This document shows positions 1 through 30,023 of a stretch of DNA of 30,023 bases, piece by piece. Positions within the stretch are counted from its first letter, which is position 1; each line of letters opens with the position of its first letter. The notes under the pieces are model-generated. The model did not search any database and was not told the origin of the DNA. It saw nothing but the letters and a program-made list of their open reading frames with translations. This DNA is from a virus. Its lineage: Duplodnaviria; Heunggongvirae; Uroviricota; Caudoviricetes. Both the position numbers and the translations under genes were made by a program. Location of the stretch: the IMG/VR virus record IMGVR_UViG_2778261270_000003. The stretch is one strand, 5' to 3'.

Positions 1-19
1 CTATTTGATAAATATTAAA

Positions 20-1315
20 TTAATTTTTCATTGCTTCGTTATGGGGCATGGTTGGGGCAAACTCGCTTAACTGTGTATTTAACAAAGCTACCTGTGCATT
101 ATTGTTTTCAGACATCCATTTTCCGTATACCTGAAATACCATTTGCGCATCTGCATGGCCCATCTGGTTTGCTATAAATGCCGGGTTAGCACCAGCTGTC
201 AGCGACCAGCAGGCATAAGTATGTCTCGACTGATATGATTTTCGATGGCGGAGTCCGGCACGTTTTATCGCTGCGTCCCACATCTGCCTTATTGAGTCAA
301 CGGTAAAATGGTCACCATAATTTTTTACTCTCGCTGACACTTCAGGTTGAAAAACAAAGGTGCATTTTTGTTTTTCTGTTCTGCCATACTCTCTGAGGTG
401 AACATCAATGATATGCTCTTTGCTCAGTCTCGTTAATGTCATCTGACTCCGGAGAGCGTCGATTGCTGGCTTAATAAGATGAATGACCCGATTGGTTCCC
501 GCCTGTGTTTTTGGTACCGTGAAACGGTCTTTTGCTAAATTTCTCCTGATCATCATTGTTCCATTTTTCAGATCTATGTCCTCCCATCCAAGTGCACACA
601 GCTCACCAGGGCGAACTCCAGTATAAACAGAAACACACCATAAATTTTTTGCTTGCTGATTTCTGCACGCATCGATAAGACGGATAAATTCTTCCCGCGA
701 AAGAGGATCCGGAATGGTTCTTGATTCCTTTAATGGCGAGATCCCCTTAAACGGATTATCTGCCAGGTAACCGTTATCAACACCAAACTGGAACACGGCG
801 TTAAGATTTGTCATGTAATTATTTACAGTTACAGCCGATCTCCCTGGTTGTGTAACAATATAGTTACTTTTGGGGATCTGGTATCCAGTCAGTAACTCTT
901 TACGAACCTCCAGTAATTTTTCTTTATTAATCGATGAGGCAAGATTTTTTTCACCGATTATGCTCAGGATATTTTTGATGACGGCACGGTATGTGTTGAG
1001 TGATGTTTTGGCGACTTCAGTTTCTTTCAGTGCCAGAAATTTTTCAGCCAGTTCTTTTATGGTTAAATCTTGTCGGGCCTCACCAAATTTTTCCAGATTG
1101 CGTGAGGAGGGAAACTGTTTTGCATAGTCGAAAACACCAGTTTTTATTGCGTAACAAACAGAGGAGCGTAGTTCACCTGCAACGCGCCTGTTTTTTGCTG
1201 TGTCAGGAACCCCCAGATTTTCCCTGACTCTTACGTCTTTATAAACAAACCAGATACGTAATTTCCCTCCATGGTTTTCCACGCCTGTCGGATATTTCAT
1301 TTCAACTTCTCTCAT
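20..1315 (-). CDS. Phage tyrosine integrase (site-specific recombinase)
   Basis: 431-aa ORF at the prophage edge. C-terminal region has tyrosine-recombinase-like motifs (SRHTYACW ... HADAQMVFQVYGKW). Canonical position next to an excisionase-like gene. Alternative ATG at 1300 (MKYPTG...). Confidence 0.85.
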   Translation of the reverse strand: MREVEMKYPTGVENHGGKLRIWFVYKDVRVRENLGVPDTAKNRRVAGELRSSVCYAIKTGVFDYAKQFPSSRNLEKFGEARQDLTIKELAEKFLALKETEVAKTSLNTYRAVIKNILSIIGEKNLASSINKEKLLEVRKELLTGYQIPKSNYIVTQPGRSAVTVNNYMTNLNAVFQFGVDNGYLADNPFKGISPLKESRTIPDPLSREEFIRLIDACRNQQAKNLWCVSVYTGVRPGELCALGWEDIDLKNGTMMIRRNLAKDRFTVPKTQAGTNRVIHLIKPAIDALRSQMTLTRLSKEHIIDVHLREYGRTEKQKCTFVFQPEVSARVKNYGDHFTVDSIRQMWDAAIKRAGLRHRKSYQSRHTYACWSLTAGANPAFIANQMGHADAQMVFQVYGKWMSENNNAQVALLNTQLSEFAPTMPHNEAMKN

Positions 1316-1334
1316 TAGTTAGTGTGGCTTTTAG

Positions 1335-1586
1335 TCAAGTAAGATGACGTCTTGGTCTCGCTGATGCCTGGCGCTCAATCCAGCGATCAATTTCTTCCAG
1401 GTTGTAAAAGCATGGACTGTTATCCCATGGCATACCGTCATGAGCGACATGCTTATATTCCCTTCCTTCCATAAACGATTTTTCCCGGGCCTTTTTTAAC
1501 GTACCTTTTTTTATTCCTTTCAGCGCAATTAACTGCTCTTCGGATACCCATTTGCCGGGAGAGACAATCATGATTACTTCGCTCAT
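1335..1586 (-). CDS. Excisionase-like small DNA-binding protein
   Basis: 83-aa ORF immediately upstream of int on the same strand, basic C-terminus (RQASARPRRHLT). Assignment is by position and size; start may be an internal Met (MIVSPGK...). Confidence 0.55.
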   Translation of the reverse strand: MSEVIMIVSPGKWVSEEQLIALKGIKKGTLKKAREKSFMEGREYKHVAHDGMPWDNSPCFYNLEEIDRWIERQASARPRRHLT

Positions 1587-1658
1587 CGATTTCTTTATCT
1601 CTTACATCAGACGAGCGCCGGTTGCAGAATACCAGTCACAACCGGCGACAGTTGAACA

Positions 1659-4145
1659 TTAAGAATCAGCCTGACTCGGGATCAGTTTTTGCCAGATAAC
1701 TGAAACGTATTTTGCCTGGTAACGGGCGTCATCAAGTGCATTATGGCGCTCACCTTCGAATGGAATAGCCGTTCTGGCATCGAAGTCTATGGCTTTCCCC
1801 AGCTCAACGATTGTGCGTACATCGCGATCGTTGTAGTAACGCCACGGGCAGGGGATCCCCTGCCGTTCGTATGAACGGCGCAAAATCGTGTTGTCGAAGT
1901 TGGCTCCATTTCCCCAAACCTGAACAAAAAATTCACCGGAGTTTTCGTCGATAAATTCTCGCAATTGTAACAGTGCATCATCTAACGGGATTTCATCGGT
2001 CATAATGGCAGATTGCGCTTCGCGTGATTGCTTAAGCCACCATTTAATGGTGTCCCGATCAATGACTCCGCCAGCAGTTTCCAGATCGATAGTCTTACTA
2101 AATTCCGGTCCCATATCTCCGGTTTGCGGATCGAAAAATATTGCACCTATTGAGATGATCGGGGCATCAGGATTTTTTCCCATGGTTTCAAGGTCGATCA
2201 TTAGATGGTCACACGTCCTGCTGGTGGATGTGATTTCGTGATGACCGTTCACCTTAATTGGGTGATCTGCCGTCTCGCCAGTTTCATTATCGCTATTGTG
2301 ATGCTGATTGCCGCCAGTGTTCTCCTTGTGTGGATGTTCAGCGCCTTCCATTTCCTCCGGATCATCTTCCTGAACTTCAACCTGATACTCTTCATCGAAT
2401 GTTTCTTGGTATGTTGCGTCGCCCATCACCGCGCCACAATCAGGGCAGTTGCCGCCGCCGGTCTGACCGCAGGCGGTGCAGACTTTTTCCACTTCCTGTT
2501 GCGCTACTGGTTCAGGCTGTTTCGTTTCTGGCTCGTTTTGTAACGCATTTGGACTGTTTTGTTCCGCTTTTTGGTAGTTCCGTTCCGATTCATGCTGGTT
2601 CTGGTTCACAGAATCGCGGGTCTGGAGCCCCTTAACCCATTTCGGATCATTCGGGTCACTAATCCCTTCAACAAATTCACCACGTGATGCAGCAAGCAAC
2701 TTATCGGCGTCAGGCTGGCTGATATTGGCTGCCTGCATAATTTTGTTTACTTCGTCAGCGGTAACTTTTATCGGCTCTGGTTGTTCTGAATCTTCAGCGG
2801 TATCTACATTTTGCGGTAAGCCCGTGTATGTGCCATTTTTTCGGGCAAAATATTCTTCTTTTGTGATTTCAGTGGCGCCAGCAGCCAGTGCCTTATCCAG
2901 ACCAGAGAGTTTGTTTGCGCGACCGTATTTTTCTCCGTCCTTATCTGCGAAGAGGAAATAGAACGGCCCCTCACGCTCTACAGATGGTTCAGCTTCCGGC
3001 GCGGTTTCATTTTTTGGGATATCAGATACCTCAGTTTCCACTGCATCAGTTTGTGTTTCTGATGACTGGAGAACATCAACAGTGCCCAGGTCTGTTTCTT
3101 CATTCTCAAACACGCCCTTTGTCGTCAGGTATTCGCAGATATATTTGTTCAGTGCTACGGGATCTTTGTGAATGTCGATCGGACGCTCACGGACAAGGCC
3201 AAAAATAGTTTGGCGGTCGTAGCGAAGGGCATCAGGCTGTTTGCGCATTGATGCCGAGATACGCTTCCAGTCTTCGCGGTCGTTGTCGATAACTTCTTTT
3301 TTTGCCCAGCGATGGATGCTGCCGTCAATGTTTCCGGCATCCACATCACTAGGCCAGAGAGCGTAGGCCAGTTCGTCATCCAGTGTTTTCCATGTCTGCT
3401 TGTATTCGCGATGAATGGCAGCAATGACCGGGCTGATTTTTCCTGTTGAATTTTCAGTGTACTGTTGATTGGCTCTGGCGCGGGCGAGATCAACAACAGA
3501 CGTGTATTTTCCGGTTTCCTTGCGTTCACCTTCGCGACGTTTTTTCCAGATGCGCATCTCTGCCTGAATTTCGGGCCATTTAGCACCAGGAATACATTTA
3601 TGCTTAACCCACCCAATGGCGTGCAACTTAAGCTCCGGATACATGGCGTTAACTTCTGGCATTTTCATCAACGCTTCAACGATATGTCCGTCGAATGTTG
3701 CCATGTCTTCCTGCAACAATTCCTGTGCGCTAATAACCATATCAACGGTGATGTTTTCACATGTGTCGAACTTAACCATGACAGCGTTCTGTACTTCAGG
3801 GGCCAGCTTGTCAAAAGTGACGTTCATCGGATCGGATTCAGTCTCAACCGGGACAAAAGAAGCAGACTCCTCATCCCAGCGGTTTTCCTGCATATATTCA
3901 GCATCCCATGAATCGAGGGCAGGGCGGGGTATGCCAGGTTTATCCTCGCAGACAATAAATTTATAAGCGCAGTCCTGAGCAGCCGGATAATGTTCCAGGA
4001 ATTGCCAGTGAAATTTTGCTCGAGCACGGCGTTCGTCGCCAGCTTCAATGGCTGTGGCTACAGCCACAGCGCCTTCTTCCCTTGTTGCCAGTTCGTCAGG
4101 AATAGCGGCGCAAATAAAGACTTTACTCATTTGTTTTAACCTCAT
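1659..4145 (-). CDS. Large prophage exonuclease with C-terminal DnaQ-like DEDDh 3'-5' exonuclease domain; central zinc ribbon and acidic linker
   Basis: 828-aa ORF. C-terminal Exo I (MIDLETMG), Exo II (NGANFDNTIL) and Exo III (HNALDDARYQAKY) motifs. Zinc-ribbon-like CTACGQTGGGNCPDCG and long acidic low-complexity segments. Probable start at ATG 4130 (MSKVF..., GAGG 9 nt upstream) rather than 4145. Confidence 0.8.
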   Translation of the reverse strand: MRLKQMSKVFICAAIPDELATREEGAVAVATAIEAGDERRARAKFHWQFLEHYPAAQDCAYKFIVCEDKPGIPRPALDSWDAEYMQENRWDEESASFVPVETESDPMNVTFDKLAPEVQNAVMVKFDTCENITVDMVISAQELLQEDMATFDGHIVEALMKMPEVNAMYPELKLHAIGWVKHKCIPGAKWPEIQAEMRIWKKRREGERKETGKYTSVVDLARARANQQYTENSTGKISPVIAAIHREYKQTWKTLDDELAYALWPSDVDAGNIDGSIHRWAKKEVIDNDREDWKRISASMRKQPDALRYDRQTIFGLVRERPIDIHKDPVALNKYICEYLTTKGVFENEETDLGTVDVLQSSETQTDAVETEVSDIPKNETAPEAEPSVEREGPFYFLFADKDGEKYGRANKLSGLDKALAAGATEITKEEYFARKNGTYTGLPQNVDTAEDSEQPEPIKVTADEVNKIMQAANISQPDADKLLAASRGEFVEGISDPNDPKWVKGLQTRDSVNQNQHESERNYQKAEQNSPNALQNEPETKQPEPVAQQEVEKVCTACGQTGGGNCPDCGAVMGDATYQETFDEEYQVEVQEDDPEEMEGAEHPHKENTGGNQHHNSDNETGETADHPIKVNGHHEITSTSRTCDHLMIDLETMGKNPDAPIISIGAIFFDPQTGDMGPEFSKTIDLETAGGVIDRDTIKWWLKQSREAQSAIMTDEIPLDDALLQLREFIDENSGEFFVQVWGNGANFDNTILRRSYERQGIPCPWRYYNDRDVRTIVELGKAIDFDARTAIPFEGERHNALDDARYQAKYVSVIWQKLIPSQADS

Positions 4146-4623
4146 CTATAACAACCGGTTCGCTACGTCGCCTCGTACTACTGATAATGCTCATCTTGAT
4201 GTGCACCATTCTGAAGAGGAACTGGGTTATATCTTCAGCCTACAGGCGAAGCGCGTTCTGTCTAAAAATCTCACTTTCCAGTACAAAAGCAGTGCGTTTC
4301 AGGTACGCAGTGAGGGCCGGGGATATCGACTTAGGCATTCGGTTGTTACTGTATGCGAGAACTTTGACGGTGAAATTAACGTTCTGTATGACGGGAAAGC
4401 GCTGGGCTGGGAAAAGTATGTTGATGGCCCGGAGCCTATACCACTGGATGATGAAAAGAGTGTCCATGAACGAGTGGATAATGCCCGTATTGATTTACGC
4501 TCAAAATACTATGTTAAACCTAAAGCTGACCATCCCTGGCTTACGCGCCGAACGCAAAGTCATCAGCAAGTTAAGCCCCCGAAGTTACCTAAAAAGAAGC
4601 CTGATCCCGATAAAAAAGATTGA
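4048..4623 (+). other. Orphan ORF / possible gene remnant at the exo-flxA junction (identity unknown)
   Basis: 191-aa ORF whose ATG lies antisense inside the exonuclease 5' end; no internal Met; Lys/Pro-rich tail (KPPKLPKKKPDPDKKD). Sits where the immunity region would be expected. I could not place it in a family from the sequence. Confidence 0.25.
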
Positions 4624-5018
4624 AACCAAGATCGATTCGGTTGAGTGCATATCCATTCATAGGGTAGATTCTTAAGTCGCGTTTCTGGTGTTCATTTTCG
4701 GGTGGTTTGTTACTTGTTTTACCGGGGATATGCCAGAAACGCGCTGAGTCAGTCTGGGCGGTGCGCGTAATGAGGCGTTATGGTAAATAGCCTATGCTAA
4801 TGTCCGCTAAGAGCAAGAAGCGGAAGTTGGCAGTTTTGTGGACTGTCCCCACAAAAGTGACTACAGAAATAGTTGCAATTCATAATTGATCATGGGTTGT
4901 CAGTTAAACTCGTGGCGATTTAAATAGACTAATTGGGAGTGCGTCCATTACTTATATCTTGTAATGTTAACTATCAGAAATGATACAAAGATAATATGTC
5001 TTTAAAGAAAAGGCTGAT

Positions 5019-5045
5019 GGCGAAAAGTGGCCCGATGAGGGCCAC
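5019..5045 (-). terminator. Rho-independent terminator downstream of flxA
   Basis: Perfect 7-bp GC-rich stem GTGGCCC/GGGCCAC with 5-nt loop (5027-5045), followed on the minus strand by a TTTT run; lies just past the flxA stop. Confidence 0.5.
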
Positions 5046-5059
5046 AATACGGCTGTCAC

Positions 5060-5392
5060 TTAGACGTAAATATCAATGGTGCCAGCGGTATTTGTATCGT
5101 CTTTTTTCTCTTCTTTTTTATCAGGCTGAACTGTCGCGTCTTCATTCTTTTTCTCTGCCTGCTGCCTTAACAACTGCTCCAGTTGAGCCCAGAGGCTTTC
5201 AATTTGCTTCTGTACCAATGCAGCCATTTCTTTTTTCTGCTGTGTCGTCATCCCCTCTTCCGATGAGATTTTCCCAAGCTTTTCAGTCAGCACCTGAATT
5301 TGTCTTGTGATTTTGGCTATTTCTGATGTTCCTTCCGGGGCGGAGTTGTTTGAAATAACGGTTGAGGTATTTCCCTGAATTGTGACAGACAT
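5060..5392 (-). CDS. flxA: FlxA (FliA-regulated prophage protein)
   Basis: 110-aa product MSVTIQGNTSTVISNN... matches my recollection of E. coli Qin-prophage FlxA essentially throughout; a sigma-28 promoter lies immediately upstream. Confidence 0.9.
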   Translation of the reverse strand: MSVTIQGNTSTVISNNSAPEGTSEIAKITRQIQVLTEKLGKISSEEGMTTQQKKEMAALVQKQIESLWAQLEQLLRQQAEKKNEDATVQPDKKEEKKDDTNTAGTIDIYV

Positions 5393-5415
5393 AGATTTCT
5401 CCTTTTAAAAAAGCA

Positions 5416-5442
5416 CTATCGGCATGCACAAAAAAATCTTTA
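5416..5442 (-). promoter_or_regulatory. Sigma-28 (FliA) class 3 flagellar-type promoter for flxA
   Basis: Minus strand reads TAAAGATT-N11-GCCGATAG against the consensus TAAAGTTT-N11-GCCGATAA, about 25 nt upstream of the flxA ATG. Confidence 0.75.
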
Positions 5443-5594
5443 ATCGTATTTCTTGTGTCATTAATTGTTTGATGTTCAGATTGTTTTCCTCGCGGGCTGG
5501 CGCGCCTCAGAAAGTAAAGCTTGTTGACAGGGGTAAACGTTCGGCAATAATTTTCTGCCGCATGCGGGTGTTGCATAAAACGTGTTACGTTCCT

Positions 5595-5900
5595 TTATCG
5601 ACAGGTCAGGTCACCGCTCACCCGCCGACGAGAAAGCAACACTGACATGCTAAAGCAAAAAATAGATGAATAAGTTGAGTTGTGCATATGTAGCCTGACC
5701 GTCACAAAGTATATGGTGTCTGTACCAGTAAGATGATGGCCGGACTCTTTAAAAACGAGCTGACCTGCACAATACAGGATGGACTTAGCAATGGCTGCTC
5801 CTGGCACAAAGCGGACAGTGATCACCGTTCTTACGACTACTTTCTGACTTCCTTCGTGACTTGCCCTAAGCATGTTGTAGTGCGATACTTGTAATGACAT
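5595..5900 (-). CDS. Hypothetical protein (ydfV-like position and length)
   Basis: 101-aa ORF between flxA and relB, the slot and length I recall for Qin YdfV. Low-complexity product, overlaps the relB promoter region, no convincing RBS checked. Confidence 0.3.
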   Translation of the reverse strand: MSLQVSHYNMLRASHEGSQKVVVRTVITVRFVPGAAIAKSILYCAGQLVFKESGHHLTGTDTIYFVTVRLHMHNSTYSSIFCFSMSVLLSRRRVSGDLTCR

Positions 5901-5924
5901 TTGTAATTACAAGAGGTGTAAGAC
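5860..5924 (+). promoter_or_regulatory. relBE promoter/operator region
   Basis: Palindromic TTGTAAT/ATTACAA repeats (CTTGTAATGACATTTGTAATTACAAG, about 5889-5913) directly upstream of a GAGGTG Shine-Dalgarno and the relB ATG; typical RelB operator architecture. Confidence 0.6.
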
Positions 5925-6164
5925 ATGGGTAGCATTAACCTGCGTATTGACGATGAACTTAAAGCGCGTTCTTACGCCGCGCTTGAAAAAATGGGTGTAA
6001 CTCCTTCTGAAGCGCTTCGTCTCATGCTCGAGTATATCGCTGACAATGAACGCTTGCCGTTCAAACAGACACTCCTGAGTGATGAAGATGCTGAACTTGT
6101 GGAGATAGTGAAAGAACGGCTTCGTAATCCTAAGCCAGTACGTGTGACGCTGGATGAACTCTGA
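5925..6164 (+). CDS. relB: RelB antitoxin
   Basis: 79-aa product MGSINLRIDDELKARSYA...VRVTLDEL matches recalled E. coli RelB; overlaps relE by ATGA. Confidence 0.95.
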   Translation: MGSINLRIDDELKARSYAALEKMGVTPSEALRLMLEYIADNERLPFKQTLLSDEDAELVEIVKERLRNPKPVRVTLDEL

Positions 6165-6451
6165 TGGCGTATTTTCTGGATTTTGACGAGCGGGCACTAA
6201 AGGAATGGCGAAAGCTGGGCTCGACGGTACGTGAACAGTTGAAAAAGAAGCTGGTTGAAGTACTTGAGTCACCCCGGATTGAAGCAAACAAGCTCCGTGG
6301 TATGCCTGATTGTTACAAGATTAAGCTCCGGTCTTCAGGCTATCGCCTTGTATACCAGGTTATAGACGAGAAAGTTGTCGTTTTCGTGATTTCTGTTGGG
6401 AAAAGAGAACGCTCGGAAGTATATAGCGAGGCGGTCAAACGCATTCTCTGA
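6164..6451 (+). CDS. relE: RelE mRNA interferase toxin
   Basis: 95-aa product MAYFLDFDERALKEWRKLGSTVREQLKKKL... matches recalled RelE; translationally coupled to relB. Confidence 0.95.
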   Translation: MAYFLDFDERALKEWRKLGSTVREQLKKKLVEVLESPRIEANKLRGMPDCYKIKLRSSGYRLVYQVIDEKVVVFVISVGKRERSEVYSEAVKRIL

Positions 6452-6522
6452 ACCAAAGCATGACATCTCTGTTTCGCACCGAAGGTGACACTTCTGCTTT
6501 GCGTTGACAGGAGAAGCAGGCT

Positions 6523-6678
6523 ATGAAGCAGCAAAAGGCGATGTTAATCGCCCTGATCGTCATCTGTTTAACCGTCATAGTGACGGCACTGGTAACGAGG
6601 AAAGACCTCTGCGAGGTACGAATCCGAACCGGCCAGACGGAGGTCGCTGTCTTCACAGCTTACGAACCTGAGGAGTAA
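6523..6678 (+). CDS. hokD: Hok-family membrane toxin (HokD/RelF)
   Basis: Not in the ORF track (<60 aa). 51-aa ORF MKQQKAMLIALIVICLTVIVTALVTRKDLCEVRIRTGQTEVAVFTAYEPEE with N-terminal transmembrane helix and the Hok signature; third gene of the relBEF arrangement. Confidence 0.85.
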   Translation: MKQQKAMLIALIVICLTVIVTALVTRKDLCEVRIRTGQTEVAVFTAYEPEE

Positions 6679-6746
6679 GAGACCCGGCGGGGGAGAAATC
6701 CCTCGCCACCTCTGATGTGGCAGGCATCCTCAACGCACCCGCACTT

Positions 6747-6775
6747 AACCCGCTTCGGCGGGTTTTTGTTTTTAT
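6747..6775 (+). terminator. Rho-independent terminator after hokD
   Basis: AACCCGC-TTCG-GCGGGTT hairpin followed by TTTTTGTTTTT. Confidence 0.6.
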
Positions 6776-6894
6776 TTTCAACGCGTTTGAAGTTCTGGAC
6801 GGTGCCGGAATAGAATCAAAAATACTTAAGTAGCGCGCAGGGATAAGAGGGATGGTCCCTTAAAGGGGAGAGCTAATTATCCGGAAGGATTCTG

Positions 6895-7146
6895 ATGATG
6901 AACATCGAAGAACTGCGTAAAATTTTTTGTGAAGATGGCCTCTATGCTGTGTGCGTTGAAAATGGAAATCTTGTTAGTCATTACCGCATTATGTGTTTGC
7001 GAAAGAATGGGGCTGCGTTAATTAATTTTGTGGATGCTCGGGTCACGGACGGATTTATCTTGCGCGAAGGTGAGTTTGTCACTTCATTACAGGCATTGAA
7101 AGAGATCGGAATAAAAGCTGGCTTTTCTGCTTTTTCAGGAGAATAA
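6895..7146 (+). CDS. rem: Rem-like small prophage protein
   Basis: 83-aa ORF MMNIEELRKIFCEDGLYAVCVENGNLVSHYR...; matches my recollection of Qin Rem in size and sequence; GGAAGG RBS upstream. Confidence 0.75.
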   Translation: MMNIEELRKIFCEDGLYAVCVENGNLVSHYRIMCLRKNGAALINFVDARVTDGFILREGEFVTSLQALKEIGIKAGFSAFSGE

Positions 7147-7212
7147 ACTCATCTACAATCTTGCGCGGGGCTGAACTCCCGCTGAGTAACACCGTGCCAC
7201 CGGAGAAAACCG

Positions 7213-7491
7213 ATGGCACGCAACGCAAAATATTACAATTCTGATAATTCGCCCGTTCTTGCCTGCACGCACGGGCGGTATTCTCACGCATTCAAGTCTG
7301 AATGGTTCCAGCACCCTCCATGCACTGCAGAACAGGCCGAATGGCTGATTCATTCTTACCGCAGGCGCGGGTTCGAGGTTAAGAAAGCTCTCAGTCTCGA
7401 CTATCGGCACTGGATAATCTCTGTCAGGCTGCCTTATTCCGAACGCCCACCACGTGCGTCCCGCACTTTCCAGCAACGGATCTGGAGGTAA
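7213..7491 (+). CDS. Hypothetical protein, translationally coupled to the downstream DUF968 gene
   Basis: 92-aa ORF with ATG start and GGAGAA RBS; its stop codon sits inside the GGAGG Shine-Dalgarno of the next gene (stop 7489-7491, next start 7493). No family recognised. Confidence 0.35.
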   Translation: MARNAKYYNSDNSPVLACTHGRYSHAFKSEWFQHPPCTAEQAEWLIHSYRRRGFEVKKALSLDYRHWIISVRLPYSERPPRASRTFQQRIWR

Positions 7492-7492
7492 C

Positions 7493-8542
7493 GTGCGGGT
7501 ATTACTTAGACCTGTTCTGGTGCCTGAGCTTGGGCTGGTGGTCCTTAAGCCGGGCCGTGAATCCATACAGATATTTCATAATCCTCGAGTGCTGGTGGAA
7601 CCGGAACCAAAAAGCATGCGTAATCTGCCATCCGGAGTCGTTCCTGCCGTTCGCCAGCCGCTGGCGGAAGACAAAACATTGCTGCCGTTTTTTAGTAACG
7701 AACGGGTGATTCGTGCTGCTGGCGGCGTTGGCGCATTGTCCGACTGGCTATTACGTCATGTTACATCCTGCCAGTGGCCTAATGGCGATTACCATCACAC
7801 TGAAACAGTCATTCACCGTTATGGTACCGGCGCAATGGTGTTGTGCTGGCACTGCGACAACCAACTGCGTGACCAGACATCGGAATCACTGGAGCTGCTT
7901 GCTCAACAAAATCTGACAGCATGGGTGATTGACGTCATCCGTCACGCAATAAGCGGTACGCAGGAGCGGGAATTATCTTTGGCTGAATTATCCTGGTGGG
8001 CGGTCTGCAATCAGGTGGTGGATGCACTACCTGAGGCTGTATCGCGTCGTTCGCTGGGATTACCAGCGGAAAAAATCTGCTCGGTGTACCGCGAAAGCGA
8101 CATCGTACCGGGAGAGCAGACCGCCACCAGCATATTGAAACAACGCACAAAAAATCTTGCACCGTTGCCTTACGCCCACCAGCAACAAAAATCACCACAG
8201 GAAAAGACGGTGGTAAGCATCACCGTTGATCCAGAGTCTCCGGAATCTTTCATGAAGCTGCCTAAACGTCGCCGCTGGGTTAAGGAGAAATACACACGTT
8301 GGGTTAAGACACAGCCGTGTGCTTGCTGCGGTATGCCAGCCGACGATCCGCATCATCTGATTGGTCACGGGCAGGGCGGAATGGGAACAAAAGCACATGA
8401 TCTCTTTGTGTTGCCTTTGTGCAGAAAGCATCACAACGAGCTGCATACGGATACAGTGGCATTTGAAGATAAGTATGGCTCCCAACTGGAGCTGATATTT
8501 CGTTTTATCGATCGCGCGCTGGCAATTGGCGTACTGGCGTAA
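7493..8542 (+). CDS. ydfU: YdfU-like DUF968 protein with C-terminal HNH-type zinc-binding nuclease motif
   Basis: 349 aa from GTG 7493 (GGAGG RBS); the track ORF begins at an upstream in-frame GTG 7454. C-terminus CACCGMPADDPHHLIGH...LPLCRKHHNELH is an HNH-like signature. Position between rem and Q as in Qin. Confidence 0.8.
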   Translation: MRVLLRPVLVPELGLVVLKPGRESIQIFHNPRVLVEPEPKSMRNLPSGVVPAVRQPLAEDKTLLPFFSNERVIRAAGGVGALSDWLLRHVTSCQWPNGDYHHTETVIHRYGTGAMVLCWHCDNQLRDQTSESLELLAQQNLTAWVIDVIRHAISGTQERELSLAELSWWAVCNQVVDALPEAVSRRSLGLPAEKICSVYRESDIVPGEQTATSILKQRTKNLAPLPYAHQQQKSPQEKTVVSITVDPESPESFMKLPKRRRWVKEKYTRWVKTQPCACCGMPADDPHHLIGHGQGGMGTKAHDLFVLPLCRKHHNELHTDTVAFEDKYGSQLELIFRFIDRALAIGVLA

Positions 8543-8555
8543 GTGGAGAACGAGC

Positions 8556-9308
8556 ATGAACCTTGAAGCCTTACCAAAATATTACTCCCCAAAATCTCCA
8601 AAATTGAGCGATGACGCTCCAGCGACAGGCACCGGTTGTTTAACAATTACGGATGTAATGGCAGCGCAGGGGATGGTGCAGTCGAAAGCACCACTTGGGT
8701 TGGCCTTATTTCTGGCAAAAGTTGGTGTTCAGGACCCTCAGTTTGCGATTGAAGGCCTGCTAAATTACGCGATGGCACTGGATAACCCGACATTGAACAA
8801 ATTGAGTGAAGAAATCCGGTTACAGATTATTCCTTACCTCGTGAGTTTTGCCTTTGCTGATTACTCCAGGTCTGCGGCAAGTAAGGCTCGCTGTGAGCAT
8901 TGTTCAGGTACGGGATTTTATAATGTATTGCGCGAAGTGGTGAAACACTACAGACGCGGGGAATCTGTAATCAAGGAAGAATGGGTGAAGGAACTATGTC
9001 AGCATTGCCATGGTAAGGGCGAAGCCAGCACAGCGTGCAGAGGGTGTAAGGGTAAAGGGATTGTTCTGGATGAAAAAAGAACCCGGTTTCATGGCGTACC
9101 GGTATATAAGATTTGTGGGCGTTGTAATGGAAACCGGTTTAGTCGTTTACCGACCACGCTGGCACGACGTCATGTCCAGAAGCTGGTACCAGACCTGACC
9201 GATTATCAGTGGTATAAGGGGTATGCGGACGTCATTGGTAAACTGGTAACAAAGTGCTGGCAGGAAGAAGCATACGCGGAAGCGCAATTGAGGAAGGTGA
9301 CGAGATAA
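8556..9308 (+). CDS. quuQ: Late-gene antiterminator Q
   Basis: 250 aa from ATG 8556 (track ORF begins at upstream TTG 8526). Cys-rich zinc-binding cluster CEHCSGTG...CQHCHGKGEASTACRGCKGKG typical of Q-family antiterminators; immediately upstream of a candidate late promoter. Confidence 0.85.
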   Translation: MNLEALPKYYSPKSPKLSDDAPATGTGCLTITDVMAAQGMVQSKAPLGLALFLAKVGVQDPQFAIEGLLNYAMALDNPTLNKLSEEIRLQIIPYLVSFAFADYSRSAASKARCEHCSGTGFYNVLREVVKHYRRGESVIKEEWVKELCQHCHGKGEASTACRGCKGKGIVLDEKRTRFHGVPVYKICGRCNGNRFSRLPTTLARRHVQKLVPDLTDYQWYKGYADVIGKLVTKCWQEEAYAEAQLRKVTR

Positions 9309-9339
9309 ATGATTTTTGCTGAAGATGGCGACATGATGT

Positions 9340-9368
9340 TTGCATTTTTCAAAAAATATGGATAAAAT
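9340..9368 (+). promoter_or_regulatory. Candidate late promoter (pR'-like)
   Basis: TTGCAT-17 nt-TAAAAT, 32 nt after the Q stop, followed about 45 nt downstream by an intrinsic terminator; the usual Q-utilisation arrangement. Confidence 0.4.
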
Positions 9369-9413
9369 TTTTTCAACGATGGGCTTTGTATACCCGACGT
9401 TAAGAAAAAGTAG

Positions 9414-9437
9414 AAAACCCGCTGATGAGCGGGTTTT
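9414..9437. terminator. Bidirectional intrinsic terminator (tR'-like on plus; cspF terminator on minus)
   Basis: AAAACCCGC-TGATGA-GCGGGTTTT: GC stem flanked by an A-run and a T-run, so it is terminator-like in both orientations. Confidence 0.55.
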
Positions 9438-9729
9438 GTGCTTTAAATGGGGCAATGGTAATGTTGAATCTCATCCCGGGACTCATGTCTGTTAACTTAT
9501 TATTTAGCTGGTGACTTGGTTATTTGCCTGATGTTTAAAATGTTTTCTTCCAGTACAATGTCCCTAAACACAATGAGTCTGCTTATTATATTATTAGCAG
9601 AGCTATTACGGCCAAAGTACAGCATAAGCTTTTAAAGCCAATCAACCAGTCATCAAGACAGACGGGGTTATTCATAAAAACTCTCCATGTGTGATCCGAT
9701 GGGGCCTGAAATTAAAGCTTTAATATAGC

Positions 9730-9942
9730 TCATGAAAGGTAAACATTGGCAGCTGAAGGGCCACGCAGACCATTTATCCGGCAAAATTCCACGCGTAATC
9801 CGGTGGTAATTTCTTCTGCATCGCGGAGATTGAGCGCTGAAACATGAAGCTGGACATCGATACGACCATCGGATGGGGTGATAAGACCCTTGCCGCTTTT
9901 GCCGTCAAAGGTTTTGACAATTCCTGTCATTTTACGGGACAA
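9730..9942 (-). CDS. cspF: Cold-shock-domain protein (CspF/CspH-type, non-canonical RNP motifs)
   Basis: 70-aa product [26 protein letters not shown]...; cold-shock-domain fold, divergent from the adjacent cspB as in Qin. Confidence 0.9.
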
Positions 9943-10242
9943 AAAAATTCCTTAATACTGATAACTTGGCGCACTATACACACGTTCCTGAAGAAAGCTA
10001 TAGTTTTTTGATGGGGTTGAAGATGGCTGGATGTCTAAAATAAACATTGCTTCATATGTTCAACTATGCGTTAATGATTGCGTCGGTTTGAAGAACAGAC
10101 GATATACGAAGTAGTTTACTAAAGCAGTTCTCATTTCAGGTGTTATTCACTTATTCCTTCTTTGAGTCTCTCCAATTAAGTACGAAGTCGTTTCTGTTAT
10201 GCAAACCATTTATGCCGAAAGGCTCAAGTTAAGGAATGTAGA

Positions 10243-10458
10243 ATGTCAAATAAAATGACTGGTTTAGTAAAATGGTTTAACGCTGATAAAGGTTTCGGCT
10301 TTATTTCTCCTGTTGATGGTAGTAAAGATGTGTTTGTGCATTTTTCTGCGATTCAGAATGATAATTATCGAACCTTATTTGAAGGTCAAAAGGTTACCTT
10401 CTCTATAGAGAGTGGTGCTAAAGGTCCTGCAGCAGCAAATGTCATCATTACTGATTAA
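10243..10458 (+). CDS. cspB: Cold-shock protein CspB
   Basis: 71-aa product [37 protein letters not shown]... with RNP1/RNP2 motifs; long AT-rich 5' leader. Confidence 0.9.
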
Positions 10459-10739
10459 AATTCATCGCTCGTCTGTATACGATAACGAAGAAGGCTGATG
10501 CCTGAGTAGAGATACGGACAGAGTAGTGAATATTGGATCTCTTTAATAAAAAGTAAGGAGGTCCAATACATGAAACAATGGCTAGCATATTTGGCAAAAT
10601 CTTAATCAGGAAAAGTATGCTAACCATTGTGGTGAAGTGCAGGTTTGCTGCATGAATAGTTTTACAGCAGAAGCTAACTGCTGGCATGGCAAAACAAAGT
10701 GCGTAAGTGGATGACTCCCACAAAAAGCACCACAATCTC

Positions 10740-10763
10740 AAACCCGCTCAGGCGGGTTTTTTA
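10740..10763 (+). terminator. Rho-independent terminator downstream of cspB
   Basis: AAACCCGC-TCAG-GCGGGTTTTTT. Confidence 0.65.
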
Positions 10764-10821
10764 TTATCTGCTTTAAATATATTATTAAAATATAAAAAAT
10801 ACTTGTTACTAATAAAATCAA

Positions 10822-10992
10822 TCAGGCTACAGCTTTAAGATTTGTCTGGAATACTTTGTTGCAATGAGGGCAGATCAAAAGGGCACCTTTTTGTACTCTT
10901 GAAAAACTGTGTTCTGACTCTTGGGTGCAGTTTGGGCAGGAACATTTAACGAGATAATTACGGCGTGATTTTGAGTTTTTACGTTCTGACAT
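10822..10992 (-). CDS. Small zinc-ribbon protein (Com-like, C-x-C-P-x-C ... C-P-x-C)
   Basis: Track ORF 10822-11043; probable start at ATG 10992 with AGGAAAAG RBS, giving 56 aa MSERKNSKSRRNYLVKCSCPNCTQESEHSFSRVQKGALLICPHCNKVFQTNLKAVA. Four Cys in two knuckles and a basic N-terminus. Confidence 0.4.
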   Translation of the reverse strand: MSERKNSKSRRNYLVKCSCPNCTQESEHSFSRVQKGALLICPHCNKVFQTNLKAVA

Positions 10993-11211
10993 AGGCTTTT
11001 CCTGTATAAATGGCCGTATACAGTACACTAAATATGAAAACATTTCTCGTATTATTATTTTATATATGACTTTCTTTCAAAATAATTACCCACATTTTTA
11101 ATGTGTATGTTTTTTTAGCGCCGTTGAGAACAACGTGTGCTGTCAAAACTACCCCGTAGACTCCGATCTTTTCAAACATATTGCACCATCCGTGTACATC
11201 GGGGTGAGGAT

Positions 11212-11427
11212 ATGAAATCAATGGATAAGTTAACAACAGGTGTTGCCTATGGCACATCGGCGGGTAATGCTGGTTTCTGGGCATTGCAGTTACTCGATAA
11301 AGTAACTCCGTCACAGTGGGCTGCAATCGGTGTGCTGGGTAGCCTGGTTTTTGGCCTGCTGACGTATCTGACAAATCTTTATTTCAAGATTAAAGAAGAC
11401 AGGCGTAAGGCTGCGAGAGGAGAGTAA
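11212..11427 (+). CDS. essQ: Class II holin (phage 21 S-type pinholin) with MKSM dual-start motif
   Basis: 71-aa product [71 protein letters not shown]; two transmembrane domains and charged C-terminus; starts at Met1 and Met4. Confidence 0.9.
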
Positions 11428-11431
11428 TCCA

Positions 11432-11739
11432 ATGACTCAAGACTATGAACTGGTTGTGAAAGGAGTCCGTAATTTTGAGAATAAAGTTACGGTAACTGTA
11501 GCCTTACAGGACAAAGAACGCTTTGACGGTGAAATTTTTGACCTGGATGTCGCCATGGACCGTGTTGAAGGAGCTGCGCTGGAGTTTTATGAGGCAGCAG
11601 CCAGAAGGAGCGTCCGGCAAGTCTTCCTGGAAGTAGCAGAAAAATTGTCAGAAAAAGTTGAGTCTTATCTGCAGCATCAGTACTCCTTTAAGATTGAAAA
11701 TCCTGCCAATAAGCACGAGCGTCCTCATCATAAATATCT

Positions 11740-11743
<4 letters not shown>
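11432..11743 (+). CDS. ydfR: YdfR-like small protein of the lysis cassette
   Basis: 103-aa ORF between holin and endolysin, overlapping the endolysin start by ATGA; same size and position as Qin YdfR. Confidence 0.75.
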
Positions 11744-12767
<1,024 letters not shown>

Positions 12768-13129
12768 GGTAATATTAAATCGGAACATTTACATCGCGGA
12801 ATGTAAAATTTAAATAAAAAGGACTCTTCCATGAGCCAAAATTCCTGAAATCTTAAGGGTAAGATAAAAGGTCTTAATCAGAATGACACGTTTTATTAAT
12901 AAATAAAGCTATTCTTTCATTGCTGTGTTTTTCTTTACAAAAGTAATCCTTGCTATGGGTGGTTAATCATGCGTTAATGGTGTTCTGGTTTGTTACAAAT
13001 TTATCTGAAGCAGTCATTGTTATAATTTTATTATTTGTACCTCTTGAGATTTCCTTGTTGGTTTTTCTCTCTGATATTTTTTTTCGGACCATTCTGCCCA
13101 AGGGCTAATTTCTTCAAAAGGTAATAATT

Positions 13130-13342
13130 ATGTCTAACAAAATGACTGGCTTAGTGAAATGGTTTAACCCTGAAAAAGGTTTTGGTTTCATCACGCCGAA
13201 AGATGGCAGCAAAGATGTGTTTGTCCATTTCTCAGCAATTCAGAGCAACGATTTCAAAACATTAACTGAGAATCAGGAAGTTGAATTTGGTATTGAGAAC
13301 GGACCTAAAGGTCCTGCCGCTGTTCATGTAGTGGCGCTTTGA
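13130..13342 (+). CDS. cspI: Cold-shock protein CspI
   Basis: 70-aa product [42 protein letters not shown]...; long AT-rich leader upstream. Confidence 0.9.
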
Positions 13343-13370
13343 GGTAGACAATATTACAAACCATATTCAC

Positions 13371-13541
13371 TTTAGATGCCCGTGTTGTCATGGTTCCCAG
13401 TATAGAACATCATCTTTTGATGTTTCTGACATGAATCCTTTCGGGGCAAAATGTATCTTTTGTAAATCAATGATGATTACATTTGATAATATTTCACAAT
13501 ACTTAAATGCCAGCCGTCTGTCGTTGGATTTAAAAAAGTGA
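13371..13541 (+). CDS. Small Cys-rich (CPCC...CIFC) zinc-ribbon-like ORF; start uncertain
   Basis: Open frame ...FRCPCCHGSQYRTSSFDVSDMNPFGAKCIFCKSMMITFDNISQYLNASRLSLDLKK* ending at 13539-13541. Only in-frame ATG is 13431, after the first Cys knuckle; may use a non-ATG start or be a remnant. Confidence 0.3.
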   Translation, partial: FRCPCCHGSQYRTSSFDVSDMNPFGAKCIFCKSMMITFDNISQYLNASRLSLDLKK

Positions 13542-13613
13542 AAATGAAGGCTCCTTCGGGAGCTTTTTTGCTTGGTGTCTATTCGATGGATACTCACATA
13601 CTACGGTAACATC

Positions 13614-13844
13614 ATGAAAAAAATCATAGTTTTTTTTAACTCTGAACCAGCAGTGGTAGTGCCAGCGATGACTGGAGTTAACACCATCATGCGTGAATAT
13701 CCAAATGGCGAAAAAACACACCTTACTGTAATGGCCGCAGGGTTTCCATCTCTGACCGGAGATCATAAAGTCATTTATGTAGCCGCGGATCGACATGTTA
13801 CTTCAGAAGAAATTCTGGAAGCAGCAATAAGGCTCTTGAGTTGA
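13614..13844 (+). CDS. YnfO-like small prophage protein
   Basis: 76 aa from ATG 13614 (MKKIIVFFNSEP...); track ORF starts at an upstream in-frame codon 13572. Position matches the Qin cspI/gnsB neighbourhood. Confidence 0.55.
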   Translation: MKKIIVFFNSEPAVVVPAMTGVNTIMREYPNGEKTHLTVMAAGFPSLTGDHKVIYVAADRHVTSEEILEAAIRLLS

Positions 13845-14012
13845 TTTGATGCTATTGCATTGATAATTCAGGAAAATTCTCTTTGTCTGTTTGTGTAAAA
13901 TTTAGACTATCGTATGTTGATTATTGCGATGTTTCATCTTATCTTTTACACGTTTGCACCATATAATCGACTTACTGTGTAACTGGAAAGTCATAACAGA
14001 CTAAAAGAGGAA

Positions 14013-14189
14013 ATGATGAATATTGAAAACTTAAAAACAAAAGCAGAAGCAGATATTTCTGAATATATAACAAAAAAAATTATTGAACTTAAGAAAAAGA
14101 CCGGGAAAGAAGTTACCAGTATTCAGTTTACCGCACGGGAAAAAATGACGGGTCTTGAAAGCTATGATGTCAAGATTAATTTAATCTGA
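14013..14189 (+). CDS. gnsB: GnsB (secG/fabA suppressor family)
   Basis: Not in track (<60 aa). MMNIENLKTKAEADISEYITKKIIELKKKTGKEVTSIQFTAREKMTGLESYDVKINLI; tandem ATG (14013/14016); AGAGGAAA RBS. Confidence 0.85.
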   Translation: MMNIENLKTKAEADISEYITKKIIELKKKTGKEVTSIQFTAREKMTGLESYDVKINLI

Positions 14190-14218
14190 TGTATTCAATA
14201 ATAAAATTTATCCATAAA

Positions 14219-14241
14219 CCTCGTTTTTACGGGGTTTTGTT
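14219..14241 (+). terminator. Weak intrinsic terminator after gnsB
   Basis: CCTCG-TTTTTA-CGGGG (one G:U pair) followed by TTTTGTTATATTT. Confidence 0.4.
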
Positions 14242-14340
14242 ATATTTGAATGGTTCCGAATATCTAAATCACAATTGTTGATGGTTTTTATTAAACCAAT
14301 GCAGTCCGGCTCAGGAGTGAGAGAAGCCGGACGTTATGGT

Positions 14341-14751
14341 TTAGCGTGGTAAGATCTGTGTAGTTTTCTGGATGCTTTCAGTAAATAGTAATGAATTATC
14401 AAAGGTATAGTAATATCTTTTTTGTTCGTGGATATTTGTAACCCACCGAAAAACTCCTGCTTTAGCAAGGTTTCTTCTGTATTCCTGAAATGTGATCTCT
14501 CTGGATTTCAGCTTATTAGAGGTCGTTTCTATAAGATGCCTATCCTTTGAAAATTTGACAGACACAATGTTTTTTAGGCCCTTTAATAACACTGTATTAT
14601 CATTTTTTAATACAATATGAACATTCTCTGTGGCTAAATAGTAAATGTAATGTGAGACATTGTGACGTTTTAGCTCAGAATAAAACCATTGATAGTTTAA
14701 ATCGTTTCGAACTTTATCAAATATTTGTTTAAAAATGACTACCTGATCCAT
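14341..14751 (-). CDS. ydfO: YdfO (DUF1398-family prophage protein)
   Basis: 136 aa from ATG 14751 ([14 protein letters not shown]..., GGAAGG RBS); track ORF begins 5 codons upstream. Matches size and position of Qin YdfO. Confidence 0.8.
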
Positions 14752-14808
14752 AGATAAACCTTCCATGTGATATGAGGGGGCGTAGTCTGCACGATTATCT
14801 AAATTGCT

Positions 14809-15042
14809 TCAATCTGGTCTGACCTGTTTTCTGAGCAATTCAGTAATGTCACTCTTTTCTTTGTTTGCTTCAGAAGAAACTCTTTTTTCTGAGCACAGTC
14901 TCCGGCGGCAGGCTTCAATGACCCAGGCTGAGAAATTCCCGGACCCTTTTTGCTCAAGAGCGATGTTAATTTGTTCAATCATTTGGTTAGGAAAGCGGAT
15001 GTTGCGGGTTGTTGTTCTGCGGGTTCTGTTCTTCGTTGACAT
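14809..15042 (-). CDS. Small ribbon-helix-helix-like DNA-binding protein (DUF3950/YlcI-like, NFS motif)
   Basis: 77 aa; basic N-terminal tail then RNIRFPNQMIEQINIALEQKGSGNFSAWVIEACRRRL, which reads as beta-strand / helix / G-x-N-F-S turn / helix. Sits 57 nt upstream of ydfO on the same strand and abuts the cos region. Confidence 0.55.
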   Translation of the reverse strand: MSTKNRTRRTTTRNIRFPNQMIEQINIALEQKGSGNFSAWVIEACRRRLCSEKRVSSEANKEKSDITELLRKQVRPD

Positions 15043-15214
15043 GAGGTTGCCCCGTATTCAGTGTCGCTGATTTGTATTGTCTGAAGTTGTTTTTACGTTA
15101 AGTTGATGCAGATCAATTAATACGATACCTGCGTCATAATTGATTATTTGACGTGGTTTGATGGCCTCCACGCACGTTGTGATATGTAGATGATAATCAT
15201 TATCACTTTACGGG

Positions 15215-15420
15215 TCCTTTCCGGTGATCCGACAGGTTACGGGGCGGCGACCTCGCGGGTTTTCGCTATTTATGAAAATTTTCCGGTTTAAGGCGTTTCC
15301 GTTCTTCTTCGTCGTAACTTAATGTTTTTATTTAAAATACCCCCTGAAAAGAAAGGAAACGACAGGTGCTGAAAACGGGCTTTTTGGCCTCTGTCGTTTC
15401 CTTTCTCTGTTTTTGGCCGT
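15215..15420 (+). other. cos site (cosQ-cosN-cosB); 12-nt cohesive end GGGCGGCGACCT at 15242-15253
   Basis: ...CGGGTCCTTTCCGGTGATCCGACAGGTTACG | GGGCGGCGACCTCGCGGGTTTTCGCTATTTATG... reproduces the phage lambda right-end/left-end junction as I recall it, followed by the Nu1-binding cosB region and Nu1. Confidence 0.9.
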
Positions 15421-15430
15421 GGAATGAACA

Positions 15431-15950
15431 ATGGAAGTCAACAAAAAGCAGCTGGCTGACATTTTCGGTGCGAGTATCCGTACCATTCAGAACTGGCAGG
15501 AACAGGGAATGCCCGTTCTGCGAGGCGGTGGCAAGGGTAATGAGGTGCTTTATGACTCTGCCGCCGTTATAAAATGGTATGCCGAAAGGGATGCTGAAAT
15601 TGAGAACGAAAAGCTGCGCCGGGAGGTTGAAGAACTGCGGCAGGCCAGCGAGGCAGATCTCCAGCCAGGGACTATTGAGTACGAACGCCATCGACTTACG
15701 CGTGCGCAGGCCGACGCACAGGAACTGAAGAATGCCAGAGACTCCGCTGAAGTGGTGGAAACCGCATTCTGTACTTTCGTGCTGTCGCGGATCGCAGGTG
15801 AAATTGCCAGTATTCTCGACGGGATCCCCCTGTCGGTGCAGCGGCGTTTTCCGGAACTGGAAAACCGACATGTTGATTTCCTGAAACGGGATATCATCAA
15901 AGCCATGAACAAAGCAGCCGCGCTGGATGAACTGATACCGGGGTTGCTGA

Positions 15951-15976
<26 letters not shown>
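15431..15976 (+). CDS. nu1: Terminase small subunit Nu1
   Basis: 181 aa MEVNKKQLADIFGASIRTIQNWQEQGMPVL...; matches recalled lambda gpNu1 essentially throughout. Confidence 0.97.
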
Positions 15977-19657
<3,681 letters not shown>

Positions 19658-19677
<20 letters not shown>

Positions 19678-20977
19678 TCTCCCGCATATTGCCAGCATGG
19701 CTTTTAATGAGCCGCTGATGCTTGAACCCGCCTATGCGCGGGTTTTCTTTTGTGCGCTTGCAGGCCAGCTTGGGATCAGTCGCCTGACGGATGCAGTATC
19801 CGGCGACAGCCTGACTGCCGGAGAGGCACCCGCGGCGCTGGCGTTATCCGGTGATGATGACGGACCACGACAGGCCCGCAGTTATCAGGTCATGAACGGC
19901 ATCGCCGTGCTGCCGGTGTCCGGTACGCTGGTCAGCCGGACGCGGGCGCTGCAGCCGTATTCGGGAATGACCGGTTACAACGGCATTATCGCTCGTCTGC
20001 AACAGGCTGCCAGCGATCCGATGGTGGACGGCATTCTGCTCGATATGGACACACCGGGCGGGATGGTGGCGGGAGCATTTGACTGTGCTGACATCATCGC
20101 CCGTGTGCGTGACATAAAGCCGGTATGGGCGCTGGCCAACGACATGAACTGCAGTGCAGGTCAGCTGCTTGCCAGCGCCGCCTCCCGGCGTCTGGTCACG
20201 CAGACCGCCCGGACAGGCTCCATCGGCGTCATGATGGCTCACAGTAATTACGGCGCTGCGCTGGAGAAACAGGGCGTGGAAATCACGCTGATTTACAGCG
20301 GCAGCCATAAGGTGGATGGCAACCCCTACAGCCATCTACCGGGTGATGTCCGGGAGACACTGCAGTCCCGGATGGATGCAACCCGCCGGATATTTGCGCA
20401 GAAGGTGTCGGCATATACCGGCCTGTCCGTGCAGGCTGTGCTGGATACCGAGGCTGCAGTGTACAGCGGTCAGGAGGCCATTGATGCCGGACTGGCTGAT
20501 GAACTTGTCAACAGCACCGATGCGATCACCGTTATGCGTGATGCACTGGATGCACGTAAATCCCGTCTCTCAGGAGGGCGAATGACCAAAGAGACTCAAT
20601 CAACAACTGTTTCAGCCACTGCTTCGCAGGCTGACGTTACTGACGTGGTGCAAGCGACGGAGGGCGAAAACGCCAGCGCGGCGCAGCCGGACGTGAACGC
20701 GCAGATCACCGCTGCGGTTGCGGCAGAAAACAGCCGCATTATGGGGATCCTCAACTGTGAGGAAGCTCACGGACGCGAAGAACAGGCACGTGTGCTGGCC
20801 GAAACCCCCGGTATGACCGTGGAAACGGCCCGCCGCATTCTGGCAGCTGCACCACAGAGTGCACAGGCGCGCAGTGACACTGCGCTGGATCGTCTGATGC
20901 AGGGGGCACCGGCACCACTGGCTGCAGGTAACCCGGCATCTGATGCCGTTAACGATTTGCTGAACACACCAGTGTAA
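19658..20977 (+). CDS. C: Head maturation protease / scaffold C (GTG start)
   Basis: 439 aa from GTG 19658 (VTAELRNLPHIASMAFNEPLM...), 20-nt overlap with B as in lambda. The track's 484-aa version starts further upstream and is not supported. Confidence 0.93.
20372..20977 (+). CDS. nu3: Scaffolding protein Nu3 (in-frame internal start within C)
   Basis: Internal ATG 20372 (MDATRRIFAQK...) in the C frame at the position corresponding to lambda Nu3. Confidence 0.8.
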   Translation: MDATRRIFAQKVSAYTGLSVQAVLDTEAAVYSGQEAIDAGLADELVNSTDAITVMRDALDARKSRLSGGRMTKETQSTTVSATASQADVTDVVQATEGENASAAQPDVNAQITAAVAAENSRIMGILNCEEAHGREEQARVLAETPGMTVETARRILAAAPQSAQARSDTALDRLMQGAPAPLAAGNPASDAVNDLLNTPV

Positions 20978-20986
20978 GGGATGTTT

Positions 20987-21319
20987 ATGACGAGCAAAGA
21001 AACCTTTACCCATTACCAGCCGCTGGGCAACAGTGACCCGGCACATACGGCAACCGCGCCCGGCGGATTGAGTGCGAAAGCGCCTGCAATGACCCCGCTG
21101 ATGCTGGACACCTCCACCCGTAAGCTGGTTGCGTGGGATGGCACCACCGACGGTACTGCCGTTGGCATTCTGGCGGTTGATGCTGACCAGACCAGCACCA
21201 CGCTGACGTTCTACAAGTCCGGCACGTTCCGTTATGAGGATGTGCTCTGGCCGGAGGCTGCCAGCGACGAGACGAAAAAACGGACCGCGTTTGCCGGAAC
21301 GGCAATCAGCATCGTTTAA
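20987..21319 (+). CDS. D: Head decoration protein D
   Basis: 110 aa [27 protein letters not shown]... from ATG 20987; lambda gpD. Confidence 0.95.
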
Positions 21320-21374
21320 CCTTACCCTTCATCACTAAAGGCCGCCTGTGCGGCTTTTTTTACGGGATTTTTTT

Positions 21375-22400
21375 ATGTCGATGTACACAACCGCCCAGCT
21401 GCTGGCGGCAAATGAGCAGAAATTTAAGTTTGATCCGCTGTTTCTGCGTCTCTTTTTCCGTGAGAGCTATCCCTTCACCACGGAGAAAGTCTATCTCTCA
21501 CAAATTCCGGGACTGGTAAACATGGCGCTGTACGTTTCGCCGATTGTTTCCGGTGAGGTTATCCGTTCCCGTGGCGGCTCCACCTCTGAATTTACGCCGG
21601 GATATGTCAAACCCAAGCATGAGGTGAATCCGCAGATGACCCTGCGTCGCCTGCCGGATGAAGATCCGCAGAATCTGGCGGACCCGGCTTACCGCCGCCG
21701 TCGCATCATCATGCAGAACATGCGAGACGAAGAGCTGGCCATTGCTCAGGTCGAAGAGATGCAGGCAGTTTCTGCTGTGCTTAAGGGCAAATACACCATG
21801 ACCGGTGAAGCCTTCGATCCGGTTGAGGTGGATATGGGCCGCAGTGCGGCGAACAACATCACACAGTCCGGTGGTACGGAGTGGAGCAAGCGTGACAAGT
21901 CCACGTATGACCCGACCGACGATATCGAAGCCTATGCGCTGAACGCCAGCGGCGTGGTGAATATCATCGTGTTTGATCCGAAAGGCTGGGCGCTGTTCCG
22001 TTCCTTCAAAGCCGTCAAGGAGAAGCTGGATACCCGTCGCGGCTCTAATTCCGAGCTGGAGACAGCGGTAAAAGACCTGGGCGAAGCGGTGTCCTATAAG
22101 GGGATGTATGGCGATACGGCGATCGTCGTGTATTCCGGACAGTACGTGGAAAACGACGTCAAAAAGAACTTCCTGCCGGACAACACGATGGTGCTGGGGA
22201 ACACTCAGGCACGCGGTCTGCGCACCTATGGCTGCATTCAGGATGCGGACGCACAGCGCGAAGGTATTAACGCCTCTGCCCGCTACCCGAAAAACTGGAA
22301 GACATCCGGCGATCCGGCGCGAGAGTTCACCATGATTCAGTCAGCACCGCTGATGCTGCTGGCTGATCCTGATGAGTTCGTGTCCGTTCAACTGGCGTAA
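21375..22400 (+). CDS. E: Major capsid protein E
   Basis: 341 aa MSMYTTAQLLAANEQKFKFDPLFLRLFF... from ATG 21375; lambda gpE. Confidence 0.96.
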   Translation: MSMYTTAQLLAANEQKFKFDPLFLRLFFRESYPFTTEKVYLSQIPGLVNMALYVSPIVSGEVIRSRGGSTSEFTPGYVKPKHEVNPQMTLRRLPDEDPQNLADPAYRRRRIIMQNMRDEELAIAQVEEMQAVSAVLKGKYTMTGEAFDPVEVDMGRSAANNITQSGGTEWSKRDKSTYDPTDDIEAYALNASGVVNIIVFDPKGWALFRSFKAVKEKLDTRRGSNSELETAVKDLGEAVSYKGMYGDTAIVVYSGQYVENDVKKNFLPDNTMVLGNTQARGLRTYGCIQDADAQREGINASARYPKNWKTSGDPAREFTMIQSAPLMLLADPDEFVSVQLA

Positions 22401-22441
22401 TCATGGCCCTTCGGGGCCATTTTCTCTCTGTGGAGGAGTCC

Positions 22442-22837
22442 ATGACGAAAGATGAACTGATTGCCCGTCTCCGCTCGCTGGGTGAGCAACTGAACCGTGA
22501 TGTCAGCCTGACGGGGACGAAAGAAGAACTGGCGCTCCGTGTGGCAGAGCTGGAAGAGGAGCTTGATGACACGGATGACGCAGCCGGTCAGGACACGTCT
22601 GTCAGCCCGGAAAATGCGCTGACCGGACATGAAAATGAGGTGGTATCAGCACAGACGGATACCGTGACTGATACGGCTGCTCTGGTCACGGTTGTGGCAC
22701 TGGTGACGCTGCATACCGATGCACTTCACGCCACGCGGGATGAACCTGTGGCATTTGTGCTGCCGGGAACGGCGTTTCGTGTCTCTGCCGGTGTGGCAGC
22801 CGAAATGACAGAACGTGGCCTGGCCAGAATGCAATAA
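22442..22837 (+). CDS. FI: DNA-packaging protein FI
   Basis: 131 aa from ATG 22442 with GGAGGAG RBS; lambda gpFI position and sequence (one codon shorter than the 132 aa I recall for lambda). Confidence 0.9.
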   Translation: MTKDELIARLRSLGEQLNRDVSLTGTKEELALRVAELEEELDDTDDAAGQDTSVSPENALTGHENEVVSAQTDTVTDTAALVTVVALVTLHTDALHATRDEPVAFVLPGTAFRVSAGVAAEMTERGLARMQ

Positions 22838-22848
22838 CGGGAGGCGCT

Positions 22849-23202
22849 GTGGCTGATTTCGATAACCTGTTCGATGCTGCCATTGCCCGCGCCGATGAAA
22901 CGATACGCGGGTACATGGGAACGTCAGCCACCATGACATCCGGTGAGCAGTCCGGCGCAGTAATACGTGGTGTTTTTGATGACCCTGAAAATATCAGCTA
23001 TGCCGGACAGGGCGTGCGCGTTGAAGGCTCCAGCCCGTCCCTGTTTGTCCGGACTGATGATGTGCGGCAGCTGCGGCGTGGAGACACGCTGACCATCGGT
23101 GAGGAAAACTTCTGGGTGGACCGGATTTCGCCGGATGATGGCGGAAGCTGTCATCTCTGGCTTGGGCGTGGCGTGCCGCCTGCCGTTAACCGTCGCCGCT
23201 GA
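22849..23202 (+). CDS. FII: Head-tail connector protein FII (GTG start)
   Basis: 117 aa (M)ADFDNLFDAAIARADETIRGYMG...; lambda gpFII. Confidence 0.93.
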   Translation: MADFDNLFDAAIARADETIRGYMGTSATMTSGEQSGAVIRGVFDDPENISYAGQGVRVEGSSPSLFVRTDDVRQLRRGDTLTIGEENFWVDRISPDDGGSCHLWLGRGVPPAVNRRR

Positions 23203-23213
23203 AAGGGGGATGT

Positions 23214-23792
23214 ATGGCCATAAAAGGTCTTGAGCAGGCCGTTGAAAACCTCAGCCGTATCAGCAAAACGGCGGTGCCTGGTGCCGCCGCAATGGCCATT
23301 AACCGCGTTGCGTCATCCGCGATATCGCAGTCTGCGTCACAGGTTGCCCGTGAGACAAAGGTACGCCGGAAACTGGTAAAGGAAAGGGCCAGGCTGAAAA
23401 GGGCCACGGTCAAAAATCCGCAGGCCAGAATCAGGGTTAACCGGGGGGATTTGCCCGTAATCAAGCTGGGTAACGCGCGGGTTGTCCTTTCCCGCCGCAG
23501 ACGTCGTAAAAAGGGGCAGCGTTCATCCCTGAAAGGTGGCGGCAGCGTGCTTGTGGTGGGAAACCGTCGTATTCCCGGCGCGTTTATTCAGCAACTGAAA
23601 AATGGCCGGTGGCATGTCATGCAGCGTGTGGCCGGGAAAAACCGTTACCCCATTGATGTGGTGAAAATCCCGATGGCGGTGCCGCTTACCACGGCGTTTA
23701 AACAGAATATTGAACGGATACGGCGTGAACGTCTTCCGAAAGAGCTGGGCTATGCGCTGCAGCATCAACTGAGAATGGTAATAAAGCGATGA
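23214..23792 (+). CDS. Z: Tail completion protein Z
   Basis: 192 aa; lambda gpZ size, position and sequence. Confidence 0.93.
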   Translation: MAIKGLEQAVENLSRISKTAVPGAAAMAINRVASSAISQSASQVARETKVRRKLVKERARLKRATVKNPQARIRVNRGDLPVIKLGNARVVLSRRRRRKKGQRSSLKGGGSVLVVGNRRIPGAFIQQLKNGRWHVMQRVAGKNRYPIDVVKIPMAVPLTTAFKQNIERIRRERLPKELGYALQHQLRMVIKR

Positions 23793-24184
23793 AACATACT
23801 GAACTCCGTGCAGCCGTACTGGATGCACTGGAGAAGCATGACACCGGGGCGACGTTTTTTGATGGTCGCCCCGCTGTTTTTGATGAGGCGGATTTTCCGG
23901 CAATTGCCGTTTATCTCACCGGCGCTGAATACACGGGCGAAGAGCTGGACAGTGATACCTGGCAGGCGGAGCTGCATATTGAAGTTTTCCTGCCTGCTCA
24001 GGTGCCGGATTCAGAGCTGGATTCGTGGATGGAGTCCCGGATTTATCCGGTGATGAGCGATGTCCCGGCACTGTCAGATTTGATCACCAGTATGGTGGCC
24101 AGTGGCTATGACTACCGGCGCGACGATGATGCGGGCCTGTGGAGTTCAGCCGATCTGACTTATGTCATTACCTATGAAATGTGA
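23789..24184 (+). CDS. U: Tail terminator protein U
   Basis: 131 aa [26 protein letters not shown]...; lambda gpU. Confidence 0.95.
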
Positions 24185-24191
24185 GGACGAT

Positions 24192-24932
24192 ATGCCTGTA
24201 CCAAATCCAGTAATGCCGGTGAAAGGGGCCGGGACCACACTGTGGGTTTATAAGGGGAACGGTGACCCTTATGCGAACCCGCTTTCAGACGTTGACTGGT
24301 CGCGTCTGGCTAAAGTTAAAGACCTGACGCCCGGCGAACTGACCGCTGAGTCCTATGACGACAGCTATCTCGATGATGAAGATGCGGACTGGACTGCGAC
24401 CGGGCAGGGGCAGAAATCTGCCGGAGATACCAGCTTCACGCTGGCGTGGATGCCCGGAGAGCAGGGGCAGCAGGCGCTGCTGGCGTGGTTTAATGAAGGG
24501 GATACCCGTGCCTATAAAATCCGCTTCCCGAACGGCACGGTCGATGTGTTCCGCGGCTGGGTCAGCAGTATCGGTAAGGCGGTGACGGCGAAGGAAGTGA
24601 TCACCCGCACGGTGAAAGTCACCAACGTGGGACGTCCGTCGATGGCAGAAGATCGCAGCACGGTAACAGCGGCAACCGGCATGACCGTGACGCCTGCCAG
24701 CACTTCGGTGGTGAAAGGGCAGAGCACCACGCTGACCGTGGCATTCCAGCCGGAAGGCGCAACCGACAAGAGCTTCCGTGCGGTGTCTGCGGATAAAACA
24801 AAAGCCACCGTGTCGGTCAGTGGTATGACCATCACCGTGAAAGGTGTTGCTGCAGGCAAGGTCAACATTCCGGTTGTATCCGGTAATGGTGAACTTGCTG
24901 TGGTTGCAGAAATCACCGTCACCGACAGTTAA
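24192..24932 (+). CDS. V: Major tail tube protein V
   Basis: 246 aa [22 protein letters not shown]... from ATG 24192, with C-terminal Ig-like region; lambda gpV. Confidence 0.95.
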
Positions 24933-24947
24933 TCCGGAGAGTCAGCG

Positions 24948-25370
24948 ATGTTCCTGAAAACCGAATCATTTGAATATAACGGTGTGAGCGTCACGCTTTC
25001 TGAACTGTCAGCCCTGCAGCGAATTGAGCATCTCGCCCTGCTGAAACGACAGGCAGAACAGGCGGGATCCAGTCTCAATCGACAGGTGAGCGTGGAAGAT
25101 CTCGTCAGAACCGGTGCTTTTCTGGTGGCGATGTCCCTGTGGCATAGCCATCCGCAGAAGACAAAGATGCCGTCCATGAATGAAGCCGTTAAACAAATTG
25201 AGCAGGAAGTGCTTACCACCTGGCCCACAGAGGCAATTGCTCAGGCTGAAAATGTGGTAATGCGTCTGTCCGGTATGTCTGAGTTTGTTGTGAATGATGC
25301 ACCTGAACAGGCAGATGACGCCGGGCCAGCAGAGCCTGTTTCTGCGGGAAAGTGTTCGACGGTGAGCTGA
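24948..25370 (+). CDS. G: Tail assembly chaperone G
   Basis: 140 aa; lambda gpG; contains the G GGA AAG slippery heptamer near its 3' end. Confidence 0.93.
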   Translation: MFLKTESFEYNGVSVTLSELSALQRIEHLALLKRQAEQAGSSLNRQVSVEDLVRTGAFLVAMSLWHSHPQKTKMPSMNEAVKQIEQEVLTTWPTEAIAQAENVVMRLSGMSEFVVNDAPEQADDAGPAEPVSAGKCSTVS

Positions 25371-25786
25371 GTTTTGCCCTGAAACTGGCGCGTGAGATGG
25401 GGCGACCCGACTGGCGCGCCATGCTTGCCGGGATGTCATCCACGGAGTATGCCGACTGGCACCGCTTTTACAGTACCCATTATTTTCATGATGTTCTGCT
25501 GGATATGCACTTTTCCGGGCTGACGTACACCGTACTCAGCCTGTTTTTCAGCGATCCGGATATGCATCCGCTGGATTTCAGTCTGCTGAACCGGCGCGAG
25601 GCTGACGAAGAGCCTGAAGATGATGTGCTGATGCAGAAAGCGGCAGGGCTTGCCGGAGGCGTCCGCTTTGGCCCGGACGGGAATGAAGTTATCCCCGCTT
25701 CCCCGGATGTGGCGGACATGACGGAGGATGACGTAATGCTGATGACAGTATCAGAAGGGATCGCAGGAGGAGTCCGGTATGGCTGA
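24948..25786 (+). CDS. G-T: Tail assembly chaperone G-T fusion (programmed -1 ribosomal frameshift at 25346-25352)
   Basis: The -1 frame is open from the slippery site through 25786 (T portion, track ORF 25352-25786) and ends just after the H start, the conserved lambda G-T arrangement. Confidence 0.85.
25346..25352 (+). promoter_or_regulatory. Slippery heptanucleotide G_GGA_AAG for the G-T -1 frameshift
   Basis: The exact heptamer GGGAAAG sits in the G frame as G GGA AAG, 18 nt before the G stop codon. Confidence 0.85.
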
Positions 25787-28340
25787 ACCGGTAGGCGATC
25801 TGGTCGTTGATTTGAGTCTGGATGCGGCCAGATTTGACGAGCAGATGGCCAGAGTCAGGCGTCATTTTTCCGGTACGGAAAGTGATGCGAAAAAAACAGC
25901 GGCAGTCGTTGAACAGTCGATGAACCGGCAGGCGCTGGCTGCACAGAAAGCGGGAATTTCCGTCGGGCAGTATAAAGCCGCCATGCGTATGCTGCCTGCG
26001 CAGTTCACTGACGTGGCCACGCAGCTTGCAGGCGGGCAAAGTCCGTGGCTGATCCTGCTGCAACAGGGGGGTCAGGTGAAGGACTCCTTCGGCGGGATGA
26101 TCCCCATGTTCCGGGGGCTTGCCGGTGCGATCACCCTGCCGATGGTGGGGGCTACCTCGCTGGCGGTGGCGACCGGAGCGCTGGCGTATGCCTGGTATCA
26201 GGGCAACTCAACCCTGTCCGATTTCAACAAAACGCTGGTCCTTTCCGGCAATCAGGCGGGACTGACGGCAGATCGTATGCTGGTCCTGTCCAGAGCCGGG
26301 CAGGCGGCAGGGCTGACGTTTAACCAGACCAGCGAGTCACTCAGCGCACTGGTTAAGGCGGGGGTAAGCGGTGAGGCTCAGATTGCGTCCATCAGCCAGA
26401 GTGTGGCGCGTTTCTCCTCTGCATCCGGCGTGGAGGTGGACAAGGTCGCTGAAGCCTTCGGGAAGCTGACCACAGACCCGACGTCGGGGCTGACGGCGAT
26501 GGCACGCCAGTTCCATAACGTGACGGCGGAGCAGATTGCGTATGTTGCTCAGTTGCAGCGTTCCGGCGATGAAGCCGGGGCATTGCAGGCGGCGAACGAG
26601 GCCGCAACGAAAGGGTTTGATGACCAGACCCGACGCTTGAAAGAGAACATGGGCACGCTGGAAACCTGGGCAGACAGGACAGCACGGGCATTCAAATCCA
26701 TGTGGGATGCGGTGCTGGATATTGGTCGTCCTGATACCGCGCAGGAGATGCTGATTAAGGCAGAGGCCGCGTTTAAGAAAGCAGACGACATCTGGAATCT
26801 GCGCAAGGATGATTATTTTGTTAACGATGAAGCGCGGGCGCGTTACTGGGATGATCGTGAAAAGGCCCGTCTTGCGCTTGAAGCCGCCCGAAAGAAGGCT
26901 GAGCAGCAGACTCAACAGGACAAAAATGCGCAGCAGCAGAGCGATACCGAAGCGTCACGGCTGAAATATACCGAAGAGGCGCAGAAGGCTTACGAACGGC
27001 TGCAGACGCCGCTGGAGAAATATACCGCCCGTCAGGAAGAACTGAACAAGGCACTGAAAGACGGGAAAATCCTGCAGGCGGATTACAACACGCTGATGGC
27101 GGCGGCGAAAAAGGATTATGAAGCGACGCTGAAAAAGCCGAAACAGTCCGGCGTGAAGGTGTCTGCGGGCGATCGTCAGGAAGACAGTGCTCATGCTGCC
27201 CTGCTGACGCTTCAGGCAGAACTCCGGACGCTGGAGAAGCATGCCGGAGCGAATGAGAAAATCAGCCAGCAGCGCCGGGATTTGTGGAAGGCGGAGAGTC
27301 AGTTCGCGGTACTGGAGGAGGCGGCGCAACGTCGCCAGCTGTCTGCACAGGAGAAATCCCTGCTGGCGCATAAAGATGAGACGCTGGAGTACAAACGCCA
27401 GCTGGCTGCACTTGGTGACAAGGTTACGTATCAGGAGCGCCTGAACGCGCTGGCGCAGCAGGCGGATAAATTCGCACAGCAGCAACGGGCAAAACGGGCC
27501 GCCATTGATGCGAAAAACCGGGGGCTGACTGACCGGCAGGCAGCGCGGGAAGCCACAGAACAGCGCCTGAAGGAACAGTATGGCGATAATCCTCTGGCGC
27601 TGAATAACGTCATGTCAGAGCAGAAAAAGACCTGGGCGGCTGAAGACCAGCTTCGCGGGAGCTGGATGGCAGGCCTGAAGTCCAGCTGGAGTGAGTGGGA
27701 AGAGAGCGCCACGGACAGTATGTCGCAGGTTAAAAGTGCAGCCACGCAGACCTTTGATGGTATTGCGCAGAATATGGCGGCGATGCTGACCGGCAGTGAG
27801 CAGAACTGGCGCAGCTTCACCCGTTCCGTGCTGTCCATGATGACAGAAATTCTGCTTAAGCAGGCAATGGTGGGGATTGTCGGGAGTATCGGCAGCGCCA
27901 TTGGCGGTGCTGCCAGTGGTGGAGCATCAGCGTCAGGCGGTACAGCCATTCAGGCAGCTGCGGCGAAATTCCATTTTGCGACCGGGGGATTTACGGGAAC
28001 CGGCGGCAAATATGAGCCAGCGGGGATTGTTCATCGTGGTGAATTTGTCTTCACGAAGGAGGCAACCAGCCGGATTGGTGTCGGCAACCTGTACCGCCTG
28101 ATGCGGGGCTATGCGGAAGGTGGTTATGTGGGCGGTGCCGGAAGTCCGGCGCAGATGCGGCGGGCTGAAGGCATTAATTTTAATCAGAACAACAACGTGG
28201 TGATTCAGAACGACGGTACGAATGGTCTGCCAGGTCCACAGATGATGAAGGCAGTGTATGACATGGCCCGCAAGGGGGCCCGTGATGAAATTCAGACACA
28301 GATGCGTGATGGTGGCCTGTTCTCCGGAGGTGGACGATGA
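25779..28340 (+). CDS. H: Tail tape measure protein H
   Basis: 853 aa; lambda gpH length and sequence, with coiled-coil/Ala-Gln-rich central region. Confidence 0.96.
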   Translation: MAEPVGDLVVDLSLDAARFDEQMARVRRHFSGTESDAKKTAAVVEQSMNRQALAAQKAGISVGQYKAAMRMLPAQFTDVATQLAGGQSPWLILLQQGGQVKDSFGGMIPMFRGLAGAITLPMVGATSLAVATGALAYAWYQGNSTLSDFNKTLVLSGNQAGLTADRMLVLSRAGQAAGLTFNQTSESLSALVKAGVSGEAQIASISQSVARFSSASGVEVDKVAEAFGKLTTDPTSGLTAMARQFHNVTAEQIAYVAQLQRSGDEAGALQAANEAATKGFDDQTRRLKENMGTLETWADRTARAFKSMWDAVLDIGRPDTAQEMLIKAEAAFKKADDIWNLRKDDYFVNDEARARYWDDREKARLALEAARKKAEQQTQQDKNAQQQSDTEASRLKYTEEAQKAYERLQTPLEKYTARQEELNKALKDGKILQADYNTLMAAAKKDYEATLKKPKQSGVKVSAGDRQEDSAHAALLTLQAELRTLEKHAGANEKISQQRRDLWKAESQFAVLEEAAQRRQLSAQEKSLLAHKDETLEYKRQLAALGDKVTYQERLNALAQQADKFAQQQRAKRAAIDAKNRGLTDRQAAREATEQRLKEQYGDNPLALNNVMSEQKKTWAAEDQLRGSWMAGLKSSWSEWEESATDSMSQVKSAATQTFDGIAQNMAAMLTGSEQNWRSFTRSVLSMMTEILLKQAMVGIVGSIGSAIGGAASGGASASGGTAIQAAAAKFHFATGGFTGTGGKYEPAGIVHRGEFVFTKEATSRIGVGNLYRLMRGYAEGGYVGGAGSPAQMRRAEGINFNQNNNVVIQNDGTNGLPGPQMMKAVYDMARKGARDEIQTQMRDGGLFSGGGR

Positions 28341-28666
28341 AAACCTTCCGCTGGAAAGTGAAACCCGGTATGGATGTGGCTTCGGCCCCTTCTGTAAGAA
28401 AGGTGCGCTTTGGTGATGGCTATTCCCAGCGAGCGCCTGCCGGGCTGAATGCCAACCTGAAAACGTACAGCGTGACGCTTTCTGTTCCCCGTTGGGAGGC
28501 CACGGTACTGGAGTCGTTTCTGGCTGAGCACGGGGGCTGGAAATCCTTTCTGTGGACGCCGCCTTATGAGTGGCGGCAGATAAAGGTGACCTGCTCAAAA
28601 TGGTCGTCGCGGGTCAGTATGCTGCGTGTTGAGTTCAGCGCAGAGTTTGAACAGGTGGTGAACTGA
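28337..28666 (+). CDS. M: Tail tip protein M
   Basis: 109 aa MKTFRWKVKPGMDVASAPSVRKVRFGDGYSQRAP...; lambda gpM. Confidence 0.95.
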   Translation: MKTFRWKVKPGMDVASAPSVRKVRFGDGYSQRAPAGLNANLKTYSVTLSVPRWEATVLESFLAEHGGWKSFLWTPPYEWRQIKVTCSKWSSRVSMLRVEFSAEFEQVVN

Positions 28667-29364
28667 TGCAGGATATCCGGCAGGAAACACTGAATGAATG
28701 CACCCGTGCGGAGCAGTCGGCCAGCGTGGTGCTCTGGGAAATCGACCTGACAGAGGTCGGTGGAGAACGTTATTTTTTCTGTAATGAGCAGAACGAAAAA
28801 GGTGAGCCGGTCACCTGGCAGGGGCGACAGTATCAGCCGTATCCCATTCAGGGGAGTGGTTTTGAACTGAATGGCAAAGGCACCAGTACGCGCCCCACGC
28901 TGACGGTTTCTAACCTGTACGGTATGGTCACCGGGATGGCGGAAGATCTGCAGAGTCTGGTCGGCGGAACGGTGGTCCGGCGTAAGGTTTACGCCCGTTT
29001 TCTGGATGCGGTGAACTTCGTCAACGGAAACAGTGACGCCGATCCGGAGCAGGAGGTGATCAGCCGCTGGCGCATCGAGCAGTGCAGCGAACTGAGCGCG
29101 GTGAGTGCCTCCTTTGTACTGTCCACGCCGACGGAAACGGATGGCGCTGTTTTTCCGGGACGTATCATGCTGGCCAACACCTGCACCTGGACCTATCGCG
29201 GCGATGAGTGCGGTTATCACGGTCCGGCGGTCGCGGATGAATATGACCAGCCAACGTCCGATATCACGAAGGATAAATGCAGCAAATGCCTGAGCGGTTG
29301 TAAGTTCCGCAATAACGTCGGCAACTTTGGCGGCTTCCTTTCCATTAACAAACTTTCGCAGTAA
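28666..29364 (+). CDS. L: Tail tip protein L
   Basis: 232 aa; lambda gpL, with C-terminal Cys cluster (CSKCLSGCKFRNN). Confidence 0.95.
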   Translation: MQDIRQETLNECTRAEQSASVVLWEIDLTEVGGERYFFCNEQNEKGEPVTWQGRQYQPYPIQGSGFELNGKGTSTRPTLTVSNLYGMVTGMAEDLQSLVGGTVVRRKVYARFLDAVNFVNGNSDADPEQEVISRWRIEQCSELSAVSASFVLSTPTETDGAVFPGRIMLANTCTWTYRGDECGYHGPAVADEYDQPTSDITKDKCSKCLSGCKFRNNVGNFGGFLSINKLSQ

Positions 29365-29369
29365 ATCCC

Positions 29370-30023
29370 ATGACAAAGACAGAATCAGCGATTCTGGCGC
29401 ACGCCCGGCGATGTGCGCCAGCGGAGTCGTGCGGCTTCGTGGTGAAAACGCCGGAGGGAGACAGATATCTTCCTTGCGTAAATATCTCCGGTGAGCCGGA
29501 GGCGTATTTCCGGATGTCGCCGGAGGACTGGCTGAGTGCAGAAATGCAGGGTGAGATTGTCTCGCTGGTCCACAGTCACCCCGGTGGTCTGCCCTGGCTG
29601 AGTGAGGCCGACCGGCGGCTGCAGGTACAGAGTGATTTGCCGTGGTGGCTGGTCTGCCGGAGGGCGATTCACAAGTTCCGCTGTGTGCCGCATCTTACCG
29701 GGCGGCGCTTTGAGCACGGGGTGACGGACTGTTACACGCTGTTCCGGGATGCTTACCATCTGGCGGGAATTGAGATGCCGGATTTTCATCGCGGGGATGA
29801 CTGGTGGCGTCACGGTCAGAATCTCTATCTGGATAATCTGGAGGCCACAGGGCTGTATCAGGTGCCGTTGTCCTCAGCACAACCGGGCGATGTGCTGCTG
29901 TGCTGCTTTGGTTCATCGGTGCCGAATCATGCCGCCATTTACTGTGGTGACGGCGAGCTGCTGCACCATATTCCTGAACAACTGAGCAAACGAGAGAGGT
30001 ATACCGACAAATGGCAGCGACGC
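29370..30023 (+). CDS. K: Tail tip assembly protein K (partial; runs off the 3' end of the window)
   Basis: Frame open from ATG 29370 (MTKTESAILAHARRCAPAESCGFVV...) to the window end, with a JAB/MPN-like HSHP motif (VSLVHSHPGG). An in-frame ATG at 29514 corresponds to the shorter lambda annotation I recall. Confidence 0.85.
   Translation, partial: MTKTESAILAHARRCAPAESCGFVVKTPEGDRYLPCVNISGEPEAYFRMSPEDWLSAEMQGEIVSLVHSHPGGLPWLSEADRRLQVQSDLPWWLVCRRAIHKFRCVPHLTGRRFEHGVTDCYTLFRDAYHLAGIEMPDFHRGDDWWRHGQNLYLDNLEATGLYQVPLSSAQPGDVLLCCFGSSVPNHAAIYCGDGELLHHIPEQLSKRERYTDKWQRR

Follow-up and report, generated by a model that had tools for sequence, protein, structure and literature searches.

A RecE-family scaffold with a DEDDh exonuclease domain apparently exchanged for the RecE nuclease: the intact form of ydfE in a Qin/Tritos-type lambdoid prophage

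Introduction

What does a phage exonuclease do when no single-strand annealing protein is encoded beside it? This question is raised by a gene in a stretch of caudoviricete DNA of 30,023 nucleotides (IMG/VR record IMGVR_UViG_2778261270_000003; hereafter, the window). A preliminary description, made from the sequence, presented its product as an orphan giant exonuclease of 828 residues, with a DnaQ-type domain at the C-terminus and no annealase partner. We find that the gene is the intact form of ydfE from the Qin prophage of Escherichia coli, a common gene type that was already described in 2025. The locus also touches on an older problem, in that the large N-terminal region of RecE was listed as being of unknown function in a 2023 review (PMC11611040).

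The gene and its product

The gene, which encodes a RecE-family/DEDDh exonuclease, lies on the minus strand at 1659-4130, with its stop codon at 1659-1661. Its 823-residue product is 100% identical to that of PhiR42_1 (GenBank XSB42569.1) and to RefSeq WP_000048342.1; in both records the ATG at 4130 is the annotated start. The 828-residue reading frame of the preliminary description (1659-4145, minus strand) does exist, and its in-frame ATG (4143-4145), upstream of the annotated start, is native, since two relatives (L002 and L004) have the same ATG. An origin of this start codon at the deletion junction described below is thereby ruled out. As read from the sequence, the upstream ATG overlaps the GAGG Shine-Dalgarno element of the annotated start (4140-4143; ATG and element together span 4140-4145, minus strand). 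Because this element sits inside the five extra codons, the 823-residue form is the likelier product. Residues are numbered here in that form; five must be added to obtain the 828-residue numbering.

Full-length copies of the gene are found in the phage genome records PhiR42_1, HannyBb, Tritos, mEp460_ev081 and Evi, and the 90%-identity protein cluster that holds the product has 23,183 member sequences. In phage records the gene is frequently labeled 'exodeoxyribonuclease VIII', a name that is wrong for its nuclease domain. Estimates of dN/dS are 0.06-0.2 in the folded parts of the protein and 0.6-0.8 in the linkers; that is, the folded parts are under purifying selection and the linkers evolve near-neutrally.

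The Qin-prophage pseudogene ydfE of E. coli K-12 is the same gene at the same locus, with rspB as its neighbor and ydfD/dicB upstream. K-12 retains no more than the first ~256 codons; the remainder, together with xis and the beginning of intQ, was lost at an IS2 insertion. K-12 ydfE is thus a truncated remnant of the 823-residue gene.

A predicted DnaQ-type exonuclease domain at the C-terminus

The C-terminal domain (residues 640-823; 1662-2213, minus strand) contains the Exo I (D-x-E), Exo II (D) and Exo III (H-x4-D) motifs. It matches PF16473, the Rv2179c-like 3'-5' exoribonuclease family of Pfam, over residues 647-818 of the 828-residue form, with an E-value of 2.4e-67 (the family cutoff is 27 bits). 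The five catalytic residues, namely D646/E648, D746 and H796/D801, align to D7/E9, D119 and H186/D191 of T4 DexA, and are invariant in nine sequences. An AlphaFold model of the domain has a pTM of 0.78, and a Foldseek search with this model gave 112 PDB matches at E <= 0.001, the best being T4 DexA (8KEL; E 3e-9, TM 0.69), followed by RNase T (E 2e-8). The domain is therefore predicted to adopt the RNase-H-like alpha/beta fold of DnaQ-type exonucleases.

By sequence, too, no PDB entry matches better than DexA (E 1.5e-6), which is thus the nearest characterized relative on both counts. DexA is a 3'-5' DNA exonuclease (PMC12153337). We infer that the domain in the window is likewise a 3'-5' exonuclease, with DNA rather than RNA as its substrate. 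In the model its fold and catalytic residues are those of DexA (8KEL/8KEN), but the identity is only ~20-27%, the surface insertions of DexA are absent, and the domain is fused to a 630-residue scaffold, unlike DexA. No match to the RecE C-terminal PD-(D/E)XK nuclease (PF12684; PDB 3H4R) was found in the protein by Pfam scan, nor any to a YqaJ-type PD-(D/E)XK domain (lambda Exo/YqaJ alkaline exonuclease) in Pfam, NCBIfam or the PDB. The preliminary description was thus right to call the domain DEDDh/DnaQ-type, and right that it does not have the lambda-Exo/RecE fold.

Closer relatives exist as stand-alone proteins of lambdoid phages. The DEDDh exonucleases mEp460 gp26, ST64B Sb30 and epsilon34 gp34 are 56-60% identical to residues 640-823 and are also encoded in the early-left operon; they are ~180-190 residues long and lack the scaffold. 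The gene for mEp460 gp26 directly precedes xis, as does the 823-residue gene. That for epsilon34 gp34 is packed between SSB and Abc2, beside a putative annealase, and on this ground we take the epsilon34 nuclease to have recombination partners.

A modular scaffold related to RecE

The preliminary description had found no assignable motif in the N-terminal ~450 residues. This view is superseded: the Pfam families YdfE_N (PF27430) and YdfE_C (PF27432) now cover the region and place the first ~630 residues in the RecE family. In an AlphaFold model of the N-terminal 635 residues, four modules are predicted with confidence. Module N1 (residues 1-230; 3441-4130, minus strand here and for all modules below) corresponds to YdfE_N and consists of an alpha/beta lobe (residues 1-95) and a helical lobe, with pLDDT above 90 through approximately residue 200 and a dN/dS of 0.08. 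Module N2 (residues 245-345; 3096-3398) is helical, with pLDDT of ~90, and in a BLAST module map it is the module commonest among RecE-like proteins. An acidic disordered linker follows (residues 346-385; 2976-3095), with pLDDT of ~30-40 over residues 346-382 and a dN/dS of 0.67. Module M1 (residues 386-440; 2811-2975) comprises two beta-hairpins plus helices, with pLDDT of 90-96 and a dN/dS of 0.055. Module M2 (residues 455-500; 2631-2768), which is common to Rac RecE, consists of two helices and then a conserved GEFVEGISDPNDPKW motif.

Two further features precede the nuclease, both as the preliminary description had stated. One is a zinc ribbon (residues 548-570; 2421-2489), in which C551, C554, C562 and C565 form a CxxC-x7-CxxC pattern. 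All four cysteines are kept in every relative that has the module, i.e., in 8 of 50 representatives; the ribbon is therefore optional in the family, and it is found with both nuclease types. The other is a second acidic linker, predicted by the model to be disordered (residues 571-635; 2226-2420), whose residues 571-600 include 13 Asp/Glu and no Lys/Arg.

While structure prediction resolves confident modules, it does not link them to a known fold: Foldseek searches of the PDB and BFVD with the N-terminal 635 residues returned nothing at E <= 0.001, and a 48-sequence profile matched only 3H4R among PDB sequences, by way of the PD-(D/E)XK members of the alignment. A search of the literature on ydfE and Rv2179c found nothing functional.

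The relationship to RecE is nonetheless evident in sequence comparisons. The first ~630 residues are 89-97% identical to those of 900-residue proteins whose C-terminal domain is the RecE PD-(D/E)XK nuclease, and this homology stops at approximately residue 627, within the second acidic linker. Residues 251-628 of the 828-residue form match the NCBIfam exoVIII model, though below its cutoff (281.6 versus 1269 bits, for an equivalog). Identity to the RecE of Rac-SA53 is 74% over residues 474-621, a region that includes the zinc ribbon, and 27% over residues 262-336. Lastly, a profile of the first ~240 residues aligns to that of the RecE N-terminus (PF06630) with a probability of 98% and an E-value of 2.9e-13 (hhalign); module N1 is a remote homologue of that region. 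The whole region upstream of the nuclease is thus RecE-family, by the exoVIII, Rac-SA53, P0080-type and PF06630 matches, and the term orphan does not apply to the protein.

Exchange of the nuclease and absence of an annealase

Comparison with proteins annotated as exodeoxyribonuclease VIII gives a divided result. The RecE proteins of Rac-type prophages, including the 900-residue YdfE_N+YdfE_C+DUF3799 variants such as P0080, have the whole non-nuclease part in common with the 823-residue protein, and their genes occupy the same early-left operon position. The remainder differs: Rac-type RecE ends in a 5'-3' PD-(D/E)XK nuclease (PDB 3H4R) and is followed by recT, lar and ydaC, whereas the 823-residue protein ends in a DEDDh domain of predicted 3'-5' polarity, and none of these three genes lies downstream in the window. 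The excisionase gene (DUF1233; 1335-1586, minus strand) follows directly, with no recT in between, and downstream of it a further feature spans 20-1315 on the same strand.

This arrangement recurs. In each of the three PD-(D/E)XK-type loci compared (L008, L009 and Rac-SA53; only these three), recT comes next, then xis and int, whereas in all five lineages examined with a DEDDh fusion, xis/int follows at once. DEDDh fusions are found on four different N-termini (the Qin/Tritos type, P0241, P0122 and P0128), each then followed by xis/int. Moreover, RecT is encoded in none of 80 further near-identical IMG/VR loci, 74 of which reach the DEDDh domain. A Pfam scan of the non-obvious reading frames of the window revealed no RecT/Bet/Erf-type protein, and there is no annealase among the annotated genes of intact relatives, in which the excisionase gene likewise comes next. 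The claim that no annealase is encoded adjacently therefore holds, also in intact relatives. Because PD-(D/E)XK loci have recT while the DEDDh-fusion and IMG/VR loci lack it, we conclude that the absence is systematic; because intact relatives lack an annealase too, it does not result from prophage decay.

A nuclease without an annealase is, however, not new. Zheng, Casjens, Davidson, Amundsen and Smith (Genome Res 2025; PMC12315714) define it as the 'Tritos' Rec-module type, consisting of a nuclease only, without SAP, SSB or anti-RecBCD functions, and report 7-21 Chi sites on the top strand. Phage Tritos has an exonuclease (CAH1234810.1) that is 99.0% identical over all 823 residues, and its operon order, ydfA-ydfB-ydfC-dicF-dicB-ydfD-exo-xis-int, is that of the gene type in the window. 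Tritos, like this gene type, has no SAP, SSB or anti-RecBCD gene, and its genome is Chi-enriched. By Tritos identity, annotated contexts and the Pfam scan, the gene analyzed here thus belongs to a nuclease-only Rec module of the early-left operon. The window itself contains six Chi sites (four on the plus and two on the minus strand) versus 1.18 expected, a count reached by none of 100 shuffles; the excess is modest, and PhiR42_1 has the same count.

A deletion upstream of the gene

Unlike Tritos, the window lacks the immunity and replication region as well as the genes that lie upstream of exo. Relatives carry 3.6-7.2 kb at the position of a deletion junction (4145/4146), including ydfD, dicB, dicF, ydfC/B/A, dicA/dicC (the cI/cro equivalents), replication genes and part of an ISNCY element; the 7.2-kb block missing from the window takes in the operon and the repressor region. 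The junction was found in none of 5,426 complete E. coli genomes, nor in IMG/VR or JGI metagenomes. It shows no microhomology, and its right side does not fall at the boundary of a reading frame. The ribosome-binding site of the gene is kept, and no promoter-like site was detected on its strand within 1.4 kb upstream. Because the operon and promoter region are lost, expression of the gene in this window is doubtful.

Discussion

Our preferred reading, to which we assign a probability of roughly 70%, is that the gene encodes an early-left-operon nuclease of a Qin/Tritos-type lambdoid prophage, in which a DEDDh domain has been swapped into a RecE scaffold, and which acts independently of an annealase. 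The comparisons show the domain architecture, a catalytic site that is intact, a scaffold homologous to RecE, a loss of recT that goes with the DEDDh domain, and purifying selection; when the gene is expressed and what its product does for the phage are what we infer. In this model, the RecE PD-(D/E)XK 5'-3' nuclease would have been replaced at approximately residue 627 by a DexA/RNase-T-like DEDDh domain, in an event that would also have taken away recT, lar and ydaC, which come after recE in Rac-type prophages. During lytic growth, the protein would be made from a leftward promoter repressed by DicA/cI. The scaffold, in which disordered acidic linkers connect N1, N2, M1, M2 and the optional zinc ribbon, would bring the tethered domain to its substrate, where it would strip nucleotides off 3' ends by two-metal catalysis. 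Because a 3'-5' exonuclease leaves no 3' single-stranded tails on which an annealase could load, none would be needed or kept, and recombination-dependent replication would be left to host RecA/RecBCD. Such reliance fits the Chi enrichment of Qin/Tritos-type phages; Zheng et al. (PMC12315714) propose it for lambdoid phages that lack both an annealase and an anti-RecBCD function. Counting against the model are the statement in the same paper that DnaQ-type exonucleases inhibit recombination more often than they promote it, its doubts about one-gene Rec modules (see below) and the modest size of the Chi excess.

It might be asked whether the nuclease serves instead in superinfection exclusion, as an anti-phage enzyme of the HREX type that selectively digests DNA carrying modifications, for instance the 5hmC of incoming T-even phages. 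EcD, a stand-alone E. coli DexA homologue of this type (HREX), is reported to digest T4 DNA and, when plasmid-borne, to protect against T4 (PMC12153337); the domain in the window, which is related to DexA and keeps every catalytic residue, shares 60% identity with mEp460 gp26, a stand-alone prophage exonuclease. Yet W152 and D169 of DexA, reported to recognize 5hmC (PMC12153337), align to Y766 and A780 in the nine-sequence alignment, and other fused relatives have Tyr or Cys at the first position; the second is alignment-dependent, in that a three-sequence alignment puts a nearby Asp there. In addition, gene context suggests a repressed early-left operon rather than a position expressed in the lysogen. 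PADLOC gave just a weak, generic DEDDh match (E 1.8e-5), and membership of a defense system was rejected on that result. We therefore regard an anti-phage role as improbable.

Two features of the domain count against the main reading, namely that PF16473 is named after an exoribonuclease, Rv2179c of Mycobacterium tuberculosis, and that RNase T matches its fold almost as well as DexA does. These features, together with good fold matches to Orn, ERI and REXO2, would suit an enzyme that acts in the lytic phase to trim or break down RNAs of the host or the phage. This seems very unlikely to us, given that a DNA exonuclease is the best match by both sequence and fold, that the same scaffold bears a DNA nuclease in RecE, and that the epsilon34 homologue lies inside a tight SAP-SSB-exonuclease-Abc2 recombination module. 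No more credible is a functionless relic, in which the fusion would have arisen by chance as prophages decayed and been carried along in cryptic Qin prophages. The upstream deletion in the window with no promoter-like site nearby, and the IS2 truncation in K-12, could be read in that way, and Zheng et al. call the function of one-gene Rec modules 'somewhat suspect' (PMC12315714). Decay, however, is at odds with low dN/dS in every folded module, with higher values in the linkers only, with the invariance of the catalytic residues, with the full-length gene in phage genomes and a large protein cluster, and with the recurrence of the same fusion type on four N-terminal backgrounds.

Returning to the swapped RecE scaffold, the comparison adds a domain map of the scaffold and the finding that recT and the nuclease domain are swapped as a pair. 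Nature has in effect performed an experiment in which one scaffold, at 89-97% identity, carries a 5'-3' nuclease where RecT is present and a 3'-5' nuclease where there is no annealase, and this bears on the question of what the large N-terminal region of RecE does. A speculative and rather unlikely extension is that the scaffold is a platform independent of nuclease polarity (5'-3', 3'-5' or none), and that the job of the DEDDh version is unrelated to single-strand annealing. That job might be to shape phage or host DNA ends for a phage replication driven by host RecBCD/Chi, or else to serve as a tethered anti-phage or anti-defense nuclease. If the platform idea were true, the first two-thirds of RecE would function autonomously, and the natural swap would make this testable. 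More broadly, the Tritos-type gene bears on how lambdoid phages replicate without an annealase or an anti-RecBCD protein.

The exonuclease gene and its prophage

The window holds an Escherichia coli lambdoid prophage of the Qin type, which in E. coli genomes is adjoined by ynfA-rspAB. Its minus strand carries the integrase gene (20-1315), the excisionase gene xis (1335-1586) and the exonuclease gene (1659-4130, or to 4145 in the longest open reading frame). Rightward of the latter come an ISNCY remnant with ydfW, then flxA, ydfV, relBE, hokD, rem, ydfU and Q, followed by cold-shock and lysis genes and a lambda-like head and tail module. Between this remnant and rem/ydfU, at 5925-6678, the toxin-antitoxin genes relB-relE and hokD have the same position as in K-12 Qin. 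Full-length RNA thermoregulator leaders of the cspA type, at 10082-10474 and 12984-13369 on the plus strand, precede the prophage cold-shock genes cspB and cspI, and match Rfam RF01766 at 159 and 111 bits. A mosaic boundary lies near position 15000, where G+C content climbs sharply: it is 0.35-0.45 in the lysis and cold-shock genes and 0.55-0.60 in the lambda-like genes for terminase, head and tail.

The longest reading frame encodes 828 residues. RefSeq and GenBank place the start five codons further on, at 4130, which gives 823 residues (WP_000048342.1), and a GAGG at 4140-4143 has a spacing suited to the ribosome-binding site of that start. Residue numbers below refer to this shorter form unless stated otherwise.

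In relatives, the gene is part of the early-left operon, where dicB/ydfD precede it and xis/int follow. In the window, a blunt junction with no microhomology (4145|4146) lies directly 5′ of the upstream ATG and leads into the interior of an ISNCY transposase pseudogene. At this point relatives carry a block of 3.6 kb (SCU-118) to 7.2 kb (PhiR42_1, O55:H7 USDA5905); missing from the window are ydfD, dicB, dicF, ydfC/B/A, dicA/dicC, cII-like, O-like (replication) and methyltransferase genes, and part of the ISNCY element. The prophage as it stands has neither its immunity nor its replication region, and no promoter-like site was found on the strand of the gene upstream to 5600. Bases 1-4145 match Escherichia phage PhiR42_1 (PV340562.1) at 100% identity and bases 4146-30023 match it at 98.6%, while the closest sequence to 5100-30023 is that of E. 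coli O55:H7 USDA5905 (99.9%); thus, the nearest relatives of the two sides differ. Searches of IMG/VR, JGI metagenomes and 5,426 complete E. coli genomes found no other instance of the junction, which may have arisen naturally as a rare deletion or else reflect an assembly error or an edit. Because the missing block contains no annealase gene in any relative, our conclusion on the annealase is independent of this junction.

A DEDDh nuclease tethered to a RecE-family scaffold

The preliminary description had assigned a DnaQ-type domain to the C-terminus, and Pfam PF16473 indeed covers the last ~175 residues (E = 2.4e-67). The catalytic set is complete: Asp646, Glu648, Asp746, His796 and Asp801 align to the catalytic residues of T4 DexA, and are invariant among five fused relatives, two stand-alone phage homologues and DexA. 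DexA, whose structure was solved by Kang et al. (NAR 2025, PMC12153337), is also the only PDB match by sequence. An AlphaFold model of residues 636-823 (pTM 0.78) has DexA as its top fold match (8KEL, E = 3e-9, TM 0.69), followed by E. coli RNase T and a Cas2-associated DnaQ domain. The nuclease is preceded by a CxxC-x7-CxxC zinc ribbon (Cys551, Cys554, Cys562, Cys565) and an acidic linker, residues 571-600, with 13 acidic and no basic residues; each element named earlier is therefore found in the protein. These data show an intact DEDDh site for two-metal catalysis, as in DexA and RNase T, which a long acidic linker tethers to a conserved RecE-family scaffold.

The scaffold, i.e., the first ~630 residues, was modeled with AlphaFold (residues 1-635, 48-sequence alignment, mean pLDDT 73). 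The model contains four confident modules: N1 (1-225), with an alpha/beta and a helical lobe; N2 (245-345), which is helical; M1 (388-435), of two hairpins and helices; and M2 (~455-500), of two helices. The zinc ribbon is of moderate confidence, and disorder is predicted for the linkers (residues 346-382, 440-453, 502-547 and 571-635). Relative to the copy in mEp460_ev081 (89% identical), dN/dS parallels this map, with 0.06-0.2 in all folded modules and 0.6-0.8 in the linkers, so that the multi-module protein as a whole is under selection. No structural relative of the scaffold was found in the PDB or BFVD.

By sequence, the protein belongs to the RecE family, with another nuclease in place. 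The NCBIfam exoVIII model matches residues 251-628 of the 828-residue form at 281.6 bits, below its cutoff of 1269; residues 474-621, zinc ribbon included, are 74% identical to RecE of Rac-SA53; and in profile-profile comparison N1 matches the RecE N-terminus (Pfam PF06630; probability 98%, E = 2.9e-13, 232 columns), a region whose function was still unknown according to a 2023 review (PMC11611040). A protein-database search with residues 1-635 retrieved 900-residue proteins, 89-97% identical over that region, with the Pfam architecture YdfE_N + YdfE_C + DUF3799, the last being the RecE PD-(D/E)XK nuclease; the architecture of the window type is YdfE_N + YdfE_C + Rv2179c-like. In pairwise alignment, homology between the two types stops at about residue 627, within the acidic linker.

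The scaffold family is narrow (247 clusters at 50% identity among 1.84 billion representatives) and strongly mosaic: N1, N2, M1, M2 and the zinc ribbon combine variously, and the C-terminal end is DEDDh, PD-(D/E)XK or no recognizable nuclease. Seven scaffold relatives of 700-790 residues (P0126, P0129, P0134, P0135, P0153, P0168 and P0187) have no Pfam-recognizable nuclease, and a Pfam scan of them returned no domain. They are probably the 'RecE-2' proteins of Zheng et al. (Genome Res 2025, PMC12315714), who reported RecE-like proteins free of a nuclease domain, and they indicate that the scaffold is able to exist without a nuclease.

Systematic absence of an annealase

No annealase was found among the scanned reading frames of the window, in agreement with the preliminary description; xis follows the gene directly, and does so in relatives. 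In two loci that encode the 900-residue PD-(D/E)XK type, recT comes next and overlaps the stop codon, followed by lar (in one of the two), the DUF1187 gene ydaC, xis and int; both occupy the Rac attachment site and share the gene order of Rac-SA53. In the DEDDh type, xis is directly next in the window, E. coli SCU-118, O55:H7 USDA5905 and the phage genomes PhiR42_1, Tritos and mEp460_ev081. The same is true of three more distant DEDDh fusions (P0241, P0122, P0128), which have other N-termini and other xis/int types. Among the best 80 IMG/VR loci, 74 reach into the DEDDh domain, 79 have dicB and ydfD upstream, and none has a PD-(D/E)XK domain or RecT. Thus, the absence of the annealase is systematic in the DEDDh type. 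New here is the demonstration that nuclease domain and recT swap jointly on an otherwise near-identical scaffold.

Stand-alone DEDDh homologues in other lambdoid phages are 56-60% identical to the domain. One of them, mEp460 gp26, likewise lies directly before xis, whereas epsilon34 gp34 lies within a tight module with a putative annealase, SSB and Abc2. In the simplest history, a DEDDh gene that stood alone at the end of the operon nearest to int would have fused to a RecE-type scaffold, and both recT and the nuclease domain of RecE would have been lost.

Proposed function

We propose, with a probability of about 0.7, that the DEDDh nuclease on its RecE-family scaffold acts on DNA 3′ ends in phages that replicate through the host RecBCD/RecA pathway. 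The exonuclease would be made in lytic growth, as part of the leftward operon under DicA(cI) control, and candidate roles for it are end trimming, DexA-like scavenging of host DNA and modulation of RecBCD substrates. Digestion in the 3′-5′ direction would yield no 3′ tails for loading of RecT, Bet or Erf, so that an annealase would be dispensable, and recombination-dependent replication would be left to the host. Such reliance would fit the absence of a Gam/Abc2 gene and the excess of Chi octamers (GCTGGTGG), of which the window contains six, versus 1.2 expected by shuffling: 2220, 7534, 7591 and 12158 (plus strand), and 8124 and 8176 (minus strand). Four are in ydfU, as two close pairs on opposite strands, and one is in the exonuclease gene.

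The ydfU product (7454-8542, plus strand), a DUF968 protein, has weak Pfam matches to HNHc_6 (E = 6.8e-6) and RecA_dep_nuc (E = 0.004), which makes it a further candidate for a nuclease of DNA transactions in this annealase-free phage type.

A defense nuclease akin to HREX is an unlikely alternative reading. EcD, a stand-alone E. coli homologue of DexA, was reported to degrade 5hmC DNA and to give protection from T4 (PMC12153337), but the DexA residues reported to read 5hmC are not kept here (in the nine-sequence alignment, Trp152 falls on Tyr766 and Asp169 on Ala780), and the operon position speaks against expression in the lysogen. Activity on RNA is more improbable still for this nuclease, even though PF16473 denotes the Rv2179c-like 3′-5′ exoribonuclease family. 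That the family is a functionless relic we consider the least probable; K-12 ydfE is an IS2-truncated remnant of the gene, but the pattern of selection contradicts this reading, as does the occurrence of the gene in phage genomes.

An identical RefSeq entry is annotated as 'exonuclease' or '3′-5′ exonuclease', PHROG 2082 matches the protein end to end, and its 90%-identity cluster has 23,183 members; the nuclease domain is often mislabeled as exonuclease VIII. In their classification of lambdoid Rec modules (phage recombination gene sets), Zheng, Casjens, Davidson, Amundsen and Smith (PMC12315714) report DnaQ-like 3′-5′ nucleases within some of these, and describe a 'Tritos' functional type of four phages, which has a nuclease without single-strand annealing protein, SSB or anti-RecBCD and 7-21 top-strand Chi sites. 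The annealing protein is missing in just 9 of their 246 modules, and they regard one- and two-gene modules as 'somewhat suspect'. The exonuclease of Tritos and that of the window share 99.0% identity. The earlier observation stands, as does its reading of a DnaQ-type nuclease without an annealase, but the protein is a member of the RecE family and not an orphan. The gene is a known and very common prophage gene, an intact ydfE that constitutes a nuclease-only Rec module of the Tritos type, to which our analysis adds the joint nuclease/recT exchange, the remote homology between YdfE_N and the RecE N-terminus, and the domain map.

Follow-up and report, generated by a model that had tools for sequence, protein, structure and literature searches.

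The window, that is, the whole 30,023-nucleotide stretch of viral DNA analyzed here, carries from left to right int, xis, the gene for an 823-aa exonuclease, 478 bp of an ISNCY transposase pseudogene, flxA, ydfV, relBE, hokD, rem, ydfU and Q (Table 1), followed by the late genes from essD through tail protein T, whose reading frames are all intact. Altogether, 42 of the 42 retained coding sequences are intact, and int/xis, Q, lysis, cos and morphogenesis functions are present for the part that lies within the window, the tail tip and fibers being located past position 30,023, and the right end of the prophage likewise falling outside the window. An earlier, sequence-only reading had described positions 4146-8556 as an orphan ORF in about 0.9 kb followed by flxA, relBEF, rem, ydfU and Q, and had considered the head, tail, cos, lysis and Q modules intact. 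Gene calls and annotation agree on both counts, with every in-window reading frame of these modules whole and the cosN site exact.

Two of its gene assignments did not hold. What was read as exo is a protein with a DEDDh 3'-5' exonuclease domain, not of the lambda-Exo or RecE type. The 191-aa orphan ORF (4048-4623), in turn, does not represent a true gene but arose as an artefact when the deletion described below joined the tail of the transposase pseudogene, in frame, to 98 nt from the opposite strand of the exonuclease start. The ISNCY remnant (4146-4623) matches the phrog_8463 transposase (E=1.8e-22) and has no Pfam match, and its final 150 bp (4474-4623) correspond to ydfW in the K-12 annotation. 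The adjoining spacer gave no family match in a six-frame Pfam search; K-12 Qin shares this spacer and the flxA block at 100% identity across a 2,350-bp alignment. A weak promoter-like match lies at 6787-6816, upstream of rem.

Table 1. Features of the window, numbered from its first nucleotide.
Feature	Position	Strand	Remarks
Integrase	20-1300	-	Intact; annotated length in relatives 426 aa (longest ORF extends to 1315); Pfam Phage_integrase, Arm-DNA-bind_2
Excisionase	1335-1586	-	Intact; Pfam DUF1233 (putative excisionase)
823-aa "exonuclease"	1659-4130	-	C-terminal DEDDh 3'-5' domain; Pfam Rv2179c-like, E=2.4e-67; phrog_2082; longest ORF has its ATG start at 4143-4145
Deletion junction	4145-4146	.	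7,212 bp of L003 (7146-14357) missing
ISNCY (IS1202/ISEsa1-like) transposase pseudogene	4146-4623	+	Truncated, last 478 bp of the frame; RefSeq annotation of identical DNA
Non-coding spacer	4624-5059	.	Identical to the ydfW-flxA spacer of L003
Terminator-like hairpin of flxA	~5026-5044	-	Fold of 4995-5062(-): -17.9 kcal/mol, z=-2.65
flxA	5060-5392	-	Pfam FlxA
ydfV	5595-5900	-	Gene call and annotation
relB	5925-6164	+	Pfam RelB; toxin-antitoxin operon 5925-6678
relE	6164-6451	+	Pfam ParE_toxin; toxin-antitoxin operon
hokD/relF	6523-6678	+	Annotation of identical DNA
Predicted intrinsic terminator 3' of hokD	6747-6764	+	7-bp stem, 5 GC pairs, then T-run; z=-2.66
rem	6895-7146	+	Part of the rem-to-ydfU block 6895-8542
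92-aa ORF	7213-7491	+	Between rem and ydfU
ydfU (DUF968/HNH-like)	7493-8542	+	ORF, Pfam/PHROG scans
Q antiterminator (ydfT/quuQ)	8556-9308	+	Intact; Pfam Antiterm, E=4e-54
lambda cosN 12-mer, exact	15242-15253	+	Upstream of nohA

Family Membership and the Deletion Junction

Judged by its sequence, the window belongs to a Qin-family lambdoid prophage, of the lineage of the phage record PhiR42_1 (PV340562.1, host ECOR13) and of the rspB-side prophage of the E. coli O55:H7 strain USDA5905 (NZ_CP039837.1), whose genome is the closest complete one. Gene order is the same in all three from int to the tail genes, and both relatives share with the window the ISNCY remnant, the relBE-hokD insert, Q, the lysis cassette, and lambda-type cos and head genes. 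The left arm (1-4145) is 100% identical to PhiR42_1 and differs from USDA5905 by a single SNP (one mismatch against L003 3001-7145), and the right arms of the two relatives are 98.6% and 99.9% identical to that of the window, respectively. The flxA-to-Q block, csp genes, P21-type lysis cassette, and lambda-type cos and head genes expected of the family are all present and collinear. In USDA5905, rspB lies 188 bp to the left of the prophage, and the host flank of the window itself is beyond its edge. We found no literature on PhiR42_1.

What separates the window from these relatives is a 7,212-bp early region, which both keep and of which the window has nothing. Base-by-base extension from both sides places the join exactly, with window positions 4145 and 4146 corresponding to 7145 and 14358 of L003, and the additional 7,212 bases occur precisely at this point in both USDA5905 and PhiR42_1, where the segment is 99.9% identical in the latter. 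To the right of the join, 4146-28000 differs from L003 (from 14358) by 37 substitutions and no indels, with zero differences over 4146-12959. Since what is absent amounts to one defined block of 7,212 bp that near-identical prophages possess, chance is not the explanation. The sequence-only suggestion of a deletion derivative is borne out, with breakpoints now defined by alignment to Qin-like prophages. Because the retained genes are all intact and the flanks are nearly free of SNPs, the deletion is recent. The dicA/dicC pair and the dicBF operon, otherwise expected of a Qin-family member, belong to the deleted block, and their absence is a loss inside the Qin lineage rather than the sign of a separate lineage.

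The two ends meet bluntly and share 0 bp of microhomology. On the left, 15 nt of upstream sequence separate the exonuclease start codon from the breakpoint, with the coding sequence and its GAGG ribosome-binding site both retained, and the right breakpoint falls mid-frame within the dead ISNCY transposase gene. A blunt join of this kind would be consistent with homology-independent illegitimate recombination. Homologous or microhomology-mediated deletion was rejected given the 0-bp overlap, as was an IS-mediated adjacent deletion, since neither breakpoint coincides with an IS end and an active IS is absent at the junction. A recombinant of two different prophages was likewise rejected, as both arms match the same relatives at ~98.6-100%. 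The left breakpoint also directly abuts the ATG with which the longest exonuclease ORF begins, lying exactly one base outside it, which is an odd coincidence that we counted against reading the junction as a natural deletion.

The allele, marked by the 34-mer TTTGTTTTAACCTCATCTATAACAACCGGTTCGC, is known from the window alone: a megablast search of 5,426 complete E. coli genomes did not recover the junction, which was not found either in genome and metagenome contigs (two exact patterns) or in viral contigs (one pattern), and its fusion protein has no exact match among 153 billion gene positions. The allele is thus private. These absences (0 of 5,426 genomes, none of three contig collections, and no record of the fusion ORF), together with the zero-microhomology join flush with the longest-ORF ATG and flanks essentially identical to intact relatives, are also what would be expected if the junction were not biological, but rather an assembly error, a chimeric join, or an in silico or laboratory removal from a prophage of the PhiR42_1/USDA5905 type. 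We consider this unlikely. Assembler collapse occurs at repeats, and the two ends share no sequence; the right end (L003 14358) matches no ORF or annotation boundary, which is unexpected in a designed deletion; and there is neither a scar nor an N-run. Furthermore, the window is set apart from every database genome by SNPs of its own and a mosaic patch (22299-23100), and thus comes from an unsampled strain in which a private deletion is unremarkable. Comparable deletions have also arisen naturally in three other strains and in K-12.

Content of the Missing Segment and Search for Its Functions

In the relatives, the missing segment holds ydfD, dicB, the DicF gene, ydfCBA, dicA, dicC, genes for a CII-like YdaT, an O-like initiator, a Ren-like protein and a methyltransferase, as well as the 5' part of the ISNCY remnant. 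Pfam detects HTH_3/Phage_CI_repr (DicA), P22_Cro (DicC), YdaT, DUF977 and DicB in this segment, PHROG assigns "replication initiation O-like" (phrog_391, E=1e-91), "CII-like" and "Ren-like" functions, and Rfam finds DicF and a sok-like element in the relative only. DicA and DicC serve as the immunity locus and keep the toxic dicBF operon repressed (PMC10448788). This block is the rule in the family: all 60 of the closest genomes keep at least 6.3 kb at this position (at least 26.3 kb spanned for a 20-kb query), 262 genomes carry at least 80% of the missing segment, and the HannyBb and mEp460_ev081 phage records cover 46-50% of it at ~96% identity, with repressor and replication-type genes annotated within the matching part. 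Since dicA/dicC, the two early promoter regions and the O-like initiator are all in place in intact relatives, it is excluded that absence of such genes is the normal state of the family.

The layout resembles that of lambda in its logic, with an int-xis-exo left arm, a divergent repressor/Cro pair with operators, CII-like and O-like genes, and then Q and the late genes. The lambda template applied in the sequence-only reading is accordingly appropriate for repressor/Cro, early promoter regions and replication, all of which the intact relatives have, but not for N and an annealase, neither of which is Pfam-recognizable in the segment even of intact family members. A further difference is that DicA is short and without a RecA cleavage site, and dicBp is not inducible by mitomycin C even in K-12 (PMC10448788), such that mitomycin C is a poor induction test for a DicA-type prophage.

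In the window, none of these functions was recovered. A Pfam scan of 79 six-frame stop-to-stop segments from 1-15,970 (at least 35 aa within 4000-5100 and at least 70 aa elsewhere) contained no HTH_3, CI, Cro or replication family, including around 4146-5060, where no repressor or HTH domain was found, while the same method, applied to the segment of the relative as a positive control, detected HTH_3, Phage_CI_repr, P22_Cro, YdaT, DUF977 and DicB. This is in agreement with the earlier observation that no HTH repressor pair or replication initiator is visible. RelB is the sole DNA-binding regulator detected in 1-15,970, and PHROGs run on the main ORFs gave no repressor or replication gene. Across the whole window, Rfam reported only two cspA thermoregulator leaders, with DicF absent. 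A DicA-operator palindrome (TGTTAG-N6-CTAACA, at most 2 mismatches) has three occurrences near dicA in the relative and none in the window, although this ad hoc motif, taken from the dicA-dicC spacer, constitutes weak evidence. Thus, of the attributes of a functional phage, neither a repressor/Cro pair with operators nor a replication initiator with an origin was found in the window, the O-like gene being in the relative only; as in a defective prophage, the immunity, early-promoter and replication modules are lost in comparison to intact relatives.

Other Deletions at the Qin Locus

Size variation of Qin has been documented (PMC6379469). K-12 Qin occupies the same chromosomal site by rspB as the window, and its flxA-ydfV-relBE-hokD-rem-ydfU-Q block is 100% identical. 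It carries an early-region deletion of its own (L003 9852-14650), with its right end in the ISNCY remnant (ydfX/ydfW junction), and has lost the replication genes while retaining dicA/dicC and dicBF; its int and exo are disrupted by IS2, and it is without most head and tail genes (PMC10448788). The window is the reverse of K-12, having lost immunity and dicBF but kept int, xis, exo and the late genes in intact form.

The Qin-like prophages of 2020CK-00188, ZYB62 and MEI7BO1-21 are also missing dicA/dicC and the replication genes between the exonuclease and flxA. Their deletions begin between DicF and dicB (L003 ~7683), leaving dicB and ydfD promoterless, and have junctions with 2-5 bp of overlap, whereas that of the window is blunt and starts 0.5 kb further to the left. 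The deletions in K-12 and these three genomes are independent of that in the window. The right ends fall in the ISNCY remnant in the window, in K-12 and in the three other genomes; we do not take this to mark a hot spot, since only right ends close to that region were detectable with the queries used. In the window and the three other genomes, a small set, dicA is never lost in a natural deletion without the dicB promoter being lost as well. This agrees with the established view that silencing of the toxic dicBF operon is the only task for which DicA is required.

Probable Consequences for the Prophage

Taking these observations together, it is highly probable that a single, recent, strain-private 7,212-bp deletion turned a Qin-family prophage defective, or "grounded" it. 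The deletion took three units at once: the pL-type operon (dicBp, ydfA/B/C, the DicF sRNA, dicB and ydfD), the repressor pair dicA/dicC with its operators, and the pR-type operon as far as the IS remnant (YdaT, the O-like initiator and presumably the origin, the Ren-like DUF977 protein and the methyltransferase). There would then be nothing remaining to repress or induce, int, xis and exo would be deprived of their early promoter, and the element would be incapable of replication after excision. The relBE promoter is the only known co-directional promoter upstream of Q, and the strong predicted terminator after hokD stands between it and rem-ydfU-Q. Judging from the missing promoters and this terminator, Q would no longer be reached by the early rightward transcript, and the intact lysis, head and tail operon would be silent. 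The weak promoter-like match ahead of rem counts against such silence.

The sequence-only reading had also allowed for control from an unconventional place, for which we found nothing supporting, the window containing neither a repressor nor an operator-like site. In its fullest form, this would be an element that is still a controlled functional unit regulated from elsewhere, with the late operon serving as a module for particles and lysis that has been domesticated or depends on a helper, which we regard as very unlikely. Q, the lysis cassette, cos and all in-window head and tail genes are indeed intact; however, their intactness is explained by the recency of the deletion (0 SNPs in 4146-12959) and permits no conclusion about selection. 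The candidate sources of such control are read-through from the RelB/RelE-autoregulated promoter into rem-ydfU-Q (relBE points in the direction of Q from ~2.6 kb upstream), a FliA-dependent flxA transcript entering exo-xis-int (after the deletion, flxA is co-directional with these genes and 0.9 kb upstream of exo), and regulators or Q supplied in trans by a co-resident prophage. Against these sources, a strong predicted terminator follows hokD, flxA has a terminator hairpin of its own, operator-like sites and extra regulators are absent from the window, and the relBE-to-Q block is unchanged in intact relatives and K-12, such that nothing there is new. That the deletion rewired the element, with late genes expressed via read-through from the stress-responsive relBE promoter or the Q of a co-resident lambdoid prophage, as an incipient GTA-like or satellite-like module, is extremely improbable. 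A domesticated particle producer or helper-dependent satellite would have structural genes that stayed under purifying selection long after phage autonomy was lost and that came under host or helper control, and there is no sign of such long-term retention here, since the nearly SNP-free flanks and the private allele make the deletion recent.

Returning to the deletion as the origin of a defective prophage, the late genes would be usable only if a related phage recombined with the element or activated them in trans. The prophage should therefore be labeled defective despite its complete-looking late genes. The breakpoints are base-exact, and the deletion is one more independent early-region loss at the Qin locus, all of which has little import beyond annotation. 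Should the strain be available, the element could be used, as a natural "late genes only" lambdoid prophage, for studying trans-activation and marker rescue by related phages.

The deletion junction and its origin

ORF mapping, family scans and comparison with annotated genomes identify the window as a Qin-family lambdoid prophage and uphold the gene calls made earlier from the sequence alone (see table). In near-identical relatives rspB lies directly left of the prophage, and all 42 retained coding sequences that could be checked are intact.

Features of the window prophage (window coordinates)
Feature	Position	Strand	Remark
int	20-1300	-	
xis	1335-1586	-	
'Exonuclease', 823 aa	1659-4130	-	longest ORF to 4145
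Chimeric ORF, 191 aa	4048-4623	+	made by the deletion
ISNCY/IS1202-like transposase pseudogene, 478 bp	4146-4623	+	tail is K-12 'ydfW'
K-12 'gene' ydfW	4474-4623	+	last 49 codons of truncated ISNCY transposase frame
Spacer, 436 bp	between transposase pseudogene (ends 4623) and flxA (from 5060)		
flxA	5060-5392	-	
Sigma-70-like match	5524-5551	+	TTGACA-16-AATAAT, 11/12
ydfV	5595-5900	-	
relB, relE, hokD	5925-6678		hokD, 6523-6678
Intrinsic terminator (predicted)	6747-6764		strong; 3' of hokD
rem	6895-7146		
92-aa ORF	between rem and ydfU		
ydfU	7493-8542		
Q (ydfT/quuQ)	8556-9308		
csp genes, P21-type lysis cassette, cosN, lambda-like head and tail genes	after Q		
cspA-type thermoregulator leaders (two)	10082-10474, 12984-13369	+	Rfam RF01766; 5' of prophage-borne cspB, cspI
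Lambda cosN 12-mer	15242-15253		exact match

When the window was compared by megablast with 5,426 complete E. coli genomes, the best matches (O55:H7 USDA5905, cq9, U90 and 14EC029; 99.8-99.9% identity) each had 25 kb of query spread over ~32.2 kb. Extending the alignment one base at a time from either side puts the break exactly at window 4145|4146, equivalent to 7145|14358 in L003, the USDA5905 locus (NZ_CP039837.1), with 7,212 bp missing. Against L003 there is a single mismatch over the 4,145 bp of the left arm; the right arm shows 37 substitutions and no indels in 23.9 kb, most of them within a mosaic patch at 22299-23100 and none in 4146-12959. The phage record PhiR42_1 (PV340562.1; host ECOR13) matches the left arm at 100% identity and carries the missing segment at 99.9%. 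This near-absence of SNPs relative to intact relatives shows that the deletion is recent, and the intactness of the late genes is therefore uninformative on selection. About 30 of the 38 substitutions relative to the closest genome fall in the 0.8 kb of the patch, which spans FI, FII and the last part of the major capsid gene and was probably acquired by recombination with another lambdoid prophage.

Not one base is common to the two sides of the join. Blunt joins of this kind point to homology-independent illegitimate recombination, and the bluntness here suggests that origin. The exact junction occurs in none of the 5,426 genomes and, searched as a 34-mer and a 22-mer, is absent from GTDB species-representative contigs, JGI metagenome contigs and IMG/VR. 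The 191-aa fusion ORF (32 complete codons plus 2 bases of the next, lying antisense to the start of the exonuclease and fused in frame to the transposase tail) likewise has no record in the gene-position index or in any public gene catalogue searched. The allele is private to the window's source. A unique, blunt junction that directly abuts the ATG opening the longest exonuclease ORF could also be produced by misassembly, chimera formation or deliberate excision, but the ends carry no repeat, the right end coincides with no ORF or annotation boundary, and the window has SNPs and a mosaic patch of its own and so comes from an unsampled strain; we consider an artefact quite unlikely.

The missing immunity and replication genes

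In intact relatives, the missing segment encodes ydfD (lysis protein), dicB and DicF sRNA; ydfC, ydfB and ydfA with the pL-like promoter dicBp; the short CI/C2-like HTH repressor dicA and the P22 Cro-like dicC; a YdaT-family protein, CII-like per PHROGs; a 321-aa O-like replication initiator (phrog_391, E=1e-91); a DUF977/Ren-like protein and a small methyltransferase; two pseudogenes and a sok-like RNA element; and ~0.8 kb from the 5' end of the ISNCY transposase pseudogene, with HTH and integrase-core parts. At this position each of the 60 best-matching genomes has an additional 6.3 kb or more, and in 262 genomes at least 80% of the segment is present. Matches to the phage records HannyBb and mEp460_ev081 extend over 46-50% of it at ~96% identity, with repressor and replication-type genes among the features annotated there. 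Since the segment holds dicA, dicC and O-like genes, the Qin family normally has immunity and replication modules here, which speaks against the refutation named in the sequence-only reading, that the family ordinarily lacks them. The sok match (Rfam, 104 bits, L003 13277-13448, +) lies immediately to the left of the ISNCY remnant and hints at a hok/sok locus that has decayed; hokD in the window has no adjoining sok match.

The sequence-only reading had seen no immunity, N or replication module at 4146-8556 and proposed either a deletion derivative or control from an unconventional place. Six-frame stop-to-stop segments of window 1-15,970 (minimum length 35 aa within 4000-5100 and 70 aa outside it) gave no Pfam match to HTH_3, CI, Cro or replication-initiator families, RelB being the sole DNA-binding regulator detected, while the same procedure matched HTH_3, Phage_CI_repr, P22_Cro, YdaT, DUF977 and DicB in the relatives' segment, which confirms the absence. 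Rfam finds DicF and the sok-like element in the relative only. An operator-like palindrome, weak evidence as the motif was self-derived from the dicA-dicC spacer, has three matches near dicA in the relative but none in the window. With a 7,212-bp deletion mapped to the base and the repressor, early promoters and replication genes gone, the first option holds; no positive evidence for unconventional control was found in the window, and we regard it as highly improbable.

The lambda template behind that expectation fits the family in part: immunity and replication genes do belong here, but neither N nor an annealase is Pfam-recognisable in the segment, even in intact relatives, and 'exo' is not lambda-type. 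Annotated 'exonuclease' or 'exodeoxyribonuclease VIII', it carries at its C terminus a DEDDh 3'-5' exo(ribo)nuclease domain (Pfam Rv2179c-like, E=2e-67), a different nuclease type from lambda Exo and RecE, behind a long N-terminal part without assigned domain.

Comparable deletions in other strains

Qin size varies among strains (PMC6379469). K-12 Qin has its own independent deletion (L003 9852-14650 missing), yielding the ydfX|ydfW junction, ydfX being the YdaT/CII-like gene fragment it left. Further independent deletions run from L003 ~7684 to 13404 in 2020CK-00188, 13769 in MEI7BO1-21 and 14743 in ZYB62. Every dicA-removing deletion found here also removes dicBp, consistent with published work in which DicA silences the toxic dicBF operon (PMC10448788); losing dicA along with dicBp is compatible with viability.

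Breakpoints recur in other genomes at L003 7679-7684, in the DicF-dicB interval (also L001 7080-7084, L006 2582-2583 and L007 2584-2586, loci of other genomes). In three strains ...TTAACGCCGGAT(A) is joined to three different points 5.7-7.1 kb away (L003 13405, 13770 and 14744), and in further genomes from a spread sample (H210, H212, H213) the match ends at 7679-7684 from either side. This position looks like a module boundary or recombination hot spot.

Consequences for transcription and phage function

The window has lost the repressor, Cro, both early promoter/operator regions, the CII-like gene, the O-like initiator and the toxic dicBF-ydfD genes, and retains the exonuclease start codon with its GAGG ribosome-binding site. 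Lacking pL- and pR-type promoters, the element would offer no target for repression or induction; its int, xis and exo genes would be left without an early transcript, and it would be unable to replicate. With the early rightward transcript no longer reaching Q, silence of the late operon is expected. Of the co-directional promoters 5' of Q, that of relBE is the nearest, but the strong terminator predicted at 6747-6764 follows hokD. flxA is now directed at exo from 0.9 kb away, but has its own predicted terminator hairpin. The region's best sigma-70-like match, between flxA and ydfV, runs antisense through ydfV toward relB. Since DicA has no RecA cleavage site and K-12 dicBp responds to antirepressor, urea and heat, not to mitomycin C (PMC10448788), mitomycin C induction would be uninformative here.

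The window thus carries a real, exactly mapped, recent and private deletion that renders an otherwise complete Qin-family prophage defective: a new allele, produced by a kind of event already well known.

Follow-up and report, generated by a model that had tools for sequence, protein, structure and literature searches.

In the lambdoid prophage DLP12 the genes ahead of the antiterminator gene are ordered ybcN-ninE-ybcO-rusA-Q. YbcO of DLP12 (Pfam YbcO/DUF1364, PDB 3g27) is a His-Me finger protein of about 96 aa with the nuclease domain alone, and its gene lies in the nin region before Q with a small ORF ahead. NinG/Rap of phage lambda, a His-Me finger structure-specific endonuclease, is encoded at the corresponding place of the nin region, ahead of Q. 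Recombination-linked HNH proteins of phages also include Ref of P1 (RecA-dependent HNH nuclease, 3plw) and the Orf-HNH proteins of Listeria/Staphylococcus (HNHc_6). In addition, P1 encodes PdcB, directly 5' of the late-gene activator Lpa.

A zinc-finger HNH motif was described in DUF968 by Curtis et al. 2014 (PMC4118853), and Jablonska et al. 2017 (PMC5714182) assigned DUF968, with YdfU named, and DUF1364/YbcO to His-Me finger group 7. For DUF968 a part in recombination comparable to that of NinG was proposed (PMC4118853 / PMC5714182). The HNH assignment was thus made for DUF968/YdfU in papers of 2014 and 2017 and is not new, and no experimental report on YdfU or any DUF968 protein was found in the literature.

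The DNA studied here, a window of 30,023 nucleotides, is the cryptic lambdoid prophage Qin of Escherichia coli K-12. The 1.9 kb around the gene pair of interest was 100% identical to E. coli K-12 strains and was matched in 4920 of the 5426 complete E. coli genomes. Strain C600 is annotated here as relB-relE-hokD-rem-hypothetical (92 aa)-ydfU-ydfT(Q)-cspF-cspB.

YdfU shares the position before Q with YbcO and NinG, but it differs from YbcO in its 349 aa, which include an N-terminal Cys/His region and a helical middle. NinG belongs to Pfam PF05766, which was not matched by YdfU at E up to 1, and YdfU, unlike NinG, is often found together with RusA. PdcB is homologous to YdfU along its full length (26% identity, 91% of the protein covered), stands to Lpa as YdfU stands to Q and shares the N-terminal Cys/His motif, but it is without the HNH histidines. 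The small genes preceding these proteins, NinE ahead of DLP12 ybcO, NinF ahead of lambda NinG and pdcA 5' of PdcB, are all unrelated to the small ORF of Qin. Relatives of the latter (phrog_1212) precede the YbcO gene of phiES15 and mEp237 with the same type of junction, and NinG directly follows in 49 loci. 'Orf QD1' of N15 and ORF47 of PY54 are homologues too (tblastn), carried by linear-plasmid prophages, where a Lar-like zinc-ribbon gene and a DEDD exonuclease (N15 gp41) flank them; unlike the small ORF of Qin, they have no HNH gene after them and no N-terminal leader.

The small ORF and its junction with ydfU

The features of the interval, all on the plus strand, are as follows.

6895..7146, plus strand: rem (83 aa), annotated in C600 and MG1655, phrog_340 match, listed for context only
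7202..7205, plus strand: GGAG Shine-Dalgarno of the 92-aa ORF, 7 bases 5' of its ATG, from reading the sequence
7213..7491, plus strand: 92-aa ORF with ATG start, member of phrog_1212 (N15 'Orf QD1')
7213-7290, plus strand: leader of the small ORF, residues 1-26, unconstrained and disordered (dN/dS, AlphaFold2)
7291-7437, plus strand: core of the small ORF, residues 27-75, beta-alpha-beta-beta (AlphaFold2, dN/dS)
7438-7488, plus strand: tail of the small ORF, residues 76-92, conserved and basic, PRxSRTFQQRIWR (dN/dS)
7484..7495, plus strand: junction GGAGG-TAA-C-GTG, from reading the sequence
7493..8542, plus strand: ydfU (349 aa), DUF968 protein (Pfam, phrog_96)
7769..7870, plus strand: Cys/His motif in the N-terminal part of YdfU, not covered by the Pfam DUF968 match
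7970-8530, plus strand: Pfam DUF968 match in YdfU, residues 160-346
8318-8446, plus strand: HNH/His-Me motif of YdfU, C276..H318
8556..9308, plus strand: ydfT, the antiterminator Q gene (Pfam Antiterm, E 4.2e-54; annotation), listed for context only

The 92-aa ORF is a real protein-coding gene, conserved as ydfU is. Its product matched phrog_1212 with E 1.7e-35, residues 27-92 covering positions 1-66 of the model, which is the whole 66-aa model. Among 36 Qin-type alleles the dN/dS ratio was 0.09 for residues 27-75, 0.14 for residues 76-92 and 1.39 for residues 1-26, and the other two frames of the same DNA gave ratios of about 1.6. The protein-level conservation on which the original prediction depended was thus found. 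The core (residues 28-75) was modelled by AlphaFold2 with pLDDT above 90 and was followed by a short C-terminal helix, meanwhile residues 1-23 fell below 50 and the N-terminus was disordered. The only significant structural match of the small protein was to N15 'Orf QD1'/PY54 ORF47 (E 8.8e-4). Since residues 1-26 hold the sole in-frame start codon and the length variants of the ORF differ by whole codons, the leader is considered to be translated but unconstrained and specific to the Qin type. The tail, P-x-P-S-R-T-F-Q-Q-[KR]-I-W, was the best-conserved stretch across distant clades in spite of synonymous differences.

A profile search gave 505 relatives (clusters at 90% identity), and an exhaustive search of 1.84 billion representative proteins gave only 101 clusters at 50% identity, nearly all of about 66 aa. 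The named sources were mostly Enterobacterales and their phages. Lone matches were observed in an Alphaproteobacteria genome (Limoniibacter) and a Veillonella metagenome bin. The longer proteins from the exhaustive search, tried as a functional guide through domain fusion, turned out to be chimeras made by deletion. No match of the small ORF was obtained in Pfam, NCBIfam or PADLOC. Homology with NinE or NinF, which hold the same position in lambda, was rejected (hhalign probability 0.1% for NinE and 0.2% for NinF), and P1 PdcA gave no match as a relative.

The MG1655 reference has no gene annotated between rem and ydfU, as had been stated for this ORF, but PGAP calls it hypothetical protein WP_012304870.1 in C600, in other K-12 strains and in other genomes, so 'unannotated' holds solely for the curated reference.

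The small ORF ends with TGG (7483), AGG and TAA (7489-7491), followed by a single C and then by the GTG of ydfU (7493). The GGAGG at 7484-7488 lies within the last two sense codons (W-R); the stop therefore separates the Shine-Dalgarno from the start of ydfU. The stop had been placed inside this Shine-Dalgarno; the tight junction was borne out, but the stop is 3' of it. Essentially every Qin-type locus had this junction unchanged, and an equivalent one, TGGGGG-TGA-nn-ATG, occurs in the NinG and YbcO classes, giving the pattern TGG-[AG]GG-stop-n(1-2)-start conserved across classes. A junction of this kind nearly always parted the small ORF from its downstream gene in the first 234 of the loci surveyed below.

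A longer ydfU ORF of 362 aa could begin at GTG 7454, but this start was missing in 46 of 85 related loci, while the start one base past the stop was usable in 85 of 87 loci after start refinement. The annotated 349-aa YdfU is therefore taken as the conserved form. With stop and start a few bases apart and the Shine-Dalgarno inside the upstream ORF, the geometry is that of a coupled pair; it fits the translational coupling predicted from the sequence and is conserved in related loci. Tight stop/start junctions were the rule throughout these nin operons, so coupling does not mark out the two genes as a module of their own.

HNH signature of YdfU

The C-terminus of YdfU reads C276-A-C-C279 ... 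H287-H288 ... C310-R-K-H313-H314-N315-E-L-H318, with the residues present as the original prediction had described them. C276, C279, C310 and H313 are predicted zinc ligands of the treble-clef type (CxxC ... CxxH) and are kept in the enterobacterial homologues. H287-H288, for the catalytic His at the end of strand 1, and H314-N315-x-x-H318, for the metal-binding His/Asn of the helix, align with HH ... CHRELH of McrA (6ghc). Among the YdfU homologues compared, the HNH histidines were missing solely in P1 PdcB.

Profile searches supported this assignment at the sequence level. Pfam DUF968 (PF06147) was matched with 256.8 bits (cut-off 27.8) over residues 160-346, and phrog_96, 'HNH endonuclease', with E 2.8e-171 over the whole protein. 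HNHc_6 (PF16784) scored 26.3 bits (E 6.3e-6), just under its gathering score of 26.6, and RecA_dep_nuc (PF16786, Ref-type) scored 17.8 bits (E 0.0037), below its cut-off of 26.9. Some close homologues of YdfU carry a precomputed HNHc_6 match. The search of solved structures by sequence gave no significant match for YdfU, the best being the McrA HNH domain (6ghc, E 0.74), to which a profile from close homologues aligned the YdfU motif.

AlphaFold2 modelled YdfU with a mean pLDDT of 51 and values of 32-62 across most of residues 270-310, because the alignment was shallow and held sequences of 77-90% identity only. Because the model is poor, the Foldseek search with it was uninformative (top match P1 Ref, 3plw, non-significant with E 1.1), and the fold of YdfU is inferred from its sequence. 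Of the HNH profiles, those of P1 Ref and the Orf-HNH proteins come closest to the YdfU C-terminus, with scores under curated cut-offs or non-significant. The weak RecA_dep_nuc score and the Ref match are consistent with a recombination-linked HNH protein. An Orf-like N-terminal domain was sought in YdfU and none was detected.

A second motif, C93-Q94 ... H/C101 ... C118-W-x-x-D122-N123-x-x-R126, was invariant in the N-terminal region among the Qin, Stx2, Klebsiella, Yersinia, Morganella and Vibrio phage homologues and P1 PdcB. This Cys/His motif is possibly a zinc finger. Its reading as a second, degenerate HNH domain was not supported: hhalign of the N-terminal against the C-terminal segment gave a probability of 0.9%. 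As judged from the sequence, the C-terminus of DUF968 bears a genuine HNH/His-Me signature.

Neighbours of the small ORF

A total of 318 loci encoding a relative of the small ORF were surveyed, 234 of them in three samples of closely sampled clades and 84 in a fourth sample of greater divergence. Directly 3' of the small ORF, the first 234 loci had DUF968 (87 loci), NinG (49), YbcO (38), an RNase_T-type DEDD exonuclease (35), another DEDD exonuclease (17) and a YbcO-like 95-aa protein (3). A nuclease gene directly followed in 230 of these 234 loci and in about 50 of the 84 loci of the fourth sample, far more often than would be expected of a random nin gene. The downstream nucleases fell into eight sequence families with at least three folds: DUF968, NinG, YbcO, the YbcO-like 95-aa protein and PF01844 HNH are His-Me finger families, and the others are RusA and the two DEDD exonuclease families. 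In two loci the small ORF was fused in frame to a nuclease, YbcO in one (L121) and an RNase_T exonuclease in the other (L239).

These observations give a hint of a dedicated partner, in which the small protein would be a general companion of phage early-operon nucleases and act as an adaptor or regulator through its C-terminal tail, bringing the nuclease encoded beside it to a common target, for instance ends or branches of DNA or a hub protein of the host, with coupling fixing the stoichiometry. Such a role would agree with a nuclease directly 3' in about 280 of the 318 loci, in eight families including non-homologous folds, with the two natural fusions to different nucleases, with a tail that is best conserved between distant clades and with a small, specialised family. 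We consider this reading possible, though doubtful.

The link was weakened by several results. The upstream neighbour of the small ORF was rem in 82 loci (its constant neighbour in Qin-type prophages), DUF1367 in 88 and a Lar-like zinc-ribbon gene in 52, and within each clade it varied less than the downstream one. Four allele groups of the small ORF (at least 95% identity) each paired with more than one nuclease family, for example NinG or YbcO, and the tail variants did not track the nuclease family. In the context DUF1367 - small ORF - nuclease, NinG (without RusA after it in 44 of 46) alternated with YbcO (with RusA after it in 33 of 35). In the fourth sample and four curated phages the next gene was RusA in half, often followed by a DUF968 gene; the remainder had NinX, a DNA methylase, a PAPS-reductase-like gene or a small gene of unknown kind there, and NinG lay 1-3 genes further on. 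These non-nuclease neighbours were seen in one clade. The view that the small ORF always precedes a nuclease had rested on the three closely sampled clades, and it was weakened by the curated phages and the fourth sample.

The converse failed as well. About 200 phage records had a YdfU homologue versus only 63 with the small ORF, and the latter was absent upstream in all seven YdfU homologues inspected outside the Qin type (SfV, Stx2 phage, Klebsiella phage, YeP2, Morganella phage, Vibrio phage H20 and P1 PdcB). The usual order in YdfU loci without the small ORF was RusA - KilA-like protein of about 265 aa - YdfU - Q, with stop and start overlapping or abutting. The Q gene is the conserved downstream neighbour of DUF968 genes, and the adjacency of YdfU and Q recurred in SfV, the Stx2 phage, the Klebsiella phage, YeP2 and the Morganella phage.

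Two-way co-occurrence and co-variation of the partners, the marks of an obligate two-component system or a nuclease-immunity pair, were both lacking. HNH nucleases can be toxic and the two genes are abutted and co-transcribed, so a pair of the immunity or toxin-antitoxin type, with the small protein neutralising the nuclease, might be imagined; but YdfU homologues are widespread without the small ORF, one small-ORF allele pairs with unrelated nucleases, and neither protein matched toxin-antitoxin or defence profiles, with the NCBIfam search also empty. An inhibitor is the least credible of the readings. The 'two-gene nuclease module' itself was disfavoured by the generic tight junctions, by YdfU homologues without the small ORF and by alleles that swap nucleases.

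A defence or anti-defence cassette, carried as an accessory gene pair of the prophage, had also been suggested. The region is rich in accessory genes (relBE, hokD and csp genes), and N15-like phages carry the small ORF among Lar-like restriction-alleviation domains. PADLOC, however, gave no defence-system match except PglZ at chance level (E 0.078), and the pair holds a conserved nin position right before Q in phages such as PhiR42_1, HannyBb and Tritos, which are complete and apparently functional, instead of a variable accessory slot; the literature and the neighbours indicate recombination. We found no evidence for a defence or immunity role of the pair, nothing indicates such a cassette, and we regard it as very unlikely.

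Probable role of the gene pair in Qin-type prophages

The reading that we prefer, and consider probable, is ordinary packing of a nin operon beside the nuclease slot before Q. The small protein would then not be a subunit that YdfU requires, and a dedicated two-protein nuclease has the lower probability. The pair comes last before Q in the nin-like early-right operon of Qin. YdfU would be a zinc-stabilised His-Me finger (HNH) protein and a predicted nuclease, occupying the nuclease region which NinG/Rap, YbcO or RusA fill in other lambdoid phages. From its motif, its neighbours and the literature, it most likely cuts DNA in lytic growth, the candidate substrates being recombination or replication intermediates; the DNA-processing role suggested at the outset would fit position and neighbours. 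The loss of the catalytic histidines in P1 PdcB counts against this explanation.

The small-ORF family, with a core and a basic tail of about 66 aa together, occurs chiefly in Enterobacterales phages and prophages and in those of a few neighbouring genera, and the Qin-type member has apparently gained the unconstrained 26-residue leader which supplies its start codon. The usual place of the small ORF is between an Orf-like mediator (NinB, YbcN or DUF1367) and the nuclease slot. A depositor's HHpred note ties DUF1367 to NinB.

Ribosomes that end the small ORF could reinitiate at the GTG of ydfU, and the conserved 3' end of the small ORF with its Shine-Dalgarno may provide coupling of the reinitiation type to whichever gene follows. 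Nuclease modules may also be exchanged by recombination with this junction as the boundary. In uninduced K-12, Rho-dependent termination 5' of ydfU probably keeps the module silent. A very strong Rho-dependent terminator 5' of ydfU is reported in one study (PMC9160355), and values in its supplementary table are much higher for ydfU than for rem, which is read here as an expression change under impaired Rho.

The nuclease-neighbour enrichment and the two fusions leave room for a functional link, which may exist beside ordinary nin-operon packing; it is mainly because of this enrichment and the conserved tail that a direct partnership with nucleases deserves a place among the candidates. In its broadest form phrog_1212/'Orf QD1' would be a universal companion of temperate-phage nucleases, whose tail tethers or regulates unrelated nucleases (His-Me finger, RusA, DEDD) at a shared target. 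This would explain the coupled position 5' of eight nuclease families and the occasional fusions, and we hold it to be rather unlikely.

The finding is ordinary lambdoid prophage architecture and leaves current concepts of phage biology unchanged, with the small family and its conserved tail as the loose end. The strong but incomplete linkage to nucleases is a modest lead on how phages control or exchange nuclease modules, and the small ORF, missing in the MG1655 reference, merits a gene name. YdfU is an uncharacterised y-gene of K-12, with homologous DNA in most E. coli genomes; if it were shown to be an active HNH nuclease linked to recombination, this would close a gap in the nin region of lambdoid phages.

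Coding content and signals between rem and ydfU

The interval from rem to ydfU (window 7147-7492) was non-coding according to the MG1655 annotation, yet it holds the 92-aa small ORF. A Rho-dependent terminator, among the strongest in E. coli, lies upstream of ydfU according to PMC9160355, and in the supplementary table values of the same source ydfU stands at about 1.4-2.8, far above rem at about -0.5 to 0.5. These numbers probably represent altered expression in strains with impaired Rho. The features in and around this interval were as follows.

Features around rem and the small ORF
6747-6764, terminator-like hairpin, 3' of hokD
6787-6816, promoter-like site, 5' of rem
6895-7146, rem, with a match to phrog_340
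7132-7159, second promoter-like site, 5' of the small ORF
7454-7492, extension of ydfU from an alternative in-frame GTG at 7454, which gives a 362-aa product and a 38-base overlap with the small ORF

Five such sites were found in total, a number near the shuffle expectation (mean 3.4). As the GTG at 7454 was missing in 46 of the 85 related loci, it is probably not used as the start of ydfU. Apart from phrog_340, Rem gave only a match to SocB_toxin at E 0.0099, and its 14.9 bits fall far short of the cut-off, which is 210. The area under the small-ORF match was labelled 'toxin to Rem' in two phage records.

Several database proteins from E. coli assemblies (P0097, P0096 and P0049) were chimeras, in which the small ORF supplies its first 50-64 residues, fused to the YdfU C-terminus or a part of Q; these are evidently derivatives of deletions in the Qin region of some strains.

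The N-terminal motif of YdfU and its P1 homologue

Comparison of homologues revealed a second motif in YdfU, upstream of the C-terminal HNH motif.

7769-7870, N-terminal Cys/His motif of YdfU, residues 93-126

The pattern C93-Q94 ... H/C101 ... C118-W-x-x-D122-N123-x-x-R126 was invariant across a range that extends from Qin as far as Vibrio phage H20 and P1 PdcB, and it is excluded from the Pfam DUF968 match in YdfU. PdcB (phage P1, L185 2198-3989) is homologous to YdfU over its full length with 26% identity, and it has lost the HNH histidines while the N-terminal motif was retained, so the latter is the better conserved of the two. This motif may be a zinc finger; no significant similarity was found by hhalign between the N-terminal segment and the C-terminal HNH segment of YdfU. 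In P1 the PdcB gene adjoins that of the late-promoter activator Lpa, directly 5' of it, which parallels the conserved adjacency of YdfU and Q in lambdoid phages.

Genes adjoining the small ORF in related phages

In the GenBank record of N15, about 410 bases (L243 2309-2722) were left without annotation between gene 40, which is Q-like, and gene 41, whose product is an exonuclease of the RNase_T type that carries a Lar-like domain. The small-ORF homologue 'Orf QD1' lies in these bases, and so, judging from related loci, does probably an ORF for a Lar-like zinc ribbon.

The small ORF was joined in frame to the downstream YbcO in L121 and to a downstream RNase_T-type exonuclease in L239; these fusions could be genuine, or could be sequencing frameshifts at a junction of 1-2 bases.

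Among related loci with near-identical small-ORF alleles (L101-L180; for example L002 3004-3856), the nuclease position directly 3' of the small ORF was occupied alternately by NinG or YbcO. RusA was absent from 44 of the 46 loci with NinG and came next in 33 of the 35 with YbcO. This alternation after near-identical alleles therefore suggests that NinG alone and YbcO with RusA are interchangeable modules.

Follow-up and report, generated by a model that had tools for sequence, protein, structure and literature searches.

The small open reading frame (ORF) that faces the lysis genes in the 30,023-nt stretch of viral DNA analysed here (the window) is, with virtual certainty, ynfU (b4776 in E. 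coli K-12), an already known gene with its own Pfam and NCBIfam families. It is very probably a cargo gene, not a gene specific to lysis. The fuller reading, which we favor on balance, is that ynfU is a known Cys4 zinc-ribbon gene carried as passenger cargo by the prophage Qin, and that its product is neither a homologue of Com or Ogr nor a dedicated component of the lysis system. Databases and the literature already covered the gene and its family, as well as the zinc-knuckle motif and the translation of the product; the only new lead is the persistent adjacency of ynfU to csp genes across Enterobacterales, inside as well as outside prophages. A useful negative result comes with it: YnfU should not be called Com/Ogr-like or a lysis regulator.

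The ynfU gene, its start and its flanking signals

The maximal ORF given by the ORF list and the sequence spans 10822..11043 on the minus strand (73 aa). Read from the internal ATG at 10992 (minus strand), it yields a 56-aa product, MSERKNSKSRRNYLVKCSCPNCTQESEHSFSRVQKGALLICPHCNKVFQTNLKAVA (56 codons, stop at 10822). A Shine-Dalgarno sequence, AGGAAAAG (10996..11003, minus strand), precedes this start with a 3-nt spacer, and CAGGA(A/G) is kept at the corresponding position across genera. The N-terminus of the product is basic, and its cysteines lie at C17, C19 and C22 (KCSCPNC) and at C41 and C44 (CPHC). The first-pass annotation had described the 56-aa ORF, its ribosome-binding site, the basic N-terminus and the two Cys knuckles, all of which are borne out by the sequence. 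The longer, 73-aa start at ATG 11043 was rejected: the 17-codon extension that it adds is not conserved among homologues, which supports the 56-aa start, and PGAP uses the same 56-aa start for ynfU. The coding sequence (CDS; 10822..10992, minus strand, 56 aa plus stop) is defined by the ORF list, the identity with K-12, the matches to PF23499 and NF038384, a dN/dS of 0.105 and an AF2 model.

Segment 10600-11450 of the window is 100% identical to K-12 MG1655 and to many other strains (megablast, complete E. coli genomes). The feature annotated under the ORF is 'ynfU: putative zinc-binding protein YnfU' (WP_211180497.1), which is 100% identical to K-12 ynfU. The order of genes at this locus in MG1655 is ydfU, ydfT(quuQ), [ynfS], cspF(−), cspB(+), ynfU(−), essD/essQ(+), ydfR, rrrQ, rzpQ, cspI, ynfQ, ynfR, ynfN, gnsB, which places ynfU in Qin, a cryptic prophage in K-12. 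The Pfam search that had been suggested for this ORF returned PF23499 ('YnfU') at 107.3 bits (cutoff 27), with query residues 1-49 aligned on profile positions 1-49, and the NCBIfam model NF038384 scored 79.4 bits (cutoff 36). With an identical sequence, the same Qin locus between cspB and essQ and a full-length match above curated cutoffs, the window ORF differs in nothing from the E. coli K-12 gene of the YnfU family and is its type member. The first-pass label 'unannotated' does not hold, since RefSeq/PGAP carries ynfU, with PF23499 and NF038384, and the gene has been in print from 2019 onward; only some phage records miss the CDS, 2H10 and Tritos being among the several that do.

Weaver et al. 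(bioRxiv 10.1101/511675) found YnfU by profiling ribosomes stalled at initiation, confirmed it with a chromosomal SPA tag, and pointed out both its two CPXC zinc knuckles and its moderate similarity to PA0128, a PhnA-like protein. In uninduced MG1655 grown at 37 °C, in exponential and stationary phase, YnfU-SPA reached the highest level of all the small proteins newly identified in that study (bioRxiv 10.1101/511675). PIRT-Seq independently scored ynfU as coding. YnfU is one of the best-expressed small proteins of unknown function in E. coli K-12, and the literature searched gives no functional assignment for it.

The last ~60 nt before ynfU are conserved, and beyond about position −75 the sequences are unrelated between genera. 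The alignment of 63 distinct leaders brings out a promoter-like element (11020..11048, minus strand) that reads GAGAAA (11048-11043), a 17-nt spacer and GTG-TACTGT (11028-11020) in the window. The family consensus is rrGCwA-N17-GTG-TAnnGT, with the box ~33 nt before the ATG. Within the hexamer, all 63 leaders share the T, the A and the final T, 62 of the 63 keep the fifth-position G, and the two middle positions are free. RNAalifold, applied to the 63 leaders from −45 to +6, gave no conserved structure. Judged from these alignments, the GTG-TAnnGT box shows the variation expected of a −10 hexamer, not that of an RNA helix, and is a candidate promoter. A consensus scan also picked out a Qin-specific sigma-70-like site, TTGAAA-18-AATAAT (11051..11080, minus strand; 10 of 12 matches). 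Its case as the ynfU promoter is weak: it is not conserved outside Escherichia, the three sigma-70-like sites found in the region compare with 3.3 expected from shuffles, and in such an AT-rich region it is no more than chance would give. An RNA thermometer formed by a Shine-Dalgarno-occluding hairpin (CTGTATA/TATACAG in Qin) was considered and rejected, since single-sequence folds differ between genera and RNAalifold found no consensus on the 63 leaders. A cspA-type thermoregulator upstream of ynfU was likewise discarded, the only ones detected by Rfam being those of cspB and cspI.

On the 3' side of ynfU lie only a hairpin and the convergent cspB gene. The hairpin, AAACCCGC-TCAG-GCGGGTTT (10740..10759), was picked out by a terminator scan and from the minus-strand sequence; it is GC-rich and lies ~60 nt beyond the ynfU stop. 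It makes a good intrinsic terminator on the plus strand, i.e. on the cspB side, and a weak one on the minus strand, where it is followed by a 3-U tract only. As read from the sequence, it may serve to end both of the convergent transcripts, that of cspB and that of ynfU.

Conservation of YnfU and its relation to other zinc proteins

The first-pass annotation had noted that its proposal would fall if there were neither homologues nor a conserved Cys pattern; both were found. A word-indexed search returned 49 ynfU relatives, a scan of one genome per species gave 74 ynfU loci, and an exhaustive HMM search among 1.84 billion representatives gave 46 clusters, all from Enterobacterales. A second-round search extended the family to Hafnia, Yersinia, Erwinia, Brenneria, Serratia, Providencia, Cronobacter and Mangrovibacter, the members of which were already labelled as YnfU family. 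Relatives beyond Enterobacterales were sought and dismissed: among the 46 clusters, the small proteins all belong to the YnfU family, and the few long multi-stretch matches are unrelated, repetitive Cys-rich proteins. The family is narrow.

An intact ORF with both CPxC knuckles is present in 72 of the 74 species-level loci. In 20 intact members of the core subfamily, the invariant residues are C19, P20, C22, C41, P42 and C44 together with S26, E27, H28, S29, F30, R32, Q34, K35 and G36. In the same members C17 is only nearly invariant, which designates CPxC...CPxC as the ligands of YnfU, with the spacing CPxC-x18-CPxC. The median pairwise dN/dS is 0.105 (886 pairs), and the variability at codon positions 1, 2 and 3 is 0.18, 0.08 and 0.40, respectively. 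The protein is under strong purifying selection, and ynfU is a real coding gene.

The first-pass description of the product as a Com-like zinc ribbon stands for the Cys4 zinc ribbon and fails for the likeness to Com and Ogr. The Mu Com and P2 Ogr sequences, taken from annotated phage records, were each compared with the YnfU profile by hhalign; the probability was 3.2% for Com (10 aligned columns) and 2.0% for Ogr (8 aligned columns), and in both cases the alignment was restricted to a single CxxC knuckle. The Com and Ogr families were also absent from the best 25 of the 30 Pfam matches at E ≤ 10. On the strength of the hhalign probabilities we rejected homology of YnfU with either protein. 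Mu Com, the translational activator of mom, resembles YnfU in being a small (62 aa) Cys4 zinc-finger protein from a temperate phage; however, com (35768-35956) lies upstream of its target mom (35877-36602) on the same strand and overlaps it, whereas ynfU has no target gene downstream. Similarly, the late-gene activators P2 Ogr and P4 Delta are small (72 aa) Cys4 zinc-binding phage proteins, but their motif is CxxC-x22-CxxxxC instead of CPxC-x18-CPxC, and the homologues of YnfU are mostly found outside phages. That they are small Cys4 proteins is all that YnfU, Com and Ogr have in common.

Other zinc ribbons come closer. The second-best Pfam match of YnfU is the N-terminal zinc ribbon of PhnA/YjdM (PF08274; E = 1.3e-4, 22.4 bits for a cutoff of 30.8; E = 0.13 in the PDB profile search), represented by P. 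aeruginosa PA0128 (PDB code: 2akl). It is the same kind of two-knuckle ribbon, except that in YnfU the ribbon stands alone, without the C-terminal domain of PhnA. Among solved structures, the best sequence match is Tim15 with its DNL-type zinc ribbon (E = 0.0027), and L44e, a zinc ribbon of the ribosome, ranks next. The Tim15 alignment covers the ribbon only and includes both knuckles, S-H-S and KG..LI.CPHC. The Pfam zf-DNL family (PF05180; Tim15/Zim17/Hep1) scores 13.5 bits, below the cutoff of 27 (E = 0.074), so that YnfU is not assigned to it. Matches in PHROGs are weak and of a generic zinc-ribbon kind (best E = 0.0023), and PADLOC, which covers anti-phage defence, returned 0 matches.

The AF2 model of YnfU has a moderate mean pLDDT (73.8) and consists of four short strands and one short helix. 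A Foldseek search of the PDB with this model retrieved only generic zinc ribbons, none at E ≤ 0.001. The best structural analogues are small archaeal zinc-finger miniproteins, namely HVO_2753 and the ribosome-bound zinc-finger proteins of Methanosarcina and Saccharolobus (TM ~0.45-0.5, rmsd 2.1-2.8 Å over 35-39 residues). They are similar to YnfU in size and in being stand-alone proteins; they belong to another domain of life and share no detectable sequence homology with it, so that the predicted likeness would be one of fold class only.

A different kind of relationship links YnfU with the YmcF/YnfQ-like proteins (PF23641), which are ~60 aa long and contain two CxxC pairs, and whose genes occupy the same csp-rich regions, frequently adjacent to ynfU. 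The two families are nonetheless separate: ynfU matches no YmcF-like model and YnfQ matches no YnfU model. Genes of the YmcF/YnfQ type lie 3' of cspI and, in Cronobacter, of a cold-shock domain (CSD) gene. The arrangement differs as well, ynfQ being co-oriented with, and directly 3' of, a csp gene, whereas ynfU forms a separate transcription unit.

Gene neighbourhoods of ynfU

In the window, ynfU adjoins essQ/essD (11212..11427, plus strand), the first gene of the lysis cassette, which is annotated as such and encodes a 71-aa holin. The genes are divergent, with a spacer of 219 bp. The holin matches PF04971 (Phage_holin_2_1, 'Bacteriophage P21 holin S') at 116.7 bits. Both the position of ynfU on the opposite strand just upstream of the holin and the phage-21 type of the lysis cassette, as given by the first-pass annotation, are thus confirmed. 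The holin gene is context, lying outside the ynfU unit.

Conservation of ynfU at phage-21-type cassettes, proposed earlier as a check, was found in part: phages 2H10 and PhiR42_1 reproduce the Qin gene order, but most homologues lie elsewhere. In the Klebsiella phage ST13-OXA48phi12.4, a 59%-identical homologue is divergent from an unrelated 103-aa holin, with no csp genes nearby, and in phage PHB10 the homologue sits beside a csp pair near the integrase gene and umuDC, with no annotated holin adjacent. Among the sampled phages and prophages that have a lysis cassette nearby, ynfU adjoins the holin every time. Over the 74 species loci, a holin of either reference type occurs within 1.5 kb in 7 and an endolysin within 3 kb in 10. 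Within E. coli, 1,649 genomes contain ynfU, at 1,657 places in total, and 4,842 genomes contain the P21-type holin, at 15,333 places, about 89% of the holin copies being without ynfU in the genome. A 306-nt stretch 3' of cspB was considered as a possible repeat element and rejected, as it is found at the same 1,657 places as ynfU.

The majority of homologues lie on chromosomes, away from any lysis genes. In Enterobacter, ynfU stands in the order GST, tautomerase, ynfU, HTH_20; on the Klebsiella chromosome, it is followed by a CSD gene; in Lelliottia, YnaE, ynfU and a convergent CSD gene lie between liv transporter genes and pgsA/uvrC. Further settings outside prophages are those of Franconibacter, Hafnia, Yersinia (after dsbB), Cronobacter and a second Citrobacter lineage, and in a single case, from Kosakonia, the homologue is convergent with an HSP20 gene. 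The gap between Q and the holin gene is a classic site of cargo insertion in lambdoid phages, as exemplified by stx. The position of ynfU beside the holin is best explained by its lying in this standard cargo site, between Q and the lysis genes, and no functional link is needed.

The neighbours that recur are cold-shock genes. In the window, ynfU is convergent with cspB (10243..10458, plus strand), and cspF (9730..9942, minus strand) is the third gene of the cassette, both by annotation. The Rfam cspA thermoregulator is detected on cspB (10082-10474; 158.8 bits for a threshold of 78) and on cspI. Across species, 49 of the 74 loci, which are phylogenetically non-independent, have a CSD gene no more than 1.5 kb from ynfU, for an estimated chance expectation of ~0.5 loci under the assumption of ~9-10 csp genes per 5-Mb genome. 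At least nine arrangements occur: the CSD gene may be convergent or co-oriented downstream, divergent or co-oriented upstream, and single or paired; the cspF-cspB type ('dn- dn+') accounts for 20 of the 74 loci. This variety argues against the inheritance of one single block. A full-length Rfam cspA thermoregulator that exceeds the gathering score is present on the adjacent CSD gene in 13 of the 14 loci sampled. The whole ynfU/csp/csp cassette is also found on a chromosome outside any prophage, between SDR and budABC genes and with phage genes absent, which indicates that Qin carries the cassette as cargo.

A YnfQ/YmcF-like gene is found near ynfU in 23 loci, including five from Atlantibacter that have no CSD gene. 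YnfQ, encoded after cspI in Qin, is another small zinc ribbon (YmcF-like in Pfam). Among the Qin neighbours of ynfU, ynfR is strongly induced by cold, and ynfQ has been listed among cold-shock-induced genes. Neither a CSD gene nor a YnfQ gene is nearby in 20 of the 74 loci. As for the distant lineages, a CSD gene lies 0.8 kb away in Hafnia and a CSD-YmcF pair 1.9 kb away in Cronobacter, and there is no CSD or YnfQ gene near ynfU in Yersinia and in the second Citrobacter lineage. The link with CSD genes is strong in the core subfamily and incomplete overall.

Rival readings and a tentative role for YnfU

If YnfU were a Com- or Ogr-like zinc-finger regulator of the holin, of lysis timing or of late genes, as the first-pass annotation had proposed, its divergent placement 219 bp from the holin gene would make sense, as would the combination of a basic tail with a zinc ribbon, which is seen in small nucleic-acid-binding regulators. 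So would the holin adjacency in the sampled phages that have a lysis cassette, which includes ST13-OXA48phi12.4 despite its unrelated holin and lack of csp genes. We regard this proposal as very unlikely. The profile comparisons (3% for Mu Com, 2% for P2 Ogr) and the Cys spacing, which differs from that of Ogr, argue against it, and there is no mom-like gene downstream of ynfU. Most homologues are on chromosomes without lysis genes, the PHB10 copy is away from any annotated holin, a holin is near in only 7 of 74 loci, and the great majority of P21-type holin copies in E. coli (15,333 places, against 1,657 for ynfU) do without the gene. Moreover, YnfU is highly expressed in uninduced K-12, and the usual lambdoid cargo site between Q and the holin accounts for its position. 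The same position could be exploited in cis: the transcription of ynfU, as a roadblock or through antisense interference, would curb read-through into the holin gene in the lysogenic state, with the protein playing a secondary role. The gene does run head-on into Q-dependent late transcription, is flanked by the 10740-10759 hairpin and the holin, and shows active expression in the lysogen. However, selection acts on the protein (dN/dS of 0.105, invariant Zn ligands and loop), and ynfU is kept in many non-phage contexts where there is nothing to interfere with. We therefore hold a cis role to be highly improbable; interference in Qin would at best be an incidental side effect.

A partnership with Hsp70, in which YnfU would act as an escort-like or chaperone-partner zinc ribbon analogous to the DNL finger of Tim15/Zim17/Hep1, appears just as improbable as a role in cis. 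Tim15 is indeed the best sequence match among solved structures, zf-DNL shows up at E = 0.074 and an HSP20 gene converges on the homologue in Kosakonia. Yet the zf-DNL score is half the cutoff, Tim15 is absent from the Foldseek matches in the PDB, and the HSP20 neighbour is a single case. YnfU ends right after the second knuckle and is without the region where the D-N-L motif of the DNL family would be expected. The least probable of the readings is that YnfU works in zinc homeostasis, as a small Zn buffer or a Zur-regulated factor. The database name 'zinc-binding protein' could be taken to hint at such a role, its four conserved Cys ligands would suit it, and a perfect GAAATGTT half-site lies upstream of ynfU in Qin. 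A Zur box at this place was nevertheless rejected: the best match, 15 of 23 positions, was reached by 231 of 2,000 shuffles, and the sequence is not conserved in other genera. In addition, a single Zn site in a 56-aa ribbon would be typical of fold stabilisation and not of storage, and the genes beside ynfU are of the csp type, znu, zinT and ykgM not being among them.

In the reading that we prefer, ynfU would be a 'moron'-type cargo of the lambdoid prophage Qin. It is the outer gene of a cspF-cspB-ynfU cassette that has the Q antiterminator gene on one side and the P21-type lysis cassette on the other, and it has a promoter-like element and a ribosome-binding site of its own. It faces against late transcription and is expressed in the uninduced lysogen. 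The properties by which lambdoid morons are recognized are found here: the unit is autonomous, with predicted promoter and terminator, lies between phage modules and is patchily present, and expression from a repressed or cryptic prophage is documented by the published YnfU-SPA data (bioRxiv 10.1101/511675).

At the protein level, YnfU would coordinate one Zn with CPxC...CPxC and would contact a macromolecular partner with two further elements, the conserved basic tail (RKxxKxRRNYLVK) and the invariant SEHSFxRVQKG loop. The likeliest partner would be RNA, the ribosome or some protein that works together with the Csp RNA chaperones in adaptation to temperature or stress. A cold-shock or RNA-linked role of this kind, to which the gene neighbourhood points, is a tentative suggestion. 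It is equally tentative that YnfU, perhaps with the unrelated YmcF/YnfQ ribbons, is an RNA- or ribosome-binding companion of cold-inducible CspA-family genes, within a mobile 'cold-shock islet' captured by lambdoid phages, an idea again drawn from gene neighbourhood. Given the holin adjacency seen in phages, YnfU may in addition have a phage-specific side role.

Sequences flanking ynfU

A promoter-like box of the form rrGCwA-N17-GTG-TAnnGT lies upstream of ynfU (window 11020–11048, minus strand) and is kept across genera, the same box being found in the ynfU homologue loci L018–L091 at about −60 to −20 relative to the ATG. The fifth position of its hexamer is near-invariant (G in 62 of the 63 distinct leaders aligned). 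This G and the conserved GTG upstream of it are unusual in a plain sigma-70 −10 element; they might mark the site of a shared regulator.

On the other side of ynfU, an unannotated plus-strand stretch of about 300 nt (window 10465–10770) separates the cspB stop codon from a strong hairpin (10740–10759), with a second terminator-like hairpin at 10637–10653. In E. coli, this stretch carries no annotated feature and occurs at 1,657 places, a count identical to that of ynfU. The csp–ynfU spacer is far shorter in other genera, at 75–240 nt. The sole Rfam match to the stretch, Trp_leader, is sub-threshold (21.7 bits versus 41). The stretch could correspond to a long cspB 3′UTR or else to the Qin late-promoter/tR′ region.

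RNA elements and small genes near csp and ynfU

Both cspB and cspI are associated with full-length Rfam matches to the cspA thermoregulator on the plus strand (window 10082–10474, 158.8 bits, and 12984–13369, 110.9 bits, respectively). Elsewhere, an STnc100 sRNA match is placed between the holin gene and the ynfU homologue of a Superficieibacter prophage (L045 4740–4869, minus strand; 68.4 bits versus 47), and a FourU RNA thermometer lies about 1.2 kb from ynfU in one Enterobacter locus (L071 3717–3781, minus strand; 66.9 bits versus 60).

Directly 3′ of cspI, ynfQ (window 13353–13541, plus strand) encodes a YmcF-like protein (Pfam PF23641, 109.9 bits), a second small CxxC...CxxC protein, unrelated to YnfU. 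A YnfQ-like ORF adjoins the ynfU homologue in 23 of the 74 species loci, non-prophage loci among them; in five Atlantibacter loci, it does so without a cold-shock-domain (CSD) gene. Cronobacter carries a pair of CSD and YmcF-like genes 1.9 kb from ynfU.

In one Kosakonia sp. locus, the gene convergent with the ynfU homologue is not csp but an HSP20 small heat-shock gene (L095 4314–4781, minus strand); it is a further temperature-stress neighbour of ynfU, albeit a single case. In Hafnia (L103–L105), a DUF2058 gene (3808–4347, plus strand) separates a distant ynfU homologue from a CSD gene, all three lying on one strand, and they could form a three-gene unit.

Taxonomic labels and the lysis cassette

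Four contigs with an enterobacterial ynfU (L020, L041, L051 and L053) bear non-enterobacterial names, namely Veillonella parvula (MAG), Vagococcus sp., Kocuria sabuli and a Bacillota MAG. One of them has the complete Qin-like gene order. These labels most likely reflect contamination or mis-binning of the assemblies.

Within the lysis cassette of the window, ydfR (11432–11743, plus strand; DUF1327, 179.9 bits) is an insertion flanked by the holin gene on one side and the endolysin gene on the other. Phage 2H10, with its Qin-like gene order, has a different, 183-aa ORF at this position.

Follow-up and report, generated by a model that had tools for sequence, protein, structure and literature searches.

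Two small genes lie side by side near the cos site of an intact, lambda-like Escherichia coli prophage, and the question they raise is whether they work as a pair. The prophage is contained in the window analysed here, i.e. the whole stretch of 30,023 nucleotides of IMG/VR record IMGVR_UViG_2778261270_000003. An initial annotation, made from the letters alone, placed two minus-strand genes at 14809-15042 (77 aa) and 14341-14766 (141 aa), both of which are present in the ORF list, and proposed that they might constitute an antitoxin-toxin or a dedicated regulator-effector pair. Our analysis points elsewhere: ynfO and ydfO are probably two independent accessory genes in the non-essential lysis-cos region of a lambda-like prophage.

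Genomic setting and gene identity

The integrase gene (20-1315, minus strand) and the gene of antiterminator Q (8526-9308) are separated by a segment that includes exonuclease and DUF968 genes. Q is followed by genes for a P21-type holin, a DUF1327 protein, a lysozyme and a DUF2514 protein, and then by cspI, ynfN and gnsB. The last of these (14013-14189, plus strand), annotated as a GnsA/GnsB 'toxin', is convergent with ydfO and belongs to a gnsB-ydfO block common to phages without ynfO. On the other side, cosN (GGGCGGCGACCT, 15242-15253, plus strand) is ~200 nt distant from the ynfO ATG, on its upstream side; beyond it come three cosB repeats, R3, R2 and R1 (15294-15406), the Nu1 small terminase gene (15431-15976, plus strand), gpA, and head and tail genes. 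ynfO and ydfO occupy the accessory region with lysis genes on one side and cos on the other, and both are, as initially described, antisense to late transcription, i.e. to the Q-holin-lysozyme operon as well as to Nu1-A. A 37-aa ORF at 15058-15171 was rejected as a gene, because it falls in what is probably the 5' leader of ynfO and is not supported by any family match. Rfam and tRNA scans gave no match within the interval.

The ynfO product (14809-15042, minus strand) is a member of the YlcI/YnfO (DUF3950) family according to Pfam (PF13132; E 2.7e-21, 75.6 bits against a cut-off of 25) and NCBIfam (NF041551, YlcI_YnfO_N; 36.6 bits, cut-off 30), and it also matches phrog_949. The product of ydfO (14341-14766, minus strand) belongs to DUF1398 (PF07166; E 1.7e-46, 157.5 bits, cut-off 22), and its identity in 140 of 141 residues to PDB entry 2HH8 (2HH8_A, 'hypothetical protein ydfO') bears out the name YdfO that it had been given at the start. 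A 1.55-kb region around the two genes recurs with 100% identity in numerous E. coli chromosomes under the annotation ynfO/ydfO/gnsB/nohA. The family matches, the identity to 2HH8 and the chromosomal identity together establish that these are the known Qin-type ynfO and ydfO genes. The Qin prophage of E. coli K-12 carries the same genes (b4533-b1549) in the same order beside nohA/cos. In contrast to Qin, which is defective, the prophage in the window is intact: its gpA is full-length, and it possesses head and tail genes. There is nothing unusual in the locus, which is part of the lambdoid mosaic and had been annotated before.

As dN/dS is about 0.2 in both genes, they are real coding sequences. 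The y-ome survey of 2024 counted both among the uncharacterised genes. Our literature search found no activity assigned to YdfO. ydfO has been reported to be induced by ionic liquid and to be differentially expressed upon DicC induction. Its lambda homologue lambdap78 is non-essential in lambda (PMC10695390).

The start of ydfO deserves a comment. Position 14751 is an internal ATG preceded by a better Shine-Dalgarno sequence (GGAAGG), from which a 136-aa protein would be made, i.e. one of the length of most homologues; this is probably the true start. The spacing of 57 nt between the genes given in the initial annotation is correct for this ATG, whereas the distance to the ATG at 14766, the start of the 141-aa form, is 42 nt.

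YnfO and the ribbon-helix-helix fold

The initial annotation recognised in YnfO a ribbon-helix-helix (RHH) DNA binder with a basic tail and a G-x-N-F-S turn. The turn is present (G33-S-G-N-F-S38), complete with the S/T/N helix cap seen in RHH domains, and its N-F-S motif shows little or no variation within the DUF3950 family. The basic stretch also exists, but it lies chiefly in the N-terminal arm (MSTKNRTRRTTTRN) and not in a tail. The RHH core, residues ~10-50 (14893-15015, minus strand), consists of this basic arm, the strand NIRF, helix A (residues 19-32), the GSGN turn and helix B, which begins at residue 37.

The RHH assignment itself held in structural comparison, while sequence matches all stayed below threshold. 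An AlphaFold monomer built on the family alignment reached a pLDDT of 81-86 over the core and contains helices at 19-32 and from 37; its beta-strand/helix A/helix B topology superposes on solved RHH domains. When this model was compared with the PDB by Foldseek, the top 50 matches were almost all RHH proteins, aligned over 36-43 columns at ~2 A rmsd; they included StnY of the CopG family, the MazE9 N-domain, Arc, NikR, VapB, KacA, ParD, CopG, YiiF, CopA and MatP. StnY was the top structural match and, at the same time, the second-best match in profile-sequence comparison. Individual Foldseek E-values were weak (at least 0.66), because the domain comprises only ~40 residues and a monomer model was used.

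Searches by sequence or profile yielded no significant match between DUF3950 and curated RHH families; the best was Pfam RHH_6 (E 0.092, for one member). Profile searches of PDB sequences with the YnfO family produced RHH matches below threshold, CopG-family 9kkd reaching E 0.5-0.6, and a search with the family alignment at E<=10 for a bridge to curated RHH families returned DUF3950 proteins only among its best 120 matches. Neither BLASTP nor hhalign linked YnfO or its family profile significantly to Arc and CopG, though hhalign placed the RFP of YnfO onto the RWP of Arc, at a probability of 2.8%. Sequence methods alone thus give no proof, but the structural enrichment is unambiguous, and on the strength of the model we accept that YnfO has an RHH fold.

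The closest known counterparts are the Arc/Mnt repressors of phage P22 and the CopG/StnY repressors, which resemble YnfO in size and beta-alpha-alpha topology, superpose on it at ~2 A, and share with it an R-[W/F]-P motif leading into helix A, a glycine turn and a basic N-terminal arm. They differ in showing no significant sequence similarity to it, and YnfO bears in addition a non-conserved tail of 27 residues. YnfO would form a dimer, or a dimer of dimers, and read DNA by its N-terminal arm and beta-strand.

The family is small. Among 1.84 billion representative sequences we found 120 clusters (50% identity) at E<=1e-3, many of them frameshifted junk. The genuine core is composed of a basic arm, K-x-I-R-F-P, a helix, a variable loop and N-F-S-A-W-V-x-[ED]-A-C-x-x-K-L. 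Most members are proteins of 51-67 aa with no extra domain, and the YnfO tail past the RHH core (residues 51-77) is not conserved across the family.

A candidate operator upstream of ynfO

The region upstream of ynfO contains CACGTCAA, followed by an inverted repeat at 15112-15144, ATCAATTA N17 TAATTGAT, which we regard as a candidate YnfO operator/promoter. The repeat is perfect over 8 bp, and its 13-nt arms are 85% complementary; it is unique in the window and was matched in 0 of 100 shuffles. It spans a -10-like TATCGT (15127-15122, minus strand), and E. albertii has TATCAT at this site. The 120 nt upstream of the ynfO ATG are nearly invariant in lambda-type phages, whereas the adjoining 60 nt are variable.

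A scan of 13800-15500 for the sigma-70 consensus detected no strong promoter upstream of either gene, and the proposed operator is missing upstream of Stx-phage homologues that have the same N-terminal arm; for these two reasons we infer, rather than assert, the operator assignment. The half-site was not enriched elsewhere in the window or in the one Stx phage locus searched. Most probably YnfO represses its own weak promoter via the inverted repeat. The new elements that this locus offers are the assignment of DUF3950 (YlcI/YnfO) to the RHH fold, a probable role as repressor and a concrete candidate operator.

The two families do not travel together

The initial annotation pointed to another E. 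coli prophage with a similar arrangement, and such a case does exist: in DLP12 and lambda, DUF1398 and DUF3950 genes accompany Nu1 (loci L001, L017 and L029). The suggestion drawn from it, that of a conserved cassette, failed in the co-occurrence analysis, since the genes were not co-conserved, which is the very result that the annotation had named as speaking against it.

Among 50,697 phage records, DUF3950 was found in 155 and DUF1398 in 43, the latter all from lambda-like E. coli phages, so that at least 112 of the 155 DUF3950 records are without DUF1398. In Stx-converting and related phages, DUF3950 is located between KilA-N/Rz and HNH-TerS-TerL, unaccompanied by DUF1398. The reverse situation is represented by phage Tritos and contig L170, in which DUF1398 and ybcW occur without DUF3950, beside a different small terminase. 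Within 7 kb of ~39 DUF3950 loci outside Escherichia no DUF1398 gene was detected with an HMM built from close relatives, which distant members may escape.

The same holds true for bacterial genomes. Of 5,426 E. coli genomes, 4,184 have the ynfO core, at 9,861 places in all and in up to 12 copies each, and 3,011 have full-length genes of the ydfO/ybcV type; O157 genomes have 8-12 ynfO-like copies against a single ybcV. A third E. coli DUF1398 paralogue, ycgX, stands alone beside bluR in nearly all strains. On the other hand, the two families are almost always together in lambda-type phages of E. coli, and DUF3950 lies upstream in 77 of 78 DUF1398-anchored viral contigs, but these are near-identical copies of one cassette and for this reason say little about co-occurrence across diversity.

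These data bear on the proposal of a type II toxin-antitoxin pair, in which YdfO would be the toxin and YnfO an RHH antitoxin that neutralises it through its C-terminal tail, the part by which an antitoxin would grip its toxin. YnfO does resemble RHH antitoxins such as ParD, CcdA, MazE9, VapB and KacA, several of which were among its Foldseek matches, in its RHH N-terminal domain and in being encoded ahead of another gene on the same strand; a small RHH gene placed first and a tail of 27 residues past the core recall ParD, CcdA and RelB-type antitoxins, and even the 'toxin' label of the neighbouring gnsB could be cited in favour of the idea. However, in contrast to these antitoxins, YnfO has neither a conserved toxin-binding region past its DNA-binding domain nor a faithful partner. 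Partner fidelity fails in both directions, most DUF3950 proteins are short and have only the one domain, ydfO has a history of its own, and the YnfO tail derives from a mosaic junction (see below). PADLOC gave no match for ynfO, ydfO, gnsB or ynfN. Moreover, YdfO overproduction is reported to be beneficial under oxidative stress, as cited in PMC4077768; this reported benefit and the solitary occurrence of ycgX argue against toxicity. The toxin-antitoxin reading is largely refuted and we regard it as scarcely credible; the two genes are annotated Qin-type genes, unfit for listing as a candidate toxin-antitoxin or defence cassette.

Mosaic structure of the region

The separate histories of the two genes can be traced in the DNA. 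A blastn comparison with lambda revealed 98.75% identity over 14880-16000, i.e. over ynfO codons 1-54, the upstream region, cos and Nu1, whereas ydfO and its lambda homologue share 84% identity at the DNA and 79% at the protein level. Between the two blocks, in the 3' tail of ynfO (14826-14879, minus strand), the window contains 54 bp without lambda homology where lambda has 613 bp including ybcW/lambdap79. The blastn comparison also covered L169, Tritos and L170, and the homology with the latter two ended at 14829. This replacement and this end point place a mosaic junction inside the ynfO 3' tail, and the 27-residue tail of YnfO is, judging from these alignments, a by-product of that junction.

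Synonymous divergence tells the same story. For the same pairs of loci, dS was 0.40-0.67 in ydfO and 0.00-0.14 in ynfO codons 1-54, i.e. at least 4-fold apart, and the gap persisted where the genes are directly adjacent (L171, L005). It appears that the RHH core of ynfO, its upstream region, cos and Nu1 form one mosaic module that is inherited jointly, and that ydfO belongs with gnsB in a separate one.

The right end of lambda (lambdap78, lambdap79 and an unannotated ylcI-like ORF) and DLP12 (ybcV-ybcW-ylcI-nohD) agree with the window in the order and strand of DUF1398, DUF3950, cos and Nu1. They differ in that ~530 bp, with the oppositely oriented ybcW/lambdap79, separate the DUF1398 gene from the DUF3950 gene, and in the YlcI protein, which has 64 aa and a different tail. 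lambdap79 is the reported trigger of the Vulcan defence, and lambda-vir escapers from Vulcan lose it by recombination with Qin in exactly this slot (bioRxiv 10.64898/2026.09.04.749371), which means that the slot is exchanged between exactly these two arrangements. The direct adjacency of ynfO and ydfO of the Qin type is the allele of the slot without ybcW/lambdap79.

Does ydfO depend on the ynfO promoter?

A second reading links the genes through transcription: ynfO and ydfO of the Qin type would be co-transcribed from the ynfO promoter, and YnfO autorepression would set the level of YdfO. Such an operon is compatible with the location of both genes on one strand with a gap of only 42-57 nt, and no terminator-like structure was found in the stretch between them (RNA fold z -0.66), so that transcripts from the ynfO promoter may extend into ydfO in this allele. 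The ynfO-ydfO arrangement also recurs in many E. coli prophages, and the region upstream of ynfO was once cloned as 'the ydfO promoter' (PMC4077768 primers). The cloned fragment, however, gave no useful expression. The supplement of that paper does not contain ynfO, and co-induction with ydfO cannot be read from it.

Other evidence speaks for a separate expression of ydfO. A putative promoter on the minus strand (14794-14827) is composed of a PdhR-like box, aacaggtcagaccagat (14827-14811), and a -10-like GATAAT (14799-14794); the same box has been described between ynfO and ydfO in K-12 (PMC7660256). This putative promoter belongs to the DNA that ydfO has in common with ynfO-less phages, in which ydfO retains its upstream 60 nt with both elements. 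Directly past the ydfO stop, a GC-rich hairpin (14305-14331, minus strand; RNA fold z-score -3.6) is likely to mark the 3' end of the transcript. The separation of the lambda and DLP12 homologues by an opposite-strand gene and the recombination boundary indicated by dS also count against a common operon, which we consider unlikely.

These observations fit an independent accessory gene, which ydfO most likely is: a 'moron' situated between lysis genes and cos on the opposite strand, with a 3' hairpin and, in the 60 nt ahead of its start, what is probably its own promoter, the elements of which are weak matches. Any read-through from ynfO would be a by-product of the mosaic and not a co-evolved pairing. 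The proposal of a dedicated regulator-effector pair did not survive, given that the families are not co-conserved, have different histories and meet at an unconserved YnfO tail. Most likely, ynfO itself moves together with the cos-Nu1 module and encodes an RHH repressor that regulates its own gene.

DUF3950 homologues in satellite elements

The ~39 DUF3950 loci that a genome scan revealed outside Escherichia, in Enterobacterales such as Salmonella, Serratia, Klebsiella, Xenorhabdus, Pectobacterium, Tatumella, Proteus and others, have a common layout. DUF3950 is the lone gene on the opposite strand, with a P4-type integrase, AlpA and AntA on one side and a DUF4222/D5-primase operon on the other; these loci are P4-like or phage-inducible-island satellites.

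Most of the satellite DUF3950 genes are preceded by three repeats of 11-13 nt whose positions relative to the ATG (about -107, -85 and -37) are conserved, while each element has its own repeat sequence. Directly adjoining the second repeat is ACGTCAA, whose complement TTGACGT resembles the -35 of a divergent promoter, and the third repeat comes after TATAGT or TATGGT. In a comparison restricted to satellite homologues, operator distance correlated with distance in the five residues before the beta-strand (r 0.67) but not with that in the remainder of the domain (r 0.14), with p ~5e-4 in a partial Mantel test; as relatedness among the elements is only partly controlled, the covariation is supportive and not proof. 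The pattern is as expected if the RHH N-terminal arm and strand read the repeats and, at the level of sequence comparison, argues that the DUF3950 family binds DNA.

The satellite genes recall master repressors of the Stl type known from SaPIs, which are divergent from the replication operon: DUF3950 likewise faces the DUF4222-primase operon, and the operator-like repeats overlap both putative promoters. The analogy is limited to the satellite homologues, as the divergent side in the window is cos/Nu1, with no recognisable divergent promoter. Their operator layout and the covariation make the satellite proteins good candidates for the master regulators of those elements.

In several satellite proteins DUF3950 is fused to the DNA-binding domain of a small terminase (Pfam Terminase_2, E 1.6e-11). 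One might imagine that DUF3950 proteins are immunity-type RHH repressors of a large group of P4-like and capsid-forming island satellites in Enterobacterales, with operator specificity set by the arm, and that lambdoid helper phages keep ynfO/ylcI beside cos for cross-talk with satellites or packaging. The helper protein would silence a resident satellite or be sensed by it, and the fusions would be a trace of that conflict. We deem this whole scenario improbable.

A related idea, to which we give little credence, is that YnfO binds near cos and modulates the access of terminase or interferes with competing elements. It draws on the position of lambdoid ynfO, which is always beside and divergent from the first packaging gene, be that Nu1 or HNH-TerS, on the inheritance of the ynfO core with cos-Nu1, on the near invariance of the 120 nt separating ynfO from the cos region, and on the DUF3950-Terminase_2 fusions. 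Against it, lambda can grow without this region, as literature cited in PMC10695390 indicates. Moreover, the satellite DUF3950 gene lies near int/alpA and the primase operon, away from packaging genes, and the geometry of the satellite operators is that of a transcriptional repressor.

Organization of the ynfO-ydfO region

Only one TGA and 14 sense codons separate ynfO from ydfO (window 14767-14811), the two genes being in the same reading frame, and a database protein of 233 aa (P0122) is a fusion carrying both Pfam domains, DUF3950 and DUF1398. The ybcW/lambdap79 gene, which in lambda lies on the opposite strand between the equivalents of these two genes, is absent from the window (14826-14879, compared with 3006-3618 of the lambda locus, L001). 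According to a 2026 preprint (bioRxiv 10.64898/2026.09.04.749371), the small protein ybcW/lambdap79 of lambda reportedly triggers the Vulcan NADase defence. The prediction would be that phages carrying the Qin-type allele, which lacks this gene, escape the Vulcan trigger.

A 'ydfO promoter' construct of K-12 was inactive in the assay of its authors (PMC4077768). As it ends within ynfO (primer GCAAAAAGGGTCCGGGAAT, approximately codons 30-36 in K-12; the equivalent in the window is about 14935-15042 and upstream), the sequence assayed was the region 5' of ynfO and not that directly 5' of ydfO. A 37-aa ORF with a GTG start (15058-15171, minus strand), annotated in some lambda records as a hypothetical protein, is likely spurious, since it is located within the probable 5' leader/promoter region of ynfO and lacks family support.

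Convergent to ydfO is gnsB (14013-14189, plus strand), which Pfam and RefSeq annotate as a GnsA/GnsB 'addiction module toxin'. The two genes share a hairpin region (14216-14237) and belong to one mosaic block.

DUF3950 genes of satellite elements

Upstream of the DUF3950 genes in the loci L043-L081 we found three operator-like repeats, at about -107, -85 and -37 (e.g. L054 6890-6998; also L075, L081 and L063). Their positions are conserved among these loci, their sequences are specific to each element, and they flank TTGACGT, a likely divergent -35, together with TATAGT or TATGGT, the -10 of the DUF3950 gene itself. Moreover, the five residues preceding the DUF3950 beta-strand co-vary with the operator type (r 0.67, partial Mantel p ~5e-4). 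This repeat layout and the covariation suggest that, in P4-like and phage-inducible-island satellites, DUF3950 is the protein that represses the DUF4222-primase operon.

A capsid-forming, island-like satellite of E. coli CP027459.1 (L162) contains two DUF3950 genes, at 7590-7772 and 8001-8363; proteins P0328, P0310 and P0354-P0360 were considered with this locus. One of the two genes encodes a 120-aa protein in which DUF3950 is joined to the DNA-binding N-terminal portion of a small terminase (Pfam Terminase_2). The satellite locus adjoins a prophage, whose own DUF3950 gene is located beside HNH and a Terminase_2 fragment.

Sequences outside the ynfO-ydfO region

Assemblies of unrelated bacteria contain the lambda right end (ylcI, ybcW, ybcV), with 98% identity, on contigs of about 3.5 kb (L009-L037, L055 and L062) whose labels include Streptomyces, Cohnella, Flavobacterium and Pedobacter. 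These contigs are probably lambda control DNA spiked in from sequencing kits, an origin that also accounts for the many frameshifted 'YlcI/YnfO' proteins in metagenome databases.

Almost every E. coli genome has a third DUF1398 paralogue, ycgX, which adjoins bluR-bluF on the chromosome (L176 3724-4128), and neither DUF3950 nor cos occurs in its neighbourhood at this locus.

Elsewhere in the window, the prophage cold-shock genes are preceded by full-length cspA thermoregulator RNA elements (Rfam RF01766), one at 10082-10474 (159 bits) and one at 12984-13369 (111 bits), both on the plus strand.
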